Source: an uncultured Dehalococcoidia bacterium
GTDB lineage: Bacteria; Chloroflexota; Dehalococcoidia; SZUA-161
Assembly: GCA_964574685.1 (NCBI GenBank)
Contig: CAZNOI010000003.1
Span: forward strand, 53,408-117,407
Length of the DNA stretch: 64,000 nt
Direction: 5' to 3'
Below the pieces are notes generated by a model. The model was not told where the DNA came from and searched no databases. It worked only from the letters and a program-made list of their open reading frames with translations. Of the stretch, positions 1 through 64,000 are shown piece by piece (position 1 is the first letter of the stretch; the number at the start of each line of letters is the position of its first letter). Made by a program: the position numbers and the translations under genes.

Positions 1-363
1 GTCGAAGAGGCCGTGACCCTGGCTCAGGACAGGAAGGTCGGGGCTCTTCTCGTTGTCGACGACGGCAGGCTTGTCGGTATAGCCACGACAAACGACTTCT
101 TCTACAAGATACTCAACCCGATACTCGGCGTGGGCAAGCCGGGTTCACGCCTGGTCGTGCGGCATATCCAGAGCCCGGGCGATATCGAGCGCATAGTCGG
201 TGCGATAAACAAGCTGGGCCTGGAGGTCATGACGATGTTCATGCTGCCGGTGCCGGAGAGGGAAGCGCAGAACTTCGTCGTCCATCTGGTGTCCGATGAC
301 CCCACGCATCTGGTCACAGAGCTGAAGCTCCTGGGCTTCACCGTGGAGCGGCGTGCACGCTAA
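1..363 (+). CDS. CBS-domain protein, C-terminal portion (5' end lies outside the window)
   Basis: Frame is open from nt 1 (VEEAVTLAQDRKVGALLVVDDGRLVGIATTNDFF...). GxxTxxD CBS-like motif followed by an ACT-like tail. Stop at 361-363. Confidence 0.5.
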   Translation, partial: VEEAVTLAQDRKVGALLVVDDGRLVGIATTNDFFYKILNPILGVGKPGSRLVVRHIQSPGDIERIVGAINKLGLEVMTMFMLPVPEREAQNFVVHLVSDDPTHLVTELKLLGFTVERRAR

Positions 364-367
364 TGTG

Positions 368-397
368 TTGAACGGCTCCGAAGGCCTGTGCTATACT
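368..397 (+). promoter_or_regulatory. sigma70-like promoter (TTGAAC-18-TATACT) upstream of tRNA-Asn
   Basis: ttgaac at 368-373 and tatact at 392-397, about 30 nt before the mature tRNA 5' end at 427. Confidence 0.4.
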
Positions 398-426
398 CCA
401 CCACCGGAAGGCATCACCTCAGACGC

Positions 427-501
427 TCCCCGATAGCTCAACGGTAGAGCGGGCGGCTGTTAACCGCTAGGTTGTAGGTTCGAATCCTGCTCGGGGAGCC
501 A
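427..501 (+). tRNA. tRNA-Asn(GTT): tRNA-Asn (anticodon GTT), CCA encoded
   Basis: Hand-folded cloverleaf. Acceptor TCCCCGA pairs with TCGGGGA; D arm GCTC/GAGC; anticodon stem GGCGG/CCGCT; loop CTGTTAA; T arm GTAGG-TTCGAAT-CCTGC; discriminator G then CCA. Confidence 0.9.
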
Positions 502-2048
502 TTCTGTATGGAAGGTAAAACCCCCACCGTCTCACCGACCCGACCATCCGGAAACACAGGCAGCGTGTACCTCACCGTGACCTCGTCCCTGTCTACGTCG
601 ATTGCCTTGACGAACGACCGCAGGAAGGCCTTGCGCTCCATGATCTCCGAATTCTCCAGCAGGCTTCTGAGGTCCTCGACGTAGGCCTGCACCGCGCCCT
701 CGTCCGTCAGCTCGACCGCGTGGAACAGCAGCGACTCCTCGGCCTCCGATTTCGCGCGCTCCAGTTCCAGCTTGCGGTCGAACAGAGCGTTGATTCTGGA
801 CGACAACTGCGCTGGCTTGTACTCCCCCGTCTCCAGGGCGTCGTACAGCTTGCCCAGCCTCCCCTCGACCTCCCCCATTTGCAGTTGCAGCAGCTCGATT
901 CTCTCGTGCGCCTCCCTGGAAGCGCTCCGCAGCTCGTCATTGACCAGCCCCACCAGCTCGTGCAGGTTCTCATTCGTCAGGATGTGCTGCCTGATCTGGT
1001 CGACGATGAAGCCCTCAATTTTGGCCTTCGGCAGCAGCGGCGTGTCGCAGACATCGCGGCCGCGCCGTCGCGCGTTGCCGCACATGTAGTAGAAATGCCG
1101 CCCCGACTTCACCGCGTGGCCTATCATCGCAGCGCCGCAGTGCCGGCATCTTATCAGACCGCTCAGCGCGTACTCGCTGTGCACCGTACGCGGATGGCTG
1201 ACCCTGGGGGCGCGTTCGCCCAGCTTCTCCTGCGCCTTGGCGAACGTCTCAGCGTCGATGATTGCTGGCCAGGCATTCTCCACCCTCACCGGCGGGCTGT
1301 CGCCATTGCCCAGCTGCCTCTTCTTGCGCTTGTCCCACACCATGACTCCTGCGTATGCCTCATTCTGCAGGATGCCGTGTACAGAGGTTGTGCCCCACTT
1401 CCCGCCCGTCGCGCTGCCCACGCCGTCCCTGTTCAGCCCGCCCGCTATCTCCTTGAGGCCCCGCCCTTGCAGGCACTCCCTGAATATCCGCTGCACCACC
1501 GGAGCGGTCGCAGGGTCCGGCGCGAGCTTGCTTCTGGACATCTCTCCGTCCTGGACGCTCACCCTCTTGAACCCGTAGGGAGTGCGCCCCCCGTTGTGAT
1601 AGCCGCGCGACGCGCTTTCTCTCATTCCCCTGACCACGTCCTGCGACAGGTTGGCCGAATAGAACTCGTCGATGACCTCTATGATCCCTTCGAGGAGCTT
1701 CCCGGAAGGCGTGTCCTCCAGCGGCTCGCTCACCGAGATTACCTGCACGCCGTGCTTCCGCAGCAGGGACTTGTAGACGATTGAGTCCTCGCGGTTCCTC
1801 GCGAACCTGGAGAGCTTCCACACCAGGATAGTGTCGAACCGTGGTGGCTTTTGCCTCGCAGCGGCGATCATTCGCTTGAAGCCCGGCCTGTCGATGGAGC
1901 GCCCGCTCTCCGCCTCGTCGACGTACTCCCGCACCACCTCGTGCCCGTTGCGCGAGGCCCACTCCCTCAGCGCCTTGAGCTGCGCCGAGATCGACAGGTC
2001 CGTGTCCTGCCTGTCCGATGACACCCTTGCGTACAAAGCGACGTTCAT
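438..2048 (-). CDS. large serine recombinase / integrase
   Basis: N-terminal resolvase catalytic domain: MNVALYARVSSDRQ with Ser nucleophile, then ...TILVWKLSRFARN. Large C-terminal recombinase domain with Cys-rich zinc ribbon (CRHCG...YYMCG) and coiled coil. Start taken at MNV (2048), overlapping the upstream gene by ATGA. The 3' end overlaps the tRNA. Confidence 0.85.
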   Translation of the reverse strand: MNVALYARVSSDRQDTDLSISAQLKALREWASRNGHEVVREYVDEAESGRSIDRPGFKRMIAAARQKPPRFDTILVWKLSRFARNREDSIVYKSLLRKHGVQVISVSEPLEDTPSGKLLEGIIEVIDEFYSANLSQDVVRGMRESASRGYHNGGRTPYGFKRVSVQDGEMSRSKLAPDPATAPVVQRIFRECLQGRGLKEIAGGLNRDGVGSATGGKWGTTSVHGILQNEAYAGVMVWDKRKKRQLGNGDSPPVRVENAWPAIIDAETFAKAQEKLGERAPRVSHPRTVHSEYALSGLIRCRHCGAAMIGHAVKSGRHFYYMCGNARRRGRDVCDTPLLPKAKIEGFIVDQIRQHILTNENLHELVGLVNDELRSASREAHERIELLQLQMGEVEGRLGKLYDALETGEYKPAQLSSRINALFDRKLELERAKSEAEESLLFHAVELTDEGAVQAYVEDLRSLLENSEIMERKAFLRSFVKAIDVDRDEVTVRYTLPVFPDGRVGETVGVLPSIQNGSPSRIRTYNLAVNSRPLYR

Positions 2049-2893
2049 CGTGCCCCTCCGTTCCGTGGTAACGCGATCTCGCTGATGTCCCATGTCCCGT
2101 TGCCGTCCAATGCAGAATTGCCGCCGTGCACATAGCAGTAGTCTATTGAGTCGTAGTCGTTCATCTCCAACATTTCCACAGTCGCCTGCACCGCGTCGGC
2201 CTCTGCTCCCATGTAACCCGTAGTAAGCAGAATCAGGAACGTGCTTGTTGCGCCTCGCCGCTTGGCCTCTTCCAGTTGGTCGTCGGCATCTTTCACGTTC
2301 TTGTTGAACTGGTCAAACGCCTTACCGCTCAAGGCGTGTGTGTGGCCATTGTAGAACTGATTCACCGCATCTGGGTTCAGGAATGAGCCATCCTCCTTCC
2401 ACTTGCGCAGCGTCACCCAGAAGTCATGAGGCAGTCGGTCCGATAGCTTGCCCTGCAAGTCGCCAGTGAGGTCTACTTCATCACCCAAGGCCATATCTCT
2501 TGATCGCGTCGCAATGACATCACGGAGGGCATCCCGGAGCAGCATTCTGCCGTCCCTCCTCAAGTCCAGGGCGACTAGGTCGGACACGTTCATCGACCAG
2601 ATGAATGTGCCTGACAACTCTCCGGACACAGCCTCCGCCACTTCGCGGCATATCGCTTCCAGTAGCGACGTCTGTTCGTGCAGCGCCGCATCAGTTAATC
2701 TCTTGACCTCAATGGCTACCTCGTCTCCCGTACCGGTGTCCTTGGCTACCCAGTCCGGGTTCTTCTGGCCCTGCTCCGGTTGGCCGTGCACGTCTGTGTA
2801 GCGCCCTACGAGTTCGATCGCCGTGCCATGTGTCTCGTTGTGTAGCTGCAAGACCCGCTCTACATACGACCGCTGCCATTCCTCATCTGCCAT
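2045..2893 (-). CDS. hypothetical protein, translationally coupled upstream of the recombinase
   Basis: 283-aa ORF from MADEEWQRSYVERV... No recognisable motif. Its stop overlaps the recombinase start (ATGA). Confidence 0.5.
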   Translation of the reverse strand: MADEEWQRSYVERVLQLHNETHGTAIELVGRYTDVHGQPEQGQKNPDWVAKDTGTGDEVAIEVKRLTDAALHEQTSLLEAICREVAEAVSGELSGTFIWSMNVSDLVALDLRRDGRMLLRDALRDVIATRSRDMALGDEVDLTGDLQGKLSDRLPHDFWVTLRKWKEDGSFLNPDAVNQFYNGHTHALSGKAFDQFNKNVKDADDQLEEAKRRGATSTFLILLTTGYMGAEADAVQATVEMLEMNDYDSIDYCYVHGGNSALDGNGTWDISEIALPRNGGAR

Positions 2894-3064
2894 CGTTGCC
2901 CCTCTCAACCGTAGCCTCCGGCGCATTTTAGCACATTTGTTCCATAAATGCAAGTATTTAGTACATGATTTTCACCAACGAGCTTCAAGACTGCTCCGCC
3001 CCGTGACATTCTCCGGTTGACCGTGTCCGACATCTGTTGATACCCTGCGCCACAGGAGCAAGAA

Positions 3065-3310
3065 ATGGTCAAGGCACGCACACCCGTACATCTCAAGGTC
3101 AACAGCGTCGCCGTCTGGAACTACCTCACTAGGCGCAACCTCGCCCAGAACGAGCTTGCCAAGCAGCTCGGCATCAGCACTGGCTACATGGCCCAGCTCA
3201 TCAGCGGCAAGAGAAGCCCGTCGCCCGCGCTTCGCCGCCGCATGCTCGAAACACTCGCCCCTCTCTCCTTCGACGACCTCTTCCAGGTATCAGAGAGGGA
3301 CGCCCTGTGA
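3065..3310 (+). CDS. XRE/Cro-like HTH transcriptional regulator
   Basis: NLAQNELAKQLGISTGYMAQLISGKRSPS is a typical XRE HTH. Divergent from the recombinase operon, a classic int/regulator layout. Confidence 0.7.
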   Translation: MVKARTPVHLKVNSVAVWNYLTRRNLAQNELAKQLGISTGYMAQLISGKRSPSPALRRRMLETLAPLSFDDLFQVSERDAL

Positions 3311-3458
3311 CGACCCTGCGCCAGGAGACGACGCCCGCCCCCGCCCTCGCACACGACGAGCCGTACGAGGGACTTCGCATCCTCGCCCGCATGATCGCCC
3401 GCGCCCACCTCGCCCGCACCGAGATCCCCGCCGACACCGACGCCAGCGGAGACCGCTG

Positions 3459-4106
3459 ATGCCCCGCCGCTGGTCCAGCCCCCAGACCCGAGCCTGGGCG
3501 TACCGCTATCTTGTCCTTCGGGACGGCGAGAAATGCGCCCTCTGCGGCAAAGTCCCGAAGAACACTTATTCCCTCGACATTGACCACATTGATCGTGACC
3601 CGACTAACACCTATCCCCACAATCTGCGCCTTCTGTGCCGCTCGTGCAACGTAGCTGAGGAGAACCGCAAACGCCCAAGTGACGCTGTGTGTGTGGGTGT
3701 GAAAGGCAGGGAGAGGCCGGGGACGAGGATAGCCAGGGACGTGGTGCCGTACTACGAAGGAAGCCCGGAGATGCAGGCGAACGCCCTTTTCGAGGTGCGC
3801 TATCGCCACTGGCTGCAGGGCTTCATAGACGCCCGAGGCTTCATACCGAAGAAGGAGGCCGTGAACGCTGGGGCTGAGGCCGTGGGGTGCAGCCCCGCGA
3901 CCGCGGCAAGGTACCTGGCCAAGCTCACGTCCTATCTAGGCCCACTGAAGGAGACCAAGGACATGCTGGGAGAGCCGGTGGTGACATCGAGGGCGGACGA
4001 CGGAGATTGCCCCCCAGGCTGTCCGTCGCAGGGGGAGGAACTGGCCCGCCGCCGTGGTGGGCGTCTAGCAGAGCCATCAAGCGACGGTGGTGAGGCCGAC
4101 GACTGA
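3459..4106 (+). CDS. HNH endonuclease (phage-type)
   Basis: CALCGK...LDIDHIDRDPTNTYPHNLRLLCRSCN (CxxC...DH...N...CxxC). The listed ORF 3156-4106 has a low-complexity Arg/Pro N-terminus. The in-frame ATG at 3459 is the plausible start. Confidence 0.7.
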   Translation: MPRRWSSPQTRAWAYRYLVLRDGEKCALCGKVPKNTYSLDIDHIDRDPTNTYPHNLRLLCRSCNVAEENRKRPSDAVCVGVKGRERPGTRIARDVVPYYEGSPEMQANALFEVRYRHWLQGFIDARGFIPKKEAVNAGAEAVGCSPATAARYLAKLTSYLGPLKETKDMLGEPVVTSRADDGDCPPGCPSQGEELARRRGGRLAEPSSDGGEADD

Positions 4107-4273
4107 GCCGCCCCGAGGTGCAGGACGCCTCCTGCCGGTTCTTGTGAAGGAGGAACAAGCCATGAAGCTGCTCAAGACCGCAATCGAGACCCAGCGCTGG
4201 GACCTCGCGGCGCACACCCTTGTGCTGGGGGCCGCCCTGGTTCTGGACGCACGAAAGAACGGAGCGGGAAGGA

Positions 4274-4630
4274 ATGCCAAGACAGAAGCGAAAACGAGGC
4301 GCGCAGCCCGGAAACCGCAACGCGCTTAAGCACGGCTTCTACTCGGAGGCCCTGAAGGAAGCCGAGAAGCTTGAGCTGGAGGCCGCCCGTGACCTCGACG
4401 GCCTGGACGACGAGATCGCGCTCCTGCGGGTGAAGATCAAGTCCCTGGTGGCGCACGACTCCGACGACATCAAGCTGCTGATCGATGCCACCAGCACCCT
4501 CGCGCGCCTCCTGCGGACCCGCTACAACCTCCAGCAGCACCAGCACGACGGCATCCGCGACGCCATCACCAGCGTCCTCACCGACCTCGCCATCCCCCTC
4601 GGGGTCACCATAGCAAAGGGTACAATGTGA
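4274..4630 (+). CDS. putative phage terminase small subunit-like / DNA-binding protein
   Basis: N-terminus MPRQKRKRGAQPGNRNALKHGFYSE (basic stretch plus GNxNAxKHGxYS, as I recall it from phage TerS-like proteins), then a coiled-coil region. HNH next to TerS is a common phage packaging arrangement. Confidence 0.35.
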   Translation: MPRQKRKRGAQPGNRNALKHGFYSEALKEAEKLELEAARDLDGLDDEIALLRVKIKSLVAHDSDDIKLLIDATSTLARLLRTRYNLQQHQHDGIRDAITSVLTDLAIPLGVTIAKGTM

Positions 4631-4758
4631 CCTCGCCTGCTCCACGGCCCGAGTGGGTACTTCAGTGTACTTGCGTGCACCTCGGATAAGCTGCGTACTA
4701 TTGACAAAAACCCGCCTGGCCTATAACGTTTTCTCAAACAGCTGTGGGGTGGCTACGT

Positions 4759-5811
4759 ATGTTCACACTTCTCGACCTCTTCTGCGGAGCTGGCGGCATG
4801 ACGGCTGGCTTCGTCGATGCCGGATTCGTACCCATCTTCGCGGTGGACAGCTGCAGATGGTCCGTGGACACCTACAATGCCAATTTCGGACACCATGCCA
4901 CGTGCACGCCGGTCGAGGATGTTGAGCATTTCCCCAAAGCCGACGTCGTGATCGGTGGCCCCCCTTGCCAGGGATTCAGCAACCTTGGCAAGCGTCTTCC
5001 CTTTGACCCGAGGAATCAGCTGTGGCGCCACTTCGTACGCGCGATTGCGGCCGCGCAGCCCTTGTACTTCGTAATGGAGAACGTGCCAGAGCTGCTCAAG
5101 TCCGCCGAATATGAAGCGTTGAAAGCTGAGACCGAGGGCCTCGGGTATGAAGTTGACGGTCAGGTTCTGATCGCCGCCGACTACGGCATTCCTCAGACGC
5201 GCAAGCGTAGCTTCGTTATAGGCTCGCGCGTCGGGCCACCACTGTTCCCGGTGCCCACCCACCGGCGCCCTGACGAAGTCGACTTGTTCAATCTCCACCT
5301 GCCCCCCTGGCGGACGGTCAGGGACGCGATCGCGGACCTCCCACTTGTACCGACCGACTTCGACTGGCACATCGGCCGCAATCCTACTACGATGTCATTG
5401 GAGCGCTATCGTCACGTCCCCGAGGGAGGGAACCGATTCGATCTTCCCACGCACCTCCAGCCGCCGTGCTGGATACGGAAGACAAAGGGGGGAACCGACC
5501 TGTTCGGCCGGCTGTGGTGGGACAGACCTGCGTATACCATTCGGACTGAGTTCTTCAAGCCCGAGAAAGGACGCTACCTCCACCCCCAGGCCGACCGCCC
5601 GATAACCCATCGGGAGGCGGCGCGTTTCCAGACCTTCTCGGATGATTTCACGTTCTGCGGTTCGAAGATTGAGGTCGCCAAGCAGATAGGCAACGCGGTT
5701 CCGTCCCTGCTCGCTCGCAGGATCGCCGAGGCTGTTAGAGAAGCCGTTGGGGATGCTCAACTCACGAGTGCGTCGACTCAGCCCACTCGCGCAGTATGTC
5801 CAACGCAGTGA
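4759..5811 (+). CDS. DNA (cytosine-5)-methyltransferase
   Basis: Motif I LDLFCGAGGMTAGF, motif IV GGPPCQGFS, motif VI MENVPEL, motif VIII QTRKRSF, motif X GNAVPSLLA. Confidence 0.9.
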   Translation: MFTLLDLFCGAGGMTAGFVDAGFVPIFAVDSCRWSVDTYNANFGHHATCTPVEDVEHFPKADVVIGGPPCQGFSNLGKRLPFDPRNQLWRHFVRAIAAAQPLYFVMENVPELLKSAEYEALKAETEGLGYEVDGQVLIAADYGIPQTRKRSFVIGSRVGPPLFPVPTHRRPDEVDLFNLHLPPWRTVRDAIADLPLVPTDFDWHIGRNPTTMSLERYRHVPEGGNRFDLPTHLQPPCWIRKTKGGTDLFGRLWWDRPAYTIRTEFFKPEKGRYLHPQADRPITHREAARFQTFSDDFTFCGSKIEVAKQIGNAVPSLLARRIAEAVREAVGDAQLTSASTQPTRAVCPTQ

Positions 5812-6406
5812 GCTCCGGTGGCTGCCCGGTCTCTTTCGACCTTGCCTCCAATGCCTTCATGACCTTCTTCGGCAGGTGAACGACTAGCTGTAGTGGCAGC
5901 TTCTCAGGGAAGGCCAAGGGGCATTCGCTGCAGCTCTCTCTCCGGCATGTAGCACACTCGCGCCTCTTTCGGATGTTGCAGGATGTGCACGTTGTCTGCA
6001 GGTTGCTGTCATCATCAGCGCCGTAGCGAATGAGCGGCACCTTGTGGTCTATGGTGGGACTGGGCTTGCCGGGGTCGTCGCCTACCTGTACAAGACAGAG
6101 CTGACACACATACCGGTCACGTGCATATATCCGCCTTCGCTGCTTGGCGCTGGGATATCTGCGGACCAGACGAGGCCTCACCGGCTCGGCTGACGTCCTA
6201 CGATAGTGCCACTGGCCGTTTATGTTCGACCTATCGATGTCGAAGCCGTACTCATCGCGAAGCTGCGCGATACGACGACGGTAGTCGCTCTGCCCGCTTA
6301 TCTTCAGCATTTCCTCTCGAGACACCCACTCGCCTACCGGTAGTGCGTCCAGGAACGGCTGAAGATGCTGTGGTACCGGGTCGACCCCTTTGCGGTTGCC
6401 TCCCAA
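5762..6406 (-). CDS. HNH-family restriction endonuclease (R subunit of Type II R-M), convergent with the methyltransferase
   Basis: VCQLCLVQ...IDHKVPLIRYG...NLQTTCTSCN HNH core plus extra CxxC pairs. The 3' end overlaps the methyltransferase gene by 50 bp. The controller gene lies immediately upstream. Confidence 0.6.
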   Translation of the reverse strand: MGGNRKGVDPVPQHLQPFLDALPVGEWVSREEMLKISGQSDYRRRIAQLRDEYGFDIDRSNINGQWHYRRTSAEPVRPRLVRRYPSAKQRRRIYARDRYVCQLCLVQVGDDPGKPSPTIDHKVPLIRYGADDDSNLQTTCTSCNIRKRRECATCRRESCSECPLAFPEKLPLQLVVHLPKKVMKALEARSKETGQPPELTALDILREWAESTHS

Positions 6407-6408
6407 GT

Positions 6409-6648
6409 CTACTCTTCTCCCTCGACTGCCGACTGAAAGAACGACATCGACTTCCCGTATGCGCGGGCGAACTCCACCAACTCCACGAAGTCAACGCGTC
6501 GCTCGCCAGACTCGCACTTAGATATGTACGACTGAGACCTGCCAAGGCGCTTCGCGGCCTCTGCCTGAGTCAAACCGGCTTCCAGTCGCGCTCGCCGCAG
6601 GCTGGCGACAAGACTCTCGTATGATTGCCTGTCTTCACCCCGCTTCAT
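6409..6648 (-). CDS. controller (C) protein-like XRE HTH regulator of the R-M system
   Basis: 80 aa from MKRGEDRQS.... LEAGLTQAEAAKRLGRSQSYISKCESGERR is an XRE HTH. Its stop codon is 3 bp from the endonuclease start (C-R operon). Confidence 0.6.
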   Translation of the reverse strand: MKRGEDRQSYESLVASLRRARLEAGLTQAEAAKRLGRSQSYISKCESGERRVDFVELVEFARAYGKSMSFFQSAVEGEE

Positions 6649-6819
6649 GACCGTGTCTGCTCTGACCAAGAACGGCATTATCCCATTCTGGAATAGATAT
6701 CCCAAATTGGAATATCGCGCCCTCCGCATTGAGTCTCAGACACGCAGCGGGTCGTACCATGTGGTGTGAAATGCCGACAAGTGGCAGAATAGGGTGGACC
6801 ATGTCACCATGGGGGCCGC

Positions 6820-7521
6820 ATGACTGCTCAAGACAAGGGTGCACACGACCTGGACCAGCTTGCGGTTGACCAATTCCGGCAGGTTCTAGTCCTGTGGTTC
6901 CGCGCTCACGGTCGGGACCTTCCCTGGCGGCGCACACGTGATCCCTACGCGATTCTACTGTCGGAAGTGCTGTTACAGCGGACGCAGGCCTCTCAAGTCG
7001 CGGCCCACTTTGATTCGATCATCTCCGCAATTCCGACTATCACTTCACTCGCTGGTGCCTCGGAGCAAGACATCCGTGTAATCTTAGCGCCGCTGGGCCT
7101 TGCCAAACGCGCAGGTACGCTCCGCGCCATGGCGGTTGACATCATTGAGCACTACGATGGCTCTGTCCCGTCGAATGTCAACTCTCTTATGGCACTGCCC
7201 GGAGTCGGCCGCTACATCGCTTCGGCGACTGCCTGCTTCGCGTTCGGTGCCAAGACGCCGGTACTAGATGCGAACGTCATCCGTATCCTCAGCAGGTACT
7301 TCGCCGTGGCTTCCGCCATCAAACGCCCGCGATATGACAACCGGCTCTGGAGTGCAGCGGCAGACATCTTGCCGGAATCCGACTACGTCGATTTCAACAG
7401 AGCGCTGATTGACTTCGCTTCTCTTGTCTGCACCGGCCGACGGCCTGGCTGCCTTGACTGCCCACTACGTTCTACCTGCCGGAACGCCGTCGACGCCCTT
7501 ACCCGATTGTCTGAGACTTGA
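6820..7521 (+). CDS. EndoIII/MutY-family HhH-GPD DNA glycosylase with [4Fe-4S] loop; context suggests a Mig-type T:G mismatch glycosylase
   Basis: LPWRRTRDPYAILLSEVLLQRT; HhH LPGVGRYIASA; catalytic VLDANVIRILSR; C-x6-C-x2-C-x5-C (CTGRRPGCLDCPLRSTC). 233 aa, EndoIII-sized. Lies adjacent to the C5-methyltransferase. Confidence 0.75.
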   Translation: MTAQDKGAHDLDQLAVDQFRQVLVLWFRAHGRDLPWRRTRDPYAILLSEVLLQRTQASQVAAHFDSIISAIPTITSLAGASEQDIRVILAPLGLAKRAGTLRAMAVDIIEHYDGSVPSNVNSLMALPGVGRYIASATACFAFGAKTPVLDANVIRILSRYFAVASAIKRPRYDNRLWSAAADILPESDYVDFNRALIDFASLVCTGRRPGCLDCPLRSTCRNAVDALTRLSET

Positions 7522-7591
7522 CAAGACGGGCCTCCTGGCGTATTTACTTACATGTTCGGCACCGGTTCATCGCCGACACAAGGAGACAACC

Positions 7592-9556
7592 ATGACCGAA
7601 GAGGACAGGGCGCTCTACCTGAGGTTCCATGGTCGGATACTAGAGCATTTTGGCATCCAGACTTACCAAAGCCCGGTTGCCGCCATCGCGGAGCTTGTGG
7701 CGAATTGCTGGGACGCGGATGCAAGTGAAGTGCGAATAGTGCTTCCGGCGAACTTGGGGGACAATGCCACCATCGAGATACTGGACGACGGTATCGGCAT
7801 GACATTCGATGAGTGTCAAGAACGCTACCTAAGCGTTGGTCTGAACCGGAGGGCCAATGACCCGGATGAACGTTCGCCGGAGAAGAGGAGACCGATCTTG
7901 GGCCGCAAGGGAATAGGCAAGTTCGCTGGCTTCGGCATTGCAGAAACCATGCGCATCTCAACGACCAGCAAGCAGACGGGCGAGGCGACCGTGTTCGAGC
8001 TTCGTCTACCTGACCTAATCAGCGATGAATACGTAAGCACCAACGATAAGCCTGTCGACATCGTTGAGCATAGGTCTCCCGATGACCAACGCAAGTTGGA
8101 GCACGGCACTGTTGTGACACTATCGGGGCTCAAGCTCGGAAAGACTCCGTCGCCCGACGCGTTCGCCAAGAGTATGGCTCGTCGTTTTCTGCTCCTCCAG
8201 CAGCAGGCCGACTTCCGGGTGCTTGTCAATGATCAGGAGTTGCCCAAATCCTTCGACTTGCAGGACGTGCAATACGTGTTTCCCCGCGACTACAAATCTG
8301 AGGAGATGCCCGCCGATCTTGAGACACAAGACATTGAACTCTATGGCGTGGAGAAGCTATCCAACGACCGTAAGATCCGATGGCAGTTCTGCTTCCACAA
8401 TGATACGATTGACGACGAGGAGCTGCAGGGTATTGCTATCTTCGCCAAGGGGAAGCTCATCCAGGCCCCATTCCTTTTCAATCTCAGCGGTGGTCTCGGC
8501 GGTCAACACGGGGTAGCCTATCTGTCTGGTCAAGTCCAGGCGGACTACCTTGACTCGCTCTCCGTGGACCTTGCCGCTACGGAGCGTCAGAGGGTCAACT
8601 GGGAGCATAGAGAGAGCGCCCCACTGCTGGAGTGGGGGCAGACCAGGATCAAGGAGCTCCTCAGGACTTGGCAAGACCGCCGAGGTGAGCAGAGAACTCG
8701 CATGCTTGATCAACGCGTGTCCGGTTTCTCATCGAGGTTGGGCAGACTACATTCACCTGAGCAGCGAACGGTCTCCAAAGCTTTGAGGAAGCTTGCCCAA
8801 GTTTCCACACTGAATGATGCACAATTTGAAGACCTCGGAAACGCGGTACTCACCGCGTGGGAAGAGGGACGCCTCAGAGGACTCATTGACCAGATTGCCC
8901 AAGCTCAGACCATGTCCGAGGAAGACCTCCTCAGCGTCCTCCTGGAGGCACAGGCGCTCACGGCTCTCAACGTGGCAGAAGCAGTCCGAACCAAGCTCCA
9001 GACTGTGGCTGGCCTGATACAGCGTATAGAACGCCGTGAGCTCGAAACAGCTGTACGCGACTACATAGCGAAGAACCCTTGGCTTATAGCTCCCCAATGG
9101 GAAACCTTCCGCAAGGAGACTACTGTTAAGCACCTCCTAGATCAGGCCGCCGGGCAGGTCGGTTTCACCGACAACGAGTTCAACGGTCGTGTCGACCTCG
9201 CACTCGCGAGCGGCAATCACCTGCTTGTTCTCGAATTCATGCGACCAAGCCTTACCCTCAATTGGGACCATCTACAACGCTTCGAGAGATACGTCCTGAA
9301 TATACGGGGCAACATAGACGCCAACACCGCTGGCGTTTTCAGGCGCGTCACTGGTTACGTAATAGCAGACAACCTTGAGGCTCGGTCGGATAATCGCGCC
9401 AAGATTACTTCTATGGTCAAAGAAGACATGTACGCCCTCGATTGGCGCTCCCTCTTCAGCCAGGCCCTTGCCAAGTGGCAGGAGTTCCTTGACATACTCG
9501 TCTCACGGGCTCCGGAGGACGAGCGTCTGCAGGCTCTACTCCAGCCTCCCGACTAA
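7592..9556 (+). CDS. MORC-like GHKL (HATPase_c_3-type) ATPase with long C-terminal region
   Basis: ELVANCWDADASEVRI (N box), IEILDDGIGMT (G1), GRKGIGKFAGFGIA (G2-like). C-terminal part contains NPWLIAPQW...GRVDLAL...LLVLEFMRPS, which resembles a restriction-endonuclease-like core. RBS AGGAG before ATG 7592. Confidence 0.75.
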   Translation: MTEEDRALYLRFHGRILEHFGIQTYQSPVAAIAELVANCWDADASEVRIVLPANLGDNATIEILDDGIGMTFDECQERYLSVGLNRRANDPDERSPEKRRPILGRKGIGKFAGFGIAETMRISTTSKQTGEATVFELRLPDLISDEYVSTNDKPVDIVEHRSPDDQRKLEHGTVVTLSGLKLGKTPSPDAFAKSMARRFLLLQQQADFRVLVNDQELPKSFDLQDVQYVFPRDYKSEEMPADLETQDIELYGVEKLSNDRKIRWQFCFHNDTIDDEELQGIAIFAKGKLIQAPFLFNLSGGLGGQHGVAYLSGQVQADYLDSLSVDLAATERQRVNWEHRESAPLLEWGQTRIKELLRTWQDRRGEQRTRMLDQRVSGFSSRLGRLHSPEQRTVSKALRKLAQVSTLNDAQFEDLGNAVLTAWEEGRLRGLIDQIAQAQTMSEEDLLSVLLEAQALTALNVAEAVRTKLQTVAGLIQRIERRELETAVRDYIAKNPWLIAPQWETFRKETTVKHLLDQAAGQVGFTDNEFNGRVDLALASGNHLLVLEFMRPSLTLNWDHLQRFERYVLNIRGNIDANTAGVFRRVTGYVIADNLEARSDNRAKITSMVKEDMYALDWRSLFSQALAKWQEFLDILVSRAPEDERLQALLQPPD

Positions 9557-9589
9557 ACAGACTGAACCTTCCTTCAGGAGGCCTTTCCC

Positions 9590-10426
9590 ATGGCCTACGT
9601 AATCCTCACTCAGAGAGTCCCTCCCGACGACTACCGGGACGAGATCGGCACACTGTACAACTACCCTCGGCGATACTGGAGGCGACTCTACACAGGCGAT
9701 CGCATGATCTATCACCAGCCGCGCGATCGTTCAAACGGAGGAATGGTCTATTTCGGATGCGGTGTAGTCGGAGACATCCAACCCGACCCTCACGACCCAA
9801 ACCGGCGTAACGCAGAGATCGTCGACTACACAGCCTTTGAAAGGCACGTTCCCGTCACGCGTCGGGGCCGGTTTCTTGAGCCTGCCATCAATAGGCAGGT
9901 CGACATGGTAGGCAACGCAGTTCGCACTATTGATGAACCGACCGCTCTCGCCATCCTGAGTGCTTCTCATACGCAGCCCCCATGGGCTTGGCTGCCCACC
10001 GGTGGGACCGGGGCACCACCATCGTCGCCTACTAACGAGGCGGACCTGCGGCGTGCTATTGACACCTTCGACCAGCACTATGCAAGCCTGGCCCCCGAGC
10101 GCCGTGCGCGCACGCTATCGACGCTTCATCGCCCATCATCCATAGGGGCATACCTGAAGCAGCTCTACGGCACCAGATGTCGCATCTGCGGCGTGGACGG
10201 TTTCCTGCAGAGAATCGGGACCTCCTATGCCGAGATTCACCACGTCGATGAGCTCAGCACTGAACACCCCGGAGTTCTCGGCACGCAGAACATCTTGATC
10301 CTCTGTCCTACCTGTCACAGAAAGCTCCATTTCGCGAACGTCACTGTCATTCCCACTTCCTTGGGCTGGGACATGACCATCAATGGTCGGCATGTCGCCG
10401 TCCAAAGGATGCATAGCCCCGCCTGA
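9590..10426 (+). CDS. HNH endonuclease with about 190-aa N-terminal domain of unknown type (possibly modified-base/DNA binding)
   Basis: C-terminal CRICGVDG...AEIHHVDELS...NILILCPTCH HNH motif. N-terminal region YVILTQRV...YNYPRRYWRRL...MVYFGCGVV has no motif I can name. Starts 34 bp after the GHKL gene, same strand. Confidence 0.7.
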   Translation: MAYVILTQRVPPDDYRDEIGTLYNYPRRYWRRLYTGDRMIYHQPRDRSNGGMVYFGCGVVGDIQPDPHDPNRRNAEIVDYTAFERHVPVTRRGRFLEPAINRQVDMVGNAVRTIDEPTALAILSASHTQPPWAWLPTGGTGAPPSSPTNEADLRRAIDTFDQHYASLAPERRARTLSTLHRPSSIGAYLKQLYGTRCRICGVDGFLQRIGTSYAEIHHVDELSTEHPGVLGTQNILILCPTCHRKLHFANVTVIPTSLGWDMTINGRHVAVQRMHSPA

Positions 10427-10860
10427 CCATACGGCCCGCGCACCGGCGTAGGGGTGCCTTCCGGCCTAGACAGGCTCGCCTCCGGCACCCCCTGTTGGGT
10501 CGCTTCGTTCTCCCTAGGCCCTGGTGGTGCCTGCCGCCGGGGTTTCACCACCCCACGGCATCGTGCCTTCGGCACCATGCCGCCCCAGTGCAGGGCACCG
10601 TGGCTGCGGCTCCGCTGGCTTGCTCGCTCCGCTCCGGCTTCTCGGCGGGCGCGCAGGCTGCCCCGCCCCGCCCCTCCAATCAACATGGATCGAGCGGGGA
10701 GACAAAGCGGACACTGCCGAGTACTGCCTCCCGGAGTTGCCACTGGACTGTAGTAGAGTCCCAATGGGTGGTGTATGAGGGGGCTGGAAAATAGCTACCG
10801 CCCGGGAGATGACTGATAGCGAAAGGCGCCTCTACAGCAAGGCAATGAGAGGGAGGCGAA

Positions 10861-11100
10861 ATGGCTGATTTGGATAAGGAGATCAAGAGAATAGAAGCGG
10901 GCGACGCCTGGGACGAGAGCGATGAAGTCGTCCGGGTAGAAGTGAAGAAGCCTCTGGACAAGGTGATCCCCGTGCGGCTCTCGGCGGACAAGTGGGAGGA
11001 GCTGAGGAAGGAAGCCACTGAGCTTGGCATCGGTCCGACGACCCTTGCCCGGATGTGGATACTGGAGCGTTTGCGACTTGGGACGAAGGCCGGAGTCTAG
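10861..11100 (+). CDS. RHH/CopG-like (BrnA-type) antitoxin-like protein, orphan
   Basis: IPVRLSADKWEELRKEATELGIGPTTLARMWILERL is a ribbon-helix-helix antitoxin-like sequence. No toxin ORF adjacent. Confidence 0.5.
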   Translation: MADLDKEIKRIEAGDAWDESDEVVRVEVKKPLDKVIPVRLSADKWEELRKEATELGIGPTTLARMWILERLRLGTKAGV

Positions 11101-11149
11101 CGGTGATAACCTGTCACTTTGATTGTGATATGGCGTTTCATCACCTCTG

Positions 11150-11353
11150 CAATGGGGACTTTCAGTCTATCCAACACTTCGGTCAGTTCCCTCTCCCTCT
11201 AAGGGAGAGGGTCAGGGTGAGGGTGCGTAAATGCATGCGGCTTAAGAATGGTGCTGCGGCGGTTGTTCGCCTCACTCCGGCTTTCTCCCCTTTGGGGAGA
11301 GAGGGGATGGTTTCGCTTTGGTCAGTGCTGCCCTCTCCCTCTAAGGGAGAGGG
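11150..11353. repeat. cluster of three GC hairpin repeats (REP/MITE-like family), locus A
   Basis: CCCTCTCCCTctaAGGGAGAGGG at 11189-11211 followed by tcAGGGTGAGGGTGCG. TCTCCCCtttGGGGAGA at 11284-11300. A second CCCTCTCCCTctaAGGGAGAGGG at 11331-11353. Lies between convergent gene ends. Confidence 0.6.
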
Positions 11354-12478
11354 TCAGGCGGCCGTGTGCGCGGCGGTCCGGCAGCGGGCAGCCTCTGCTG
11401 TGTACTCTGCAATCAGGGATTGCATGAGTTCGCTGACCGATATGATGGTGTCCACGCGATAGGCGTTGGCCCCGGCGAAGGCGAAGCCGTTCCTCATGTT
11501 ACCCCTCTTCGCGTTGGCCAGCGCCAGCGCGATACAGTAGCTGGACTTCTCGAAATCACAGGTCTTGAGGCACTTCCAGGGGCACTTGAACGGCTTCCTT
11601 GCACCTGCAGCCACTTCATCGAGGAACCGGCTCCTGATGGCCCTGCCGGGCAGGCCGACCGGGGAGTCGATGATGGTCAGGTCCCCCTCTTTGCAGTTCA
11701 CATATGCATCTTTGAACTGCGTTGCCGCATCACATTCGTATGTCCCCACGAACCTGGTCGCCATCTGAACGCCCTTCGCGCCAAGCTCCATGAACTGGAA
11801 CATGTCCGCGCCTGTGTAGACTCCGCCCGCTGCGATAACTGGGATGCTCTTCCCGAAGCGTTGCTCGTAGGGCTCAATGGCGGAAATTGCGTCCATCAGT
11901 ATGTTCTTCAGTGAGTAGGCGGGATCGTCGATCTGTTCTCTCTTGAACCCGAGATGCCCTCCGGCCAGAGGGCCTTCCACCACGACAGCATCCGGCACGT
12001 GATTGTAGCTCCGCGCCCATTGCTGGAAGACGATCCTGGCTGCTCTTGCGGAGGATATGATCGGGACTACCCTGGTCGCCCCCTGTGTAAGGCGGTCGAT
12101 GGCAAGTGCGTCGGGTTTCTTGGCGAGTCCCGCCCCGAGGAAGACCAGGTCGGCGCCCTCATCGAAGGCGGTCTCGACCAGTCCATCATAGTCGTTGAGA
12201 GCTACCATTACGTTCACACCGATTATGCCCTTGGTAACGTCCCTCGCTTTGCGTATCTCGGCGCGAAGCGCACGTTTGTTGGCCTCTCTGGAGTTGGTCA
12301 TGAAGTCGGACTCGTGAAGCCCGATTCCGGCGGTGGCAATGACTCCGATCCCACCTTCATTCGCGACGGCGGAGGCCAATCGGGAGAGGGAAATGCCTAC
12401 CCCCATTCCTCCCTGGACTATTGGAATACTTGCTTCCAGGTCACCAATTCGAAGCCCTGGAAGTCCGTTAAGTCTCAT
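11354..12478 (-). CDS. nitronate monooxygenase / FabK-like enoyl-ACP reductase family (NPD) protein
   Basis: IVQGGMGVGIS...GGIGVIATAGIG... and overall NMO-family (FMN TIM-barrel) fold, with a Cys-rich C-terminal extension. Confidence 0.75.
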   Translation of the reverse strand: MRLNGLPGLRIGDLEASIPIVQGGMGVGISLSRLASAVANEGGIGVIATAGIGLHESDFMTNSREANKRALRAEIRKARDVTKGIIGVNVMVALNDYDGLVETAFDEGADLVFLGAGLAKKPDALAIDRLTQGATRVVPIISSARAARIVFQQWARSYNHVPDAVVVEGPLAGGHLGFKREQIDDPAYSLKNILMDAISAIEPYEQRFGKSIPVIAAGGVYTGADMFQFMELGAKGVQMATRFVGTYECDAATQFKDAYVNCKEGDLTIIDSPVGLPGRAIRSRFLDEVAAGARKPFKCPWKCLKTCDFEKSSYCIALALANAKRGNMRNGFAFAGANAYRVDTIISVSELMQSLIAEYTAEAARCRTAAHTAA

Positions 12479-12803
12479 TCAGTGTCTTTCTGGGTTGCTG
12501 CACGCAACCGGGCCATAGTATAGCAGGCACATTTCAAAAGTACAGAGGGGTAGAGTATGAAATCGGTCTGAATTCTAGGCGGGCCTCCATCGAAGTCGAG
12601 AACTGCCCGGCGGTACCATTTGCCCTTTCCGTACAGGTCGATAGTACCATTGTGCCTCCGACGGGCAGGTGCTACATTTGGCTAGGAGCGCATGCGACCA
12701 TCATCCGCAGTCGGAGCCTGTCGCTCAATGGTGCAGGCTTCCCAAGGGAAGGCGGCCGCTTCGACGCGAGGCCTGAGTTCGTCAACAGGGAGGCCAGCAA
12801 CAG

Positions 12804-14762
12804 ATGCCAACGAAGAGAGCCGCCAGACCAGATTCTACTACGAACACCGGGAAAACGCGGAAGCAGTCCGGACCCAGGAGTCGGGCCGCGAACGGCCCAC
12901 TACCGCCTTTCGACGTGGATATCGAGATCGACGCCACTGCTGTACTAACCCGGGACGGCAAGATCCGCTACCAGAGCCCATCGGTCGAGCAGCTACTGGG
13001 CTACAGGGCTGACGAGGTGACCGGCAGGGACTTCGTGGAGCTGCTTCACCCCGACGACGCGCGAAGCGCGACCGAGAAGCTTGAGGTGGTCACGGAGAAC
13101 CCCGGACGTACCGTCTCCATGGAGATGCGCTTTCTGCACAAGGACGGCTCATGGCGAACCGTCGAGAGCGTGGGCACTAACCTTCTCGATGACCCTGAAG
13201 TCAACGGCATCATCATGAGCTATCGCGACGTCAGCAGTCGCAAGAGACTGGAGGACCAACTCTGGTTGCTCCAGAATGCGATAGAGAACGCGATCGCACC
13301 CATGGCCATCTCCGACATACAGGGCAACATAACCTACGTCAACCAAGCGTGCATGAAGCTGTGGCGTCGCGACAAGAAGGAGGACCTGGTCGGCGGGTCC
13401 TACTGGGAACTGCTGGAGCTGGAGGATCCTGCGCTGGCTGACGAGATCGCATCCACCATGATCGAGAGCGGCTCGTGGGAGGGCGAGATCGCCGCTCGTA
13501 GGAAGGATGGCTCAACCGTACACGTCAGGGTCCTGACCAGCATTCTCAAAGACAAGGACGGCAAGCCCATCCAGACCATTTCATCGTTCGTTGATCTGAC
13601 TGACAGGAAGCGTGTGGAGCAGGCTCTTCGGGAGTCGCAGGCGCAATACACCGCACTGCTCGACAACGTACCCGATGCGGTCTTCCGCTACCAGGAAGGC
13701 GTCATGACCTGGGCCAACGACAGGATCGAGCAGATCCTGGGCTACAGCAGGGACGAGCTTGTCGGCAAGGTCGCGGATCTCTTCGTCTCCGACGACGTAA
13801 GCCTCACCCAGGTGACCGAAACGGTGGGAGAGGGAATCAGGGAGCAGGGCCACTTCCGTGGCACTATCAAGGCGAAGAAGAAGAACGGCACAGAGGTTGA
13901 CATAGAGTTCTCAGCCTCCAATGTTCGTGGCAAGCGCCCCGTTGAGATTGTCGGTGTTGCCCGCGACATAACCGAACGCAAAAAGGCTGAGGAGGAACGA
14001 GAGAGGCTGACGGCCGAGCTTGCGGAGAAGAACGCGGAGCAGGAGCAAATCATATACGTTACCTCTCATGACCTTCGTTCGCCGCTGGTCAATGTTCAGG
14101 GCTTCAGCAAGGAACTCAAGTACTCGGTCGAGGAAGTGGGCACCATCTTGAGTTCCGAAGAGGTCCCACAAAGCATACGGGACCAGGTTGTGCCGATACT
14201 CGATCAGGATGTCCCTGATGCACTTGCCTATATCGCGACAAGTGTATCAAAGATGGACACACTGCTGACGGGACTGCTGAGGCTGTCGCGTCTCGGCAGA
14301 GCAGCCCTGAGCTTCGAGAAGCTCAATATGAACCTGATGCTGTTCGACATAGCCAAGTACTTCGAGTTGCGTATCAGGGAACTTGGAGCGACCATCGATG
14401 TTGGCACTTTGCCACCCTGCACAGGGGATTTCGTCCAGACCAACCAGGTGTTCTCGAACCTCGTCGACAACGCTTTGAAGTATTCCGACCCGTCTCGACC
14501 ACCAGTCATCAAGGTCACAGGAGAGGTCGTGGATGAGGAGGTCGTCTACTGCGTGGCCGACAACGGCACCGGAATTGCCAGGGAGCACCAGAAGAAGGTC
14601 TTCGAGATATTCCACCGGCTCAATCCTGAGGCATCGGGGGGCGAGGGCCTCGGACTGAGCATAGTGAAGAAGGTAATCGGGCGCCACAGCGGCCGCATAT
14701 GGCTCGAATCGGAGCCGGGCGAAGGCAGCAAGTTCTACGTATCGTTGCCTGCGGCGGACTAG
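12804..14762 (+). CDS. multi-PAS sensor histidine kinase
   Basis: Several PAS repeats, HisKA H-box YVTSHDLRSPL, HATPase N/G boxes (DNALKYS..., ADNGTGIA...GGEGLGLSIV). Confidence 0.8.
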   Translation: MPTKRAARPDSTTNTGKTRKQSGPRSRAANGPLPPFDVDIEIDATAVLTRDGKIRYQSPSVEQLLGYRADEVTGRDFVELLHPDDARSATEKLEVVTENPGRTVSMEMRFLHKDGSWRTVESVGTNLLDDPEVNGIIMSYRDVSSRKRLEDQLWLLQNAIENAIAPMAISDIQGNITYVNQACMKLWRRDKKEDLVGGSYWELLELEDPALADEIASTMIESGSWEGEIAARRKDGSTVHVRVLTSILKDKDGKPIQTISSFVDLTDRKRVEQALRESQAQYTALLDNVPDAVFRYQEGVMTWANDRIEQILGYSRDELVGKVADLFVSDDVSLTQVTETVGEGIREQGHFRGTIKAKKKNGTEVDIEFSASNVRGKRPVEIVGVARDITERKKAEEERERLTAELAEKNAEQEQIIYVTSHDLRSPLVNVQGFSKELKYSVEEVGTILSSEEVPQSIRDQVVPILDQDVPDALAYIATSVSKMDTLLTGLLRLSRLGRAALSFEKLNMNLMLFDIAKYFELRIRELGATIDVGTLPPCTGDFVQTNQVFSNLVDNALKYSDPSRPPVIKVTGEVVDEEVVYCVADNGTGIAREHQKKVFEIFHRLNPEASGGEGLGLSIVKKVIGRHSGRIWLESEPGEGSKFYVSLPAAD

Positions 14763-14781
14763 TACGCATCTCAGGAGTGAT

Positions 14782-15240
14782 GTGATGAAGGGTGCATTGA
14801 CGATTCTGATAGCCGAGGATGACATGGGCCATGCCGCCCTGATCCAGAAGAACCTTAGAAGGGCCGGCATAAACAACCCCATAGTCCACTTCAAGGATGG
14901 GCAAGAAGCGCTGGATTTCCTGTATGGCAACTCTGATGAGCCGAAGTTCCAGTCTGGCAGCTCGTACCTGCTGCTACTCGACATAAGGATGCCAAAGGTG
15001 GATGGCGTCGAGGTGCTGCGAAGGGTGAAGGACGATCCGGGTCTCAGGAAGATGCCAGTGATCATGATCACCACAACTGATGATCCGAGGGAAGTGGCCC
15101 ACTGCCACGAACTCGGATGCAGCAACTACATCACCAAGCCAATAGAGTACGAGAACTTCGTAGAGGCCATCAGACAGCTCGGCCTGTTCCTGATGGTGGT
15201 GGAGGTGCCGGAGATCGATGGACAGACCCGGAACAACTGA
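14782..15240 (+). CDS. single-domain response regulator (CheY-like receiver)
   Basis: ILIAEDDMGHA...LLLLDIRMPKVDGVEV...MPVIMITT...ITKP, REC domain only. Confidence 0.8.
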   Translation: MMKGALTILIAEDDMGHAALIQKNLRRAGINNPIVHFKDGQEALDFLYGNSDEPKFQSGSSYLLLLDIRMPKVDGVEVLRRVKDDPGLRKMPVIMITTTDDPREVAHCHELGCSNYITKPIEYENFVEAIRQLGLFLMVVEVPEIDGQTRNN

Positions 15241-16777
15241 GAACGACATCGACATCCGCGAACCCGTTCTCGTCGTTGAAGATGACGAGGGCCTGTGTCG
15301 TCTGGTGACCAGGAATCTTGTCAGGGCGGGCTTTCCGGCGACCGCAGCGACCACAGGCCATGCGGCCATAGAGGAGTACGGCAAGAGGCCGGGGCTGCTT
15401 CTGTTGCTTGACTACTGCCTTCCCGATATGACGGCGAAGGAAATCGTTGAACGATTGATCGAAAGCCAGGGCAGGGTGCCGTTTATCGTCATGACCGGCC
15501 AGGGTGATGAGAGAATCGCCGTGGAGATGATGAAGCTGGGTGCCCTCGACTACCTGGTCAAGGATTCCGGGCTCATGGATGCCCTCCCTCAGGTAGTCGG
15601 ACGTGTGGTCCGTCAGATTGAGACTGAGAGGAGACTCAGCGAAGCCGAGGCAAAGCTTCGTGAGTCAGAGAGGTCACTCATTACACTGATGAGCAACCTG
15701 CCCGGTATGGCGTACCGCTGTTGCTGGGACGCTCAGAGAACGATGATCTTCGTCAGCGATGGGTGCCGGGACCTCACCGGGTACGAGCCGGCTGACCTGC
15801 AGAACAACCGAATGGTGAGCTACGCGTCCCTCATACACGCCGATGACCATGAAACGGTCGCCAGGGAGATAGACAGGGCCCTCGAAAGCAGAAGGCCCTT
15901 CCAACTCACGTATCGGATTCTCGATGCGGCCTCAGAGGAAAGATGGGTCTGGGAGAAGGGCGCAGGGGTACTCTCCCCGGAAGGTGAGTTGCTCGGAATT
16001 GAAGGCTTCATCACGGATATCAGCGACCGCAAGAAGAGCGAGGAAGAGAAGCAGCGGATGGAGCGGCAGCTCCAGCTTACGGGCCGACTCGCGGCGGTCG
16101 GTGAACTGGCAGCCGGCATCGCTCATGAGTTGAACAACCCGCTGGCGGCGGTCCAGGCATTCGCCCAGTTGCTTGCTGCTAGAGGCGACCTGGACGAATC
16201 GGTCAAAGAAGACGTGAGCACCATTTACGAGGAAGCGCAACGGGCGGCGAGGATAACCTCGAACCTGCTTTCATTTGCGCGGAGGCACAAGCCGGAACGC
16301 AGTCTGGTCTCCTTGAACGAAGCCATCGAGAAGAGCCTTGAGCTTCATGCATATCGGATGAATGTGAACGATATCGCGGTGGTGACGGAGCTGGCTCCCC
16401 ACCTGCCCAAGACGATGGCCGATTTCCATCAAATGGAACAGGTGTTCGTTAACATCATCACCAACGCGGAACATGCTATGACCGAGGCGCAAGGCAAGGG
16501 ACAGTTGCGCATCAGCAGCCGCCTGTCGGCCGACGTGATCCAGATCCAGATTGCGGACAATGGGCCGGGCATTCCCGAGGATTGCATAGACCGGATATTC
16601 GACCCGTTCTTCACTACCAAGGACGTGGGCAAAGGCACCGGCCTGGGGCTGAGCATCTGCTACGGCATCATTCACGAGCACGGGGGGCGCATCTACGCCA
16701 GGAGCCGCCTTGGCAAGGGGACAACCTTCTATGTGGAGATACCGCTGGTCACCGAGGAAAACGACGAACCTGAGTAG
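15218..16777 (+). CDS. hybrid sensor kinase (REC-PAS-HisKA-HATPase)
   Basis: N-terminal receiver (VLVVEDDEG...[15 protein letters not shown]...FIVMTGQGD), PAS, H-box [14 protein letters not shown]-boxes ADNGPGIP...GTGLGLSI. Confidence 0.8.
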
Positions 16778-16991
16778 CCTGTTTCAGGTAGGCCGGCGGG
16801 TCAGCCGTGTTGACGCCTACCGCTGAGATTGCTTGAAGCACAGATGGGTCCTGAAGTAGCCACGGAGAAACTGCTGCTTGGCCACGACAGAGAGTCCTCG
16901 TGCCACGCAGGTATTGCGTGGGTTGCGCCGGCCGAGCGAGTTGGATTTTGGATCATAACGTAGGGGCGTTGCGAGATCAACGGCTTTTCCT

Positions 16992-17207
16992 TCCCTCACT
17001 CCAACTCTCTCCCTGGGGAGAGAGGGCACTGGCGTATCTACCTTCTTCCCGAGGGGAGAGGGCGAGGGCGTGGACGTCCGTGACGTCGTCGTCGGAGCGG
17101 AGTTGTGGATTTAGTCTCCTCACTCTGGGTCTCTCCCCAAGGGGGAGAGAGGGCATGGGTGTGTCTCCCCTCTCCCTGCGAGGGAGAGGGCTAGGGTGAG
17201 GGTGCGC
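16992..17207. repeat. cluster of GC hairpin repeats of the same family as 11150-11353, locus B
   Basis: CTCTCTCCCtgGGGAGAGAG (17005-17024), TCTCTCCCCaaGGGGGAGAGA (17131-17151), CCCTCTCCCTgcgAGGGAGAGGGctAGGGTGAGGGTGCG (17168-17206). The last is near-identical to the 11189-11227 element. Confidence 0.6.
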
Positions 17208-17296
17208 TGGGTTGACGGCCTCAGGGCAACGCCGCTAGTATCCAGATTGGAGACTTGGAACGCCTCAAGCGGGGGTTCGGATTGGCTGAGAGCAGT

Positions 17297-18322
17297 ATGA
17301 AGTCGAGAGTGGCGCTGGTCAAAGGCGGCGACAGGATGCAGAACATAGACTCCGCGCTGCGCCTTGTCGATGGAGACATCCGTCTTGACGGGAAGACGAA
17401 TGTTCTCGTCAAGGTCAACTTTGTCTCAGTCACGAACCAGTTGGCCGCAACTCATGCGGACGCTGTTCGTGCCGTCCTGCGCTACGTCCGCGAAAGATAT
17501 GACGGCAGAATCAGCATCGGAGAGTCGACCATCGTGCCCGCACTTCAGGGTTTCGAGAACTACGGGTACAAAGGACTCGTGGAGGAGTTCGGTGTCGAGC
17601 TCGTGGACCTGAACGAGGGCGACTGGGTCGAAGTCGTCGTCTATGACTCGAATCTCAATCCGATCAGGCTCAAGTACTCGAAGGCCGTTGCGGATAGTGA
17701 CTACCGCATAGTCGTCGGGCCGCCCAAGACCCATGATGTCGTTGTCGTCACGCACTCGATCAAGAACCTGGCCATGGGTGCTCTGTACTACAGGGTCAAG
17801 ACGGGCTCGAGTGGGGCCGTTCGCGGTCTGCTCAGGAGGGCATACCACACCCTGCCGGCATCGGTTAGGCAATCGGGAAGGGTATCCAGGGTGAGAGACA
17901 CGGCTGCCGAGTACGCTGGAGGGGACAAGCGAAGGATGCATCAAGGCTATCCAGTGCACAACGCCAACCTTTGCCTCGTCAACAGGGAGTTCTCTCCCGA
18001 TTTGAGCGTAGTCGATGGCTGGGTCGGCATGGAAGGCGAGGGTCCTGAGGCGGGCGAACCTGTGGACTGGAGAGTGGCCCTGGCCGGGACGGACGCAGTC
18101 GCGGTGGACTGCCTGACTACGGACTTGATGGGGTTCGATCTGGAGGATGTGGGATATCTCTGGTACTGCTGGCAGGCGGGGCTTGGCGCCGGCGCATTGG
18201 ACGAAATGGAAGTCGTCGGGGCCGACCCCGAGAGCTGCCGTCGGTGCTTCCGGCCCGCTGCGAATTTTGAAGCTCAGAGGCAATGGCGAGACGATAAGGT
18301 TGGCAAGCTGATAGGGTTCTAG
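17297..18322 (+). CDS. DUF362-family protein
   Basis: VALVKGGDR...NVLVKVNFVS start and overall similarity to the second DUF362-like ORF at 61401-62717 (VLVKPNNCF). Confidence 0.4.
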   Translation: MKSRVALVKGGDRMQNIDSALRLVDGDIRLDGKTNVLVKVNFVSVTNQLAATHADAVRAVLRYVRERYDGRISIGESTIVPALQGFENYGYKGLVEEFGVELVDLNEGDWVEVVVYDSNLNPIRLKYSKAVADSDYRIVVGPPKTHDVVVVTHSIKNLAMGALYYRVKTGSSGAVRGLLRRAYHTLPASVRQSGRVSRVRDTAAEYAGGDKRRMHQGYPVHNANLCLVNREFSPDLSVVDGWVGMEGEGPEAGEPVDWRVALAGTDAVAVDCLTTDLMGFDLEDVGYLWYCWQAGLGAGALDEMEVVGADPESCRRCFRPAANFEAQRQWRDDKVGKLIGF

Positions 18323-18364
18323 GGGACAGGGCAGTGCCTGAGATGGCGTTCGTCGAGCCTGGAG

Positions 18365-18547
18365 CTACTTTCGGAGAAGTGCCATAACGTCGTCACGCTT
18401 GAACCTGCGATCACGACGCGGGCCCACCCGATGAGCCTTGAGGACTCCCTGTTCGGTCCATCCCCGCAGGGTGTTGGTGTGCACATTGAGAAGGCGACTC
18501 GCCTCCCTGACGGTCAGAAGCTCCTTCGAATGCTCTTCCCTGCCCAT
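18365..18547 (-). CDS. excisionase/MerR-like HTH DNA-binding protein
   Basis: ELLTVREASRLLNVHTNTLRGWTEQGVLKAHRVGPRRDRRFKRDDV matches the excisionase-family HTH pattern. Start taken at MGREEH. Confidence 0.55.
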   Translation of the reverse strand: MGREEHSKELLTVREASRLLNVHTNTLRGWTEQGVLKAHRVGPRRDRRFKRDDVMALLRK

Positions 18548-18845
18548 TCCGATTACCCCCGGATGATTCGTGGGGACACCCTTTCCTGGAATATATCGCA
18601 GGGCAAATCTGTGGGCATCACCCAAAAGGACTGATTTGGAATGGGTCAGAGGTACGGGGTGCGCCTGAGGGGTCCTTTCCCTGCGGGCTGATGCCCGCTG
18701 AGACCATCTTCTCCTACTGGACAGATTGGCGAATTATGTCTAGAATTGTTGCCAAACCGGTAGCCCTTGGAGGACGCCTCGTCTTGACGGGCAGATAAGC
18801 CGGAGAATCCGCAAGGCGCGATTAGAGCGCCCGTCCCTGCGATCA

Positions 18846-19241
18846 ATGCTTGCCAGACTTATAGTCCTGTTTGTCGTCGTGCCGCTCGCTGAACTGGCAC
18901 TCTTGGTCTATCTGGGCACGGTCGTAGGTCCCTGGTATACCATTCTCGTCGTTGTCGCCACGGGGCTGGTCGGGGCCGCTCTTGCGCGGAGCCAGGGACT
19001 GGCTACCCTTGCCAGAATCCGTGGCAACGTGGAGCGTGGCATCCTGCCCCCTGAGGACATACTTGACGGCGCATTGATCCTCCTCGGCGGGCTGCTGCTC
19101 GTGACCCCCGGCCTGATAACCGACGCCCTGGGACTGCTTCTCATGGCGCCTGGCTTCAGAAGGTGGGTCGGAAGCAAGATTCGCGAATCCCTGCGACACA
19201 GGATAGCTTCGGGGGAAGTGCAGTACTGGCGGGTTGGATAG
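18846..19241 (+). CDS. fxsA: FxsA-family inner-membrane protein
   Basis: Two N-terminal TM helices, LLGGLLLVTPGLITDALGLLLMAP and a basic tail, an FxsA-like pattern. Confidence 0.6.
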   Translation: MLARLIVLFVVVPLAELALLVYLGTVVGPWYTILVVVATGLVGAALARSQGLATLARIRGNVERGILPPEDILDGALILLGGLLLVTPGLITDALGLLLMAPGFRRWVGSKIRESLRHRIASGEVQYWRVG

Positions 19242-19315
19242 CCAACGCTGTTGTTGACTGTGCCACCGGAATCGGGGACTACGTGAGCTTCAAGGCTCGC
19301 TGTGAGACCACAGCG

Positions 19316-20371
19316 ATGGGCTCCATGCCACACACCGATGTCGATCGTGCTCTAGCTCTGGCTTTGAGTCTTGACATCCCCTTCTGGCCTCAACTGCCAA
19401 AGCTTGGCTACTCCGAAGACATGTTCGTCCAGTTCTCGCACGACTTCCCCGGCGTGACTGTAGATGGAGAACAGCGGAAGATTCGGTTCAGTCACGAGAG
19501 GTTCTACACCGAGTTCACGGAGTACTCCGAAGCAATCGAACTGCCGGGCTCTCTGGCCCTCACGGAAGACGTATCGGTGACATATCCTCGTTTCCTGAAT
19601 CAGGACCTAAGTGCATACGACGCCATCCGTGGTCAGGTTACGGGGCCCATCAACCTGGGCTTCCAGGTGATGGACGAGGATGGCAGACCGATCATCTACG
19701 ATGACCAGGTCCGCGGCATTCTATTCGACTTCGTCCAGCGCAAGGCGAACCTGCAGTATCGCGAACTCGGCCGTAGAAACGACAACGCCTTTGTCTGGCT
19801 GGATGATCCCGGATTCTGGTGGGTCTTCAGCAGCGTAACCGGCTACAACGATACCCAAGCCGCCGCGGACTACGTCGACTTCCTCGAAGGGCTGGAAGGG
19901 CCGAAAGCGTTGCACATGTGTGTCAACGTCAATTTGCCCTATCTGGTCGACCTCGGTGTGGATATCCTGTCGATCGATGCTTACCAGTTCGAGGCCATGC
20001 CCCGGGAGTATGCGCGATCGCTGAGCGACTTCATGGCCGGTGGGGGGATAGTATGCTGGGGCATAGTGCCGACTGAGGCTGCGCCTCTGGAATCTGAGTC
20101 GCCCGATAGACTCGTGGAGCGGCTTCTGAGATACTGGGGTGTGCTCTCCGAAGTCAGTGACACATCAATCGAGGACATCGCGTGGAACTCGCTGCTTGCC
20201 CCCGCCAGATGCTGCCTGAGAAGCCCCGGTGAGCGGGGCACGATGGATGGCGCGACCTGTGATGGTGCAGGCCCCGACCTGGAGCCGACCATCGAAGAGG
20301 GGCTGGTCGAGAAGGCCTTCAGTTATCTGGCGGAGGTATCGGGTACGCTCAAGGCAAAGCTCGATATATAG
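19316..20371 (+). CDS. URO-D/MtaA/MetE-like TIM-barrel family protein (function unclear)
   Basis: Weak resemblance only (TGPINLGF, DDPGF...; about 350 aa). Start chosen at MGSMPH. Confidence 0.3.
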   Translation: MGSMPHTDVDRALALALSLDIPFWPQLPKLGYSEDMFVQFSHDFPGVTVDGEQRKIRFSHERFYTEFTEYSEAIELPGSLALTEDVSVTYPRFLNQDLSAYDAIRGQVTGPINLGFQVMDEDGRPIIYDDQVRGILFDFVQRKANLQYRELGRRNDNAFVWLDDPGFWWVFSSVTGYNDTQAAADYVDFLEGLEGPKALHMCVNVNLPYLVDLGVDILSIDAYQFEAMPREYARSLSDFMAGGGIVCWGIVPTEAAPLESESPDRLVERLLRYWGVLSEVSDTSIEDIAWNSLLAPARCCLRSPGERGTMDGATCDGAGPDLEPTIEEGLVEKAFSYLAEVSGTLKAKLDI

Positions 20372-20406
20372 CACAGATTCCTCGGACTCTGTCCCGGGCG
20401 TTCCGG

Positions 20407-20697
20407 CTACTTCTTGCTGTCGCCCACTCTCACGCGGCCCCAGATGGCCACGCATCTGGCGAGAGAGTCCACCCCGTCAGCGCCTGAGTTCGGCTCCTTC
20501 GTGAAGCACAGGTTCATGTAGTTGTTCAGGACCAGCGCTCCAACTCCCTCGACAGCGGAACGGACTGCAGCGAGTTGAGTTATTATGCTCTCGCATTCGC
20601 GCTCGCTTTCGATCATTCGTTGGACGCCTCGGATTTGCCCCTCTATTCGCTTCAGGCGCTTGATCAGGGCGTCGCGTGAAACCGCTTCTTCAGTCAT
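20407..20697 (-). CDS. CsoR/RcnR/FrmR-family (DUF156) metal/persulfide-sensing repressor
   Basis: LIKRLKRIEGQIRGVQRMIESERECESIITQLAAVRSAVEGVGALVL...NLCF is a CsoR-family four-helix pattern. The conserved Cys is present, but no His at the expected position. Confidence 0.7.
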   Translation of the reverse strand: MTEEAVSRDALIKRLKRIEGQIRGVQRMIESERECESIITQLAAVRSAVEGVGALVLNNYMNLCFTKEPNSGADGVDSLARCVAIWGRVRVGDSKK

Positions 20698-20722
20698 GGC
20701 AAGCTCCGCAGGATAATGAAAG

Positions 20723-20741
20723 ATACCCTCCCTCCTGGTAT
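20723..20741. promoter_or_regulatory. candidate CsoR-family operator (ATACC-N9-GGTAT) in own promoter
   Basis: ATACCctccctcctGGTAT lies 26-44 bp upstream of the repressor start codon. A half-site ATACCC recurs at 20906-20911, next to a TTGACA-17-TATCAT promoter (20930-20958) ahead of the rhodanese gene. Confidence 0.35.
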
Positions 20742-21101
20742 TGAAGCCTCGCGACGGGTATCCAGCAAGCAGAAGGGGTATGTAGTATTCTATCACATGT
20801 CGTGATGCGTGTGCTAGGGGGTATTGCCGGCATTGCAGGGCATACCTGTTCCGGGCCACCGGGTACGTGTTGTGCGGCGCTTCTGGTTAACAAAGTCACA
20901 GATAAGATACCCTTTGATAGTTCAGGAGGTTGACACTGCGTGTGAGTTGTAATATCATGGCACGCGGTCTGGCGCGACCGGCCCGTTCCAGCGTTGTGTC
21001 AGGCAAGGGGGGTAAGGTATCAATTACTCAACCGTCGGGACCGCTGTGTGTTGCGGGAGGCGACGTTCACATAGACTACATTCAAGACAGGAGGTAAACG
21101 G

Positions 21102-22184
21102 ATGAGAGGGAGCAGGTTGGCCCAGATTGCATTTTTGCTGTGCATTGCGCTCCTCCTGGCACTGATGCCTCTGTTGGCTGGATGCGATGGTGAGGAAGCA
21201 ACGCCGACACCTACGCCTCAGCCGACGGCGGAGCCGACGCCCGAACCTACCGCGGAGCCTACGGTTGAACCCACTCCTGAGATGACGCAGTTCGAGATGA
21301 TACAGGGTGCGGTCGCCCAATACTTGCAGGACCCCGCTTCAAACATCAGCGCGGATGAGCTCTTCACGCTGATCACTGATGAGGATGAAGACAACGATCC
21401 CTACATCATCAGTTGCAGGAGTGCTGATCACTACGCCGCCGGTCACATCGAGGGGGCGGTGAATCAGAGCTTCGACGAGACGTTCAGTTCGGAGAACCTG
21501 ATCGCATTGAATGAGGCCGGCAAGCCGATAGTGGTCTACTGCTACACGGGCCAGACCGGCTCCTGGACCGCCGCCATGCTGGGTGTACTCGGCTTTGACG
21601 TACAGAATCTCCTTCATGGCATGAGTTCGTGGTCGGACGATCCCGATGTCTACGGTAGCCGCTTCGACCCCGACACTCACCAGAACGACTTCATGACGGA
21701 GACGGAGCCGAACGAGCTGACCGGGACATACGATCCCCCGTCGCCCGACTATTCGCCCATGATGCCCACCGTAGACGCCACTCTGTTTGCGGCGATCAAC
21801 GCGAATTCCTACAGTGGCAATATCGTGGACGCAAGCAGTGTCTTCGATCTCATCACCGATGCCGACGAAGACAACGATCCGTTCATCATCAGTTGCCGGG
21901 GTGCAGAGGATTACGCGGCCGGACACGTACCCGGTGCTGTGAACATCCCGCTCGGGTCTCTGGTCGATAACCTCCAGTATATACCTCCAGAGCAGGACAT
22001 CATCGTCTACTGCTACACCGGTCATTCGGCGGCTCAGGCCACAGCCCTGCTCAGGATGTTGGGCTATGACGCCCAGAGCATGAAGTTCGGCATGTGCTCG
22101 TGGAGCAGCGATCCCGCTATCAACGCAGGCAAGTGCTTTGACAGCGCCAATGTGGCAGGATATCCGACAGTAGCTTCTGAGTAG
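21102..22184 (+). CDS. secreted lipoprotein with tandem rhodanese (sulfurtransferase-like) domains
   Basis: Lipobox LLAGC; Pro/Thr/Glu linker; two copies of ...DNDPYIISCRSADHYAAGHIEGAVN... and ...DNDPFIISCRGAEDYAAGHVPGAVN... with active-site-like CYTG. Confidence 0.75.
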   Translation: MRGSRLAQIAFLLCIALLLALMPLLAGCDGEEATPTPTPQPTAEPTPEPTAEPTVEPTPEMTQFEMIQGAVAQYLQDPASNISADELFTLITDEDEDNDPYIISCRSADHYAAGHIEGAVNQSFDETFSSENLIALNEAGKPIVVYCYTGQTGSWTAAMLGVLGFDVQNLLHGMSSWSDDPDVYGSRFDPDTHQNDFMTETEPNELTGTYDPPSPDYSPMMPTVDATLFAAINANSYSGNIVDASSVFDLITDADEDNDPFIISCRGAEDYAAGHVPGAVNIPLGSLVDNLQYIPPEQDIIVYCYTGHSAAQATALLRMLGYDAQSMKFGMCSWSSDPAINAGKCFDSANVAGYPTVASE

Positions 22185-22207
22185 AGGCGCTGTACTGTGG
22201 GTCAATG

Positions 22208-22244
22208 ACGCCCATGCAAGGAGCGACTGCTCCTGCATGGGCGT
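22208..22244 (+). terminator. strong stem-loop downstream of rhodanese gene (terminator-like, weak U tract)
   Basis: ACGCCCATGCAaGGAGCgactGCTCCtGCATGGGCGT is a nested, nearly perfect 16-bp stem. Confidence 0.3.
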
Positions 22245-22417
22245 TCCCTGTCTGGCCGGCAGCGGATTCCGTGGGATACGTGAAGTCAGTTGTAGTGAAT
22301 GCGATATTCGATAGGAAAGGTAAAGTAAAGTAAGGTTGACATAGGCATAGACGCGATTTAGACTCTGCGCGTGAGTACGGTCGTACCATACTCCGTCTTC
22401 GCATAGGGGTAGACCTC

Positions 22418-22460
22418 CTCCCCGTCCCTGTCTCCGAGGGACGGGGAGTTTATTGTATTG
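22418..22460 (+). terminator. GC stem-loop plus U-rich tract immediately upstream of the giant ORF (terminator/attenuator-like)
   Basis: CTCCCCGTCCCTgtctccgaGGGACGGGGAG followed by TTTATTGTATTGG, about 50 nt before ATG 22511. Confidence 0.35.
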
Positions 22461-22510
22461 GACGTATCAATCGAATACCGCCCGTTTGCATGAGGGCAAG
22501 GGAGTCTGTG

Positions 22511-25500
22511 ATGACGCGCAAATCGAGAAGGACGACAAAGGGTAGCAGGATCGTGTTGGCCTGCGTGCTGACATTCGCTCTGCTGGTTGTCGGCCTGCCG
22601 GCGGCGAGCGCGGCGGTGCCCGGCGGACCATCTGAGGGAGATGCCGATCCTGCAGTCGACTCCGGCGGAGCGGAAGTGCTGGTGCTCGACTCTGATGGGT
22701 CCTGGACTGTCCTGGACGTGAAGGTACGTGCCGTTGATGAAGAGGAGACCCCGGCGGGCGGGCAGGTCTTCCAGCGATTGTCTATCGCCGGCCGAGAGAC
22801 TACGCTTGAGGTTGGCAAGCCGCAACTGCCCGCAATCAGGGAGTTGGTGGCAATACCGGATGGGGCGACTGTTACGGCGTCTGTCGTCGATTCATCCTTC
22901 ACAACCACTCGCGACTATCATGTTTTCCCCGTGCAGGAACCCGAGGTTGATGGGCAGCCCACGCCCGGCTTCACCATTGACAGCGAGTTCTATTCGATCG
23001 ACGCCTTCTACCCGAGAGACCTTCTCGAGGTGGATGAGCCCGGCATATGGCGCGACATCACCGTTGCAGGAGTGCAGATCAATCCGGTTCAGTTCAACCC
23101 CGCTACGGGTGAATTGCGGGTCTACGACCGCGTCCGGATCAGGCTGGACTATGCGGGCGGCAGCGTGGCTCCCAAGAAAGTAGCGCCTGCATTCGCGCGC
23201 ATGTATCAGAGCGCCATCCTGAACTACGACTCCCTGGACGTAAACGTGGACTACGGCTCATATGAAGACCAGGTAGGGACGCATGACGCCGCGGCCGCTC
23301 TTCCGGAAGTGGAAGGGTTGGGGCTTGACGGTACCCCCTATGATTCCTCGGTGAAGCTGCTCTCCCTCAGGCACGAGTCCTGCTCCGACTTCAGTACACT
23401 GTTGCCGCTGCTCGAGTGGCACAAGAGCGAAGGACTGCCATACATCTCGGCGGTATACCACTCGACCCCTACGGCAAGCAGCTTGAAGAGCACAATCGCG
23501 AGTTACTACGATGACTACCCCGAACTCGAGTACGTCCTGCTGGTGGGCGACACAGCGTACCTTCCCTGGCAGCAGAGCTGGGGGCCGAACGACACGCCGG
23601 GCGACCACTGGTATGCGTGCATCACGGGCGGCGCGACCCCCGACCTCTATGCGGACGTCGGTCTCGGACGGCTCTCGGTTACCAGTGACGCGCAGCTCCA
23701 GCAGCAGGTTGACAAGATACTCGACTATGCCAAGAGCCCACCGGCCGGAAGCTGGGTGAACCGTGCGATCCTTATGGCACATAAGGAAGCAGCTCCCGGC
23801 AAGTATCAGGGGTGCTGTGAAGACATACGAACCGCCACCTACAGCGATTCGTTCACCTTCTGGACGGACTACGGTGCGGCAGCCGCGCAGGGAGGCGACG
23901 ACGCTACGAACGCCGACGTTACGGCAGACTTGAACTCCGGCGTTGGGATTCTCAACTACAGAGGGCATGGCGGGGACGGCGACCCTTATGGGCCGCCGTA
24001 TGGCGAGTTCTGGGGAACCAACTGGAACACGTCATTCGAGGAATACACAGTCACTGACGCGCACGGCCTCACGAACGGCGACAACGCTCCGGTTGTCTTC
24101 AGCATATCGTGCACCAATGCCTGGCTGGATGCTGCCAATGAGGTGCTTGGCGAAGCGTTCGTGAGGGACAGCGATTCCGCCGTCGCATTCCTGGGGGCTT
24201 CCCGGCCTTCGTACACCACTCCGAATCACGAGTTCGACAAGAACCTGTTTGACGCCATAGGCAACGAGCATATCACCAGGCTGGGCTGGATACTGAACGA
24301 CGCCAACGCCGAGCTGGTGGCTGCGTACGGCTCAGGTTCCTACTATATGGACAACGTCAGGATGTACCTGTGGCTGGGCGACCCGGCTCTTGACCTCTGG
24401 ACGAGCAGCCCGCAGTCCCTGGTGGTCGACCATCCCGCTCAGGTAACAACAAGCATGACGGTAGCCGTGCAGGACGTCATGACCAACCCGGTGCCGAACG
24501 CGCTGGTCTGCCTGCACAAGTACGGCGATATATACGCGTACGCCTATACCAATACCATGGGCGAGGCGAGCTTCAGCTTCAATCCGAGCACCGACGGGAT
24601 GATGGATGTGGTTGTGACGAAGCACAACTACTACCCGTATGAGGGGCAGACAGAGGTCGTACCTCTGGAGAATGCCATAACCAACATCGCGTTCACCCCC
24701 TCCCCACCCGCCTCGCTATGCAACGGCGAGCATGTGGACATCTCGTTCGACTACTCGACCGACGAGGAAGACGGGGTCCGGATACAAATGACACCATTTA
24801 CTGAGGGCTCTCCTACCCCGGGTTACGGATGGAGCGGTTCGACAGTGTACCCGAAGGGCGAAGGAAGCGGTAGCACCTGGTTCACGATCCTCTCGGGTGA
24901 TACCGCCGTAGACCAGGTCAGGTTCCAGATGAAGACAGCCGACTGGAACACTGTGCTGATCGAGTTCTTTGTCCCGGTCGCCTATACATTCGGGCATTCA
25001 GTGCACGACACAACTATGGATCCCATATCGCCCGCCGACCTCATCTTCGGCGAGCACGTCGACATCGGTTTCGACTACTACACGTGTGAGACGGACGGGG
25101 TAGTGATCTTCGTGAAGCCCTATACGGGCGGGCCACCGACGCCCAACTACCTGGCAAGTGGCTCGGACGTGTACCCGAAGGGCAGCGGGACCGGAAGCGG
25201 GTGGTTCACCGTCACCTCGGGCGTCACGACCGTTGACCAGGTCCATGTTGAGATGATGACCGCCGACCAGACGACCACGCTTCTGGACTTCCTCGTGGAT
25301 GTCTCATACCAGTATGCGGGGCACCCGGATATATGGGTAGAGCCGACCGGTATCGAGGTCGAGTTGTACCCGGACTCCTACTCCAGCAGCATACTTGAGA
25401 TCGGAAATACGGGGGAGGGCGCCCTCGAATACAACATCGCGGACGTGGAGACTACCGGAGGGCCGTTCATCGAGTGGGTGGCCGTGACTCCGGACCCCCT

Positions 25501-28500
25501 TCCTGCCGGCGACCCCGGGACCCTGACGGCCGAGGTGCATGACCCCGACGGTCTCGGCGACATATCCTGGGTCAAATGGTGGGTGAACGAAAGCCCGACC
25601 GACGGGCTGCATATGTACGACGATGGGATGCACGGAGACGGCGCCGCCGGGGACGGCGTCTATGGGTCAAACGTCTACGGCGCCACGTTGTACGGTTCCG
25701 AGATAGGGATGACCTTCCAGGCGGGCGATTCGACCGGCAAACTTGGGCACAGGTCCTATGTCCTGTCGCTGGCCGACAGTGGACGTGGGGCGGCGGTCGG
25801 CCTTGGAGCCTCCGGCAGGGAGATGGTCGAGGCGGAGGATACGACGGAGGAGGATGCGGCACCGGGTGAGGAAGCGAACGACCAGGTATCATCTACGGGC
25901 TCGAATGTCGGGGACGCCTCGGATGCGCCCGGTTTCCCGGACATCCATTTCGACTATGATCTGCAGGCGGCTACAGGTGACATACAGTGCGTGGGCGTCG
26001 AGTTCGATGGGACGAACTTCTATGTTACGGGCGCCAACTCGGGCAGCCCCAACATGGTCTACGTGCTTGACCGTAAGGGCAACCCGGCAGGCAGCTTCGC
26101 CCAGGACCCCGCGTATTCAGCCTCGACGTGGGGTTGGCGTGATCTTGCCTGGGACGGAAGCTATCTCTACGGCAGCGAGAGCTCCAGCATAGTCCAGTTC
26201 GAGACCGACGGTACGGTTGTCGGCACGATACCCGGCCCCATCAGTCCATGCCGGGGTCTCGCCTACGATCCGGCCGGCGACCACTTCTGGACGGCGGGTT
26301 TCGGCACGAATGTATATGAGATAGACCGGTCAGGAACGGTCGTCAACGCGTTCTCGAACCCCTACAACGTCTACGGGCTGGCCTGGGACGATGTGTCTCC
26401 TGGCGGGCCGTGGCTCTGGGTCTTCGCCCAGGAAGGCTCTCCAGCGGTTACCGCATATCAGTTCGACCCGGTGGCGGGGGCGTACACGGGGCTGAGCTTC
26501 GTGAGCCAGGGCGAAGTCGCGGGCGGCGCCTGCTTCACTACGGAGCTGGAGCCCCCATATGGCATCCTGGCTGTAGTCAGCCAGGGATACCCCGATGCCC
26601 TCCTGGGGCATGAGATATGCCAGCTCGACTGCGATTGGCTGGACGAATGGCCGATGAGCGGCACTGTGCCGCTGAGCCAGACACCGGCGTACGACGAGAT
26701 CGAGGTCGGCATAGACAGTACAGGCCTCGCGCCCGGGGAATACACAGCCGAAGTGCACGTGGCCAACAACGATCCCTCGGGCAATCCGACGATTGTGCCG
26801 GTGAAGCTGACGGTCCTGCCGGAACCCAATATCTGGACGAACCCCGACGTGCTGCAGGTCGAGATGTTGCCGTATTCCGAGTGGTTGGGGACAGTCACGA
26901 TCGGCAACAGCGGTGACGGCACTCTGGACTACAACGTGGTCGATATCGAAACGACCGGCAGTCCATACTTCGAGTGGGTGACGCAGGCCCCCGACCCTCT
27001 TCCGTCTGCTTCAAGCGGGAAGATAGAGGCAATGGTCGGTGACCCGGACGGTCTGGCTGATATCGACTACGTCAAGGTATGGTTCACCGAGCATCCGTCG
27101 ATATGGACTTGGATGCTGGACGACGGCGTGGCTCCCGATGTCACAGCGGGGGACGGCGTCTATACCTGTGTGACGCCCGGAACGAAACCCAGCGAGGATT
27201 TCGGCCTGCTGCTTCAGGCCAGAGACATGGCCGGAAACCTCGGTCACACGTCGCTCGAATTCCATGTGGACTTCGGCGGCGGGCCGATGTCTTCGACCGC
27301 CAACCCCAGGGAGTGGGATGGCGGGGCGTGGAACATCGATATCGGCGAGCGTCCGAGGGCGGGCGACGGAGCAGGCAGTGGCGTAGCGGATGAAGTAGCG
27401 GCCCCGGCAGCTCCTGGGGCGGGCGCGGTGAGCGACGGTGAGGGCACCGACGCACCCGGCTTCTCCGACATCCGCTTCTCATATGACGTCGAAGGAGCTT
27501 CGGGCGATTATCAATGCCTCGGAGTCGAGTTCGATGGGACCAACTTCTACGTGACAGGCGGCAACTCCGGTGGAGGCGCCGGTGATCCGAACCAGGTTCA
27601 TATGTTTGACAGGGCCGGCACCTATGTCGGCTCGTTCCCTCAGGACCCGACGTACTCCACATCGAGCTGGGGCTGGCGTGACCTGGCGTGGGACGGCGCG
27701 TACCTGTACGGCAGTGAGAACTCGGACATCGTCCAGTTCGGGACCAACGGCACGGTGACCGGGACTATAGCCGGACCCATCAACCCCTGCAGGGGTCTCG
27801 CCTATGACCCGGCGACGGACCACTTCTGGACGGCTGGTTTCGGCACGGACATCTACGAGATAGACCGTTCGGGGATTGTGGTCAAGTCCTTCGTCAATAC
27901 CTACAACGTGTATGGGCTTGCGTGGGATGATGTCAGCCCCGGGGGGCCGTGGCTCTGGGTGTTCTCGCAGGATGGCTCTCCTGCCGCCACGGTGCGCCAG
28001 TTCGACCCGGTAACCGGCGTGTACACGGGTGTATCGTTCTCCAGCGTCGGGACCTACGCCGGGGGTGCCTGCTTCGTTACAGATGTCGAGCCGCAATACG
28101 GTATTCTGGTAGCCCTGAACCAGGGATACCCGGATATGCTGGTGGGGCATGAGATATGCCAACTGAACTGCCCATGGCTTGGCGCGGCACCCACGCCGGG
28201 AACCGTAGGGCCGGGCAGTATGGGAACCCTTGACGTGGTTGTGAATTCGTCCGGTCTGGATCGGGGCGAACACACCGCAGAGATGTACATCGAGAGCAAC
28301 GACCCGGATGAGGATCCCACGATAATCCCGGTACAGCTTACAGTGTTGCCCTCGCCTGACATAGACGTTGAGCCAAGATCAATCGACATAGAGCTGCCGC
28401 CCGATACGATTTGGAACGCACCCATAGATGTATCCAACGATGGGGATGACGGATCGACGCTCAAGTACCAGATGGTCGACACCGAGACAACGGGTGGACC

Positions 28501-31500
28501 GTTCATCAAGTGGGCGAAGTCGGTTCCCAATCCGATACCGGAGGGCGACGTCGGGGCCATCATGGCGGAAGTCATCGATCCTGATGGTTTAGCCGATGTC
28601 GACAGTGTCCGGTTCTGGGTCACGAAGAACCCCAGTGACTGGAACTACATGCACGACGATGGGGTGGCACCCGATCAGGTTGCCGGAGACGGCATATACA
28701 GCAGCACTGCCAATGGCGTCTCGATGTACGGTACGGAGTTCGGCGTGACGGTCGAAGCCGTCGACCTGGGCGGCCCCGTATGCCACATCACTCACGTGCA
28801 GAAGGTTGAATTGACTGACGATGGCAGCGGACAGTCGTTCGACAGCTACAGCGGGCGTTCGGCCCTTGATGCCGAAGGGGACATTGAGGTCCTGTACCAG
28901 CAGGAGGTAGCTGTCGCGGAGGGCGATGTCAACGCCGAGGGCGTGACCAGTGTAGTGAGAGCGGCCTATAGCTGGGGGGATGCTGATGGAGCGGGCCGCA
29001 GCATACTGGTGTACACGGATGACATGTTCGTCGAACCCGGACAGACTTACGTAGAGCTGGCGCTTCGCGAACTCGGGCTCGCGTACACATGCTACTACGA
29101 CGACTATGCTGGTTTCGGGGCAGCACTGACCGCTGGCACGTGGGACCTGGTCCTGGTCTCACACAACAACCGCTTCCAGTTCGGCGACTACTGGTCCGAG
29201 ATCGAAGACTACGTCAATGCGGGTGGCAAGGTCGTTATCGAGACTTTCGATATTGACGGTTCTCACAGTGAAGCGACCACGCTCTGGAATACACTGGGAG
29301 TTGCGCACTCCAGCGACATGGGCTCGGCCGAACCGCTGTACCGGTGGCAGCCGGCCCACCCGGTCTTCCAGGGCATTGAGAATCTGTCCGACCTGACGAC
29401 TTATACCGCCGAGTACAACGATAACGGCGACAAGTGTGATGCTGTATCACCGACCATAGCCGTCGGCGGCTTCGCGGCAGGCCCGACATCCGGCCAGGGC
29501 GGCATCTTCAGCGGGTCCATCGTGAACAGCTTTGTCATATCGAACTTCCGCTCTGACGACGATGGCGACGGGAAGCTGGACGCCGTCGAGCTGTGGAAGA
29601 ACGAGATCATGTACACCATGTTCGGTTCGGACTGCGACTGGCTGAGCGAGACCCCCACCGAAGGCTCCCTGGGGTACGGCATGTCGGACGAAGTGATGCT
29701 GAGCATCGACACTTCAGGGCTGGCCCTGGGTGAGTACTCGGCAGAGGTGTACGTGGCCGGCAACGACCTGAATGAAGGCGTGACGTTCGTGCCTGTCAGG
29801 CTCACTGTTGCGCCGCCGGTCGAAACAGGCAGTGTCCTCTTCGACGAGACACACTCGCCTGTGAATTCGAGTGAGGCGGCGATGAAGCACTGGGCCGAAC
29901 TGCTGAGAGCCTGGGGCTTCGTAGTGGACAGGGCAACGACAGTGCCTACTACATACGGTGAGCTGCTGGAAGGATACTGCGCGGTCATCATACCAGGCCC
30001 CACGGCCGACTACACGGAAGCTGAGATAGCAGCCCTGCAGGACTACGTTGACCACGGCGGCGGCCTGCTGATAACCGGCGAGTGGGGCGACTACGCTCAG
30101 ATGAGCGGGTTGTTCCCGGTGGTCAACGAGCTTGCGGCATCGTTCGACATGTGGTTCAACGATGACGCTGTGTGCGACTACACATACAACGACGGGAACG
30201 CGATGTGGCCGCTCATTCCCGACTTCGAAGCTTCTGTCGCCGGTGCGAACGTCGACGAGGCTGTCATGTACTTCGGGTGCTCGGTTGGCGGAAACGGGAC
30301 GGCCTTCCCGATCGCGTGGACTTACAGCTCGGCCTATGCCGCGACCGCAGACGCTGATGGGGAGATCGGTTCGGCGGGCACCGGGTACGCCCGAGGAGAG
30401 GCAGAAGACAGGAATGACTCTCCACCCACGAAGGAGGAGGCGCCGACTGAGGTACAGGACGGTATAGATGTATCGACCGGCGAGCCGGCCAGGTTCGGCT
30501 CCGAGTTCGTAGAGCTGAAACCTCTGGTGGAGGTCGATGGCGGGTATGACGTCCTGTGGGATCTGACGCACGGCGTCTACCTAGGCTACGAGCCTGGTGT
30601 TGATTACTCGAGCCTTGTCGCTCTGCTGGGCAGCGCCGGCTACAGTGTGGACACCACAACGGCCGGCGTGGAGAACGTCAATCTGAATGACTATGCTGTG
30701 CTCGTAGTATGCCTTGGGTCGTCATGGGACACGGCGTACACAGCGGGAGAGGTCGCAGCGATCGAAGCATTCGTCGAGAACGGCGGCGGCCTGCTGGTTC
30801 TGGGGGATAATGAGGGTTGCCCCAACTCGAACATCAATCCTGTACCGCAGGCCTTTGGCACAACATGCGGTCTGTCGACGCTATCCCCGACCGACGTTTA
30901 CGTATCGGATATGGACGAACACCCGATCTTTGAGGGCGTCTCCGAGTTCTATCTCAGAGCGGCCGGGGAGGTTGACGGCATATCACCGTCTCAGGAGATG
31001 GCATGGACGCCGATGGATGCGGGAGAACCCGTCGCGACAGTTGCCACCCAGGGTAACGGCAGGATCGTTGCGCTGGGCGACTTCAATCTGTGGCAGGACG
31101 AGCACCTGGCCAAGTCTCAGAACCAGTTGTTCGCGGAGAACACGTTCAACTGGCTGGCCGAGCCCTCACAGCCCGGCCCCCCGGTCATGGCCGCTTCGGT
31201 GTTCGGAGCAGGTCGTGCCATGATTATCGGCGACGGTAACCTGTTCGACTACCTCGACTACGACGAAGACAGCCCGTCGGCCTTGTACGAGTACGATAAC
31301 CAGAAGCTCGCACTCAACATCATCGACTGGCTGTGTCAGCCTAGACCCGATCTGGTGATCGAGGAGAAGTGGGAAGAGCCAACCGGGCGGATCAAGCATC
31401 TGCATTCGTTCGATGACCCGCCTTTGTATCCCGGCAGGCCGATAGAGGAGCCCCTCGGAACCGGCTGGCACGAACTCTACCCCGAATACTGCAATAGATA

Positions 31501-32761
31501 CGCGATAGACGGGTGGATAGAGCCCAGCCCGGATGGTGTTCTCAGCCCGGGAGACATCGTGTCTCTGGGCGGTGTGGACCACCATGTGGGAGACCTGACC
31601 GCCACCATGTTCGTCACGCCTGAGGGTGGCGATCAGATTGCACTCGAGTACATCGAGGGATACGAGTACGTGGCCGGTGCGATGAGCGACCCGGAGGGAA
31701 CGTACTGGTACAGTATTCACCCTCATGCATTTGATGACTACCTGATCGCCAGGTGGAAGGACGCATCGCCGGCAGGCCTCAGCGCGGGTGACCTTATTCT
31801 ACTCACCGATGTGGAGACCGGAGCGGAACTTACGTGCGACGTTGATGAGGTGGCCTGGGACCTCGTGGTCAGCCCCGTCCTCGACGAGATGCCGGGCACA
31901 TACCGGGTCTGCTACCAGGTAGCGAACATAGGTAACGCTGCTGTACCGGCCGGTCACTCGGTGACACTCTATGTGGATGAGGCGCCGGTGGAGCACATGG
32001 TGGTGCCGGTTGACCTCGGGCCGGGGGGCCGATACACCGACTGCTTCAGGACGATTGTCGAGTGCACCCCCAGCGAGGACCTGGTCGTCGTCTGCGCCGA
32101 CAACTACGAGCAGGTGGTTGAGGCGGACGAGGTCAACAACTGCACGGAGAACATCTACGAATGCCCCTGCGAGCCCGCCATCGATGTGCAGAAGACTGTC
32201 TGGGATGACTGCGGCGAGAAATGGGTGAAGATTGCCTGCGTCCCGATCGAATCAGCGGCAACGTTCCGGATTACCATCGAGAACACCGGCGACTGCTGTG
32301 ACCTGCTGTACATGGAGGTAACCGACTGGCTGCCGACCCGGACGTCGTACGTGCCCGGCAGCGCGACCGTGAACGGCATCCCGTGGGAGCCTTCGGGAAT
32401 GAGTCCGCTGGGATGGAGCCTCGAGTTGGCGCCGGTACCTCCCGGAGGGAACGTAACCCTGGTGTTCGACGCCACGGTCGACGAGTGGAGCGCCGATATT
32501 TTCGGCAACCTGGTTGAAGTGGAGGCCTGGTGCGAGGGCACCGGCATTTCCGCCTCAGGCAGTGACGAGGCGGCGCTGCAGCCGTTTATACCCGGCGATG
32601 CGAACATGAACGGCGCTGTGAACATGCAGGACGTGACTTACACGGAGTTGATAATTCTCGGCTACCTTGACCCGACCTGCGGTGCGGATGCGAATCTGGA
32701 CTGCACTATCAACATGGGAGACGTGACCACCATCGAGTTGATGATCCTGGGCTATCTGTGA
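22511..32761 (+). CDS. giant secreted multidomain surface protein: gingipain-like C25 peptidase domain, repeated modules, CARDB, DUF11, C-terminal dockerin
   Basis: Signal peptide. C25-like motifs YVLLVGDTAYLPW, ADVGLGRLSV, NYRGHGG, VFSISCTNAW. Triplicated beta-sandwich-like module and duplicated about 300-aa module. ThuA/GATase1-like stretches (VIIPGP...GGGLLITGEWGD). CARDB (YRVCYQVANIGNAAVPAGHSVTLYVDE). DUF11. Two dockerin repeats DANMNGAVNMQD / DANLDCTINMGD. Confidence 0.85.
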   Translation: MTRKSRRTTKGSRIVLACVLTFALLVVGLPAASAAVPGGPSEGDADPAVDSGGAEVLVLDSDGSWTVLDVKVRAVDEEETPAGGQVFQRLSIAGRETTLEVGKPQLPAIRELVAIPDGATVTASVVDSSFTTTRDYHVFPVQEPEVDGQPTPGFTIDSEFYSIDAFYPRDLLEVDEPGIWRDITVAGVQINPVQFNPATGELRVYDRVRIRLDYAGGSVAPKKVAPAFARMYQSAILNYDSLDVNVDYGSYEDQVGTHDAAAALPEVEGLGLDGTPYDSSVKLLSLRHESCSDFSTLLPLLEWHKSEGLPYISAVYHSTPTASSLKSTIASYYDDYPELEYVLLVGDTAYLPWQQSWGPNDTPGDHWYACITGGATPDLYADVGLGRLSVTSDAQLQQQVDKILDYAKSPPAGSWVNRAILMAHKEAAPGKYQGCCEDIRTATYSDSFTFWTDYGAAAAQGGDDATNADVTADLNSGVGILNYRGHGGDGDPYGPPYGEFWGTNWNTSFEEYTVTDAHGLTNGDNAPVVFSISCTNAWLDAANEVLGEAFVRDSDSAVAFLGASRPSYTTPNHEFDKNLFDAIGNEHITRLGWILNDANAELVAAYGSGSYYMDNVRMYLWLGDPALDLWTSSPQSLVVDHPAQVTTSMTVAVQDVMTNPVPNALVCLHKYGDIYAYAYTNTMGEASFSFNPSTDGMMDVVVTKHNYYPYEGQTEVVPLENAITNIAFTPSPPASLCNGEHVDISFDYSTDEEDGVRIQMTPFTEGSPTPGYGWSGSTVYPKGEGSGSTWFTILSGDTAVDQVRFQMKTADWNTVLIEFFVPVAYTFGHSVHDTTMDPISPADLIFGEHVDIGFDYYTCETDGVVIFVKPYTGGPPTPNYLASGSDVYPKGSGTGSGWFTVTSGVTTVDQVHVEMMTADQTTTLLDFLVDVSYQYAGHPDIWVEPTGIEVELYPDSYSSSILEIGNTGEGALEYNIADVETTGGPFIEWVAVTPDPLPAGDPGTLTAEVHDPDGLGDISWVKWWVNESPTDGLHMYDDGMHGDGAAGDGVYGSNVYGATLYGSEIGMTFQAGDSTGKLGHRSYVLSLADSGRGAAVGLGASGREMVEAEDTTEEDAAPGEEANDQVSSTGSNVGDASDAPGFPDIHFDYDLQAATGDIQCVGVEFDGTNFYVTGANSGSPNMVYVLDRKGNPAGSFAQDPAYSASTWGWRDLAWDGSYLYGSESSSIVQFETDGTVVGTIPGPISPCRGLAYDPAGDHFWTAGFGTNVYEIDRSGTVVNAFSNPYNVYGLAWDDVSPGGPWLWVFAQEGSPAVTAYQFDPVAGAYTGLSFVSQGEVAGGACFTTELEPPYGILAVVSQGYPDALLGHEICQLDCDWLDEWPMSGTVPLSQTPAYDEIEVGIDSTGLAPGEYTAEVHVANNDPSGNPTIVPVKLTVLPEPNIWTNPDVLQVEMLPYSEWLGTVTIGNSGDGTLDYNVVDIETTGSPYFEWVTQAPDPLPSASSGKIEAMVGDPDGLADIDYVKVWFTEHPSIWTWMLDDGVAPDVTAGDGVYTCVTPGTKPSEDFGLLLQARDMAGNLGHTSLEFHVDFGGGPMSSTANPREWDGGAWNIDIGERPRAGDGAGSGVADEVAAPAAPGAGAVSDGEGTDAPGFSDIRFSYDVEGASGDYQCLGVEFDGTNFYVTGGNSGGGAGDPNQVHMFDRAGTYVGSFPQDPTYSTSSWGWRDLAWDGAYLYGSENSDIVQFGTNGTVTGTIAGPINPCRGLAYDPATDHFWTAGFGTDIYEIDRSGIVVKSFVNTYNVYGLAWDDVSPGGPWLWVFSQDGSPAATVRQFDPVTGVYTGVSFSSVGTYAGGACFVTDVEPQYGILVALNQGYPDMLVGHEICQLNCPWLGAAPTPGTVGPGSMGTLDVVVNSSGLDRGEHTAEMYIESNDPDEDPTIIPVQLTVLPSPDIDVEPRSIDIELPPDTIWNAPIDVSNDGDDGSTLKYQMVDTETTGGPFIKWAKSVPNPIPEGDVGAIMAEVIDPDGLADVDSVRFWVTKNPSDWNYMHDDGVAPDQVAGDGIYSSTANGVSMYGTEFGVTVEAVDLGGPVCHITHVQKVELTDDGSGQSFDSYSGRSALDAEGDIEVLYQQEVAVAEGDVNAEGVTSVVRAAYSWGDADGAGRSILVYTDDMFVEPGQTYVELALRELGLAYTCYYDDYAGFGAALTAGTWDLVLVSHNNRFQFGDYWSEIEDYVNAGGKVVIETFDIDGSHSEATTLWNTLGVAHSSDMGSAEPLYRWQPAHPVFQGIENLSDLTTYTAEYNDNGDKCDAVSPTIAVGGFAAGPTSGQGGIFSGSIVNSFVISNFRSDDDGDGKLDAVELWKNEIMYTMFGSDCDWLSETPTEGSLGYGMSDEVMLSIDTSGLALGEYSAEVYVAGNDLNEGVTFVPVRLTVAPPVETGSVLFDETHSPVNSSEAAMKHWAELLRAWGFVVDRATTVPTTYGELLEGYCAVIIPGPTADYTEAEIAALQDYVDHGGGLLITGEWGDYAQMSGLFPVVNELAASFDMWFNDDAVCDYTYNDGNAMWPLIPDFEASVAGANVDEAVMYFGCSVGGNGTAFPIAWTYSSAYAATADADGEIGSAGTGYARGEAEDRNDSPPTKEEAPTEVQDGIDVSTGEPARFGSEFVELKPLVEVDGGYDVLWDLTHGVYLGYEPGVDYSSLVALLGSAGYSVDTTTAGVENVNLNDYAVLVVCLGSSWDTAYTAGEVAAIEAFVENGGGLLVLGDNEGCPNSNINPVPQAFGTTCGLSTLSPTDVYVSDMDEHPIFEGVSEFYLRAAGEVDGISPSQEMAWTPMDAGEPVATVATQGNGRIVALGDFNLWQDEHLAKSQNQLFAENTFNWLAEPSQPGPPVMAASVFGAGRAMIIGDGNLFDYLDYDEDSPSALYEYDNQKLALNIIDWLCQPRPDLVIEEKWEEPTGRIKHLHSFDDPPLYPGRPIEEPLGTGWHELYPEYCNRYAIDGWIEPSPDGVLSPGDIVSLGGVDHHVGDLTATMFVTPEGGDQIALEYIEGYEYVAGAMSDPEGTYWYSIHPHAFDDYLIARWKDASPAGLSAGDLILLTDVETGAELTCDVDEVAWDLVVSPVLDEMPGTYRVCYQVANIGNAAVPAGHSVTLYVDEAPVEHMVVPVDLGPGGRYTDCFRTIVECTPSEDLVVVCADNYEQVVEADEVNNCTENIYECPCEPAIDVQKTVWDDCGEKWVKIACVPIESAATFRITIENTGDCCDLLYMEVTDWLPTRTSYVPGSATVNGIPWEPSGMSPLGWSLELAPVPPGGNVTLVFDATVDEWSADIFGNLVEVEAWCEGTGISASGSDEAALQPFIPGDANMNGAVNMQDVTYTELIILGYLDPTCGADANLDCTINMGDVTTIELMILGYL

Positions 32762-32797
32762 TCGGTAAGATAAGTTAAGTTAGAGAAAGCGTTGTTG

Positions 32798-32826
32798 TTG
32801 TCAAGTTAGTTAGGTTATGGTAAACT
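32798..32826 (+). promoter_or_regulatory. sigma70-like promoter (TTGTCA-17-TAAACT) for the cohesin/PEP-CTERM gene
   Basis: ttgtca at 32798-32803, taaact at 32821-32826, RBS GAGGAGG at 32834-32840, ATG at 32849. Confidence 0.3.
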
Positions 32827-32848
32827 GCAGCGCGAGGAGGTAGCAGCC

Positions 32849-33871
32849 ATGGGTAAGTTCCGACTACTGGCGGTGCTGGGGATAGTAGTGGCGCTTGTGG
32901 CGGCTGTTGTGCCCGGGCACGCACTGGCGGATGGGGCTGTCAGCGTCGTTGCCCCCGGGGAGGTTCCGGAAGGGGGTACTTTCACGGCTTATATCACTGT
33001 CGACTGGGTGGAGGACCTCGATTCCGGTCAGTTCGAGCTTGGATACGACCCGAACGTCATTGAAGTGACGCATATTGTCTCGGGTATCAGACACGGCACG
33101 CTGCTGCCTTCGGGGAACACAACAGTCACGGCGAGTCAGCCCGACACGGGCATACTGCGGGTGGTGGTGAACACAGCAAGTCATCCGGCTACAGGAGGTG
33201 TAACCGGGACCGGCTGCCTTGTCGAGATCGACTTCGATGTGCTGGGCGAGTACTGCGATACCAGCGTGCTGGATCTCGCCCCTCCTACGGGTTTCCAGAA
33301 CGGGATGTGGGATTACCTGGCCTTCGAGATTCCCACGACTTGGTCAGACAGCGCCGTGCACGTCTGCCAGCCGCGGACCCTGGTATCGGGGGTAATCGAT
33401 AGCGGTTTTGCTCCCACCGACGACTTCAACCCGGGCGAAACTGTGGCTGTCTATGGCTACGGGTTCCTGCCGGGTGAGCCGTATGAGCTGTATGTTCAGC
33501 CGTACACAATGGGCGTGAACGTTGCCGAGGGAGATGCACTGGTCGCCGGTGCCGATCCCAGTGCAGTGTCTCCGCAGCCGATCGTGTCGAACATGTACGG
33601 TGAAATAGGCCCGGTGCCTGTGTGGATCATACCGGCAACCGGTCAGGAGGGAACCTACTGGGAGATAGTAGCCGACGATGCGGGGGCCTCATGTGTCGGA
33701 GACGGACTGTACAATGCCGCTGAGGATGGACTCGACGCCATGGCCCTCGACGAGGAGGGCTTCTATGTGGTGCCCGAGGCCACGACGCTTATCCTGCTGT
33801 CACTTGGCCTGGTCAGCGTGGGAGGGTACTACTTCATACGCAGGCGCAGAGTCTCGTCAATCGAGGCTTAG
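32849..33871 (+). CDS. cohesin-domain protein with PEP-CTERM-type C-terminal sorting signal
   Basis: Signal peptide. Cohesin-like GGTFTAYITVDW...SGQFELGYDPNVIEVTHIVSG...GILRVVV...CLVEIDFDV. C-terminus VVPEATTLILLSLGLVSVGGYYFIRRRRV (PEP-like motif, TM helix, Arg cluster). Confidence 0.55.
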   Translation: MGKFRLLAVLGIVVALVAAVVPGHALADGAVSVVAPGEVPEGGTFTAYITVDWVEDLDSGQFELGYDPNVIEVTHIVSGIRHGTLLPSGNTTVTASQPDTGILRVVVNTASHPATGGVTGTGCLVEIDFDVLGEYCDTSVLDLAPPTGFQNGMWDYLAFEIPTTWSDSAVHVCQPRTLVSGVIDSGFAPTDDFNPGETVAVYGYGFLPGEPYELYVQPYTMGVNVAEGDALVAGADPSAVSPQPIVSNMYGEIGPVPVWIIPATGQEGTYWEIVADDAGASCVGDGLYNAAEDGLDAMALDEEGFYVVPEATTLILLSLGLVSVGGYYFIRRRRVSSIEA

Positions 33872-33898
33872 AGACCAGATATCAGCTTGACGATCCAG

Positions 33899-33935
33899 GG
33901 AGACGGCGAGAGGCCTCGCCGTCTCTTTCTCTTTT
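33899..33935 (+). terminator. rho-independent terminator
   Basis: GAGACGGCGAGaggCCTCGCCGTCTC followed by TTTCTCTTTT, 28 bp after the cohesin gene stop. Confidence 0.7.
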
Positions 33936-33995
33936 CCCGGCCGTTCTTTGACCTCGAATTGGGTGGCCGGTATCATGGTAGCTGACCGGTGAGTC

Positions 33996-34811
33996 ATGGA
34001 GTTCATCCGTAGATACGCTCTTGTCATCGGCGGTCTGCTTCTGGTCGTAGTCGTCGTGGTGCTGGCAACGGTGCCGGCCGATGTGCTCGCTCTTCAGACC
34101 ACCTTCATCAGCAGCGAGTTGCACCACACCGGCGATGACCAGGTGCGCGTCCGAACCAAGCTCGACCTGGGGGATGCCGAGCACATGAGCAGCATTCCGA
34201 AGAAGCTGGCGAGCTGGGAAGGCCTTGACTTCGGATCATCTGAGGTTGTCGAACAACTGGGGGCTGAAGTCGTCCTGCTTCGCACGTATCTCTATTCCGA
34301 GAGGTACCTTCCCGTTCATTTCATAGTCGTCCAGAGCAACGACCCGACCTCATTCCACCCCCCTCCGCTGTGCTACCGTTCGTGCGGCTGGGACATCCTG
34401 GAGGAGGGAAGAGAGGAGATAACTGTCGCAGATGCGAGCTGGACAACGGGGACGGAGCCGATCTCCCTTGGCGCGAGGAAGCTGGTAGTGTCGCAGGCGC
34501 GTTCGGAAGGGGACGCCGAACGGCAGGTCGTGCTGTACGTCTACGTGAAGGGGCGGCTCTTCGAAGATAGCGTCACAATGGTGGAGACAGCCGCCGAGGT
34601 GCCTTCATCGGGCTCAACGGATGATACGCTTGAAGCGACAGCGACCTTTCTGGGTGACATACTGCCATACATGTTCGAGGCCGAGGAGGACCAGGGCGGC
34701 GAGATACTCGCTTCGCGCCTCGCCGGATCATGGGGTGGTATAGCGCTAATGACCGTGCTGGTCCTGGGCCCAGTTGCGCTCATGGTCTATCCCCGCCTCA
34801 GGCGTTCCTGA
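33996..34811 (+). CDS. exosortase-associated EpsI-like membrane protein (paralog 1)
   Basis: N-terminal TM; central region ...DDQVRVRTKLDLGDAEH...W.G.D......LGA.VVLLRTY...; C-terminal TM. Paralogous to the next gene and adjacent to the exosortase. Confidence 0.4.
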   Translation: MEFIRRYALVIGGLLLVVVVVVLATVPADVLALQTTFISSELHHTGDDQVRVRTKLDLGDAEHMSSIPKKLASWEGLDFGSSEVVEQLGAEVVLLRTYLYSERYLPVHFIVVQSNDPTSFHPPPLCYRSCGWDILEEGREEITVADASWTTGTEPISLGARKLVVSQARSEGDAERQVVLYVYVKGRLFEDSVTMVETAAEVPSSGSTDDTLEATATFLGDILPYMFEAEEDQGGEILASRLAGSWGGIALMTVLVLGPVALMVYPRLRRS

Positions 34812-34820
34812 CGACTGCAG

Positions 34821-35672
34821 ATGGCTTTCTACAGGCGCTACGCAGTGCTTCTGTCAGCCATAGCTCTCGTGCTCATCCTCGTGGTGCTGTTGACCTCGCC
34901 GGCGTCCACACTCTCCCCCGGTGGTACTTTCATCGGCAGCGACTTGACCGGCACCGGTGGCGACGAGGTCCACGTGAGGACGAAGATAGACCTCAGCGAC
35001 GCGGAAGCACTGAGCGAGTTCCCGAAGCAGTTCGGGGTCTGGCAGGGCGAGGACGCATCGCAGTCCGAAATCGATGATATGCGTGAGACGCTTGGCGCTG
35101 ATGTCGTCCTGCTGCGCGACTATGAGAGAGCAGGGCTCTATCAACCGTTGGACGTTCTGGTCATGCAGGCCGAGACCGATGTCAGCTTCCGGCCGCTGGC
35201 TACGTGCTACGTAGCTCATGGCTACGACGTGGTGGAGGAGGGTAAGGAGACAGTATCGATGAGTGGCAATGGCTGGACGGAGGGGCAGGACCTCAGCCTG
35301 CCGCTCAGCAGGATGGTTGCTGTCAGACAGCGCGAAGGTGAGGTATACCAGCGGCTTGTTGTGCTGTACTTCTACTTGAGGGGCAATCAACTCAGCGGCG
35401 ATGCTGTAACCATGCTACGGGTGCAGGCTCTGGCGACTCCGGCGGGTTCCTACTCAGGGATCCTGAGCATGCAGAAGGACTTCATCGCTGAGGCTGTACC
35501 TCTCCTCTTCGAGCCCGATGAGCGAGCGGGCTGGAGACCGCTTGCAGTGAGGCTGGCGGGCGTGGGGGCGGGAGGGTACCTGGCTATGGCGCTGCTGCTT
35601 CTAATCCCCGTGGCGATCGCGGTCTACCCGAGGCTGAGAAGTGAAGAGAGACAGACTGGCGCCACGAGTTGA
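34821..35672 (+). CDS. exosortase-associated EpsI-like membrane protein (paralog 2)
   Basis: Same architecture as 33996-34811 (...GDEVHVRTKIDLSDAEA...LGADVVLLRDY...). Confidence 0.4.
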   Translation: MAFYRRYAVLLSAIALVLILVVLLTSPASTLSPGGTFIGSDLTGTGGDEVHVRTKIDLSDAEALSEFPKQFGVWQGEDASQSEIDDMRETLGADVVLLRDYERAGLYQPLDVLVMQAETDVSFRPLATCYVAHGYDVVEEGKETVSMSGNGWTEGQDLSLPLSRMVAVRQREGEVYQRLVVLYFYLRGNQLSGDAVTMLRVQALATPAGSYSGILSMQKDFIAEAVPLLFEPDERAGWRPLAVRLAGVGAGGYLAMALLLLIPVAIAVYPRLRSEERQTGATS

Positions 35673-36513
35673 CATAATACTTTCACGTGTCAAGAAGAGC
35701 CTGGTGCTGCTCCTCGTCCTGGTGGTTGTGGGTGTGTTCTATTGGCCGACCTTGCGGTGGCTGGGAAACGCATGGCTCTCCAATGACTACTACAGCCACG
35801 GCTTCCTGGTGCCCATCGTCGCCGGGTTTTTCGCGTGGCAGAACCGGAAGGCGCTTGTTGGAAGTGAACCTTCGATCACAGGTGTCTTCGCGCTCTCGGT
35901 AGCCGCCATCCTCTATGTCTTCGGAATCGTTCGAGACGAGCGCCTTCTGACTGGCCTTTCGCTGATTGTGCTCGTCGGCGGGATTGTGCTGTCCATCTGG
36001 GGTCTGAGGCGAGGAAGGGTGATGGCCTTCCCTATCTTCTTCCTTCTGTTCATGATTCCGTTTCCATTCGTGCAGGACCTGGGGTTCACGCTCCAGGGCG
36101 TGTCTGTGGAGTCATCTGCCTGGCTTCTCCGGCTGTTCGGCATGTCAGTCGACGTCGTGGGTCGGGAGTTGCACTTGGGCGACCTCGCCTTCACAGTCGG
36201 GCTGCCCTGCAGCGGCATCAACACGCTGATTGCACTACTGGCGTTGACAGCCGTCTACACCTACCTGCTGGCTGGTTCCTGGAGAAGAAGGGCATTCCTG
36301 TTCATCCTCGCTTTCCCGATTGCCATAGCGGCGAACATCCTGCGAGTCACGTCTATCGTGCTGGTTGCACGCTTCGGCAATGTCGACGTGGCTACCGGCG
36401 TCTATCACGATGTATCAAGTCCTCTCTTCTTCGCACTGGCCTTCCTTTGCATTGTGTTGCTCGCGCGATTGATGAAGTGTAAACTTGGCTTCGGGGTTCC
36501 AGGGCAAGAGTGA
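35641..36513 (+). CDS. exosortase/archaeosortase-family transpeptidase
   Basis: Polytopic membrane protein with conserved-looking VGLPCSGINTLIAL (Cys) and AANILRVTS (Asn/Arg) motifs. Confidence 0.6.
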   Translation: MKRDRLAPRVDIILSRVKKSLVLLLVLVVVGVFYWPTLRWLGNAWLSNDYYSHGFLVPIVAGFFAWQNRKALVGSEPSITGVFALSVAAILYVFGIVRDERLLTGLSLIVLVGGIVLSIWGLRRGRVMAFPIFFLLFMIPFPFVQDLGFTLQGVSVESSAWLLRLFGMSVDVVGRELHLGDLAFTVGLPCSGINTLIALLALTAVYTYLLAGSWRRRAFLFILAFPIAIAANILRVTSIVLVARFGNVDVATGVYHDVSSPLFFALAFLCIVLLARLMKCKLGFGVPGQE

Positions 36514-37340
36514 TAGACCTTATCGTCGCTGTATTCCTGACGCTGCTTTCCATCCCGGTTGTTCTGCTCACGGACGGACCCTTCAGAGTCGTTCTCCCAG
36601 TAATCGTGCTTCTGCTCCTGCCCGGATACTGCCTCATGGCTGCTCTCTACCCCCGAAATGGGAGCATGCAGGGTCCCCAGAAGCTTGTGCTCAGTATCGT
36701 ATCCAGTCTGGCGATCGTACCTCTTACGATGCTGGCGCTCAACTTCACTCCCTGGGGGCTGGGCCTGGTTTCCGACACAGCGGCCATGTCGACCGTAATC
36801 CTGATACTGGCGACGACCGCCTTCGTGCGCCGGGCTCGTCTGCCGCGTGAAGAGCGCCCGCACTTTACGCGGCCGCGCATACGGCGTCCACAGCTTGACG
36901 GGGGGACGAAGGCGGATATGGTGATCTCCCTGGTACTGGTAATGGCTATTGCCGGCGCAGGCTGGGGACTCCACTACGCCGTTACCACTCCCAGCCACGA
37001 AGATGCGTTCACCGACTTCTATCTGCTCGGCGGTGACGGTCTCATAGGTGACTACCCCACCGAGCTTGCGCCGGGTGAGTCCGCCAATGTGACAGTCGGA
37101 GTTGTCAATCACGAGAACGAGGATGTGGACTACAGCGTCGATCTCCTTCTCGATGGACAGCCGATGAAGCACTACGGGCCGGTACTGCTCGCGGATGAGG
37201 AGGAGTGGAGCAGGGTAATACACATAGCCATCAGTGAAGAGGGCGAGAGGCACCGGGTTGAGTTCATCCTGCGCAGGGGCAGTGAGACCGAGCCTTACCG
37301 GTCGCTGCACCTCTGGATAGACGTGAGAGAGCGGCAATGA
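36510..37340 (+). CDS. DUF1616-like membrane protein
   Basis: Four N-terminal TM helices plus C-terminal beta-rich soluble domain. Weak family call. Confidence 0.35.
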   Translation: MIDLIVAVFLTLLSIPVVLLTDGPFRVVLPVIVLLLLPGYCLMAALYPRNGSMQGPQKLVLSIVSSLAIVPLTMLALNFTPWGLGLVSDTAAMSTVILILATTAFVRRARLPREERPHFTRPRIRRPQLDGGTKADMVISLVLVMAIAGAGWGLHYAVTTPSHEDAFTDFYLLGGDGLIGDYPTELAPGESANVTVGVVNHENEDVDYSVDLLLDGQPMKHYGPVLLADEEEWSRVIHIAISEEGERHRVEFILRRGSETEPYRSLHLWIDVRERQ

Positions 37341-38086
37341 GCCTTGCGCGAGTCCTGGTCCTCTGCATTGCCGCCCTGGGAGCGGCCGAGGCGGTCACGA
37401 TCTTCGTGTCACAGGTTGGCGGTGTCGTGATGCACATGGCACTGCTGGCCGCCCTGGTTGTTCTGGCGGTTCGTTGGCGCGGCGAGTCCTCGCACAGGCT
37501 GATGATCGCGCTGGGTCTGGCACCACTCACGAGAATACTCAGCCTTTCGATGCCTCTTTCCGAGATCGCTGATGTCTACTGGTACGTGATAATCGCGGTC
37601 CCGCTCCTTGTCGGGGTATTCGCAGTGATTCGCACGCTCGACCTCGGTCCGGACCAGGTCGGGCTCACGGCTCGGGCAATGCCGGTGCAGATACTCATTG
37701 GCCTGTCCGGTGCAGCCATTGGCGTTGTCGACTACCTCATCCTGGAGCCCGATGCGCTGATTCCCGCGCTGGACTGGCGCGAGATGATAGTACCGGTGAT
37801 TGTCCTCATGCTGGCTACCGGGCTGGCCGAAGAGTTGGCATTTCGCGGCGTGATGCAACGTGCTGCCACCGAGGTCTTGGCCCGCTGGGGCTGGGTTGCG
37901 GTAGCGATGGTGTACGCCCTGCTACAGATGGGGCACGGCTCTCTGTTCCATGGCCTGCTGGCGTTCGGTGTGGCTCTCTTCTTCGGCTGGACAGTGAGGA
38001 GGACAGGCTCGATCGTCGGGGTCAGCCTGTCGCACGGTCTGGCAAATGTGGGGCTGTATCTCGTTTACCCGTTCGTGTTCACCTAG
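37337..38086 (+). CDS. CPBP-family intramembrane metalloprotease (CAAX protease/Abi family)
   Basis: TM protein with EELAFRG (motif 1 EExxxR), FxxxH-like motifs (LFHGLLAFG) and a SHGLAN tail. Confidence 0.75.
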   Translation: MSLARVLVLCIAALGAAEAVTIFVSQVGGVVMHMALLAALVVLAVRWRGESSHRLMIALGLAPLTRILSLSMPLSEIADVYWYVIIAVPLLVGVFAVIRTLDLGPDQVGLTARAMPVQILIGLSGAAIGVVDYLILEPDALIPALDWREMIVPVIVLMLATGLAEELAFRGVMQRAATEVLARWGWVAVAMVYALLQMGHGSLFHGLLAFGVALFFGWTVRRTGSIVGVSLSHGLANVGLYLVYPFVFT

Positions 38087-38298
38087 CCGATAATGCGGAT
38101 TACCTCGATGCTGACGACGACGGCGAATGCAACAAGAAGAGGCAGGGAAAAGGTAACAGCGTAGCGCCTGAAGGCGAGCATAGCCGGCTTGCTGCTGGCA
38201 CCGGCGACCTCGCTGGCGGCCATCCATGCTATCAAGAAGATGACCATGGCTATCGTCACCGAGCCGGCAAGAGCGGTCGTGAGCAAGATGGCAGTCAT
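38083..38298 (-). CDS. possible small two-TM membrane protein (71 aa)
   Basis: MTAILLTTALAGSVTIAMVIFLIAWMAAS...LPLLVAFAVVVSIEVI with GGGAGG 11 nt upstream. It is only the tail of the listed 189-aa ORF. Confidence 0.25.
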   Translation of the reverse strand: MTAILLTTALAGSVTIAMVIFLIAWMAASEVAGASSKPAMLAFRRYAVTFSLPLLVAFAVVVSIEVIRIIG

Positions 38299-38387
38299 CT
38301 GAGGGACGACCTCCCGTTGCAGGTTAGCCGACACCGAACTGCAAGTCAAGGTCAGGGGCGCTCCGCCGCCGGAGAAGGAGGACTGGA

Positions 38388-38903
38388 ATAACCCCGATTG
38401 CGCACGTAGGCATCGCCCTTCCGGCTGCCTATGTCCTGAGGCTGAACCTCGTGATCGTGGCCGTCTGCGCGATCTTGCCGGACCTCGTGGACAAGCCGCT
38501 ATGGGCGCTCGGCATCGGGCCGGGCAGGTATGTCGGCCACTCGCTGGTCTTCGTCCTGGGCGTAGCCCTCGCGGCGGCGCTCGTGAAGCGTTCGTACGGT
38601 CTCGCGGCACTCGCCGGCGGCCTGTCTCATCTCCTTCTGGACTGGGTGGCAACCGGTCCGGTCGTCCCGTGGTTCTACCCGGTGGTGGACTACGGATTCC
38701 CTCCCCCAGCCTTCGAGCCTTCAGGTTTCTTCAGCAGGCTGTCAGGCTCGGTGCAGCAGTACTTCTTGCTCGATGTCGGGAACCAGTTGGTATGGGTAGC
38801 CGCCGTCTTCGCGGCGGCGCTTGTCGTGATCGGACTGCGCAGGCTCCATACGTCAAGGCGGAGGAGAGATGGGGTAGCCGTGAGCGAACCGGAGGAGTTC
38901 TAG
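38388..38903 (+). CDS. membrane-bound metal-dependent hydrolase (DUF457/YdjM-like); start codon uncertain
   Basis: ...PIAHVGIALPAAY...VAVCAILPDLVDKPLW...HSLVFVLG...LSHLLLDW. Frame is open back to 38328 with RBS GGAGAAGGAGG at 38371-38382 but no canonical start. Confidence 0.45.
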   Translation: MTPIAHVGIALPAAYVLRLNLVIVAVCAILPDLVDKPLWALGIGPGRYVGHSLVFVLGVALAAALVKRSYGLAALAGGLSHLLLDWVATGPVVPWFYPVVDYGFPPPAFEPSGFFSRLSGSVQQYFLLDVGNQLVWVAAVFAAALVVIGLRRLHTSRRRRDGVAVSEPEEF

Positions 38904-40190
38904 GTGGTGAGCCGGCTGTCAGTGGAAATCGGGAAGAGGTGGCGCGATTCGCTATTCCGGAACTCGCTGTACCTGATGGCGAGCTCCGCCGTCACCGCCG
39001 TGGTCGGCTTCCTGTTCTGGATGCTGGCTGCCAGGCTCTATCCGGCGGAAGATGTCGGCATCGCTTCGGCCGTCATCTCTGCGATGATGCTGATCGCGCT
39101 CCTCGCAACACTCGGCCTTGACTACGGCATAGTCAGGTTCCTGCCGGGCGCGGGCAGAGACAAGAATGACACAATCAACACCTGCCTCACACTGACCGGT
39201 CTGGCCGCGATCGCGATCTCCGTCGTCTTCGTCCTCGGTGTCGGGGTCTGGTCACCGGCGCTGTCGTTCCTGCGCGACAACTGGGCCCTGTTCCTCGCGT
39301 TCGTGGGGTTCTGCGCTGTCGGCACTGTATCCCTGCTCATTGGCAGGGCCTTCGTGGCCGAACGCAGGGCTGCCTACACCCTGCTGCAGGGTAGCATCTT
39401 CAACGTCTCCAGGCTCGGGCTGGTTGCAGGCCTGTCGGCGAGCTTCGCGGCGTTCGGCATCTACAGTTGCTGGGGCCTTGGCCATGCGATGGCTCTCGTC
39501 GTAGCCGCCTTGCTGCTGCTTCCCCGCCTGAGAACCGGATACCGGCCGATCCCGGCTATCAGGTCGGCAGTGGTGAGAAGGCTCTTGCGCTTCTCACTCG
39601 CCAACTATGTCACTGCGCTCCTGTGGACCGCGCCGTCCTTCATCCTGCCGCTGATGGTCGTGAACCGGCTCGGCGCAGAGGCGACCGCCTACTTCTACAT
39701 CGCCTGGTCGATCGCCAATGTCCTCTTCGTCGTGCCGCTGGCCACCTCGTTCACCCTGCTTGCCGAGGGCGCGCACGACGAGACCAGGCTCGCTGGCGAT
39801 GCGAAGAAGACCATCGCGCTCACCCTGTCGGTCATCGTTCCACTGATAGTCGTCCTGGCTGTCGTGGGGGACAGGGTCCTCAACGCCTTTGACCCCGCGT
39901 ACGCCGAGAACGGCTTCGACCTGTTGCGTCTCCTGAGCATCTCGGCGGTTCCCCTGAGCGTGAACTTCGTTTACTTCGGGGTGCTCAGGGTCCGGATGAG
40001 GATGCGGCCCGTTCTCCTCCTCAGCGGCTTCATAGCTGTGGCCACGCTCACGGCGAGCTGGTTCCTGCTGCCCGAAATGGATGTGCTCGGCCCCGGCGTC
40101 GCCTGGTTCGCCAGCCAGGGGATCGTTGCCGTACCGGTGTTGCTCTGGTCGCTGCGGGGTCTGCGGAGCGGCGCTAGCGGATCATCCTGA
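38904..40190 (+). CDS. polysaccharide biosynthesis/export flippase-like (Wzx/MOP family) membrane protein
   Basis: Twelve or more TM segments and an N-terminus SLFRNSLYLMASSAVTAVVGFLFWMLAARLY typical of oligosaccharide flippases. Confidence 0.55.
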   Translation: MVSRLSVEIGKRWRDSLFRNSLYLMASSAVTAVVGFLFWMLAARLYPAEDVGIASAVISAMMLIALLATLGLDYGIVRFLPGAGRDKNDTINTCLTLTGLAAIAISVVFVLGVGVWSPALSFLRDNWALFLAFVGFCAVGTVSLLIGRAFVAERRAAYTLLQGSIFNVSRLGLVAGLSASFAAFGIYSCWGLGHAMALVVAALLLLPRLRTGYRPIPAIRSAVVRRLLRFSLANYVTALLWTAPSFILPLMVVNRLGAEATAYFYIAWSIANVLFVVPLATSFTLLAEGAHDETRLAGDAKKTIALTLSVIVPLIVVLAVVGDRVLNAFDPAYAENGFDLLRLLSISAVPLSVNFVYFGVLRVRMRMRPVLLLSGFIAVATLTASWFLLPEMDVLGPGVAWFASQGIVAVPVLLWSLRGLRSGASGSS

Positions 40191-40408
40191 TGAGCACGCC
40201 GTCATAGCAGGCGATGTCTGTGGGCACGCTCGTGTTGAGCCTGAAGGCAGCTTTGCCGTGCAGGACCACAAGCGGCGGGTTCTCCCACGAAGCGTAGTCC
40301 CCACCAGCCTTGTGCAGCAGCAGGGCGCGGCCCGTGTAGTCCTCCGCCGCACCATACAGTCTCATTCTGGCATCCCCGGTGCCGATCCTCCTCAGGGTGC
40401 CGGAGACA

Positions 40409-40963
40409 TTAGCGATGCCGGTGTGCTCGGGTCATAACGAGGGTATTCGGAGCGCCGATGCTGTCGGTGGATGAAGTGCCGACTCCTTCCCAGAGCTGGA
40501 TACGGCTGATCACCGCGTTGCCCGAGTCGACCCAGAGGAAGAAGTAGAAGGTGTGGGACGAGCCGTCCCGCAGCAGGTCGAAGATGACAGCCTTCGAGTC
40601 TGCGTACACGGTGTCCGCTGCCAGCTTCTCGCCCGTCGTGTCCCAGTCGCTGTCGAACAGGCGGTGGTCCGCGTCCTGCTGGTCCACGTACACGCGGCAG
40701 TGCAGGTGCCCCGCCGTCATGGTATCGATGTTCACCGCCAGCCTTGCTGCTATTCTCTTGACCACCAGCCTGGGGTCAACCGGCTTCGCGAGCGCCATGC
40801 TGTGCGAGTAGTCCGCGTTGCCCACGCCGGCGGCCTCCACAGTCGCCGTTATCGTTCTCGTTCCTCCCTCCAGGTCGCCGGTGTCCTCCAGACCGGGTCC
40901 GTAGTCGATTGTATCCACCATCTCTGCGGTCGATATGCCGATCCTCATGCGTCCTCCTGTCAA
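40409..40963 (-). CDS. hypothetical protein
   Basis: 184-aa ORF. Its start overlaps the upstream ORF by ATGA (40960-40963). No recognisable motifs. Confidence 0.35.
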   Translation of the reverse strand: MTGGRMRIGISTAEMVDTIDYGPGLEDTGDLEGGTRTITATVEAAGVGNADYSHSMALAKPVDPRLVVKRIAARLAVNIDTMTAGHLHCRVYVDQQDADHRLFDSDWDTTGEKLAADTVYADSKAVIFDLLRDGSSHTFYFFLWVDSGNAVISRIQLWEGVGTSSTDSIGAPNTLVMTRAHRHR

Positions 40964-41463
40964 ATCACGCGGTAGACTAACCTCGCCCGGCTGCTGCTGG
41001 TAACTGGGGCCCTGCCCTGGTCGGCCTCATCGCAGGAGATGACGAGCCTGATCTCGCAGGGGACTGCATCAAAGCCCGGCTGCGACGGGAAGCAGCCACC
41101 CCTCGCTCTCCCAACGTAGGCTGTCCCGATGTTCGTCTCCAGTACCGCCTCGTGCAGGTCCACCCAGGGACCGTCGCCGCTGCGCGCCTGCCATTTCCAG
41201 GTCATGTCCGCAGTCGGTGATGACACGGCTCTGAACTCGCCGACCAGGTCGAACTCGGCCCGGAGAATCCTGCCTTCAACGAGGGGATCGATGGTCTTCG
41301 AGAAGACGATGGTCTCGACTCCGGCGTCGGCCGTCGTTACCTCATCCGAGACCTGGACGCCGCTCTGCGTCAGCGCTCCCGACACCAGCCTGTCCTCGAA
41401 GTCCACCAGGGGGTCGAGGCGCACAGGCAGCTCCTGCGGGCCCGAGACGATGCCTTTGACCAT
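40960..41463 (-). CDS. hypothetical protein
   Basis: 167-aa ORF, first of a three-ORF minus-strand set (41463->40174). No recognisable motifs. Confidence 0.35.
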   Translation of the reverse strand: MVKGIVSGPQELPVRLDPLVDFEDRLVSGALTQSGVQVSDEVTTADAGVETIVFSKTIDPLVEGRILRAEFDLVGEFRAVSSPTADMTWKWQARSGDGPWVDLHEAVLETNIGTAYVGRARGGCFPSQPGFDAVPCEIRLVISCDEADQGRAPVTSSSRARLVYRVI

Positions 41464-41662
41464 TACTGCCTCCTTGGAACATTAGTTCTCATCGAGCCTA
41501 GGGCATGCTCTACGGCAGTGTCAAGGGAGAAGGGTCGTTCCAGCGCCACGTGTCGCCGGAACGACCCGGTACTATCGTCCGCGACGCCGGCTGCCAAAGT
41601 ACCTTGACGGAGTGTACGTTCGCCCCATATCCGGCTGCGCGACGCGACAATAGCATGTAGCT

Positions 41663-43309
41663 GTGGGCTGTTGCGGGGGCACGTGCGGCGATGTGACAGC
41701 CCGACTCTTCATCGGGGTGGACATCAGTTTGACTGGGAGTCGCAAGAGAACCAGCTTGGCGCTGATAGTGACAATGCTGGCAGCAGGTGTTGTGGCCAGT
41801 CTGTCTGCAGTTGTCGAGACATCATCCGATGCTAGGACTGCACCGGTATTCCCGACCAGACCTGGTTATGGCATAGTCTCGTCGGCCGGGCCACTCGAGG
41901 AATCCATCGACTGGTCAGAGGGAAACACCTCCGAAGTCACGATAGTGGCCGCACATAACACGCCAGAGAGGGGGGCCGCCGATTACATCTGTAACGGTGT
42001 GGCCGACGACCAGACTGTGCAGGCAGCTATCGATTCGCTCCCCGACAATGGTGGTGAAGTGCTCCTGCTGCCGGGGGACTACCGATTCTCGGCGGATGGT
42101 GAGTACTGCGTGGAGATACCGGATAACGTAGTGTTGCGTGGGAATCGAGGCGACCCCGCTCGAATAGGCTTGGTGGGTCAGCCTTCGAAGGGGATGTTCG
42201 TTACGGACGACTGGAGGTGGAACCCTCCTTATGCGAAGGTCTCGAACGTGACCTTGAGAAACCTGGTCATCGATGCCGGAAGTCCGAAAGGCTTCTGGCG
42301 AGAGGGAGATTGGGGTAATCATTGGGACTTCTTCGCGCTCTGTGGTTCCATAGAGCACCTGGTAGTGGACAACGTGCACTTCAAGTCTCGAAACCCCGGA
42401 GAGGTGACTACAAGATTGTTTCTGTGGCAGTGCAATGATGTCAGCATCCTGAACAGCACTTTCGAAGGGGTCGCGATCTGGCTATTCAGCCATACCGACA
42501 ACGACGATCCCGCCTCGATAACGGGTGGAGACGCGTTGGTAGAAGGCTGCCTCTTTTCCGATACGTGTGACAAGATGGCCATAGGTGCGAATATGAAGGG
42601 ATTGACGATCCGCGGCAATCGCTTTCGTGATTGCAGGAGCACGGCAATAGATGTGGGCATAAGCCCGAACGCACTGGTTGAGCAGAACAGCATAATGGGA
42701 GCGGCAGGGAACGGCATCTACGGAGAGGGCGGGTACGGTCAGGTCTTTCGCGACAATGCCGTCGACGGCGTCCTGGCTGACGAGCCCGGTGGCTGGAATG
42801 GGTTCGGGATCGCGCTGAGAGATAACCTGCATATGCGGCTTGGGGGGGATTCGCTCATCGAGGGCAACACCATCACCAATTGTGGGAACGGACTTGCAGT
42901 TATGGGCGTACCGAATGTGAGCGTTTCGGGCAACGTGATTGCTGGGATTGATGCTCGTGCGATACAGGTAGGATGTGTCGTGGATGAAGGATTGTACTTC
43001 GATGGCATTCCTTCGTTCAGCGATGACTGCCTTATCTCAGGAAACACGATTGTCGACTTCGGGCGCGCCGCCGGGTTCAGCAAAGGGGTTCTTCTTGTCG
43101 ACGTTCGTAACTGCGTGGTAAGCAGCAATCTCATCGACGGGCTCGGCAACGCAGGTGCCCTGTCTGGAGTAGAGGTCCTGTGCTGGCAGGGGCGAAGAGG
43201 ACACGAGACTATATCGCATCTGTTCTCTGGTCGTCCCGGGGCGAACATCATCGAGAACAACGCGATCTCTGGGGTATCCGAGCCGATTAGATATGCTGGA
43301 CAGGAATGA
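41663..43309 (+). CDS. secreted right-handed parallel beta-helix (PbH1/NosD-like) repeat protein
   Basis: Signal/anchor. Repeated GN.I.N...G..I.G motifs (IRGNRFRDC..., ALVEQNSIMGAAGNGIY, IEGNTITNCGNGLAV, VSGNVIAGIDA, ISGNTIVDFG, VSSNLIDGLGN). Confidence 0.65.
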   Translation: MGCCGGTCGDVTARLFIGVDISLTGSRKRTSLALIVTMLAAGVVASLSAVVETSSDARTAPVFPTRPGYGIVSSAGPLEESIDWSEGNTSEVTIVAAHNTPERGAADYICNGVADDQTVQAAIDSLPDNGGEVLLLPGDYRFSADGEYCVEIPDNVVLRGNRGDPARIGLVGQPSKGMFVTDDWRWNPPYAKVSNVTLRNLVIDAGSPKGFWREGDWGNHWDFFALCGSIEHLVVDNVHFKSRNPGEVTTRLFLWQCNDVSILNSTFEGVAIWLFSHTDNDDPASITGGDALVEGCLFSDTCDKMAIGANMKGLTIRGNRFRDCRSTAIDVGISPNALVEQNSIMGAAGNGIYGEGGYGQVFRDNAVDGVLADEPGGWNGFGIALRDNLHMRLGGDSLIEGNTITNCGNGLAVMGVPNVSVSGNVIAGIDARAIQVGCVVDEGLYFDGIPSFSDDCLISGNTIVDFGRAAGFSKGVLLVDVRNCVVSSNLIDGLGNAGALSGVEVLCWQGRRGHETISHLFSGRPGANIIENNAISGVSEPIRYAGQE

Positions 43310-43365
43310 ACGTCATGACAACCGAGGCTTACCGGTCAATCGTCTTGCGCTTCTCTCGCTGCCTG

Positions 43366-44921
43366 TCAGCGATGATACCGCGAGCGAAGTCCCTTGGCGC
43401 GACGAACCAGCTTCTCCGTTTCAGTGGTCTCATGCCAGACCGCAGGGCGTCTTGCTGGATCCGAGTCCGCAGTGAACAGCTCCCTCAGTACTCTGCCGTC
43501 AGAATCGCCCGTTAGAGACAAACCAAGGGCATGCAGGATGGTCGGCGCAACGTCATACATTGATACCCCGGCTATTTCGCCCAATGAGGTCACGGCATCT
43601 CCGTAGGCGAGGAAGATACCCATTACATCGTGGTTTCCAGTCTCCCTGTGCGCTGGGATTATTGGCCGATCTTGATAGTGCGGGGTTGGAGCGTAGCCTT
43701 CTGCCATAGCGGGTAGAACAACTATGTCGGCGAATTCGTGAGCGTACGGGGCCCCGCCGTACAGCTCATCAGCATCATAGACGGCCGCCAGAGGATTTAC
43801 CCCGGTATCAGGGTCTCGCCAGTTCTTCAGGTACTGCATCAAGTCGGACTTGAGCTGGCTTGACCGCTCGGGTTGGACTGTACCGTTGTCGAATCTCGAT
43901 TCGGAGTTCAGCATGATCTCACAGAAGCTGGTGAGGGAAAACGCGAGTGTGTTGTCCCAGTCGATCCTTCTGGCCTTGTCAGCGTCGGTCTCCATGAAGT
44001 GGTCTTTCAATCGGGTACGCAGTGAAACCGGGACCGCATTGACAAGTGGATCGAGGCCCAGGTCATGTAGTGCGTAACGCACGGCTGTGACCATGTTCTG
44101 ACCTGTGCGTCTGTATTTCAGATACCCGCCCTTTTCCAGGTATGCGTTGAGAGAGAACTGGCGTTGAATCTGCGCGAAGCCGTGGTCAGAAGCCAGAATC
44201 AGTAGCGTATCCTTGTCAAGGCACGTCCTGATGAGGTGTTCTATCTCCTCGTCAAGGAAGTAGTAGAAGTCGCGAATAGCTTTCGGGTTCCACCACAGGT
44301 GCTGCAGACGGTCAGTCTCCGTCACAACCAGGGACATGAACTCGAATCGGTCTTCGGACGCAAGACGCTCGAACAGCCGGAACCTTCGGTCAGCGGCATG
44401 GCGGAGTGCGGAGGGGAAACGCTGACCTTGCCCATAGATTCGAAAGTCAAGGTCAATCACGTAGTCCGGCATACTTCGCAGGATCTCGTCCCTCAACTCG
44501 GGAGGGTACGTGAACTGTGAACCGACCCCCGGCGTTTGCATACCGGATACAACGAGACCACTGATCTTCTGAGGGGGATACGTGATAGGCAAGTTGACAA
44601 GGAGACTCCTTCCACCGTTGTCACCTACGTGGTCCCAGATGGCCCTGGCCCGAAGGCTGTCAGACAGGCAGAGGGATATGGAGTGGTCTCTGTTGACCTT
44701 GGTGAAGTTGAAGTAGCCGTGCTTGCCGGGGCTGACGCCGGTCATTATGGCACCCCAGCCACTAGGTGTACCGGGAGGGATGGTGCTGGGCATGCGGCCC
44801 CAGGCACCGCCACGCATCAGGTGCGCGAATGTGGGGAGGTATCCCTCCTGTGCAAGGGGCGCAATGATGTCCCATGTTCCGCCATCGAGACCGAGCAATA
44901 TCACACGTTTGACGGTGGTCA
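43366..44921 (-). CDS. alkaline phosphatase / nucleotide pyrophosphatase (type I phosphodiesterase) family protein
   Basis: VILLGLDGGTWDII...GAIMTGVSPGKHGYFNF...ILASDHGF... metal-binding motifs. TTG start at 44921 after GGAGGA. Confidence 0.75.
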
Positions 44922-46793
44922 ATCTGTGTCCTCCGCGGTTAGAGCAAGCTCTGTCTTCTTCCAGCGTGTCTCTTGATACAGGAGTACATGCCCGTTGTCG
45001 AGCACACGATTGGTGTCCTCCAGCTTCGCATGCAATGAATTCCACTGCGGATCATCGCTAGACATCCCAAGGATATGCGCATAGTGTAGGGGATCTTTGT
45101 CACTGAACACGAAGAGCTTCTGCATTCCCCGAAGTACCCATCCCTCTTTATACAGAGTCGCGAGTTCTTCTGACTCTTGCCAAACTTCATCCTCTGATCG
45201 AATGTAGTAGTCCTTCTCCCTTGGATTTCGGAGGATTGCATCTGGTGCATGAGTGTATACCCAACCCCTGGAAGCGAATGTGAGGCTATGAATGATGCTC
45301 TGCTCACCGCGGCTAACCAAACCAGCAGACGCGATTTCGCCCGCGGTCCACTCGTAGGACCGGACGGCATCAGTACCAGCCGTGTTGACAGCGCACAGGA
45401 ACGTCGGCAGGGCTAGGAGGATGACGACTACTCCCAGAGCGGCCGAGCTCACACGCCGCACGTGACCGCCCTTCGACAGAAACAGCAGCAGAGCGGGGAC
45501 GGCAAAGAGGGGCGCGTACATCAGGAACCTAGAGAACTGCTGACCGCCGTGGGTTCCGACCAGACCAGCGATAGTAAGAGCTATAACTCCAACCAAGCCG
45601 CCCGTGATCAACATCTCGCCTGAGGTCAGCCGTCTAGTTCGGAGGAACATGTAGAGGCCCAGCAGGGTCCCGGTCACGAGGAAACCGAACCAGAAGCCAC
45701 GTACTATGCTAGCCCATAAGGGTAGCCGACTTCCGATGTTGGCGGCCCCCAGCGTGGCTGCGCTGGCCAGAAAGCGCCCTGACGAGAAGTCCTCCCAAGC
45801 CGATGGGACGAAGTCGGCCATATTCTCGAAGAAGTGCCATGACCAATAGACCCCCCACGCTGTTACCATCGCCAATAGGATAGCTACGGTATGCGTACCT
45901 ACCCAATTCGCAGGTGACCGAATCAGATAAGCGACACCGAGTATGCCAAGGACCAACAAGGGAGCGAGGAGGGATGTCGCGAAGTAGCTGACAACCATGG
46001 CCGTGAACACAATCAGCAGTAGTGCCTTGTCTGATGCCTTAGTGTTGGACTGCTCGACGGAGTTGGCTGTCGGGTTTAGGGTGTCGTGATAGACCACGAG
46101 CCTTGTGAGCGCCAGGACGAAGGCTACCAGCATAGTGAAACCCAGGGCGCGTGGATAGAAGACGGTTATGTCATCGGCAATAAGCATGCTTCCCACGATC
46201 ACTAGCGAGGTCGCGAGCATCGCCAAATGGTTGCTCTGTAGAATGCGGGTCGCCAGCAGGTATAGGCACGAAGAGAAGAGGAGGACATTGATCGTAAGCA
46301 GAAGCACTCGGCACTCGAGGATACTGAGTCCACCCATTTCAGATGCCGACGACGCAAGCATGTGCAGTCCAGGGAAATCGAAGTATACGAGGTTTTCGTG
46401 GCCAACGGGGATAGAGCCTTCTTGCAGAAGCCAGTTGACATGCCCCATGTTGAACGCACCATCGGCGTAGCTTCCATTCGGAGTTATGACTATCCAGAAC
46501 CCGAGGTACACAAGGCCGAATATGCAGGCCAGGCCTGTGTTCTCCCAGCTTGGCTTGCCTTTGGAGTCCGGCTTACTCGCGACGAGTGTAGCCAGCACTG
46601 TCAACCAGACGGCAAAGAGAGTGCAGAAGAGGGGCAGGTTCAGAATCAGACTCGGCGCTTGAATTGGCTGGTACTGGTCAACTAGATGGACAGGGAAGAG
46701 GAGGAGCGTTGATGTGAGGGCAAGCAGCAATACCCAAGCTGCGCTGCGGTGTCGAATCGATAGAGCACAGGGCAAGTGTAGTATCTTCCGCAC
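44919..46793 (-). CDS. polytopic membrane glycosyltransferase-like protein (PMT/ArnT-like or polymerase-like) with C-terminal soluble domain
   Basis: Twelve or more TM helices in the first 450 aa plus a 170-aa C-terminal domain. Sits within a glycosyltransferase operon. Family call is by architecture only. Confidence 0.45.
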   Translation of the reverse strand: MRKILHLPCALSIRHRSAAWVLLLALTSTLLLFPVHLVDQYQPIQAPSLILNLPLFCTLFAVWLTVLATLVASKPDSKGKPSWENTGLACIFGLVYLGFWIVITPNGSYADGAFNMGHVNWLLQEGSIPVGHENLVYFDFPGLHMLASSASEMGGLSILECRVLLLTINVLLFSSCLYLLATRILQSNHLAMLATSLVIVGSMLIADDITVFYPRALGFTMLVAFVLALTRLVVYHDTLNPTANSVEQSNTKASDKALLLIVFTAMVVSYFATSLLAPLLVLGILGVAYLIRSPANWVGTHTVAILLAMVTAWGVYWSWHFFENMADFVPSAWEDFSSGRFLASAATLGAANIGSRLPLWASIVRGFWFGFLVTGTLLGLYMFLRTRRLTSGEMLITGGLVGVIALTIAGLVGTHGGQQFSRFLMYAPLFAVPALLLFLSKGGHVRRVSSAALGVVVILLALPTFLCAVNTAGTDAVRSYEWTAGEIASAGLVSRGEQSIIHSLTFASRGWVYTHAPDAILRNPREKDYYIRSEDEVWQESEELATLYKEGWVLRGMQKLFVFSDKDPLHYAHILGMSSDDPQWNSLHAKLEDTNRVLDNGHVLLYQETRWKKTELALTAEDTD

Positions 46794-46807
46794 TTGAGTG
46801 CATCCTG

Positions 46808-48007
46808 TCAGGAGCGGCTATCAATCAACTCGAAGATGGAACAATACTGATGGACCACGTCGCGCCAAGTCACCGGTGGAGGCGGATGCGGGCCTAGCTC
46901 GCACCTATTGCGTCTAGCGGCGAGTTCCTCGATGCGCAAGCGCAAATCGATAGGATCGCCTGCCTTGGCATAAACCGCACCGTCATAGCCGTGCAGCAAT
47001 TCCCGCATCACCTGCAAATCAGAGGCCAGGATAGTCTTCCCGTAGGCCATGCCGATGCTGGCCACCCCACTGCCGGAGGTTGCCAAATACGGGAGCACTA
47101 ACACGTCTGTAGCTGAGAAATACTCTCGCACTACTGAGTTCGGCACGTACATTGGGCAGAACAATATATTGCTGCTGAATGGGGAGGTTTCGACAAGGCG
47201 GCTGACTTCGGCATCGTCACCCCAGTCTTCCCCGGCGATGATCAGTTTCGTTGCGCTGGCTACCGAAGGGTGCAGCCCATTGAACGCCCTCAGGAGCTCA
47301 GACACTCCTTTGTACCGCCTTATCATGCCAAAGAAGAGCATGACGAATTCCTGTTGGATACCGAGGCTTGCCCTTGCTTGGAGCATTGGGAGCGGCGGTC
47401 CGTAGCTATCATATGTCCCAAAGGGTATCGTGAAGACGTTCCTGGCACTGAGATGATAAGTCAGTATCGCCTCGGCTGCAACAGCCTCGGAGTGAGTGGT
47501 GTGAGCGTCGGCGAGTGACATTATGGCACCGCTCGCATGCTTGGACAGCAGCCGAAGCGGTTGGTATCCCATTTCAAGCGGTTCCGCAACCTCGTGAAGC
47601 TGGACTATCAGCGTAGTCCGAAGACAGATCTTTGCGTACAGCGCAATGAGGAGCTGCATGGGTATTGTAGCTGACGTCCACCATTGTAGGATCACTACCT
47701 CCGGTCTGTAGGTTCTCAGAAATCGAATAGCCTGCAGCCAGCTCACAGGCGAATTCCAGTCCATTCCGTTGAAGCTCTCTATTCCAGGATCGAGTGGTTC
47801 TGGAGACGTAGCCCTGCCGATGTGTTCTTTGCCAGGGTACAGGAACTCTGGAAGCAGGTTTCGGAGAAACAGTACTTCAACCTTGTTCTGACTATCACTA
47901 GCGAACGCATTTGCCAAGAGGAACGTATGGACTGTCACGCCGCTGCAGAATCTCTCGGAGGGGCCGACCACGCAGATTCGTCTTGACGAATGTGAGCGCA
48001 TATACAT
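46808..48007 (-). CDS. glycosyltransferase family 4 (GT-B fold)
   Basis: C-terminal ...LPYLATSGSGVASIGMAYGKTILASDLQVMRELL... resembles the GT4 EX7E region. Confidence 0.7.
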   Translation of the reverse strand: MYMRSHSSRRICVVGPSERFCSGVTVHTFLLANAFASDSQNKVEVLFLRNLLPEFLYPGKEHIGRATSPEPLDPGIESFNGMDWNSPVSWLQAIRFLRTYRPEVVILQWWTSATIPMQLLIALYAKICLRTTLIVQLHEVAEPLEMGYQPLRLLSKHASGAIMSLADAHTTHSEAVAAEAILTYHLSARNVFTIPFGTYDSYGPPLPMLQARASLGIQQEFVMLFFGMIRRYKGVSELLRAFNGLHPSVASATKLIIAGEDWGDDAEVSRLVETSPFSSNILFCPMYVPNSVVREYFSATDVLVLPYLATSGSGVASIGMAYGKTILASDLQVMRELLHGYDGAVYAKAGDPIDLRLRIEELAARRNRCELGPHPPPPVTWRDVVHQYCSIFELIDSRS

Positions 48008-48091
48008 TAGGAAGCCGGAATCTGACCGGAGGCGTCGCCATCGGACTTGTGCCTTCTCCGGCGCTGCAACTGCCGCGGATGTACTTCGGGA

Positions 48092-48844
48092 CTAAGTCTG
48101 GTCAGTGGATTTCCCGGCTACCGGTGGTCGCCAGAATATCAGCCCCAGTATTGTTCTCAGGTGGTCGTAGCCTGCCTGGAAGCTGCCGAGCTTGGCCTTG
48201 CCCACCCTTGGGCGGTACTCGATGGGTATCTCCTTGACGCGAAGCCTCATCCGTGCGGCCTTGATCGCTATCTCGGGCTCGATGGCGAAGCCGCACGAGT
48301 TCACCGCCATGGCTTCCAGGTGCTCCTTGCGGATGCCGTACAGCCCGGTCGAGTAGTCCGACGCCGCGAATCCGTAGATGCACCGGATCATGTGCTGAAA
48401 GACGCAGTTGCCGAACCGGTTCAGGGGCGGGATGTTGCTCCTGCCGCGCCTGCGGGATGCGTAGACAACGTCACACGTTTCGAGGGCCTCGTACATCATG
48501 GGTATGGCCTCCGCAGGGTACGTGTCGTCCGCATCTATCAGGATGACGTAGTCACCACGCGCCTGCCTGACTCCCGACTTCAGGGCCTCGCCCTTTCCCA
48601 GGTTCCGAGGGTGGCTGATGAGCCTGCAGGGAAAGTCAGACGCGACATCGACCGTCCGGTCACTCGACCCGTCATCGACGACGAGCACCTCGCAGACGCC
48701 GTCGACGGCCCTGTGTATCTTCTCAAGGATTACCGGGAGGCCGGTCTCCTCGTTGTAGGCGGGGACGACGATACTGGCCACTACTCGCGTGGCGGTGGTT
48801 GTCGAGCCCTCGAGAAGGGACCCGGCCAGTACCTTCTGAGTCAT
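48092..48844 (-). CDS. glycosyltransferase family 2 (polyprenyl-phosphate sugar transferase-like)
   Basis: IVVPAYNEE...VLVVDDGSSDRT...ILIDADDTYP (DXD) motifs. Confidence 0.8.
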   Translation of the reverse strand: MTQKVLAGSLLEGSTTTATRVVASIVVPAYNEETGLPVILEKIHRAVDGVCEVLVVDDGSSDRTVDVASDFPCRLISHPRNLGKGEALKSGVRQARGDYVILIDADDTYPAEAIPMMYEALETCDVVYASRRRGRSNIPPLNRFGNCVFQHMIRCIYGFAASDYSTGLYGIRKEHLEAMAVNSCGFAIEPEIAIKAARMRLRVKEIPIEYRPRVGKAKLGSFQAGYDHLRTILGLIFWRPPVAGKSTDQT

Positions 48845-48859
48845 GCCGTCCTTTCCGGC

Positions 48860-49531
48860 CTATTTGGGTGCCCTCACCCGCCTCACACCGACATAGCCGA
48901 CCAGGCCCAGAAGACCGAGCCCCAGCAGGGCAACGGTAGCGACCTCCGGCGTTGGATAGCCGGGGTCCATATGCGGCGAACGGAGCGATGACTCTCCGTC
49001 AGTGCTTATCATGTGTGGATTCGTGTCCGTGTTGCAGACCTCGAGCGCCAGGTAGTCCCCCTGAAGAATGGTCGCGGACTCCGCCTGAAGCTCGATGATA
49101 ACGGCATTGTAGCCCTGGTCGAAGGTAAGGAAGGTCTCGGTGGTCGTCGGTATGTCATACCACTGCTCGAGATCGGTATCCCAGCCCCCTATGTGCACTT
49201 CCCACTCGTCGAGGGACTCGGGATCAGGCTCCCCGATCTCGTACTCATCGATCCTCAGCTCGATGACCCATGCCCCGCCGGGGAACGTGACGTCGCACAC
49301 GGCCGCGTTCTCCGCGAGCCATGTCTTGCACCCACCGGCGCCGATTGTTACCCAGCCCGCCTGAGCGCCCCATGCCTTCTCCATGACCGAGAACGGGGAA
49401 CCGCAACTGTGCGGCGCGCCGTCCAGGTACCACAACTGGGACGCGGTTGCGCCGACCGCCGCGGGCATCGCGACCAGTATCGCGGCTATGAGCAGGGTAG
49501 CTGCAAGTACCCCGGACCGGGACCACTTCAT
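48860..49531 (-). CDS. secreted PEP-CTERM protein
   Basis: Signal peptide MKWSRSGVLAATLLIAAILVAMPAAVGA. C-terminus PTPEVATVALLGLGLLGLVGYVGVRRVRAPK (PEP motif, TM helix, Arg-rich tail). RBS GGAGG before ATG 49531. Confidence 0.6.
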   Translation of the reverse strand: MKWSRSGVLAATLLIAAILVAMPAAVGATASQLWYLDGAPHSCGSPFSVMEKAWGAQAGWVTIGAGGCKTWLAENAAVCDVTFPGGAWVIELRIDEYEIGEPDPESLDEWEVHIGGWDTDLEQWYDIPTTTETFLTFDQGYNAVIIELQAESATILQGDYLALEVCNTDTNPHMISTDGESSLRSPHMDPGYPTPEVATVALLGLGLLGLVGYVGVRRVRAPK

Positions 49532-49621
49532 TACGTACCTCCAAACGGCGCATGGTTTGGGTGCAACCCACGGAGCGAACCACGCACACGTAAGCATACA
49601 AGGTCGCACACAACCGTTGCC

Positions 49622-49650
49622 ATTAAAGCACACGGGTAAACTGCTGTCAA
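49622..49650 (-). promoter_or_regulatory. sigma70-like promoter (TTGACA-17-TTTAAT) for the PEP-CTERM gene
   Basis: Reverse complement of 49622-49650 reads TTGACAgcagtttacccgtgtgcTTTAAT. Confidence 0.4.
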
Positions 49651-49746
49651 CTTAATCTAACCTACCTTATCCTATCTCAGGCCTTTGGGCCAGAGTACGA
49701 TAGTACTGTACCGGAGCTTGACAAAGCCACCGGCGCTACGTAAAGT

Positions 49747-50454
49747 GTGCCTAGCTGCATGTCTGCTGACAGTATGGACAGGGTCTCTTTGCTGGGCCAG
49801 GTCCCCCTTTTCGCTTCCCTGCAGTCCGAATGGCTGGATGAGCTGGCCGCCAGTCTGACTGCCAGGAACTACAAGCGCGGCGAGACCATATTTCACAAGG
49901 ACGACCCCGGCGATTCGCTCTACATAATCGCCGAAGGCCAGGTGAAGATAGCTACGACGTCGCTGGAAGGCGAAGAGGTGATACTGGCCATTCTGACGAC
50001 CGGCGATTTCTTCGGCGAGCTGTCGCTGCTCGACAGCAGGCCGAGGTCGGCCGGTGCCATGGCTATGGAGGCAACGCAGGCGTTTACTCTTCACCGCTCC
50101 GACCTGCTGGAGGCGATCGGGAGACGCCCGGAGATGGTGAGCGGCATACTTGCGGCCCTTAGTGACCGCCTTCGGCGAGCGGACCTGCTGCTGGAGGACG
50201 CTATCTTCCTGGATTTGCCTTCGCGGCTGGCCAAGCGCCTCCTTGAGTTGGGCGAGAGGCACGGTATCGAGACGGAGAAGGGGCTGGAGATCGAGCTGCG
50301 CCTGACGCAGCAGGACCTTGCGAATTTTGTCGGCGCCAGCCGTGTCGCCGTTAACAAGCTGCTCGGGCAGTTCCAGGATCGGGGCCTCATAATGCTGGAC
50401 AAGCATAAGCTAATCATCCTGAAGGGCGAAGAACTGAGGAAGCAGGTCCAGTGA
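49747..50454 (+). CDS. Crp/Fnr-family transcriptional regulator
   Basis: cNMP-binding beta-roll (GDFFGELSLLD..RSA) and C-terminal HTH (RLTQQDLANFVGASRVAVNKLL). Confidence 0.8.
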   Translation: MPSCMSADSMDRVSLLGQVPLFASLQSEWLDELAASLTARNYKRGETIFHKDDPGDSLYIIAEGQVKIATTSLEGEEVILAILTTGDFFGELSLLDSRPRSAGAMAMEATQAFTLHRSDLLEAIGRRPEMVSGILAALSDRLRRADLLLEDAIFLDLPSRLAKRLLELGERHGIETEKGLEIELRLTQQDLANFVGASRVAVNKLLGQFQDRGLIMLDKHKLIILKGEELRKQVQ

Positions 50455-50503
50455 TTGAGGGCCGAGAGTCTCACGGGGCGGCCTGCGGGTAAGGAGATCG
50501 ACT

Positions 50504-51409
50504 GTGTTCAAGAGAATCCTGGTTCCACTGGACGGTTCGGAGCTGGCGGAGATCGCCCTGCCCTACGCCGAGGACCTGGCGGGGGCGTTCGGAGCGGAGA
50601 TAGTCCTTCTTCATGTGCTCGAATCCGACGATTCAGAGTACAAGCGCATGCACGAGTCGTACCTTCAGGAGGCGGCTGAGCGCGTGACGGACTCGGTGCG
50701 GAAGCGGGCCGCCGGCGACCAGGCAGGCGCGGTAAGGGTCGAAGCCGTCATCGCGGAAGGCCACCCGGCCGAGCAGATCATCGACCGTGCGGACGATGAG
50801 TCCGTCGATCTCATAGCCATGGCGACACACGGGCGGTCGGGAGTCCGCAGATGGGTAATGGGCAGCGTGGCGGACAAGGTAGTCTCAGCAACGCAAGCGC
50901 CGGTCACGCTGGTCAAGGCAAAGGCCGAAGGGACTGAGCGCAGGGAGACGCCATACGGGAGCCTGCTCGTGCCGCTTGACGGATCTCCGGAGGCGGAAAC
51001 GGTGCTCTCATATGTCGAGGCGCTCGGAACGCGAATGGGCAGCCGTGTCGTTCTGCTGAGCGTGGTGCCCGGCGTGTCGGCGGTGTACGCGTTCCCGGGC
51101 GAGACCGTGCAGTTTCCCTACACCGAGGCCGATGTCCAGATCATGAAGACCGACGCCGAGACCTATCTCGCAAGCGTCGCGGAGAGGCTCGAGGAGAAAG
51201 GTCTCAGGCCCGAGTCCAGGGTTGTCGCAGGGGACACTGCTGAGGAGATAATACTCACCGCCGAGAGAGCGCATGCGGATCTCGTCGCAATGTCGACGCA
51301 CGGACGTTCGGGAGTGAGTCGCTGGGCTTTTGGCAGTGTTGCCGACAAGGTGCTGAGGGGAGTGGACAGCCCGCTGTTCCTGGTGAGGACAGCATCCACC
51401 GGCTCATGA
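50504..51409 (+). CDS. tandem universal stress protein (UspA) domains
   Basis: Two copies of ILVPLDGS...A...LLHV...G..SVADKV pattern. Confidence 0.8.
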   Translation: MFKRILVPLDGSELAEIALPYAEDLAGAFGAEIVLLHVLESDDSEYKRMHESYLQEAAERVTDSVRKRAAGDQAGAVRVEAVIAEGHPAEQIIDRADDESVDLIAMATHGRSGVRRWVMGSVADKVVSATQAPVTLVKAKAEGTERRETPYGSLLVPLDGSPEAETVLSYVEALGTRMGSRVVLLSVVPGVSAVYAFPGETVQFPYTEADVQIMKTDAETYLASVAERLEEKGLRPESRVVAGDTAEEIILTAERAHADLVAMSTHGRSGVSRWAFGSVADKVLRGVDSPLFLVRTASTGS

Positions 51410-51410
51410 A

Positions 51411-52355
51411 TCAGGTGCTGGCGGCCTGGTCCAACTCCTGAGTGCCGAGAGCCTTGAGCTCGTCGATATCGTTCATGCTCAGGGCCTTGGCTTTCCGCGC
51501 TATCCTCTTGATGAGCTTCGTGAGGACTATGCCTGGGCCGACCTCCACGAAGGTTGTCACGCCGGCTTCAGTCATGTACTCCACTGAGGGCTGCCACCTG
51601 ACGCAACTGCAGAGCTGTTGAAGCAGTTCGTCCTTGACCTCCTCGACCGTAGTCATCGGCTTCGCAGACGCATTGGCGATCACGGGTAGCTGAGGCGGGC
51701 GGAAGCTTGTGCTCTCAACTGCGCGGGCCATGCCTTCTACCGCCGGACGCATCAACTCTGAATGGAAGGCTCCGCTGACTTCCAGGGCCACTGTGCCTAC
51801 CGCACCTCGCGCCTGCGAGAGGTCCATGGCGTTGGCAACGGCTTCCCTGGTTCCACTGACAACGAGCTGACCTGGGCAGTTGATGTTAGCGACCTGGGCG
51901 CCGGTCTCGGTGCAGACATCTGCGACGGTCTCGGCGTCAAGGCCGATGATGGCCGCCATAGCGCCGGGCTCCATTTCTCCGGACAATTGCATCAGACGGC
52001 CCCGCTCCCTGACGAGCTGCAGCGCATCAACGAAGTCGAGGACGTTGGCTGCAACCAGCGCTGTGTATTCGCCCAGGCTGTGCCCGGCAAGGAAGTCGGC
52101 CTTCCTGCCGCCGTTCAGTTGCCGGGTGGCCATCATATATGCGACGCTGGCGGTCAGGATGGCGGGCTGGGAGTTTATGGTCTGGCGCAGCTCCTCCGCT
52201 GGACCTTCGAAGCAGAGACGCGAGAGGGGAAAGCCCAGGACCTCATCCGCTGCCTTGAAGACACGCCTGGCCTCCGGCGAGGACTCACATAGTCCGAGGC
52301 ACATGCCCACTTCCTGTGACCCCTGGCCGGGAAAGACGTAAGCTATCTTGGACAT
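51411..52355 (-). CDS. fabD: malonyl-CoA:ACP transacylase
   Basis: YVFPGQGSQ..GM and GHSLGEYTALVAA active site. Confidence 0.85.
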   Translation of the reverse strand: MSKIAYVFPGQGSQEVGMCLGLCESSPEARRVFKAADEVLGFPLSRLCFEGPAEELRQTINSQPAILTASVAYMMATRQLNGGRKADFLAGHSLGEYTALVAANVLDFVDALQLVRERGRLMQLSGEMEPGAMAAIIGLDAETVADVCTETGAQVANINCPGQLVVSGTREAVANAMDLSQARGAVGTVALEVSGAFHSELMRPAVEGMARAVESTSFRPPQLPVIANASAKPMTTVEEVKDELLQQLCSCVRWQPSVEYMTEAGVTTFVEVGPGIVLTKLIKRIARKAKALSMNDIDELKALGTQELDQAAST

Positions 52356-52972
52356 GTCAGTATCTCCTGCTTCCGGCGCACTGCCCCGTCAACTCCGTTG
52401 GGAAGTTGATCGATGACAGTCCATTCGATTTCGCTGTCGCCCGCCACCACCGAGACCATATGGCCGCTATGGTGAAGATGTCTAACGACGTAGGCGACAC
52501 CGTCGTGTTCCAGCAACGTGCGCCGGTCATCCGGCATGGCCTTCACCCGGCACGCCCGCAAGCCGCCAATGCCAACGCCGACCGCCTTGAGCGCGGCCTC
52601 CTTTGCAGTCCACACCCTGAAGAAGGCCGGCCAGGACTTGCCACCCGCGATTTCCCACTCTTCCTCGGACGCCGTCAGATCGAACAGGTACCGGCGACGA
52701 GGGGCCACCTTCTCAACATCTATGCCGACTCTGGAAAGGGCTGCAACCGCCGCAACGCATCCGGGCTTGTGTGACACAGACCAGTAGATTCCGCTCGATG
52801 CTACAGGCACATCGTCGTCGTCCTTCTGCAGGGGATGCAACTCGAAACCGCTCTTGGCTGCGCTCAGCCTCAACGCCACCCTCGAAAGCCTGCTGAGACG
52901 TTGAACACGCTCCTTGCCCGGCGCGGACCGTTCGGCCGTCGGAATGGACATTACGACGGGATGCAACACCAT
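52343..52972 (-). CDS. Sfp-type 4'-phosphopantetheinyl transferase
   Basis: GIDVEKV... and FFRVWTAKEAALKAVGVG (W/FxxKEAxxK) motifs. Start overlaps fabD. Confidence 0.7.
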   Translation of the reverse strand: MVLHPVVMSIPTAERSAPGKERVQRLSRLSRVALRLSAAKSGFELHPLQKDDDDVPVASSGIYWSVSHKPGCVAAVAALSRVGIDVEKVAPRRRYLFDLTASEEEWEIAGGKSWPAFFRVWTAKEAALKAVGVGIGGLRACRVKAMPDDRRTLLEHDGVAYVVRHLHHSGHMVSVVAGDSEIEWTVIDQLPNGVDGAVRRKQEILTCPR

Positions 52973-52980
52973 GGCGCGGA

Positions 52981-53781
52981 TCAGTCCCTCGTCACCTTGA
53001 ATACGATATCCTGGTCGAAGTAGTTCGCGGACATGCCGGCGTCCACGATTATGCTCTGGGCGTTGATGCCACTTGATCTGTCACTCAGCAGGAACGTTGC
53101 CACGTTTGCCACTTCCCTCGTGGCCAGCGACTTCTTTCGGAGCGTCGCTTTCTCAGCGTAGAGATAGTAGTCGAGGTAGCCGGGTATCCCCGCTGATGCC
53201 GAGGTCTTCAGCAGACCGGAATTCACCGAATTGAACCTGACGTTGGAGAAGCGGCTGAACGACTTCGCCAGGAAGACCACCGACGAGTCCAGGGCTGCCT
53301 TCACCGGGGCCATATACCCGTACGGCTCGGCCGCCATTCTTGTGGTGGATATGGATATGGTCACGACCGAGGCATTCTGGTCCAGCATGTCTTTGAATGC
53401 ATTCGCGATGTTGAGGAACGAATAGCAGGAGATCTCCACTGCCTGCAGGAAGTCCTTTCGCTTCACCTCGTGGAACGGCTTCAGACCTTCAGAGTAGTTG
53501 GCGAAGGCAAGCGAGTGAACGAAGCCATGGAACTTGTCGTATCTGGATTGGAGGTCGCGTGCCAGCCGGTCTATCTCCTCCTCGCGCTCTACGTCGCATG
53601 TGTAGATGTCGGCGTCGGGTAGTATCCTGGCTACGTTTTCCTTCACTGCTTCATTCTGGACGACCTGCACGATCTCGGCGCCTGCCTCGGCAAGCACCTC
53701 GGTGATGGCATAGGCCACACTCTTCTTGTTGGCCACGCCGAATACCACGTATCGTCGTCCTTCTATTCCCAGGAAATCCAT
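52981..53781 (-). CDS. fabI: enoyl-ACP reductase (FabI/FabL-like SDR)
   Basis: [16 protein letters not shown] (Gly-rich NAD site), Tyr/Lys catalytic pattern; length 266 aa. Confidence 0.7.
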
Positions 53782-53807
53782 TAGCCTGCCTCTCTGATGC
53801 TCCGTCG

Positions 53808-54230
53808 TCAGCCCTCAACGAGGCTGACCGCGAATTCCACCGTAACTGCGGTCTTGCCGTCGGACCTGGCGCTGCCCTTCATGAAGAAGGCGTTGCTGAC
53901 CCGTTCCACAAGCTCGGCTTCGAGTTCGAGCGTGGCACCGGGCTTCACCATGTTCTTGAATCTGGCGTTGGTCACCCGTGTCAGTACCGGCGTACCACCG
54001 CCTCCGTATTCTATGACTCCGGAAAGCAGTATGGCCCCTGTCTGGAATATCGACTCGCAGATTAGTACGCCCGGCATTATCGGATTGCCGGGGTAGTGAC
54101 CTTTGAAGAACTCCTCTTCCGGTCTGACCTGTCTCGTTGCCTTGATCTTCGACTCTGTCAACTCGACAACTTCATCCACGAACAGGAAGGGTGGTCTGTG
54201 AGGTATAGCCTTCAGCACCTGATCATCCAT
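53808..54230 (-). CDS. fabZ: 3-hydroxyacyl-ACP dehydratase
   Basis: [13 protein letters not shown]...[26 protein letters not shown] hotdog motif. Confidence 0.8.
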
Positions 54231-54232
54231 CT

Positions 54233-54973
54233 CTAGAGACCTCCCGTTACCTCCAGCACCGAGCCGGTGACGTATGAGGCCTCCTTCGACGCGAGGAACA
54301 GGACGCAGGCTGCGACCTCCTCCGGTTTCCCGAAGCGCTTCAAGGGTACCTGGCTCGTGTACTGGTCACGCTGCTCCTTCGGCAGGTCCTCGATGAGTTC
54401 GGTGGCAATGAAGCCGGGAGAGACGCAGTTGACCGTTATCCCGCGCCGGGCCACCTCCTTCGAAAGCGACTTCGTGAGCGCTACCATCCCGGCCTTGGCC
54501 GCAGCGTAGTTGCCCTGTCCCTCGAACCCATATTTGCCCGACGGGGAAGTAACATTGATGATGCGACCATAGCGCTTTCTCGACAGGCTCTGCACTCCGA
54601 ACTTGCACATGTAGAAGACGCCGCTGAGGTTTGTCTCGATCACATCGTGCCAGTCCGATTCCTGCATCATCCCGACTATTGCGTCCTTGCGTATGCCAGC
54701 ATTGTTCACAATGATCTCGAATCCCTCGTAGCTCTTCCCAATGTGGTCGAAGAAAGCCTCGACGTCCGCCTGCCTGGATACGTCACACTTCTGCACGTCT
54801 ATCATGTCCCCATGCTGGCTGTTCTCGTCCTTGAACCTGGCGGCGGCGGCCTCATTCGACGAATACGTTACGATCACCCTCGCGCCCTCGCGGAGGAAGC
54901 ATTCGGCAATGCTCCTGCCGATACCCCTGGTGCCCCCGGTTATGATGGCCGTCTGGCCCTGGAAATCAAGCAT
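54233..54973 (-). CDS. fabG: 3-oxoacyl-ACP reductase
   Basis: AIITGGTRGIGRSIA..., NAG, YAAAKAG SDR motifs. Confidence 0.8.
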   Translation of the reverse strand: MLDFQGQTAIITGGTRGIGRSIAECFLREGARVIVTYSSNEAAAARFKDENSQHGDMIDVQKCDVSRQADVEAFFDHIGKSYEGFEIIVNNAGIRKDAIVGMMQESDWHDVIETNLSGVFYMCKFGVQSLSRKRYGRIINVTSPSGKYGFEGQGNYAAAKAGMVALTKSLSKEVARRGITVNCVSPGFIATELIEDLPKEQRDQYTSQVPLKRFGKPEEVAACVLFLASKEASYVTGSVLEVTGGL

Positions 54974-54995
54974 CCGATGCCTCCCTGGGACTGGA

Positions 54996-56402
54996 TTAGC
55001 CTCTCAGGTACTTGTCCACGTCGTTGGAAACGATGACTCCGTAGTTGGCTGCGCCCAGCCAACCCGACATGATTATGCCCACCGAGCCGGTGTGGAACAG
55101 GCCTGGCATGACCTTAGGCAGGTCCATGCTTACCTTCAGCCCCTCGAACTTCGTGCCAAATGACGCCCCACCCTCATGCAGCGTATATCGGTGGAACGTC
55201 TTCGGAGTGGCCGCCTCGACGTAATCGATCTTGTCCCGGACTCCGGGTATGTACTTGTCCAGCGCATCGACCGTGGTCTCTATCAGGTACTGCTTGTCCT
55301 TCTTGTACTGCTCGTCCGGGAGGAAGGCCCAGTCCTCGTATCGGGCATTGGTGGACGCAACTACCGAGTACATGTTGTGTCCCGGTCGTGTTGAGGGATA
55401 GTAGACCGAGAAGGTCCTGCTGGTGACGTCCTTACTCAGCAGCATCTCGGTGTCGAACTTCGGCGCAGTTGAGGTGAACAGAAGGTCGCCGCAGTAGTCG
55501 AAGCCTTCTCCCTTCTTGATACCCATGTAGACCTGGCAACTGCTGTTGTTGATGCGCACATTCCTCGATTCCTCCACGAAGTCATATGGGAAGTGCTCAT
55601 CACCCACCAGCTTGTGTATGGTCGTCTTCAGGTTGCCGTTGGAGACTACGGCCTTGCTCTTTATCGGTGTTCCGTTGGCGACAACCCCCGCCGTCTTGCC
55701 GCCGTCCACCATAATCCTGTCCACCAGAGCCCTTGTGCGGATATCGACCCCGTTCTTGCGCAGCTCGTCCGCCATTCTTCCTATGAACAGGTCTGTGCCG
55801 CCCTGCACGGTATAGACACCCTTGCTCATGAAGTTCGAGAAAACGATACCGTAGCTGATGGCGGGATCGTCGAGCGTCGACCCGTTCGCGTATGTGATGG
55901 GCTCCATAAGAAGGCGCACCACGTCATCACGGCCGGGGAAGTACTTCTCGAACAACTCGCGGGCAGTCATCGACTGGTCATCATAGAAGTTCATATCCCT
56001 CGCGGTGTCAAAGAAGTCGTCGATGTTCTGCTCGGGTACCTTGAAGTACTCCTTCAGCAGCCTGGTGAAGTCCTGCCGGTCGAACGTGGTCGTGAAGGCG
56101 AACTGGGGGTTATCGAACCTGATACCCTTGAGCTGGACTATCATGTCCGCGATTTCCTGGTTCCAGTACTTGCGGCAAGTCTTGATCATGCCGACCGGGA
56201 AGCCGTGCAGCGAAACGTCGAATATGTGGTTGCCCCTTCTCTTGAACCAGGTGGCGAGTCCGCCAAGCTGGTGATGGTGCTCCAGCAACAGCACCGAGTG
56301 GCCGTTGCGCGCAAGCATGTTCGCCGATGTCAGTCCCGCGAGACCGCTGCCTATCACGATTGCATCGTATTCTGGTCGAAGGTTCTCCAGCTTGTCGCCC
56401 AT
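54996..56402 (-). CDS. FAD-dependent oxidoreductase of the phytoene desaturase (CrtI/RetSat) family, paralog 1
   Basis: [37 protein letters not shown] dinucleotide-binding motif. About 470 aa with CrtI-like C-terminus. Confidence 0.7.
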
Positions 56403-56420
56403 TCGTATCTCTCCGATTGA

Positions 56421-57812
56421 CTAGTCCTTTTGCAGGATGTGATAGTTCGCCATGGATATGCCGCTCAGCATCGCCCCGACGATGCCGAGGAACCCCTGGT
56501 CTGTACCACAGACGAACAGGTTCTTCAGGTGCGTACGGCCATCCTTGACCTTGTCCGGCGTTCCGTACACGGCCCCGTTGAGGTGACCGGTATACCTGCG
56601 TATTGTCCTTGGAGTGAACATGTCGGTGTAGACGATAGAGTCACGGAAGTCCGGCACGAATTGTACCGCCGCTTCCAGTGATCTTTCAATCCAGGCCGAC
56701 TTCTGAGCCCGGTACTCATCTTCATCCAGTTCAGCCCATCTCTCGTAGTTGGCCATGTTGGTCACGCGAATCAGCGGTTCCGGCAGCGGCTGATCGTACT
56801 GGAAGTTGTTGGGGCAGCATATCACGCCGCTCGAGATATCCACCATTTCCCGGGGCTTCCTGTAAGTGAACCTCTCGCTTGTGCTGAAGAACGTGATCGT
56901 CCTATCGTAGCCGAGGTCGGACATCTCGCGGTTGAGCACGAATATGAATTCGACGAAGGAGAGCTGGCCGGGCTTCCGGTCATCGGCATCGGCATGCTGT
57001 CCCGGCAGAAGCTCCATGGTCTCAACATAACCGGCTGAGGAAAGCACGTACTTCGCGGTAACTTCCTCGCCGCTGTCCAGCAGTAGGGACTCGACACGAT
57101 CGCCTGATGACCGCATTTCCTTGACGCCCTGCTTTAGCCGGAGTTCGCCCCCGCTTTCCCTGTACTTGTCTACCAGCACATCGAGTATCTGCCTTACGCC
57201 CGCGTGGGGCCTGGCGAAACCCTCGCAGAATATGCTGCTGAACATTATCACGAATTGCCCAAACTCCATATCGTCTTCCTGGGCATTCCCGTAATACATG
57301 AGAGGACAGAAGATCATGTCAACCAGCAGCGGATCCGTGATGACGGACTCCACAACCTCCCGTGCTGATCTGGGCCTGGCGTCGAGGGCCAGCGCGTCGT
57401 GCTCGCCCACCGCCTGCAGCAGCTTCTGGAAGTTGTCCTTCTGCTTCGGAAAACCCTCGTTGACCTCTTGAATCAGGAAGTCCAACTCGTTCGTGAACCG
57501 CAGGGTCTTAACGGGGAACGCAATCGCAGACATCCTCTGCTGGCACAGGTCAAAGTCATCGGGCTTCAGCTTGAGCTGCCGCAACAGCTTCGGAAGCGGC
57601 GTCGACTTGACGCCCCTGGGCACGTAGTTCGTCATAGCGTGAAGGCCGACGTCGAACTTGTGCCCGTCCCGGCTGTAGAACGAGTTGAGTCCGCCCACCC
57701 GATGATGTCTCTCCAGAACGCAGACCTTCTTGCCGTAATAGGCAAGCCTGATTCCTGCGGCCAGACCGGACATTCCTGCGCCGATTATCGCGACATCGTA
57801 GTCCATTGACAC
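56421..57812 (-). CDS. FAD-dependent oxidoreductase of the phytoene desaturase (CrtI/RetSat) family, paralog 2
   Basis: YDVAIIGAGMSGLAAGIRLAYYGKKVCVLERHHRVGG; 463 aa. Confidence 0.7.
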   Translation of the reverse strand: MSMDYDVAIIGAGMSGLAAGIRLAYYGKKVCVLERHHRVGGLNSFYSRDGHKFDVGLHAMTNYVPRGVKSTPLPKLLRQLKLKPDDFDLCQQRMSAIAFPVKTLRFTNELDFLIQEVNEGFPKQKDNFQKLLQAVGEHDALALDARPRSAREVVESVITDPLLVDMIFCPLMYYGNAQEDDMEFGQFVIMFSSIFCEGFARPHAGVRQILDVLVDKYRESGGELRLKQGVKEMRSSGDRVESLLLDSGEEVTAKYVLSSAGYVETMELLPGQHADADDRKPGQLSFVEFIFVLNREMSDLGYDRTITFFSTSERFTYRKPREMVDISSGVICCPNNFQYDQPLPEPLIRVTNMANYERWAELDEDEYRAQKSAWIERSLEAAVQFVPDFRDSIVYTDMFTPRTIRRYTGHLNGAVYGTPDKVKDGRTHLKNLFVCGTDQGFLGIVGAMLSGISMANYHILQKD

Positions 57813-57920
57813 TCGCTTGGGTGCACTTCATCCCCTCTCGATTGATGGAATAGGCATCTCAACCGGCCGAATGGCGGCGAGGGGATGGAGCAATGGTCTG
57901 TTCCGGGCGGCTTGTGTCGG

Positions 57921-58172
57921 TTAGATATCCTTCATATGCGGTTCGAGATAAGCCACCGCGCCGTCCAGCGTCGAGAGCTTCATGTAGTCCTCTTCCGGCA
58001 CGGTAACGTTGTACCGCTTCCGCAGCTCCATGATCATGTCGAGGAAGTCCATCGAGTCCATCTCGATCTGGTCACGGATTCGGACATCACCCTTGAGCTG
58101 GCTGAGGTCCTCATCCGGTACGATTTCGCTCATCACTTCGACGATCATGGCTCTGATCTCGTCTGGCTTCAT
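57921..58172 (-). CDS. acyl carrier protein
   Basis: 83 aa, IEMDSMDFLDMIMEL phosphopantetheine attachment motif (DSM in place of the usual DSL). Confidence 0.7.
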   Translation of the reverse strand: MKPDEIRAMIVEVMSEIVPDEDLSQLKGDVRIRDQIEMDSMDFLDMIMELRKRYNVTVPEEDYMKLSTLDGAVAYLEPHMKDI

Positions 58173-58220
58173 TTGTACCTACCTTTCTATCTGGCTTGAC
58201 AGAACCGAGCTGGCGCCGAA

Positions 58221-59459
58221 CTACTCGGCGAACCGCTTCACCACAACGACCGAGTTGATTCCAAGCATTCCGAACGAGTTGTTCAGCAGGTAGTCTACCT
58301 TCTTGACCTTCCTCGGTTCTCCTATGACCAGTCCCTTCAGGTTGCACTCAGGATCGAGGTTGTCGACATTGATTGTATGATGAACCAGCAGGTCATTGAA
58401 TGAGGGCAGGTTTCCTGCGAGTTCCAGCGCACCCGCCGCGCCCATTGTGTGTCCTATGAAGCTCTTGGTGTTGTTGACAAGTACCTCGGAGTCCGCACCG
58501 AACGTCTCGAGTATGGCGCGGCACTCCTGGGGGTCGCCCATCGGGGTTCCCGTCGCATGGGTGTTCACAACGTCCACGTCCGCCGGCTTCAGGCCCGCCT
58601 TTTTCAGCGCGAGGACCATGCACTCGGCCTGTCTCTCCCAGTTGGGCAGTATGAAATCGAGGGCATCCGAGTTGCTCGCGTAGCTGACGACCTCCCCGTA
58701 TATGCGCGCCCCTCTTGCCACCGCGTCTTCAAGCCTTTCTAGGACGTAGACACAGCCGCCCTCTGACACCACTATGCCGTTCCGGTCCCGATCGAACGGA
58801 CGGCTTGCCTTCCCGGGGTCCTCGTGGCTTGCCAGGGCGCCCTCGTTGCGGAAGGCGGCGAATACACCGAAAGTCCCCGGCGTCTCGGAAATGCCGCCCG
58901 CCAGGGCAAGATCGATCTCACCCAGCAGAAGCATCTGGTATCCCTGGATAAGCCCCAGGTTGCCCGCCGCACAGGCTCCGCCCAGCGTGTAGTGGGGCCC
59001 GGTGATGCCCATATTTATCGTGACCTCGCCCGCCGGGCTGTTCGCCACGGTCCTCGGATTGTGGTGATGTGACCAGAAGTCTACGTTGTAGTCGTACTGC
59101 TTGATATTCCAGATCTCGTGCTCCGTCTCGACGTTCCCGTGCTCCGTTATGCCCAGGAAGATGCCCGTTCTCGCCTTGTCGATAGTGTCCGGGGTCAGGC
59201 CGGCGTCACCCAGGGCCTCGTGGGAGCAGTAGATGGCAATAGAGCCCGCGCGCGTCCCGCGGCGCAGCTCCTTCTTCTTCTGATGCTTGAGTGGATCGTA
59301 GTCGCATACTCCAGATATCATCGGTCCCATGTAGTGCGTGTCTATAGTGCTCACACCGGACTTGCCCGCGAGCAGGTTCTGCCTGTACTCCGCCAGGTCG
59401 TTGCCGTTAGGCGCTGTTAGCCCGACGCCGGTTATAACAATCCTTCTGTCATGAATCAT
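58221..59459 (-). CDS. fabF: beta-ketoacyl-ACP synthase I/II
   Basis: IVITGVGLTAPNG..., active-site Cys context (GACAAGNLGL), HATGTPMGD, GHTMGAAG. Confidence 0.85.
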   Translation of the reverse strand: MIHDRRIVITGVGLTAPNGNDLAEYRQNLLAGKSGVSTIDTHYMGPMISGVCDYDPLKHQKKKELRRGTRAGSIAIYCSHEALGDAGLTPDTIDKARTGIFLGITEHGNVETEHEIWNIKQYDYNVDFWSHHHNPRTVANSPAGEVTINMGITGPHYTLGGACAAGNLGLIQGYQMLLLGEIDLALAGGISETPGTFGVFAAFRNEGALASHEDPGKASRPFDRDRNGIVVSEGGCVYVLERLEDAVARGARIYGEVVSYASNSDALDFILPNWERQAECMVLALKKAGLKPADVDVVNTHATGTPMGDPQECRAILETFGADSEVLVNNTKSFIGHTMGAAGALELAGNLPSFNDLLVHHTINVDNLDPECNLKGLVIGEPRKVKKVDYLLNNSFGMLGINSVVVVKRFAE

Positions 59460-59492
59460 TGTAGCTGTCGCCCCCGTGTGGGATTCTGAGGA

Positions 59493-60542
59493 CTACCATT
59501 CGACGCCAAGCATAATACAGGAGAGCCCGCTGCCTATTCCCAGCATGGCCACGTTGTCTCCAGGCTCCAGTTGGCCCTCGCTGAGGGCAATGGCGAGAGT
59601 AATCGGGAGCGATACCGGGCCGATGTTGCCCAGATACTCTACACTGGAGTAGCCTTTCGACGGGTCGAGCTTCAGCGTGTCGAACAGCATCCTCTGGTGC
59701 ACTATGGTGACCTGATGGCAGAAGACCTTGTCTACGTCCGCGTTGTGCCAGTGGAGTTCCCTCTTGAGCGATCTCCAGGTGTCTCCAGCCAAGTCCAGGC
59801 CGTTCAGCAGGATGCCTTCGGAGTCGGTCTTCATCAAAGGCCTTGCGTTCTCCTCAAAGAAATAGGTGTCGCTCGTTATGCGACACAGGCCGTTGTGTTG
59901 GGAAGCAGTGCGTATCGTGCCGCCCATCACCTTGTGGCCCGACTTCGATATCGAGGAGTGGGCCAGCACTGCGGCGACTGCGCCCGAGCCGAGAGTCAGC
60001 GATGCCAGCGACGGCTTCAGTCTCTCCCGGTCCATGGTGGTATCTTTGACAATGTCCTGGATGGTGCATTCGGTGATGTGGCGGCTGCTCTCACTTGCCA
60101 CTACGATGCCGGCCTTCACCTGCCCAAGCTCTATCATGTTGGCCAGGGTTACCATGCCGTTCACGAAACCAAGGCATGCGTTCGATATGTCGAAGATGGT
60201 GCCTGTAGGCGGCAGGCCGACGAGGTCATGCACCAGGAACGCCGTAGCCGGTTCGAGGAAATCACGGCTCAACGAAGTGTGGAGCAGGCATTCGATATCC
60301 TCCTTGGGTATGCCCGAGTTCTGTATGGCCCGCTCCGCCGCGACAGCGCTCGCCTGACTCGGCGCCATGCCTTCGTTCCAGAACCGCCGCTCCCGGATGC
60401 CCGTCATCATCTCGAGGCGTCCGTAGGGCAGCTTCAGGCGTTCATAGACGGGCGCCAGCCGCTGCTCCAGACTCAAGGACGTGACGACTTGAGGCGGGAG
60501 TTCGTAGCCGAAGGCCTCAATGCAGACGTTCTTGTAAAGCAC
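59493..60542 (-). CDS. fabH: beta-ketoacyl-ACP synthase III-like
   Basis: FDISNACLGF (active Cys) and C-terminal ...GNIGPVSLPITL.. / AMLGIGSGLSC. Confidence 0.75.
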   Translation of the reverse strand: MLYKNVCIEAFGYELPPQVVTSLSLEQRLAPVYERLKLPYGRLEMMTGIRERRFWNEGMAPSQASAVAAERAIQNSGIPKEDIECLLHTSLSRDFLEPATAFLVHDLVGLPPTGTIFDISNACLGFVNGMVTLANMIELGQVKAGIVVASESSRHITECTIQDIVKDTTMDRERLKPSLASLTLGSGAVAAVLAHSSISKSGHKVMGGTIRTASQHNGLCRITSDTYFFEENARPLMKTDSEGILLNGLDLAGDTWRSLKRELHWHNADVDKVFCHQVTIVHQRMLFDTLKLDPSKGYSSVEYLGNIGPVSLPITLAIALSEGQLEPGDNVAMLGIGSGLSCIMLGVEW

Positions 60543-60683
60543 CCATCAACTCCTCAGTCTGCACAGTCCCACCCGACTGAACGCACGCAGCATCGTTCGC
60601 GCTCGTATCCTGCCTAGCTTTGCTCCATCGACCGCGTCGCGCTCTGATGCGGCATGCGGCTTGAGGCTGTTCAAAGGCCGGGG

Positions 60684-61163
60684 TCACCTCTTGGGAGGAT
60701 TGCCCTGCCCCCTCGATAACAGGGTCGGAATATGGAATTTGAGCTTGAGCTTGGACCAGCTATCCTGGGAGTCCTCGGGGATTATGCGGTCCGGGATGTA
60801 CTTGCCGACCCCGGCGACTACCGTGGAGAACTTCCTGGAGCTGGCGGCAGAATCCGGCACCATTTCATCTGCAGCGGTAATCAACGACGAGACGACCTTG
60901 GGTGGAACGAATCTCTCTACTTCCTCGAACACCGCGTCAATCGCCTTCGAAGGTATGTGCTTGTCGAGGACGTTCATGGAGAACAAAAGAACCCTGTCCG
61001 GTATATACCGGTCAACGATCTTGACCTGAAGCAGAATCAGCCGTTCCGAGATGAACCGTACGGGAGGCTCAAACCGGTAGCCCTTCCGGAACAACTGAAG
61101 GCCCCGCGTTACAACAAACCTGACGGGAGGCTCGAAAGACGAGGTCCTGTGTTCCTCTACCAT
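60684..61163 (-). CDS. hypothetical protein with internal short repeats
   Basis: FEPPVRF x2 and (R/K)YIPDR-like x3 repeats. No known motif. Confidence 0.35.
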   Translation of the reverse strand: MVEEHRTSSFEPPVRFVVTRGLQLFRKGYRFEPPVRFISERLILLQVKIVDRYIPDRVLLFSMNVLDKHIPSKAIDAVFEEVERFVPPKVVSSLITAADEMVPDSAASSRKFSTVVAGVGKYIPDRIIPEDSQDSWSKLKLKFHIPTLLSRGQGNPPKR

Positions 61164-61400
61164 TGCCCCTCAATCACCATATAGTCCGCCAGTCTACACT
61201 CAAATGGTAAGTTAAAACTATCACACTGGCAAGCCACTTTGTCAAGAGCTACGCACCTCACTATCCCTGTCGTTTCCTACATACATCGGTGGGGAGGCCT
61301 CTGACGGAACGCGACAGGCCGCACCGGGAATGAGTCTCCAGCAGCGTACTCGTATTGCACGCAGGTCGTGCAGGTATTGCGTGCAGAAGCTCAGCACCCT

Positions 61401-62717
61401 TCATCGGTTGAACGAGAAGTCAGCCTCATCGAACTCCTTGGAGCGATAGCGCTCCCACCTGGGGAAGACTTCTCGATAGATGCCCAGGCGGATTCCTGCA
61501 AGCTTCAGGGCTCTCATGGCAAGCATTCTCGCCTGTCTGGGCCGGCTCAGCAGGGCCTTCGCCAGAGCAATGATGGTCTTGGTGAGGGAAGGCGGGCAGC
61601 CCTGAATCCTGGTGGAGTTCTGGAGACCCCTGTTCGCCCTGATGGAGCAGTTCCCGTACAGAACGGTTCGGGGCGTGTCCTTCTCGGCGTGCAGTTCGGA
61701 GCCGTACAGCAGCTCGGCATAGGCGAAGTCCATCCGGCGATTATCCTTCGCCAGAATCGATAGGGCCAGTGCCAGCGTGGCTGCGCACCCGCAGCACAGA
61801 GACTGGCCCGGGGTCGGCGCGGACAGCCCTGTGACGCCCGACGGCGCGAGCAGTTCTTCCTGTGGATGAAACTGCCATTCGAGGTGCTCACTTACCGATT
61901 GCAGTTCCTCGCCCCGTATGTCTATCGCGCTAAGGTCGAACGATCGGTCGTGCCGCTCGGCGTACTCGCGCAGGTACCGTACCTCGGCTGGATCTACGCC
62001 CAGTACGGCTGAGCCCACCACATCGCACTCGAAAACGTCCGGGCCGGCGATGATGAGGTCCTTGCGGTGGGCAATCCCCGCAAGCGTCTCGGGTCCCTTC
62101 TCCAGCATGTATATGCCGTCCACTATCTCGAGGTCGGTTCTGACAACCTCGTTGAGGTAGGATATGGCGCGGTCCAGATGGCCTGAGGTGTGGAACTTCT
62201 TCTTGGAGCCCTTGCTCAAGCAGCCCTTCAAGTTCTTGAACCCGAGTGATACCATGGTCTGGAAGTGAGTCTTCAGGGTGGGGATGTTGATGAGGAAGTC
62301 CGTTTCGAGGGCTGGCTCCGCTATCTGCGCCTTCAGTCCGCCGATGTCAACCTGCCTCGAAGGCTGCTCGTTGAAATCGGCCAGTTTGGCCCCGTGTTTG
62401 CGGGCCACGCGGTCGATACCGGTGCCTTTGAAGCCGTGCTTCGTGTAGGGTTCAAGCTCCTCGAAGATGCCGATGATGGCCCCCTCGCCTATGGTGATGT
62501 CGGAGCAGCCATACTCACGCAGAAGGGTCAGGACCATGTCCAGCAAAGTCGAGGTAGTGACCATGCCGTAGGGAGGAGTGATGGGGTGCCGGAAGCAGTT
62601 ATTTGGCTTCACCAGCACCCTGTCGGTGGGCTTGAGCCGCCCGAACCCGTCGCACAGCTCGACGGCCTTGCGGAGTGAATTCAGCGAGCCGTCATATTTG
62701 ACTATCGATACCGTCAT
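61401..62717 (-). CDS. DUF362-family protein (paralog of 17297-18322)
   Basis: RVLVKPNNCF...ITIGEGA... start region, Cys cluster near C-terminus (CCGCA). Confidence 0.4.
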   Translation of the reverse strand: MTVSIVKYDGSLNSLRKAVELCDGFGRLKPTDRVLVKPNNCFRHPITPPYGMVTTSTLLDMVLTLLREYGCSDITIGEGAIIGIFEELEPYTKHGFKGTGIDRVARKHGAKLADFNEQPSRQVDIGGLKAQIAEPALETDFLINIPTLKTHFQTMVSLGFKNLKGCLSKGSKKKFHTSGHLDRAISYLNEVVRTDLEIVDGIYMLEKGPETLAGIAHRKDLIIAGPDVFECDVVGSAVLGVDPAEVRYLREYAERHDRSFDLSAIDIRGEELQSVSEHLEWQFHPQEELLAPSGVTGLSAPTPGQSLCCGCAATLALALSILAKDNRRMDFAYAELLYGSELHAEKDTPRTVLYGNCSIRANRGLQNSTRIQGCPPSLTKTIIALAKALLSRPRQARMLAMRALKLAGIRLGIYREVFPRWERYRSKEFDEADFSFNR

Positions 62718-64000
62718 TCGACTTCGGCGCCGACGGGATAGTGCCTTATCTCATCGACGAGCATTCTCAGGAACTCATGTGCCTTCTCATCGGAGAACAT
62801 GGCTTCGCGGTAGGTGAGCGCCACATTCAGCTTCCTGTTGTATATGTTAACGCAAATGCACAGGCCCATGGGAGTCACCACCGGAGCCGAGCCCACGAAG
62901 TTCAGTATCCTTGCGTCCCCGAGCCTGGTCAGCGCAGCTTCTTCCGAGTTCGGCTTTGGCCACACGACCCCGATATTGGTCATGATGATCGTGTTGACGT
63001 ATATGCGGCTGACAATCAGAAGCCGGCAGACCCACCTCATCAGGAAGAGGGGGAACTGAGAGCAAAGGTAGAAGTAGTATATCAGAGAGAAGGCTTTCCG
63101 GTTTCTCGCTGCCTCCCGCGTGGCCGCGTTCACATTGCGAAGCAGGCGAACAGGGTCCCGCCGGTCTTCGCGAGATGTCGAGGGGGATATCCAGGATGCT
63201 TGGTTCGATACCACGTTCCGGTATCCCCTGGGCCTCATGTTGACGGGCGTCATGATGTACACCCTCCCGCTTCGACGTCCATGTGCCGTGTTCCATTTCT
63301 CCACAGTCCTGTGACATGCTGCGAGAATGATGTCGTTCAGCATGACATCGGCCTGGCGGGCCTTTGACTCGATGGCCGAAAGCTCGTCCGGCGATATGGT
63401 CTCGAAGCGGTGTCGCAGACGCCTGGACGGTCCCGACCGGTCGTGATACACCCTGGTCGGCGGTGAGAATGCGTCCACGACGAAACGCCTGAACAGCGCC
63501 GCAACGATCTTGCGATAGTAGCCCTTGACCCTGCCTCGTTGAGCGTTGGCGAACTCGACCAGCTCATCGCCGGTGCGAGTGATACGTATCTCCTGAGACC
63601 CCGGGCTAACCCCCGCAGTGCCGTTGCTGTACAGCTCGATGACGCTCTTTATGAAGAGCGTGGCACGGACCCCGTCCGTCGATGAGTGGTGGAAGCTGAA
63701 GACCAGCAGGGTTTGATCGCTGTCCCATTGCAGCAGAAGCACCCGCAGGGGAGGCACCTCCCTTGGGTCCATCGGCTGGTTCATCCAGTCGAAGAGGGTG
63801 CTCTCATCTCTTGTGTGAATCAGGCCTTGGACTGTGAGAAGACCGTCTCTAGACGGTGTCTGCGTCTCCCTGTACGTCCTGAGGATGTCGCATCTAATGA
63901 GAGTGTTAGTAACCGGGAATATCTCCTGTGCCTGTTCCAGTGCATGTTCCAGCCTTGCAGCGTCGACCTTCCCTTGCAGGGTAAGGATCGCGTGGATAAC
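62714..64000 (-). CDS. condensation-domain/WS-DGAT/PapA5-like acyltransferase (HHxxxDG); 5' end outside the window
   Basis: FSFHHSSTDG catalytic motif. The frame stays open upstream of the listed Met to the window edge (…ILTLQGKVDAARLEHALEQAQEIFPVTNTLIRCDIL…). Confidence 0.5.
   Translation of the reverse strand, partial: VIHAILTLQGKVDAARLEHALEQAQEIFPVTNTLIRCDILRTYRETQTPSRDGLLTVQGLIHTRDESTLFDWMNQPMDPREVPPLRVLLLQWDSDQTLLVFSFHHSSTDGVRATLFIKSVIELYSNGTAGVSPGSQEIRITRTGDELVEFANAQRGRVKGYYRKIVAALFRRFVVDAFSPPTRVYHDRSGPSRRLRHRFETISPDELSAIESKARQADVMLNDIILAACHRTVEKWNTAHGRRSGRVYIMTPVNMRPRGYRNVVSNQASWISPSTSREDRRDPVRLLRNVNAATREAARNRKAFSLIYYFYLCSQFPLFLMRWVCRLLIVSRIYVNTIIMTNIGVVWPKPNSEEAALTRLGDARILNFVGSAPVVTPMGLCICVNIYNRKLNVALTYREAMFSDEKAHEFLRMLVDEIRHYPVGAEVE

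Follow-up and report, generated by a model that had tools for sequence, protein, structure and literature searches.

Related systems

Restriction-modification (R-M) systems of the kind represented by gene 1 of the present locus were reportedly described in 1991 and 2008 (R.HgiDII and paraMORC3). R.HgiDII and R.BbrUII are SalI-isoschizomer type II restriction endonucleases (REases) paired with m5C methyltransferases (NCBIfam NF050001), and R.HgiDII has a GHKL N-domain (PMC2441816). The paraMORC3 architecture (Iyer, Abhiman & Aravind 2008) consists of GHKL, S5 and RecB-like nuclease domains and is associated with Dcm and Vsr (PMC2292703). VcSduA, a Shedu protein of type I-D (Adams et al. 2025), functions without a methyltransferase. 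VcaM4I combines an EVE fold, a helical linker and an HNH domain and acts alone as a type IV enzyme (PMC7897488). Enzymes of the VcaM4I/TspA15I type usually have no methyltransferase neighbour; EVE-HNH enzymes favour 5hmC and come into no more than mild conflict with Dcm, and less than 6% of the PUA-nuclease fusions in the literature lie within 3 kb of a DNA methyltransferase (PMC6765204). HNH genes have already been noted in paraMORC and RR-like neighbourhoods (Iyer et al. 2008; PMC8011034), the RR-like/HEF_HK paraMORC systems comprising C5-methyltransferase, Vsr and HNH genes (PMC8011034).

The gene pair and its island

The window, which is the whole 64-kb stretch of DNA analysed here, comes from an uncultured Dehalococcoidia bacterium. 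The original prediction had read two of its genes as a new defence system made of a MORC-like GHKL ATPase and an obligate HNH partner. Gene 1 (7592..9556, + strand, 654 aa) is annotated as a GHKL-ATPase restriction endonuclease of the paraMORC3/R.HgiDII type; its start is the ATG at 7592, which lies inside the ORF 7409-9556 with AAGGAGA just 5' of it. Gene 2 (9590..10426, + strand, 278 aa), whose start is preceded by AGGAGG, is annotated as an EVE-like reader plus HNH endonuclease with a type IV, modification-dependent architecture. The two genes are co-directional as described, the gap being 33 bp (9557-9589) instead of 34 bp, and no terminator-like site was seen within it. They are probably co-transcribed in the window, and their juxtaposition is probably local and not an obligate partnership. 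All motifs quoted for gene 1 (ELVANCWDAD, DDGIGM, GRKGIGKFAGFG and GRVDLAL...LLVLEFMRPS) and for gene 2 (CRICG, EIHHVDEL and NILILCPTCH) are present.

The surrounding region is a mosaic defence island. Its left boundary is a large serine recombinase (438..2093, - strand; Pfam Resolvase, Recombinase and Zn_ribbon_recom), the 3' end of which overlaps a tRNA-Asn gene (427-501, + strand; ARAGORN). For the right end, a search for a second copy of the tRNA 3' end in direct orientation gave nothing. The GC content is 0.56-0.58 over 6-10 kb, compared with 0.60-0.63 in the flanks.

The pair does adjoin an R-M system, as had been claimed. A Dcm-type C5-cytosine DNA methyltransferase (4744..5811, + strand; Pfam DNA_methylase 1.4e-59, TIGR00675, PADLOC DruM2/MTase_II) is the sole Dcm in the window and is likely the modification partner of gene 1 and/or of a 214-aa HNH protein (5762..6406, - strand). 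The gene of the latter runs towards the Dcm gene and overlaps it. Its product resembles a REBASE type II restriction enzyme family (Pfam HNH 1e-8; PADLOC REase_II PDLC03478 1e-40, the PADLOC match spanning nearly the whole protein), and is a second candidate REase that competes with gene 1 for the window Dcm; no homolog of it was found in the 80 metagenome loci of gene 1 relatives. Upstream of this gene lies that of an XRE-type HTH protein resembling a controller (C) protein (6409..6729, - strand; Pfam HTH_31 2e-14, HTH_3 1e-13; PADLOC Control_protein 2e-4). The divergent promoter region (6730-6819) was searched for the inverted repeat of a C-box, and none was found. The last member is a short MutY/Nth-like HhH-GPD glycosylase of 233 aa (6820..7521, + strand), which lacks the MutY C-terminal half, matches TIGR01084 mutY at 4e-57 with a score below the cutoff, and matches PADLOC PDLC03398 'Type II nicking endonuclease' at 6e-41. 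It likely serves the m5C system as its 'V' gene for the repair of T:G mismatches, replacing Vsr.

Gene 1 and its methyltransferase neighbourhood

The N-terminal part of gene 1 comprises a GHKL (Bergerat) ATPase and an S5-like middle domain (7664..8611, + strand; residues ~25-340), with a match to Pfam HATPase_c_3 at residues 29-146 (E 7e-20). The ATP-binding motifs are intact as in paraMORC3, both DxGxG and the G-rich loop being invariant (E34, N38, D65, G67, G69 and G104-G109 in 55 homologs). A Foldseek search with the AF2 model (pLDDT 82) gave MORC2, MORC3 and MORC4 as top matches, and also TRAP1/Hsp90 and SMCHD1, with E ~1e-13 over 400-450 columns. Together with the HATPase_c_3 match, this bears out the MORC-type GHKL fold that had been proposed. 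A housekeeping MutL, Hsp90 or GyrB identity was rejected on the weak N-terminal matches, which fall far below cutoffs, and on the island context.

The C-terminal part (9032..9553, + strand; residues ~481-654) is a probable RecB-like PD-(D/E)xK nuclease domain with Met for the canonical Lys. Its modelled topology is alpha-beta-beta-alpha-beta, and E485, D535, E548, R563 and Y567 are invariant. The domain has no significant Pfam or PDB sequence or profile match; the Foldseek search was made at full length, where the GHKL module dominated the matches and the tail fold was not separately searchable. The PD-(D/E)xK-like tail suggested at the outset is corroborated by a 34%-identical paralog (in L007), which reads RRVD..VVVVELKRP..QLEDY in the aligned columns and so has the canonical D..ELK..QxxxY. 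Gene 1 appears to share the order of GHKL, S5-like and C-terminal RecB-like PD-(D/E)xK domains with paraMORC3 and VcSduA, but differs from them in having Met at the ExK lysine and R563 at the RecB 'Q' position. Because Met (M550) replaces the catalytic Lys in 54 of the 55 homologs, the cleavage chemistry of gene 1 is not assured. A Shedu DUF4263 identity of the tail was rejected, with nothing significant by Pfam, PDB profile search or PADLOC: Pfam SduA_C matched 1 of 17 C-domains of gene 1 homologs (E 0.086) and not that of the window, and PADLOC gave no SduA or Shedu match for gene 1, which separates it from VcSduA.

The alignment with the BbrUII/HgiDII family model (NF050001) spans the full length, residues 15-634 being matched to model positions 8-643. 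Because the score of 296 bits is below the cutoff of 550, gene 1 is, as judged from its sequence, a sister group of BbrUII/HgiDII, a relative and not an equivalog. PADLOC assigns it to REase_II (8e-43). Among its relatives, Dcm adjoins the gene in all of the 10 genome loci, abutting or overlapping it, and of the 80 metagenome loci, 66 contain Dcm, 44 Vsr and 7 a Mig-like glycosylase. One of the seven glycosylase loci (L029) has the order Dcm, glycosylase, GHKL gene, the same as in the window. The stop and start codons of Dcm and the gene 1 relative often overlap. The partner conserved with gene 1 is a C5-cytosine methyltransferase, to which a T:G-repair gene, either Vsr or a short MutY-like glycosylase, is usually added, and the Dcm/Vsr neighbourhoods described for paraMORC also surround the gene 1 relatives.

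Gene 1 is like R.HgiDII and R.BbrUII in the full-length alignment, the N-terminal GHKL domain and the pairing with a C5 methyltransferase, and an m5C methyltransferase does lie nearby in the window; the difference is that it is located 1.8 kb upstream, with three genes between. The window Dcm is 50-52% identical to the Dcm of two gene 1 relatives (L043 and L049), 37% to that of L029, and only 33-37% to most partner methyltransferases of gene 1's REase family. The view that this Dcm is foreign to gene 1, which arose from the 33-37% identity to the partners in the 10 genome loci, is weakened by the larger set, in which the partner lineages vary and L043 and L049 have a Dcm closer to that of the window.

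Gene 2 and its genomic contexts

Gene 2 begins with a PUA-superfamily, EVE-like sensor domain (9590..9979, + strand; residues 1-130) and, beyond linker helices at residues 150-193, contains an HNH nuclease domain with a Cys4 zinc site (10169..10339, + strand; residues 194-250), which Pfam HNH matches at residues 197-247 (E 6e-7). A set of 12 homologs shares C197, C200, C239 and C242, together with H217, H218, N234, H243 and H247, without exception; the canonical HNH had been recognised correctly (Cys4 plus HH..N..H). The suggestion of an EVE/SRA-like reader of modified bases in the N-domain holds up; structure prediction gave an EVE-like fold (AF2 model, pLDDT 74). Foldseek found VcaM4I as the best match (2e-5), followed by TagI, ScoMcrA and EcoKMcrA. 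The PDB sequence search found the EcoKMcrA HNH (1e-7), and the PADLOC scan at E<=1 gave mREase_IV, a weak ZorE and REase_II.

An N-terminal EVE-fold sensor, a helical linker, an intact C-terminal HNH and a length of about 280-310 aa are common to gene 2 and the VcaM4I/TspA15I group, but the sequence identity is 10-15% and the Pfam EVE model has no direct match in gene 2. Gene 2 also resembles EcoKMcrA and TagI in two-domain layout and length, and its HNH sequence is closest to EcoKMcrA, whereas its EVE-like reader is unlike the McrA-specific N-terminal 5mC-binding fold or the SRA domain of TagI. Elsewhere the reader domain is fused to NOV_C, McrB-like AAA_5 and GmrSD_N, which are typical type IV modules, and most of its fusion partners are of this classic kind. 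In 3 of 149 relatives (P0204, P0247 and P0281) it is fused to GHKL/HEF_HK (HATPase_c_3) proteins.

Of the 12 gene 2 contexts analysed, 10 have a Dcm no more than 8 kb away, the distance being 3 kb or less in 6-7, and at least 7 have Vsr or an HhH-GPD glycosylase; the sample is small, with about 7 independent lineages from IS-rich metagenomes. A tight same-strand order of Dcm, Vsr and gene 2 homolog is found in about 3-4 loci (L021, L022, L023 and L027), and one context (L018-L020) has no Dcm. Some GHKL protein is present in 6 of the 12 contexts, while the homologs in L003, L005, L006, L018 and L027 have none nearby. The homologs occur beside DISARM-like systems, other GHKL systems and systems without GHKL, always at the edge of the partner system and sometimes on the opposite strand or separated by an IS (L004, L007 and L024); a neighbour from gene 1's GHKL family is found in the window only. 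Scans of JGI metagenome contigs and viral contigs yielded no gene 2 relatives. The homologs of L021-L024 sit in RR-like/HEF_HK paraMORC loci, and P0204 is itself a HEF_HK GHKL protein with a fused gene 2-type reader domain. The window differs from these systems in that it has no HEF_HK or Response_reg_2 and that its GHKL protein is of another family, with its own nuclease.

Gene 2 homologs that are 77-81% identical flank methyltransferases just 23% identical to each other, and the methyltransferases beside near-identical homologs in general belong to unrelated lineages (23-35% identity). On this ground, a role for gene 2 as the type II REase that goes with the adjacent Dcm was rejected. The absence of a cognate methyltransferase nearby, which in genomes is the hallmark of modification-dependent enzymes (PMC6765204), does not hold for the gene 2 family, which, unlike the VcaM4I/TspA15I-type enzymes, is habitually found beside C5 methyltransferases. 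Because of the Dcm frequency and the Dcm-Vsr-homolog order, set against a base rate below 6%, mere chance is an unlikely reason for independent systems to lie together, and gene 2 probably has some functional connection with m5C systems.

Discussion

From the domain assignments, the conserved catalytic residues and the neighbourhood statistics observed here, we infer with some confidence that gene 1 is an m5C-methylase-paired, ATPase-driven restriction enzyme and gene 2 a stand-alone modified-cytosine nuclease, and that they are independent neighbours. The island would then carry two independent restriction functions. Dcm, the glycosylase and gene 1 would form an m5C R-M unit of the R.HgiDII/paraMORC3 type, in which the glycosylase may mend T:G mismatches arising from m5C deamination. 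Gene 1 may dimerise in an ATP-dependent manner through its MORC-like GHKL-S5 module and clamp DNA, and its RecB-like nuclease would cut DNA that its partner has not methylated. Gene 2 would be a self-sufficient type IV enzyme, whose EVE-like domain may capture a modified cytosine (5hmC, 5mC or similar) by base flipping, after which dimeric HNH domains would cut nearby. It would thereby cover phages that evade cytosine-targeted R-M by cytosine hypermodification.

The original prediction, an obligate and undescribed two-gene system analogous to Septu in which the ATPase senses or loads and the HNH cuts, is now highly improbable. It had been staked beforehand on the two genes being kept as neighbours across genomes, and this pairing exists in the window only: none of the 90 loci of gene 1 relatives (10 genome and 80 metagenome) holds a gene 2 homolog, despite the same Lys-to-Met change, which could in principle require an outside nuclease. 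The families also differ in size (more than 1300 homologs of gene 1 versus 21 proteins in the gene 2 family). The shared direction, the narrow gap free of terminators and the GHKL proteins in half of the gene 2 contexts would fit such a pair, but gene 2 homologs are also found where GHKL neighbours are lacking, and each of the two architectures is known to work by itself, as VcSduA (PMC12137116) and as VcaM4I (PMC7897488), the latter a solo enzyme with the very EVE-HNH architecture assigned to the supposed obligate partner, which is the second outcome that the prediction had named beforehand as counting against it. Membership in Septu or Tiamat was dismissed as well: at E<=1 PADLOC gave gene 1 as REase_II only, with no TmtA, PtuA or PtuB match, and gene 2 as mREase_IV. 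The obligate two-gene model is largely refuted by the neighbourhood data already. It is also doubtful, if less so, that gene 1 is a Shedu-like stand-alone nuclease of the VcSduA kind (type I-D), with the GHKL domain sensing infection and Dcm serving the 214-aa HNH REase alone. The GHKL, middle and PD-(D/E)xK architecture (PMC12137116; 10.1101/2023.08.10.552793), some relatives without detectable Dcm in their 5-kb flanks (L045 and L047), and the overlap of the window Dcm with a separate C-protein and HNH REase module speak for it. Against it are the Dcm genes that adjoin the great majority of relatives, in many cases so closely that stop and start codons overlap, a full-length match to the HgiDII/BbrUII REase model and not to SduA, and the single marginal SduA_C match among the C-domains.

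A rather less improbable alternative, which we regard as tentative, is that gene 2, instead of acting by itself as a type IV enzyme, serves as an accessory part of defence systems built on a C5 methyltransferase (paraMORC/GHKL, DISARM and others). The m5C mark set by the methyltransferase next to it would be recognised by the EVE-like domain of gene 2, whatever the sequence specificity of that methyltransferase; the mark could bar the HNH from self DNA or steer it, or gene 2 could take part in methyl-directed nicking with a MutL-like GHKL protein and Vsr or glycosylase, analogous to MutH-MutL-Vsr. The frequency of Dcm and of repair genes in the contexts, the tight same-strand loci, and the recurrence of the association with unrelated methyltransferases beside near-identical homologs all argue for this, as do the low base rate for PUA-nuclease fusions, the reader fusions to HATPase_c_3/HEF_HK proteins and the HNH genes known in paraMORC and RR-like neighbourhoods. 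However, no locus of gene 1's own family among the 90 has or needs gene 2, the gene stays at system edges and is at times inverted or IS-separated, one context has no Dcm, the reader is fused mostly to classic type IV modules, and the lineages are few and IS-rich. A further idea, that the family is a distinct EVE-HNH class repeatedly recruited to C5-methyltransferase defence, as a sequence-independent self-mark reader or as a methyl-directed nickase with MutL-like GHKL proteins and Vsr or glycosylases, seems to us unlikely.

On the preferred reading of two independent neighbours, the apparent new GHKL plus HNH system is not to be counted as a new system, because both of its architectures have been described. 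The locus nevertheless draws attention to the families themselves. An entire HgiDII-like GHKL subfamily has lost the canonical nuclease lysine and kept its tight methyltransferase pairing, which invites the question of their mode of cleavage. The family with an EVE-like reader and HNH departs from the rule by which DNA methyltransferases are not found near PUA-nuclease fusions, and the occasional reader fusions to HEF_HK-type GHKL proteins hint that certain paraMORC systems, themselves poorly understood, may have m5C reading as an integral part.

Gene Calls and Layout of the Pair

The GHKL ATPase gene with a nuclease-like tail (gene 1) and the reader and HNH gene (gene 2) were both confirmed by ORF scan and translation, and every motif string quoted for them in the original prediction is present in the translations. 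Gene 1 occupies 7592–9556 (plus strand, 654 aa); its most plausible start is the ATG at 7592, which has AAGGAGA in front of it. Gene 2 lies at 9590–10426 on the same strand (278 aa, AGGAGG upstream). A spacer of 33 bp without any terminator-like site separates them; the two genes are probably co-transcribed in the window.

ATPase and Nuclease Tail of Gene 1

Residues 29–146 of gene 1 match Pfam HATPase_c_3 (7e-20). For its AF2 model (pLDDT 82), the top PDB matches are the ATPase modules of MORC2, MORC3 and MORC4, followed by TRAP1/Hsp90 and SMCHD1 (E ~1e-13, 400–450 columns), so the proposed "MORC-like GHKL" assignment was right. Homologs are numerous (more than 1300 matches, the best 120 being 53–63% identical), and E34, N38, D65/G67/G69 and G104–G109 of the ATPase are invariant among 55 of them. 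Against the NCBIfam "BbrUII/HgiDII family restriction enzyme" model, gene 1 aligns end to end and scores 296 bits; the model cutoff being 550 bits, it is a relative, not an equivalog. The N-domain of R.HgiDII was noted as GHKL by Orlowski and Bujnicki (PMC2441816). PADLOC assigned gene 1 to REase_II (8e-43), with no match to Shedu, Septu or Tiamat.

In the tail (residues ~481–654, window 9032–9553), E485, D535, E548, R563 and Y567 are invariant. The canonical "ExK" lysine of the PD-(D/E)xK motif is replaced by Met in 54 of 55 homologs (EFMRP), and the glutamine of the RecB "QxxxY" by Arg in the subfamily (RFERY). A 34% identical paralog (L007:10004–11932, on a contig that also carries a gene 2 homolog) reads RRVD...VVVVELKRP...QLEDY at exactly aligned columns, keeping ELK and QLEDY. 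The tail is thus homologous to the RecB-like D...ExK...QxxxY nuclease, with K to M and Q to R changes; the predicted PD-(D/E)xK-like relationship stands, and the canonical lysine does not. Across the whole REase subfamily, these changes reflect either catalytic-residue migration or a non-canonical active site. For DUF4263 membership of the tail, neither a Pfam match nor a PDB sequence match was obtained. Iyer et al. defined paraMORC3 as GHKL, S5 and RecB-like nuclease domains in Dcm/Vsr neighborhoods (PMC2292703), and the paraMORC3-like VcSduA gives defense alone (Adams et al., PMC12137116).

Putative Reader Domain and HNH of Gene 2

The HNH called in gene 2 is borne out by Pfam (residues 197–247, 6e-7); its nearest sequence match is the EcoKMcrA HNH (1e-7), with TagI next, and PADLOC returned mREase_IV. 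The family has only 21 proteins in a 5.8-billion-cluster database, in which the Zn-Cys and HNH catalytic residues are all invariant. The AF2 model (pLDDT 74) comprises a beta-barrel-like N-domain (1–130), a disordered stretch, linker helices (150–193) and the HNH. Foldseek placed the EVE-HNH enzyme VcaM4I first (2e-5), then TagI, ScoMcrA and EcoKMcrA; the N-domain alone retrieved EVE proteins, THYN1-5mC DNA, YTH and ASCH, and gene 2 itself has no Pfam EVE match. The arrangement is that of VcaM4I (EVE 1–147, linker 148–178, HNH 179–309), which acts alone, as a dimer, and captures 5mC/5hmC by flipping it into an EVE pocket (PMC7897488).

Searched with phmmer against 1.84 billion representatives, the N-domain gave 326 clusters. 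Among the best 149 of these, the Pfam census counted NOV_C (38), HNH (12), McrB-like AAA_5 (4), EVE (4), HATPase_c_3 (3), GmrSD_N (1) and SRA (1), which is the domain repertoire of a putative modified-base sensor such as type IV enzymes employ. Three representative proteins (P0204, P0247 and P0281) are large GHKL proteins with the reader fused N-terminally. Of these, P0204 (1137 aa) combines reader, HATPase_c_3, HEF_HK and HATPase_c, the same paraMORC kind that adjoins gene 2 homologs in loci L021–L024.

Island Around the Genes

Both genes sit within an island with a large serine recombinase gene (438–2093, minus strand) on its left, whose last ~20 codons overlap a tRNA-Asn (427–501, plus strand). 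This overlap probably marks the island's attachment end; a downstream repeat of the tRNA-Asn 3' end was looked for and not found. Between the recombinase and Dcm genes lie a 302-aa ORF without family match (2045–2953, minus strand) and a 316-aa HNH protein (3156–4106, plus strand) with weak PtuB, ZorE and homing-endonuclease similarities. The Dcm-type C5 methyltransferase gene (4744–5811, plus strand) is convergent with and overlapped by the gene of a 214-aa HNH protein (5762–6406, minus strand; PADLOC type II REase model, REBASE-derived, 1e-40), upstream of which is an HTH controller-like gene (6409–6729, minus strand). These two would make up a further candidate REase for the Dcm, and they interrupt the HgiDII-like unit between its M and V/R genes.

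Next comes a 233-aa MutY/Nth-like HhH-GPD glycosylase (6820–7521, plus strand; PADLOC "type II nicking endonuclease", or V gene, model, 6e-41), short and without the MutY C-terminal half, followed on its right by gene 1 and gene 2. The glycosylase gene resembles a Mig-type T:G repair ("V") gene. Such short glycosylases recur in GHKL-REase and DISARM-like loci, and occupy Vsr's usual place beside C5 methyltransferases in the window and at L005:10250–10990, L006:14148–14711 and L029:1365–2009. GC content is down to 0.56–0.58 across 6–10 kb, and housekeeping genes begin at ~11.35 kb, right of gene 2. Downstream of gene 2, a 79-aa ORF (10861–11100, plus strand; …VIPVRLSADKWEELRKEA…), also called on Logan contig L001 and without Pfam assignment, looked like a candidate antitoxin or ribbon-helix-helix protein. 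In the interval from the island to the NMO gene, a 22-nt partly palindromic element (CCCTCTAAGGGAGAGGGTCAGG) has two exact copies (11195–11216 and 11337–11358) at a distance of 142 bp; none is expected by chance, and it may be a REP-like element or an island boundary.

Neighborhoods of Gene 1 and Gene 2 Homologs

In 10 genome loci with gene 1 relatives (46–55% identical), the GHKL gene always has a Dcm gene abutting or overlapping it, and Vsr is present in five. Among 80 metagenome loci (31–62% identical), 66 have Dcm, 44 Vsr, seven a Mig-like glycosylase and none the 214-aa HNH. A gene 2 homolog occurs in 0/10 and 0/80, which goes against the obligate GHKL and HNH system originally proposed. 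L029 holds the closest of the relatives examined (62%) and shows the same Dcm, glycosylase, GHKL order; the window additionally has the C-protein/HNH pair inserted after Dcm. The partner methyltransferases belong to several lineages, most being 46–61% identical among themselves and 33–37% to the window Dcm. Those of L043 and L049 are 50–52% identical to it, so the window Dcm may be the cognate methylase of gene 1; the 214-aa HNH REase also has a claim on it.

Twelve distinct contexts of gene 2 were read, including the window, where Dcm, glycosylase and gene 1 stand beside it. The homolog follows Dcm, unknown genes, Methyltransf_35 and Vsr in L003, Dcm and Vsr in L021/L022 and L023 (convergent with Response_reg_2 and a HEF_HK GHKL protein of ~1000 aa), and Vsr and Dcm in L027. 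In L024 the same kind of Response_reg_2/HEF_HK system lies 3–7 kb away. The homolog is convergent with Vsr-Dcm-364 aa-GHKL (733 aa) in L004, and in L007 it is followed by an IS element, GHKL (642 aa) and Dcm. L018–L020 have IS elements and a UvrD-like helicase without Dcm, and L026 is an uninformative contig edge. In L005 and L006 the homolog precedes Dcm, convergent with HhH-GPD-PLD-MZB-helicase-SNF2; these DISARM-like loci (L005:9259–16840, L006:9593–16840; MZB/DUF1998) join a C5 methyltransferase, 49–52% identical to the window Dcm, with the glycosylase and the gene 2 homolog.

Dcm is thus near gene 2 homologs in 10 of the 12 contexts and a GHKL protein in six, spread over four architectures; gene 1's own family adjoins only in the window. 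The L003, L004 and L027 homologs are 77–81% identical and their flanking methyltransferases only 23%, while those of L005, L006, L007 and L024 (72–90%) are flanked by DISARM-like, paraMORC3-like and HEF_HK systems. This mismatch indicates that gene 2 is a mobile module, set again and again at the margins of diverse C5-methyltransferase systems without co-evolving with a particular one.

Interpretation

We consider it the simplest reading, and a fairly probable one, that the window co-locates an m5C restriction-modification unit of HgiDII/paraMORC3 type and an autonomous EVE-HNH type IV enzyme, the activities of both being inferred. The unit would consist of Dcm, the T:G glycosylase as V gene and gene 1 as R, and gene 2 would complement it: cytosine-targeting restriction selects for phages with hypermodified cytosine, which the EVE-HNH enzyme would cut. 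A preference for 5hmC and a tolerance of Dcm are documented for EVE-HNH enzymes (PMC6765204), and this would explain how such a sensor can sit next to C5 methyltransferases whatever their specificity. The chief alternative makes gene 2, as a reader of its partner's mark, a genuine accessory of m5C-based systems. It is supported by the linkage to methyltransferases and by the rare fusions of reader to GHKL; we hold it to be rather unlikely. Of 350 PUA-nuclease ORFs surveyed by Lutz et al. (PMC6765204), fewer than 6% have a DNA methyltransferase at a distance of up to 3 kb, a base rate that makes the gene 2 family unusual in this respect. An obligate GHKL and HNH pair is very improbable, since the pairing is not conserved and the gene 2 N-domain matches a stand-alone type IV architecture.

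Each of the two proteins is a new, divergent representative of a kind already described, and the proposed cassette is not a new system. The remaining interest lies in the K to M nuclease motif across the REase subfamily, in an EVE-HNH family linked to methyltransferases and in the fusions of the reader to HEF_HK.

Follow-up and report, generated by a model that had tools for sequence, protein, structure and literature searches.

The window (the whole stretch of DNA analysed, 64 kb from the genome of an uncultured Chloroflexota bacterium) contains two intergenic clusters of short palindromes, loci A and B (Table 1). Locus A lies between two convergent genes, a 79-aa open reading frame and the gene for nitronate monooxygenase (NMO), and holds three palindromes, as the first-pass annotation had described. 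A 23-nt palindrome, CCCTCTCCCT-CTA-AGGGAGAGGG, is present as two identical copies at 11189-11211 and 11331-11353, and a third palindrome, TCTCCCC-TTT-GGGGAGA, lies at 11284-11300. It was also correctly noted that the last palindrome ends directly at the NMO stop codon and that the first carries a tail, the 14-nt sequence AGGGTGAGGGTGCG (11214-11227), which recurs verbatim at locus B (17193-17206). The 23-nt palindrome pattern has three matches in the window against 0.00 expected, and a looser hairpin pattern has seven, all inside loci A and B, against 0.11 expected.

Table 1. Units and genes at loci A and B, in coordinates of the window
Feature	Position	Strand	Description
79-aa ORF	10861..11100	+	no Pfam family; convergent upstream neighbour of locus A
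119-aa ORF	11103..11462	+	gene-finder call in Logan contigs, across all three locus A repeats
Unit A1	11188..11224	+	complete type I triplex motif: (T)CCCTCTCCCT-CTA-AGGGAGAGGG-TC-AGGGTGAGGGT
Unit A2	11270..11303	-	type II variant: CTCTCTCC-CCAAAGG-GGAGAAAG-CCG-GAGTGAGG
Unit A3	11331..11353	+	type I, hairpin only
NMO gene	11354..12478	-	nitronate monooxygenase, Pfam PF03060 (E 2.9e-54); downstream neighbour of locus A
NMO stop codon	11354..11356	-	TGA (TCA on + strand); one base past A3 palindrome end, 11353
Unit B1	16993..17024	-	type II: CTCTCTCCC-CA-GGGAGAGAG-TTG-GAGTGAGGG; nine perfect triads
Unit B2	17041..17073	+	decayed type I: CCTTCTTCCC-GA-GGGGAGAGGG-CGA-GGGCGTGG; read off sequence
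Unit B3	17118..17150	-	type II: TCTCTCCCC-CTT-GGGGAGAGA-CCC-AGAGTGAGG
Unit B4	17167..17203	+	complete type I: CCCCTCTCCCT-GCG-AGGGAGAGGG-CT-AGGGTGAGGGT

The palindromes had been taken as the repeat unit. They are real, but the unit is longer (about 35 nt) and consists of a pyrimidine block, a loop, a purine block, a second loop and a third block that is the mirror image of the purine block. A2 lies on the opposite strand (the TCTCCCC-TTT-GGGGAGA palindrome is its + strand reading, with CCTCACTCC upstream), and locus B holds four units, not one, so that seven units were seen at two loci in 64 kb of the source genome. The tail is indeed shared, running to 11227 (GCG) in A1 and to 17206 in B4, but what had been described as a non-palindromic appendage is the third strand of an intrastrand-triplex motif (PMC4666352). 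The pyrimidine and purine blocks would pair as a hairpin, and the third block, composed of G, T and A and mirroring the purine block, could in the single-stranded state fold back antiparallel onto the hairpin, giving a purine-motif intramolecular triplex.

The window was scanned with the class II purine-motif triad rule, in which the third block runs antiparallel to the purine block and forms G.G-C, A.A-T and T.A-T triads, with a stem of at least 8 and at most one mismatch. This gave five complete units (A1, A2, B1, B3 and B4) against 0.03 per shuffled window, and all five fall within the two loci. A1 has 11 triads with one mismatch, A2 has 8 with one mismatch, B3 has 9 with one mismatch, and B4 also passes. 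A3 and B2 fail the rule and are incomplete, decayed fragments; the fold of B2 is weak. ViennaRNA folding, which covers the hairpin part alone, gave DNA hairpins of -11.2 kcal/mol for A1 (z -3.4), -13.4 kcal/mol for A3 (z -5.9) and -11.0 kcal/mol for B4, the hairpins of the other units being weaker (-8.7 kcal/mol for B3). A3 is identical to A1 over 28 nt, through TCAGG (repeat family D5), and A2 and B3 share 82% identity across 44 nt (repeat family D12). Orientation alternates from one unit to the next, + - + at locus A and - + - + at locus B, and all units on the + strand are type I while all those on the - strand are type II.

Work on a bacterial repeat named BoxC or PIT (potential intrastrand triplex) element was reportedly carried out by Bachellier in the 1990s and by Hoyne and Maher in 2000. 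Its triplex-motif form in E. coli, TM-ECO, has the pattern CCCTCNCCC-N3-6-GGGNGAGGG-N3-GGGNGAGGG, and 23 E. coli copies have been given (Holder et al. 2015, PMC4666352). The exact pattern occurs in A1 (11189-11223) and B4 (17168-17202), with 0.00 matches expected in the window; these are two of the seven units and the other five fail it. The type II units are recognised through the triad scan, which is looser than the published pattern, and A2 and B3 each need one mismatch. Taken as a whole, loci A and B are best explained as clusters of this known interspersed intergenic repeat, BoxC / PIT / TM-ECO, with a probability of about 0.82. The palindromes of locus A are thus copies of a known bacterial repeat and ordinary in themselves.

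The likeness to TM-ECO extends to the same three blocks (CCCTCTCCC, GGGAGAGGG and GGGTGAGGG), the same loop sizes and an intergenic position. Both loci in the window are intergenic, the one overlap being that of the 3′ end of NMO with the decayed third block of A3. In E. coli a unit stands alone or forms an inverted pair with one of the other subtype, always A with B, and the alternation of types I and II in the window resembles these pairs, although here the arrays run to three or four alternating units. The host also differs, an uncultured Chloroflexota in place of a proteobacterium, as does loop 2, which is TCA or CTA here and TTA or CCG in E. coli. GGGAGAGAG with GAGTGAGGG, the second subtype, has no counterpart among the listed E. 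coli types and lacks a canonical G-quadruplex (G4) pattern. The window therefore adds to a repeat known since the 1990s both a new host and a predicted triplex-capable subtype without the canonical G4 pattern.

A nearly identical E. coli oligonucleotide forms a triplex in vitro by CD and NMR, but the E. coli triplex was undetected in vivo by DMS footprinting and the double-stranded motif is B-form in vitro (PMC4666352). The fold may therefore be transient or irrelevant in the cell.

The contact between the repeat and the NMO gene was examined by comparison with a relative, L169, whose NMO is 78% identical (the best named homologue, from Dehalococcoidia, is 75% identical) and which has the same unit pair 3′ of NMO. 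There the orthologue of A3 is complete and lies 60 nt past the stop codon. In the window the third block of A3 (11357-11369) is decayed and has become part of the NMO coding sequence, and the stop codon is the TCA loop that separated the purine block of A3 from it. Relative to L169 the window protein (350 aa as called in Logan assemblies) extends about 8 residues further at its C-terminus, and the spacer lacks about 45 nt. The coincidence of stop codon and repeat most likely arose when a deletion let the NMO frame enter the decayed third block and end at the loop TGA. A duplicated 3′ end of NMO, as seen in L169, was not found in the window. The 119-aa ORF called across locus A has no Pfam match, overlaps NMO by 109 nt and has no equivalent called in the syntenic L169; it is very probably spurious.

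Synteny between the window and L169 stops exactly at locus B. Two Logan contigs (short-read assemblies) break or overlap inside B4, at 17175-17195. A break there fits a repeat, but the palindrome alone could also cause it, and the loss of synteny could be an assembly join.

Beyond the window, the exact hairpin turned up in at least 120 stretches of genomes and 43 of viral contigs. Among the matches listed, the phyla include Chloroflexota, Planctomycetota, Armatimonadota, Nitrospirota, Acidobacteriota, CPR, Omnitrophota and Proteobacteria (with Enterobacteriaceae); 156 of 183 hairpins (85%) have the third block; and 301 triplex motifs occur in 1.19 Mb against none in shuffles. The 9-nt purine core takes 42 different forms, with three-way covariation of the stem; at random places the control gave 8/756. 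Asymmetric cores obey the mirror rule over the direct-repeat rule (10 vs 1 for AGGGGGAGG and 10 vs 0 for GAGAGGGGG). That 42 stem variants covary in three ways is comparative evidence of an unusually direct kind for conservation of a DNA triplex geometry, over sequence or G4. The near-identity of the 9-nt blocks across phyla could reflect convergence under the constraints of a stable triplex instead of common descent. By crude ORF calls, 59% of motifs are intergenic, although only 12% of the DNA is non-coding, and the gaps that hold them are more often convergent than divergent (32:16, against a baseline of 103:101); in tandem gaps the motif has no orientation bias relative to transcription (41:53). 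The units in the window would most likely be copies, neither coding nor autonomous, of a selfish or neutral repeat that persists and spreads as structured DNA, singly or as pairs of about 100 nt, with local side effects here in the form of a strong hairpin abutting the NMO stop codon, the breakpoint at locus B and a spurious gene call.

The first-pass annotation had compared them with REP or MITE elements, and the comparison holds for a dispersed, structure-forming intergenic family with the organisation of REP/BIME elements, in which short GC-rich intergenic palindromes form arrays of alternating orientation and prefer gene 3′ ends. It does not hold for mobilisation by a RAYT (an IS200-like Y1 transposase), since the conserved 5′ GTAG/GTGG tetranucleotide is absent (the flanks of the units differ and none adjoins the stem) and no Y1_Tnp match was found among the window proteins scanned. 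REPs are lineage-specific and differ between species, whereas the same blocks occur here across many phyla together with a mirror-image third block that REPs lack. The three characterised families recurring beside 163 motif loci, among the matches listed, also include no transposase, and we give a REP/RAYT system hardly any weight. The MITE likeness lies in the inverted, end-like pair of units with a short spacer (about 100-115 nt), which is polymorphic for presence as a unit; target-site duplication was not detected and we know of no transposase. Action at the level of RNA, as 3′ stabilising hairpins or terminators of the flanking genes or as a small structured RNA of the Whalefall-1 type, has in its favour a 10-bp GC hairpin immediately past the NMO stop codon (the A3 hairpin is symmetric and so forms in the NMO transcript too) and the enrichment in convergent gaps. 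However, the U-run is absent, 11150-11360 and 16990-17210 contain no terminator-like site, PIT elements have neither promoter nor terminator activity in E. coli (cited in PMC4666352), and the lack of orientation bias in tandem gaps points the same way. The Whalefall-1 consensus (RF01762), UCUCUCC-UUGG-GGAGAGA then AGgGuGAGGAC, does resemble a unit, with a hairpin and a third-block-like segment, but its Rfam matches score 20-21.5 bits, far under the 37-bit gathering score, and scores of 16.5-21.5 bits come with a different spacing, including a 24-nt insert. As purine-motif triplexes do not form in RNA (PMC4666352), an RNA-level reading leaves the third block unexplained, and we consider it very improbable. 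Membership of Whalefall-1 was rejected at a best score of 21.5 bits; at gathering thresholds the sole Rfam match in the window is a tRNA, and at permissive thresholds there are sub-threshold Whalefall-1 and chance miRNA matches only. Neither a CRISPR array (orientations alternate, spacings of 14-45 nt are irregular and the window has no cas genes) nor an intrinsic terminator (no T-run follows any unit) fits, in agreement with the earlier annotation on both points.

The HPG1/HPG2 motifs (Kaplan 2016) are these E. coli sequences read on their G-rich side, and for GGGAGAGGGTTAGGGTGAGGG and GGGAGAGGGCCGGGGTGAGGG an ion-dependent switch between hairpin and G4 has been reported from CD (PMC5100583). 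The units could on this basis be G4/hairpin/duplex switches acting on neighbouring genes, and A1 and B4 do contain four G-tracts, as GGG-N3-GGG-N3-GGG-N3-GGG. The canonical pattern (four runs of at least three G, loops of 1-7 nt) is however absent from A2, A3, B1, B2 and B3. Motifs found next to DUF559 genes (see below), and so not selected by sequence, are G4-capable in 74 of 166 cases, leaving more than half without the pattern, whereas all 166 obey the triad rule. The observed covariation keeps a mirror symmetry that a G4 would not require, NMR on the E. coli oligonucleotide favoured the triplex over G4 (PMC4666352), and there is no promoter bias, divergent gaps being under-represented. A switch of this kind is very improbable. 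The proposal that such motifs are host-selected hotspots of recombination or instability yielding adaptive variation (Holder et al. 2015) draws on the link of E. coli TM loci to genomic instability, these loci being more rearranged between strains (PMC4666352). The end of L169 synteny at locus B, the three alleles (filled, single-hairpin and empty) at E. coli hrpB-mrcB, and the duplication of gene 3′ ends around TM segments in L169 and at ycjD would fit it too. A selfish repeat predicts equal instability, we know of no benefit and an assembly join could account for the break at locus B; host selection is given next to no probability.

The search for an associated gene that the first-pass annotation had proposed did turn up a co-occurring gene family, but this is DUF559 and not RAYT. 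In many phyla, triplex motifs bracket the genes of one clade of DUF559 endonucleases (Vsr-like, EDxHD-type). At 56 of 80 loci picked by DUF559 homology alone, with a three-sequence alignment (a six-sequence alignment was too divergent), a motif is found no more than 200 nt from a gene end, which amounts to a 15-fold enrichment locally. The association is reciprocal and holds in sequences chosen independently of the motif, and matched motif pairs flank the genes. Among the matches listed, the three characterised families recurring beside the 163 motif loci are ABC ATPases, DUF559 and response regulators, the characterisation covering neighbour clusters other than those from phage contigs. The E. 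coli member, ycjD, has the same bracketing, and E. coli strains without ycjD have far fewer motif copies. The local association, the matched pairs, the ycjD arrangement and the fewer motifs in ycjD-negative E. coli together indicate a partnership. The physical association of motif and gene is well supported; an enzymatic link between them is what we infer from it.

The bracketed genes match PF04480 (E down to 1e-37) and PDB 3HRL (E 2e-21), and their proteins keep the invariant D, E-x-D-G-x-x-H and D residues of the family. DUF559 has been described as the EDxHD family of homing endonucleases (PMC9403480). Known homing members of this Vsr-like group, the I-Bth0305I family, sit in introns or inteins; the motif-bracketed genes instead stand free, as cassettes encoding about 130 aa with a triplex motif on either side, and are predicted endonucleases. 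The TM motifs probably have an autonomous partner system in such cassettes of about 0.45-0.65 kb, in which two motifs bracket a DUF559 gene. The proposed order would be TM(+), a spacer of typically about 8-25 nt, the gene for the endonuclease of about 130 aa, and TM(-). Tentatively, and at somewhat less than even odds, a minimal selfish DUF559 cassette could have BoxC/PIT/TM as its terminal repeats or as its homing target; the pairs of about 100 nt and the solo units, among them the window copies and the classical BoxC of E. coli, would be either non-autonomous derivatives of the cassette or targets that are empty. Neither tblastn with four DUF559 proteins nor Pfam scans found a DUF559 gene in the window, whose units would be solo or non-autonomous copies. 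In 20 (+,-) cassettes the flanks gave no sign of target-site duplication (mean shared word 3.95 against a null of 3.63, the observed value being reached by 36 of 500 shuffles), and the empty site in E. coli shows no clear duplication either.

To our knowledge, the function, origin and partner protein of BoxC/PIT/TM elements have all been unknown for about 30 years, and we know of no substrate for DUF559 (E. coli YcjD). The DUF559 link may give this orphan repeat family a partner enzyme and would merge the two questions into one, that of YcjD cutting or binding the folded motif. If true, this would be a partnership like that of REP and RAYT, with inverted repeat copies on both sides of the gene for a small nuclease, but with a PD-(D/E)XK Vsr-like protein in place of the HUH Y1 transposase and with triplex-forming DNA, across many bacterial phyla. 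The literature searched, mostly outside subscription journals, contained no paper linking DUF559 or ycjD to BoxC or the intrastrand triplex, and an earlier description is possible. When the same DUF559 search was run in viral contigs a single locus was found, and the clade is therefore mostly chromosomal.

The first-pass annotation had described three palindromes at locus A, lying between convergent genes, and this description was confirmed. Copies of CCCTCTCCCT-CTA-AGGGAGAGGG are present at 11189-11211 and 11331-11353, with TCTCCCC-TTT-GGGGAGA at 11284-11300. The last palindrome does end directly before the stop codon of the nitronate monooxygenase (NMO) gene, and the tail AGGGTGAGGGTGCG, said to be common to both loci, occurs verbatim at 11214-11227 and 17193-17206. 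As the 79-aa ORF upstream of locus A is on the plus strand and NMO, downstream, on the minus strand, the genes are convergent. Locus B (16990-17206) has a histidine kinase gene on one side and a DUF362 gene on the other, and contains four units rather than a single one. The 23-nt palindrome pattern was found three times (0.00 expected) and a looser hairpin pattern seven times (0.11 expected), all seven lying within locus A or B, so chance does not explain the repeats. A 119-aa ORF (11103-11462, plus strand), called as a gene in public assemblies, spans all three locus-A repeats and shares 109 nt with NMO; this gene call is probably false and induced by the repeats, like those behind 'PSPxGEG'-type hypothetical proteins.

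The palindrome accounts for no more than two thirds of a unit; a third block completes it. In both A1 and B4, GGGTGAGGGT begins 2-3 nt beyond the purine arm AGGGAGAGGG; when it is aligned antiparallel to that arm, every position reads G.G, T.A or A.A, the triads of a purine-motif triple helix. A triad scanner (pyrimidine block, loop, purine block, loop and third block, in that order; stem ≥8, ≤1 bad triad, loops of 1-7 and 1-6 nt) returned five motifs in the 64-kb window, all at loci A and B, against 0.03 per shuffled window. Unit orientation alternates along each locus. Plus-strand units are of a single subtype, GGGAGAGGG with GGGTGAGGG, and minus-strand units of the other, GGGAGAGAG or GGGGAGAGA with GAGTGAGG. 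Modelled as single strands of DNA, the A1, A3 and B4 hairpins have predicted folding energies of -11 to -13.4 kcal/mol, and the canonical four-tract G-quadruplex pattern is found in A1 and B4 only.

Repeat units of loci A and B and the genes beside locus A
Feature	Position	Strand	Remarks
79-aa ORF	10861-11100	+	upstream neighbour of locus A
A1	11188-11224	+	triad scan
A2	11270-11303	-	triad scan
A3	11331-11353 (hairpin)	+	third block decayed
NMO gene	11354-12478	-	Pfam NMO, E 2.9e-54; stop codon 11354-11356
B1	16993-17024	-	triad scan, nine perfect triads
B2	17041-17073		degenerate along whole length
B3	17118-17150	-	triad scan
B4	17167-17203	+	triad scan

Full-text searching with the two 9-mers pointed to Holder et al. 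2015 (PMC4666352), who define the TM-ECO element as CCCTCNCCC-N3-6-GGGNGAGGG-N3-GGGNGAGGG, list 23 copies in E. coli K-12 and equate it with BoxC (1990s) and the PIT elements of Hoyne and Maher (2000). Both A1 and B4 are exact matches to the pattern. According to the same report, a near-identical E. coli sequence forms a stable triplex in vitro (CD and NMR), and DMS footprinting of the E. coli element in vivo gave no triplex signal. The E. coli elements have neither promoter nor terminator activity, are intergenic in every case, form inverted pairs that always comprise one of each subtype and lie at loci of increased genomic variability (PMC4666352). Kaplan et al. 2016 (PMC5100583) read the same sequences as a G-quadruplex/hairpin switch. 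The exact match and the published E. coli data together show that the window units are new members of the BoxC/PIT/TM-ECO family: the repeats are real, are accounted for by a known kind of element and are ordinary as such. The REP-like reading of locus A was not borne out; a REP/RAYT identity was rejected, the units fitting the TM-ECO family instead and the window proteins scanned including no RAYT, the Y1 transposase partner of REP repeats. Sub-threshold matches to Rfam Whalefall-1 (RF01762) were seen at 17003-17069, 17116-17151 and 17129-17191 (16.5-21.5 bits; gathering score 37). The Whalefall-1 consensus (UCUCUCC-UUGG-GGAGAGA, 24-nt insert, AGgGuGAGGAC) resembles the hairpin and third block of a unit, and this 'RNA motif' may be a relative of the DNA repeat family.

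Stretches with the exact hairpin number 43 in IMG/VR contigs and at least 120 in GTDB species genomes. The hosts listed are Chloroflexota, Planctomycetota, Armatimonadota, Nitrospirota, Methylomirabilota, Acidobacteriota, Omnitrophota, CPR phyla and Proteobacteria (Enterobacter, Kluyvera, Citrobacter and Cedecea among them), a wider range than the 262 proteobacterial genomes of the 2015 report (Holder et al., PMC4666352). From the matches listed in both collections, 163 motif loci (1.19 Mb) were assembled. The third block, absent from the search query, is present at 156 of their 183 search-selected hairpins, and the triad scanner found 301 motifs against none in shuffles. Crude ORF calls put 59% of the motifs between genes, against 12% non-coding DNA; gaps with motifs are convergent or divergent in the ratio 32:16 (baseline 103:101), and motif orientation at these loci has no bias relative to transcription (41:53). 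All loci pooled, 42 different perfect 9-nt purine cores occur. For asymmetric cores, mirror-image third blocks outnumber direct repeats by 10 to 1 (AGGGGGAGG), 10 to 0 (GAGAGGGGG) and 6 to 1 (GGGAGAAGG), and the control at random places gave 8 of 756. This three-way covariation of cores and third blocks indicates that mirror (triplex) geometry is the conserved property; among motifs found without sequence selection, only 74 of 166 are G4-capable.

The first-pass annotation had also suggested seeking a RAYT/TnpA(IS200)-like partner gene. When all ORFs of the 163 motif loci were clustered, a recurrent family did emerge, second only to ABC ATPases, and it was DUF559 (PF04480, E to 1e-37), a Vsr-like endonuclease; the window itself has neither a DUF559 gene (tblastn) nor a RAYT gene (Pfam scans of its proteins). 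By tblastn DUF559 is present in 8 motif loci from several phyla. At L018, L123 (Sphingopyxis) and L148 (Anaerolineales) a DUF559 gene of ~130 aa is tightly bracketed by an inverted motif pair, and L086 (Nitrospirales) is arranged similarly. The reciprocal test used 80 metagenome loci picked by DUF559 homology alone (40-85% identity). A full motif lies ≤200 nt from a DUF559 gene end at 56 of the 80 and at both ends at 32; close to the gene ends there are 2.41 motifs per kb, and in the remainder of these loci 0.159. By a looser hairpin criterion either end is occupied at 61 of 71 loci and both at 41, against 16 of 201 control windows. DUF559 genes and the motif are therefore associated.

In the commonest layout the plus-oriented motif, TM(+), ends typically ~8-25 nt upstream of the DUF559 start codon, TM(-) lies typically at ~-12 to +30 nt from the stop, and both third blocks point towards the gene. 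Twenty such cassettes span 418-653 nt; no target-site duplication was detected around them. Motifs of the same cassette resemble each other (0.763) more than those of other cassettes (0.577), with 0 of 2000 permutations as high. The DUF559 proteins retain the invariant residues D, E-x-D-G-x-x-H and D and match PDB 3HRL (E 2e-21). DUF559 is classed with Vsr and the EDxHD homing endonuclease I-Bth0305I (EDxHD description: PMC9403480), and is enriched among the predicted targets of programmed inversion (odds ratio 14.3; Milman et al. 2023), which fits genes flanked by inverted repeats. No publication tying DUF559 to BoxC/TM motifs was found in the literature searched, coverage of which was incomplete. 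The repeat family may spread as structured DNA that DUF559 either mobilises or homes into; the window units are probably non-autonomous copies, with no more than incidental local effects. For a family whose biology has been unsettled for decades, DUF559 is a specific candidate partner that can be put to the test. L067, L074 and L127 are motif-bearing contigs of one Anaerolineales MAG (CBDUUP01), two of them with DUF559 genes, so the gene can be multi-copy in a motif-rich genome.

In E. coli K-12 ycjD is the one DUF559 gene noted, and it shares the association with motifs. Its stop codon is overlapped by a decayed motif, just beyond which ~40 nt of the ycjD 3' end are duplicated (1815-1858 and 1926-1966 of the ycjD locus, L171); TM-ECO no. 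9 lies 168 nt downstream. The gene is present in 3377 of 5426 complete E. coli genomes and absent from ~38% (B2/ST131/APEC, O157 and others). In an even-step sample of 60 records, 36 ycjD-positive chromosomes had a median of 24 query places, ycjD counted among them (range 11-32), and 23 ycjD-negative chromosomes a median of 3 (1-4 in B2/ST131/APEC strains, 13 in O157 strains), a correlation confounded by phylogeny. The hrpB-mrcB site is filled by the full pair in K-12, carries a single recombined hairpin in an O111 strain and is empty in an ST131 strain. Several aligned DUF559 proteins, YcjD included, end in ...PSP and a stop codon, and it is the pyrimidine/purine block of the motif downstream that encodes these residues; in ycjD, the case checked, the stop codon is within the motif loop (L171 1908-1920). 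The motif thus supplies the gene end, as A3 does for NMO.

L169, a JGI metagenome contig, is the closest relative for which context is available. Its NMO is 78% identical, and its PAS kinase, response regulator and kinase are syntenic with those of the window. The same two units follow NMO in the same orientations, the first being complete and beginning 60 nt past the stop. Relative to L169, ~45 nt are absent between NMO and A3 in the window, the A3 third block has decayed from GGGTGAGGG to GGCGGCCGT, and the NMO frame is ~8 codons longer, ending at a TGA formed by the TCA loop. From this comparison of sequences, the exact abutment of A3 on the NMO stop is a by-product of deletion plus read-through; an effect of the abutting hairpin on translation or mRNA stability is possible. 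In L169 ~75 nt of the NMO 3' end are duplicated (7050-7125 and 7372-7445, ~80% identity), the copy sitting beyond a ~320-nt segment that bears both motifs. Long gene-end duplications around motif insertions may be informative on how the motifs arrive.

Synteny with L169 stops exactly at locus B, where L169 has an Oxidored_FMN gene instead of DUF362. Two independent short-read Logan assemblies of the source metagenome (SRR7048218 and SRR7048220) break inside B4: contigs L002 and L003 end there, and the next contig, L001, begins there, with a 21-nt overlap at 17175-17195. These breaks fit either a repeat-associated rearrangement or a chimeric assembly join in the source contig.

Elsewhere in the window, a gene for a large serine recombinase (438-2093, minus strand) adjoins a tRNA gene (427-498). 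Next come HNH nucleases, a cytosine DNA methylase, an HTH protein, an HhH-GPD glycosylase and a HATPase_c_3 protein. The region 427-10426 has the look of an integrated island carrying genes of restriction or defence type, and it stops just short of locus A. A 3423-aa ORF (22490-32761, plus strand) with Peptidase_C25, CARDB and related domains contains internal ~1.5-kb tandem duplications of 71-73% identity, with repeats at 25909-26645 and 27436-28184. Two gene clusters follow: one with exosortase (EpsH), DUF3485, Rce1-like, glycosyltransferase and flippase genes (32849-50406), and one of fatty-acid or polyketide type with KAS III, KAS, two reductases, an acyltransferase, a PPTase and two amine-oxidase-like flavoproteins (51411-60542). 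A second DUF362 gene lies at 61401-62717.

Follow-up and report, generated by a model that had tools for sequence, protein, structure and literature searches.

An OleA-family thiolase and two CrtI-fold flavoproteins in a type II fatty-acid synthase operon of Dehalococcoidia: a candidate pathway for head-to-head joined lipids

The best explanation for positions 51411-61163 of the window (the whole 64,000-nucleotide stretch of DNA that was analysed) is an 11-gene operon encoding, in order, a repeat protein, OleA, FabF, an acyl carrier protein (ACP), Crt2, Crt1, FabG, FabZ, FabI, an Sfp-type 4'-phosphopantetheinyl transferase (PPTase) and FabD. With moderate confidence, we regard it as the Dehalococcoidia version of a widespread type II lipid-synthase module, whose modified acyl-ACP chains would be joined by OleA. 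The acyl-ACP product of this dedicated synthase is probably cis-unsaturated. The initial annotation had proposed a specialised pathway that makes a polyunsaturated or otherwise modified chain, a guess that fits the new evidence, but it had recognized neither the head-to-head condensing OleA nor the cross-phylum, ole-linked flavoprotein module.

All 13 minus-strand open reading frames that had been listed for 51411-64000 were found at their positions, with families as assigned except for "FabH". Their junctions had been described as short or overlapping, which holds from FabD to the thiolase gene (13-bp overlap at one extreme, between the PPTase and FabD genes, and a 108-bp gap at the other) but not around the repeat-protein gene, which is flanked by gaps of 141 bp and 237 bp. 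The larger of the two, upstream of that gene, contains promoter-like sites on the minus strand (61204..61245); TTGACA-17-GATAGT at 61245-61217, with 10/12 matches plus a TG extension, is the region's best sigma-70-like site, as a consensus match only. The source organism of the window is a Dehalococcoidia bacterium. On the plus strand, a gene for a Crp regulator (49747-50454) is followed by a tandem Usp gene (50504-51409). The two run towards FabD, in convergent orientation, and both are missing beside the cluster in the two relatives read on the FabD side (L001 and L084); the earlier idea that they regulate it is thus not supported.

The minus-strand gene at 59493..60542, first read as FabH, encodes a thiolase that scores 436 bits on NF006720 (cut-off 285), versus 98.6 bits on TIGR00747 (fabH; cut-off 292). 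Its top PDB matches are the X. campestris OleA structures (212 bits, versus at most 73 bits for FabH structures), and alignment shows that Glu117, Cys143, His285 and Asn315 are all kept. Judged by these profile scores, matches and catalytic residues, the protein belongs to the OleA family, the enzymes of head-to-head Claisen condensation, and we have dropped the FabH assignment. Glu117, whose motif and role in OleA are described in PMC8180931, is present in every thiolase copy compared. This conservation bears on a different reading, which we consider quite unlikely: that the thiolase is a KAS III-type primer feeding preformed medium- or long-chain acyl-CoA, like M. tuberculosis FabH, and that the cluster carries out very-long-chain extension without head-to-head condensation. 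Such a role would suit a thiolase gene that always lies immediately upstream of FabF, in a [repeat protein-thiolase-FabF] unit that occurs in duplicate in L001, L002 and L005; it would also suit the lack of nearby oleBCD in Dehalococcoidia and the weak affinity of the ACP and FabF to AcpM and KasA/B models. However, Glu117 is the base for non-decarboxylative condensation, the FabH models score far under their cut-offs, and the window thiolase is 46-53% identical to thiolases of ole-linked loci (L020, whose thiolase stands beside OleB, OleC and OleD, and L054, a locus with OleD).

The core of the operon, FabF-ACP-Crt2-Crt1-(FabG)-FabZ-FabI-(PPTase), recurs in MAGs of Nitrospinota, Nitrospirales, Planctomycetota and Muiribacteriota, where Crt1 is 65-77% identical. 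A module scan yielded at least 597 confirmed stretches, and we tabulated 84 loci that span these four groups and Dehalococcoidia; 80 of them came from the scan, and the others are L001, L082, L085 and the window. Neighbours of Crt1 among the 84 were FabZ (53 loci), Crt2 (43, upstream of Crt1), FabI (39), ACP (33) and FabF (27), and a PPTase gene followed FabI in 23/86 tabulated loci. In Nitrospirales and Planctomycetota relatives, oleBCD are physically linked to the module. In L020, OleA and then OleB-, OleC- and OleD-like genes lie immediately upstream of FabF; OleC and OleD are upstream of FabF in L041, L060 and L046, the last with OleB downstream of FabI; L054 has OleD upstream of FabF and OleA just downstream of FabI, where L066 also has OleA; and in L085 oleABCD is found ~6 kb from Crt1-FabG-FabZ-FabI. 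Neither the window nor any of the Dehalococcoidia loci examined has an oleB, oleC or oleD, no ole gene lies within 10 kb of the module in the Nitrospina loci, and in about 27 Planctomycetaceae loci Crt1 occurs alone. Outside Dehalococcoidia there is no FabD or KAS III within 10 kb of the module, so there it must lean on another fatty-acid synthase; in the Planctomycetota module loci FabG is also missing within 10 kb. The Dehalococcoidia version extends this core by OleA, FabD and the repeat protein; in many cases a WS/DGAT-like acyltransferase and a DUF362 protein are present as well.

The window's Fab proteins, all encoded on the minus strand, fall on both sides of the equivalog cut-offs. FabD (malonyl-CoA:ACP transacylase; 51411..52355; PF00698, E=7e-41), the operon's last gene, exceeds its cut-off (TIGR00128, 331 bits vs 261), as does the 3-hydroxyacyl-ACP dehydratase FabZ (53808..54230; PF07977, E=1e-22; NF000582, 119 bits vs 113), and the 3-oxoacyl-ACP reductase FabG (54233..54973; PF13561, E=2e-62) passes NF009466 (255 vs 222) and narrowly misses TIGR01830 (294.6 vs 297.75). 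The FabI-like enoyl-ACP reductase (52981..53781; PF13561, E=2e-57) is under every NCBIfam FabI cut-off (best 177 bits vs 362), with its Tyr-x6-Lys motif intact when aligned to B. subtilis FabI (3OIF) and 55-71% identity across phyla. The elongating FabF-type ketosynthase (58221..59459; PF00109 + PF02801) scores 306 on TIGR03150 (cut-off 494), and alignment to T. thermophilus FabF (1J3N) shows an intact Cys-His-His triad. The dedicated ACP (57921..58172; PF00550, E=5e-9) has a DSM phosphopantetheine site, is 81% identical to its L001 orthologue and scores 32.7 on TIGR00517 (cut-off 70.45). The Sfp-type nature of the 209-aa PPTase (52343..52972), as originally called, is supported by PF01648 (E=4e-13); its 4PPT_N match is weak and its top NCBIfam match is HetI.

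Since very many Dehalococcoidia have the cluster in syntenic form, with 65-80% conservation, a housekeeping role in them is possible, if on balance unlikely: the operon would then be, or double as, this lineage's general FAS-II, with the OleA-like enzyme as a primer or side branch and the flavoproteins making unsaturated fatty acids O2-independently, in the role of FabA/FabB, FabM or FabX. The enzyme set is complete, FabD and FabZ pass their equivalog cut-offs, no second fab gene was found within the 64-kb window, and the cluster is surrounded by core genes in L008 (serA, asd, YqeY) and L084 (lexA, rpsT, ftsZ). Against this, the low-scoring ACP, FabF and FabI point to more than a plain textbook FAS-II, in line with the initial annotation; the cluster has a private PPTase of the Sfp type; and the KAS III slot is filled by an OleA with the OleA-specific Glu117. 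Moreover, FabD is within the cluster in some Dehalococcoidia loci only, and its absence from the clusters of L008, L010 and L012 implies at least one fab gene elsewhere in those genomes. Other phyla have the same core linked to ole genes, and one planctomycete that may carry the Crt1 module, K. stuttgartiensis, has a canonical FAS-II set (kustd1386-1391; PMC4790861).

Also on the minus strand, Crt1 (54996..56402), a CrtI/CrtD-fold FAD protein and the anchor of the cross-phylum module, and Crt2 (56421..57812; PF01593 + PF13450), a second FAD protein of the CrtI superfamily, are paralogues with 26% pairwise identity. Their identities to the proteins of a relative, 77% and 73%, equal or exceed those of most of the Fab enzymes, which supports both as integral, strongly kept members of the cluster, as the initial annotation had them. 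In P0122 Crt1 is fused to FabZ (a Rosetta-stone arrangement) and followed by a FabI-like gene. The fold, together with 259 bits for FabG on the flexirubin FlxB model, is what favours a pigment-type pathway, either an aryl-polyene/flexirubin-like polyene (cluster types that the initial annotation had named for comparison) or carotenoid/isoprenoid CrtI-like enzymes merely located in the cluster. We give this reading very little credence. Although the flavoproteins' top NCBIfam match is a carotenoid isomerase model, they fail every carotenoid equivalog model and score about 80 bits (Crt2: 81) on crtI_fam (cut-off 238). The FlxB score is under its cut-off of 340, a conserved enoyl reductase is present, neither a KS/CLF pair nor an aryl-activating enzyme or ApeK-type thioesterase turned up, and the annotated neighbours included no phytoene or squalene synthase. 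Across phyla, the flavoproteins and the Fab genes co-vary, with one case of fusion (to FabZ), and related anammox phytoene-dehydrogenase-like enzymes gave no lycopene in E. coli (PMC4790861).

For the lipid synthase that we favour, we infer substrates, Crt1/Crt2 chemistry and a final product as follows. The PPTase would activate the private ACP, FabD would load malonate, and FabF, FabG, FabZ and FabI would elongate the chain. The CrtI-fold flavoproteins may work on ACP-bound intermediates of the elongation cycle, most likely isomerising or dehydrogenating enoyl/acyl intermediates such that cis double bonds survive elongation. Two finished acyl thioesters would then be joined head to head by OleA to give a 2-alkyl-3-oxo acid, from which a long-chain ketone, olefin or ester lipid would be made.

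Dedicated ACPs with their own FabZ, FabF and reductase genes are also known from rhizobial AcpXL and mycobacterial AcpM/FAS-II, which, like the window system as we read it, make a special long acyl chain beside housekeeping synthesis (27-OH-C28 acid and meromycolate, in phyla other than the window's); these chain-extension systems are not known to include flavoproteins or an OleA. CrtISO, CrtD and the P. acnes polyenoic fatty-acid isomerase (2B9W), FAD isomerases/desaturases of the amine-oxidase fold, set a chemical precedent for moving or inserting double bonds in long chains by flavin catalysis, although Crt1 and Crt2 are only 11-19% identical to them, fail every family cut-off and belong to a context of fatty-acid synthesis rather than carotenoid metabolism. 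The proposed pathway also resembles OleABCD as fed by the Pfa PUFA synthase (Shewanella, Photobacterium), where a special chain comes from a dedicated carrier-protein synthase that is served by an Sfp-type PPTase of its own, and OleA, whose catalytic residues the window thiolase shares, joins two of them; the oleBCD linkage in Nitrospirales and Planctomycetota relatives extends the likeness, and OleA accepts acyl-ACP in vivo (PMC6463001). Unlike the multidomain PKS Pfa, however, the window synthase is dissociated, has FabZ and FabI instead of a FabA-like DH and PfaD, and includes two flavoproteins with no Pfa counterpart, and the Dehalococcoidia version is without linked oleBCD.

Within the literature searched, the nearest precedent is a 2009 hypothesis for Desulfotalea and Kuenenia (Rattray 2009, PMC2649909). 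FAS-II clusters with "phytoene-dehydrogenase-like" genes are described from Kuenenia stuttgartiensis and Desulfotalea psychrophila (PMC2649909; Javidpour 2016, PMC4790861; Dietl 2023, PMC10139942); like the window, they place a private ACP, FabZ and FabF beside amine-oxidase/CrtI-like flavoproteins, with oxygen-independent polyunsaturation as the proposed role. Desulfotalea lacks pfa genes yet produces C31:8 and C31:9 hydrocarbons, the latter of which has also been reported from Planctomycetes (PMC2649909). The anammox cluster, unlike the window system, is said to occur in ladderane producers only, and the window has none of its radical-SAM/B12 enzymes and no KS/CLF-like pair of FabF proteins. 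Among solved proteins, the window ACP and FabZ have closer relatives than amxACP and amxFabZ. For kuste3336 and kuste3607, 31-33% identity to CrtI is reported, versus 18-19% for Crt1 in the structure-based alignment to CrtI/CrtD, and since these identity measures differ, a subfamily difference is only suggested.

Three minus-strand genes remain. The operon's first gene (60684..61163) encodes a conserved 159-aa repeat protein with no match in Pfam or NCBIfam profiles, containing two FEPPVRF and four (R/K)(Y/H)IP(D/S) motifs; it is 60% identical to its L001 orthologue, confined to Dehalococcoidia-type loci and always immediately upstream of OleA. Upstream lies an accessory gene for a long-form, 438-aa DUF362 protein (61401..62717; PF04015, E=6e-36), which has 578 homologues (the 120 listed are 65-74% identical). 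Linkage of this gene to the cluster is seen in the window, L003, L007, L008, L012 and L039, although where it lies and which way it points vary. Its start is overlapped by the stop of a gene for a stand-alone condensation-fold O-acyltransferase (62714..64000; FHHSSTDG; PF00668, 37.8 bits), whose frame is open to base 64000, the N-terminus being outside the window. The L008 orthologue, which is full-length (468 aa), reaches 68 bits on PF00668; on the WS/DGAT model TIGR02946 it reaches 47.9 bits, far under the family cut-off. Together with DUF362, this distant WS/DGAT-like enzyme may form an accessory tailoring or transfer pair; its earlier placement in the pathway is supported in that it travels with the cluster in roughly half of those Dehalococcoidia loci whose flanks are long enough to tell.

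The ORF map shows 13 consecutive minus-strand genes running from 51411 to the end of the window, and Pfam and NCBIfam searches bore out 12 of the 13 family assignments of the initial annotation; only its FabH call failed, as that gene encodes a thiolase of the OleA family. The two flavoproteins, Crt1 (54996-56402, minus strand) and Crt2 (56421-57812, minus strand), were both assigned to the Amino_oxidase/CrtI-like group by Pfam and NCBIfam, and they are 26% identical to one another in a pairwise comparison. FabF has an intact Cys-His-His triad and FabI retains its Tyr-x6-Lys motif. The phosphopantetheinyl transferase (PPTase) is Sfp-type, as first annotated: its 209 residues fit the two-lobed form of ~200-240 aa, with an ACPS domain (PF01648, 49.7 bits), a weak 4PPT_N match and HetI as the top NCBIfam match. 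Genes from FabD to the thiolase are tightly spaced, with junctions between a 13-bp overlap and a gap of 108 bp; the spacing widens, to 141 and 237 bp, only on either side of the gene for a 159-aa repeat protein of no known family (60684-61163, minus strand). Because the region's top-scoring promoter-like site also falls in the 237-bp gap, the transcription unit probably runs from the repeat protein through FabD; the acyltransferase and DUF362 genes, whose stop and start codons overlap, probably form a separate unit upstream. A Crp regulator (49747-50454, plus strand) followed by a tandem Usp gene, both convergent with FabD, had been put forward as possible regulators of the operon, an idea that we dropped given the absence of conserved linkage.

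Several lines of sequence evidence identify the operon's "FabH" (59493-60542, minus strand) as an OleA-family thiolase. It carries the PF08541 and PF08545 domains of the thiolase/KAS III fold, scores 436 bits against NF006720 (cut-off 285), which we infer to be the OleA model, and fails the fabH model TIGR00747 (98.6 bits, cut-off 292). A PDB search places it nearer to characterized OleA than to FabH: the Xanthomonas campestris OleA entries (3ROW, 3S21, 4KU3, 5VXF and others) match over the full length at 212 bits, versus at most 73 bits for true FabH structures. In an alignment of the window protein with six relatives, the catalytic residues Cys143, His285 and Asn315 are conserved. The OleA-specific Glu117, which sits in an [LIVYF]-E-P motif, is the base that enables non-decarboxylative head-to-head condensation (PMC8180931). 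This glutamate is kept, within L-E-P, in all copies examined (the window protein and the same six relatives), and the window's FLEPATA aligns with YLEPSTA of X. campestris OleA. An alternative is that the thiolase serves as a KAS-III-type primer enzyme; the conserved Glu117 argues against this, and we consider it the weaker reading. OleA adjoins FabF on its upstream side in every Dehalococcoidia locus whose sequence reaches beyond FabF, and no oleB, oleC or oleD was found in the window or within any Dehalococcoidia locus.

The repeat protein, which contains two copies of FEPPVRF and four of (R/K)(Y/H)IP(D/S), always precedes OleA in Dehalococcoidia. In the relatives' loci L001, L002 and L005, OleA-FabF is duplicated in tandem, in the order OleA_a-FabF_a-ACP and then OleA_b-FabF_b-Crt2 onward; the window's single OleA and FabF share 73% and 79% identity with the "a" copies but 64% and 70% with the "b" copies, and so are nearer to the former. 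L001 has a repeat-protein copy at 2170-2646 and, ahead of its second OleA-FabF pair, a 64-aa remnant of this protein (5905-6099), implying that the duplicated unit comprised the repeat protein, OleA and FabF.

Crt1 and Crt2 have a CrtI fold and lie outside every characterized carotenoid family. The three-domain FAD fold of the CrtI type is predicted by the AF2 model, and PDB sequence matches for both proteins were confined to the FAD-binding N-terminus. On the crtI family model TIGR02734 they score 79.7 and 81.2 bits (cut-off 238), and they fail CrtD, CrtISO and all other carotenoid equivalogs (~100 bits versus 550-590). No phytoene/squalene synthase or cyclase was seen among the annotated neighbors in the window and the relatives examined. 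A carotenoid pathway, like an aryl-polyene or a ladderane pathway, is one of the weaker alternatives, each of which fails on its defining features. A comparison with aryl-polyene and flexirubin clusters, suggested at the outset, showed no likeness to their hallmarks (a KS/CLF pair, aryl starter activation, an FlxB-type reductase and the lack of an enoyl reductase): FabF is present once or in duplicated units with OleA, FabI is conserved, the FlxB score is 259 against a cut-off of 340, and the cluster holds no adenylating enzyme or ammonia-lyase. The anammox ladderane cluster was also rejected as the same system, since amxFabZ (7QV0, 8AYC) and amxACP (7AUF) were not the nearest structures; it contains a B12-radical-SAM enzyme and a FabF/FabF2 pair, whereas the window operon has no radical-SAM gene.

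Homologues of Crt1 fall into more than 8000 sequence clusters, the best 120 at 76-90% identity, and a library-wide search delimited a narrow Crt1 family of 203 representatives below 1e-30. On a JGI metagenome contig (3300038404; locus L082, 2209-4086) we found a natural Crt1-FabZ fusion of 625 aa, P0122, followed by a FabI-like gene and then a radical-SAM gene. The fusion, with a FabI-like gene next to it, provides direct evidence that Crt1 acts together with the dehydratase on ACP-bound intermediates. The named homologues of the operon's proteins come from Dehalococcoidia MAGs, and comparison with L001 gives identities of 77% for Crt1, 73% for Crt2, 79% for FabF, 81% for ACP, 75% for FabG, 71% for FabZ, 68% for FabD, 66% for FabI and 50% for the PPTase. 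Judging from these identities, the flavoproteins are core components under strong purifying selection.

Scanning species-representative genomes with Crt1 yielded at least 597 loci, of which 80 (Crt1 64-77% identical) were retained; the groups labeled were Dehalococcoidia, Nitrospinota, Nitrospirales, Muiribacteriota and Planctomycetota, the last including Phycisphaerae, Pirellulales, Gimesia, Planctomicrobium and Fuerstiella. By tblastn, the genes adjoining the 84 Crt1 loci counted were FabZ (53/84), Crt2 (43/84), FabI (39/84), ACP (33/84), FabG (30/84), FabF (27/84) and PPTase (23/84), in the order FabF-ACP-Crt2-Crt1-(FabG)-FabZ-FabI-(PPTase). Only Dehalococcoidia-type loci also carry the repeat protein, FabD, DUF362 and the acyltransferase, and Crt1 stands alone in ~27 Planctomycetaceae loci. 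The flanks of the Nitrospinaceae modules and of one planctomycete module hold unrelated genes (ispF, a U32 peptidase, an ion channel and a BamB-like protein), with no extra conserved partner found there. Small unrelated genes are inserted within the module in L020 (8565-9840), L055 (1749-3166), L058 (11496-12163) and likewise L057; judging by their N-terminal sequences alone, some resemble genes of the mobile-element or toxin type and not pathway genes. The L020 insertion falls between Crt2 and Crt1, a hint that FabF-ACP-Crt2 and Crt1-FabG-FabZ-FabI form two sub-blocks. The latter stands alone in the distant locus L085.

Outside Dehalococcoidia, several loci have the module next to olefin biosynthesis (ole) genes. 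In L020, from a Nitrospirales MAG, an OleA homologue 53% identical to the window thiolase precedes genes for an OleB-like hydrolase of the haloalkane-dehalogenase type, an AMP-ligase that scores best, among specific models, on olefin beta-lactone synthetase (599 bits) and a 3-beta-HSD-type reductase whose best model is OleD (392 bits), so that this homologue has a full oleBCD neighborhood; these genes lie directly upstream of FabF-ACP-Crt2-Crt1-FabG-FabZ-FabI. Three Planctomycetota loci (L041, L046 and L060) have OleC and OleD in the matching position, with a further OleB gene downstream of FabI in L046. Partial neighborhoods of this kind were found in L054 (OleD upstream of FabF, as in L020, and OleA downstream of FabI), L066 (OleA downstream of FabI) and L085, where Crt1 is 39% identical and Crt1-FabG-FabZ-FabI lies ~6 kb from oleABCD. 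Since an ole cluster usually occurs once in a genome several megabases long, chance is unlikely to account for its repeated co-location with the module, within 10 kb, in separate lineages, although this is a rough argument rather than a computed one.

The main rival explanation is that the operon is simply the housekeeping FAS-II of the lineage, as might be expected from its full enzyme set, the strong synteny across the class and the core genes that flank the cluster. However, the primer slot is filled by OleA with no true FabH, the PPTase is private, the clusters of L008, L010 and L012 have no FabD, and in other phyla the module is tied to ole genes. The NCBIfam equivalog models also speak against it: FabD and FabZ exceed their cut-offs and FabG lies at the margin, whereas FabF (306 bits versus 494), FabI (177 versus at least 362) and ACP (32.7 versus 70.45) fall below, so the set is not a canonical FAS-II with every component at its equivalog cut-off. 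In a FabD search, the 120 matches listed are all 61-76% identical, and one of them was inspected on its contigs, L083 and L084. In L083 (9693-10948 of CP070667.1, a "complete" Dehalococcoidia genome) a truncated 96-aa PPTase and dnaE precede FabD, while L084, with an identical FabD, has FabI-PPTase-FabD intact; the L083 arrangement most likely reflects a rearrangement or a faulty join in the assembly, and this genome is uninformative on a separate housekeeping context.

Rather than a housekeeping system, we propose a dedicated type II synthase: its flavoproteins would install or preserve double bonds during elongation, OleA would condense its products, and in Dehalococcoidia the WS/DGAT-like acyltransferase and DUF362 protein would process or transfer the result. 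This proposal draws on three precedents: OleA works on acyl-ACP in vivo and, in combination with a PUFA synthase but no OleBCD, yields a 31:8 ketone (PMC6463001); Desulfotalea produces C31:8 and C31:9 without pfa genes (PMC2649909); and Planctomycetes also contain such hydrocarbons (PMC2649909). FAS-II clusters with phytoene-desaturase (PD)-like genes in Kuenenia and Desulfotalea were the subject of a 2009 hypothesis (PMC2649909), and lycopene tests of the Kuenenia PD-like enzymes were negative (PMC4790861). Our literature searches for the module in Dehalococcoidia, Planctomycetes or COG1233 returned only the anammox and Desulfotalea papers. The 2009 hypothesis on PD-like genes is said to be older than knowledge of the ole genes. 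In the literature searched, the Crt1/Crt2 module, its linkage to ole and the OleA-containing Dehalococcoidia operon all appear to be undescribed.

A bolder version, which we advance tentatively and with considerable doubt, is that FabF-ACP-Crt2-Crt1-FabZ-FabI forms a polyunsaturated-chain synthase of the dissociated (type II) kind; CrtISO-like Crt1 and Crt2 would carry out the trans-to-cis and positional isomerizations (or oxygen-independent desaturations) that fall to FabA-like domains in Pfa synthases. If this reading holds, the module would be the long-sought source of polyunsaturated C31:9-type precursors in pfa-less bacteria such as Planctomycetes and Desulfotalea. It would then supply candidates for the genes that make such chains where Pfa is lacking, an issue raised in 2009-2010 and debated since, and the very abundant "phytoene-dehydrogenase-like" pair, spread over several phyla, would gain a function. 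The Dehalococcoidia version, with OleA and a WS/DGAT-like transferase and no OleBCD, would then make undescribed long-chain polyunsaturated ketone or ester lipids, unfamiliar products for bacteria that are hard to culture yet well represented in public metagenomes, with sequence clusters in the thousands. The operon is self-contained in ~10 kb (carrier, activator, loader, full elongation cycle, flavoproteins and OleA), and is thereby unusually well suited to heterologous expression; the pathway would also bear on biological routes to long-chain hydrocarbons.

The acyltransferase reads FHHSSTDG, and its frame is open to base 64000; the condensation-type HHxxxDG assignment stands, on the motif and on the C-domain fold (PF00668, 37.8 bits for the partial protein). 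Taking the full length from the L008 orthologue raises PF00668 to 68.4 bits, with TIGR02946 at 47.9 bits, below the WS/DGAT subfamily cut-off of 310. The acyltransferase-DUF362 pair accompanies the cluster in the window, L003, L007, L008, L012 and L039. A PDB sequence search gave no match for either protein, the AF2 model of DUF362 has a pLDDT of 49, and exact look-ups found no identical records of the window's DUF362 and Crt1 proteins. In L008 (17390-19981), a radical-SAM gene, a second short DUF362 gene and a DUF1847 gene lie beside the pair.

Elsewhere in the window, 32849-48844 is a cell-surface/exopolysaccharide locus encoding a cohesin-domain protein, two DUF3485 (EpsI-like) proteins, the exosortase EpsH (35641-36513), an Rce1-like protease, a polysaccharide flippase, a beta-helix protein, a phosphodiesterase and GT4 and GT2 glycosyltransferases. 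A 3423-aa ORF (22490-32761, plus strand) lies upstream of the cohesin-domain protein, and a 257-aa ORF (48860-49633) has only a faint VPDSG-CTERM-like match (E=0.08). The sole RNA gene detected in the window is a tRNA-Asn (GTT) at 427-501 on the plus strand.
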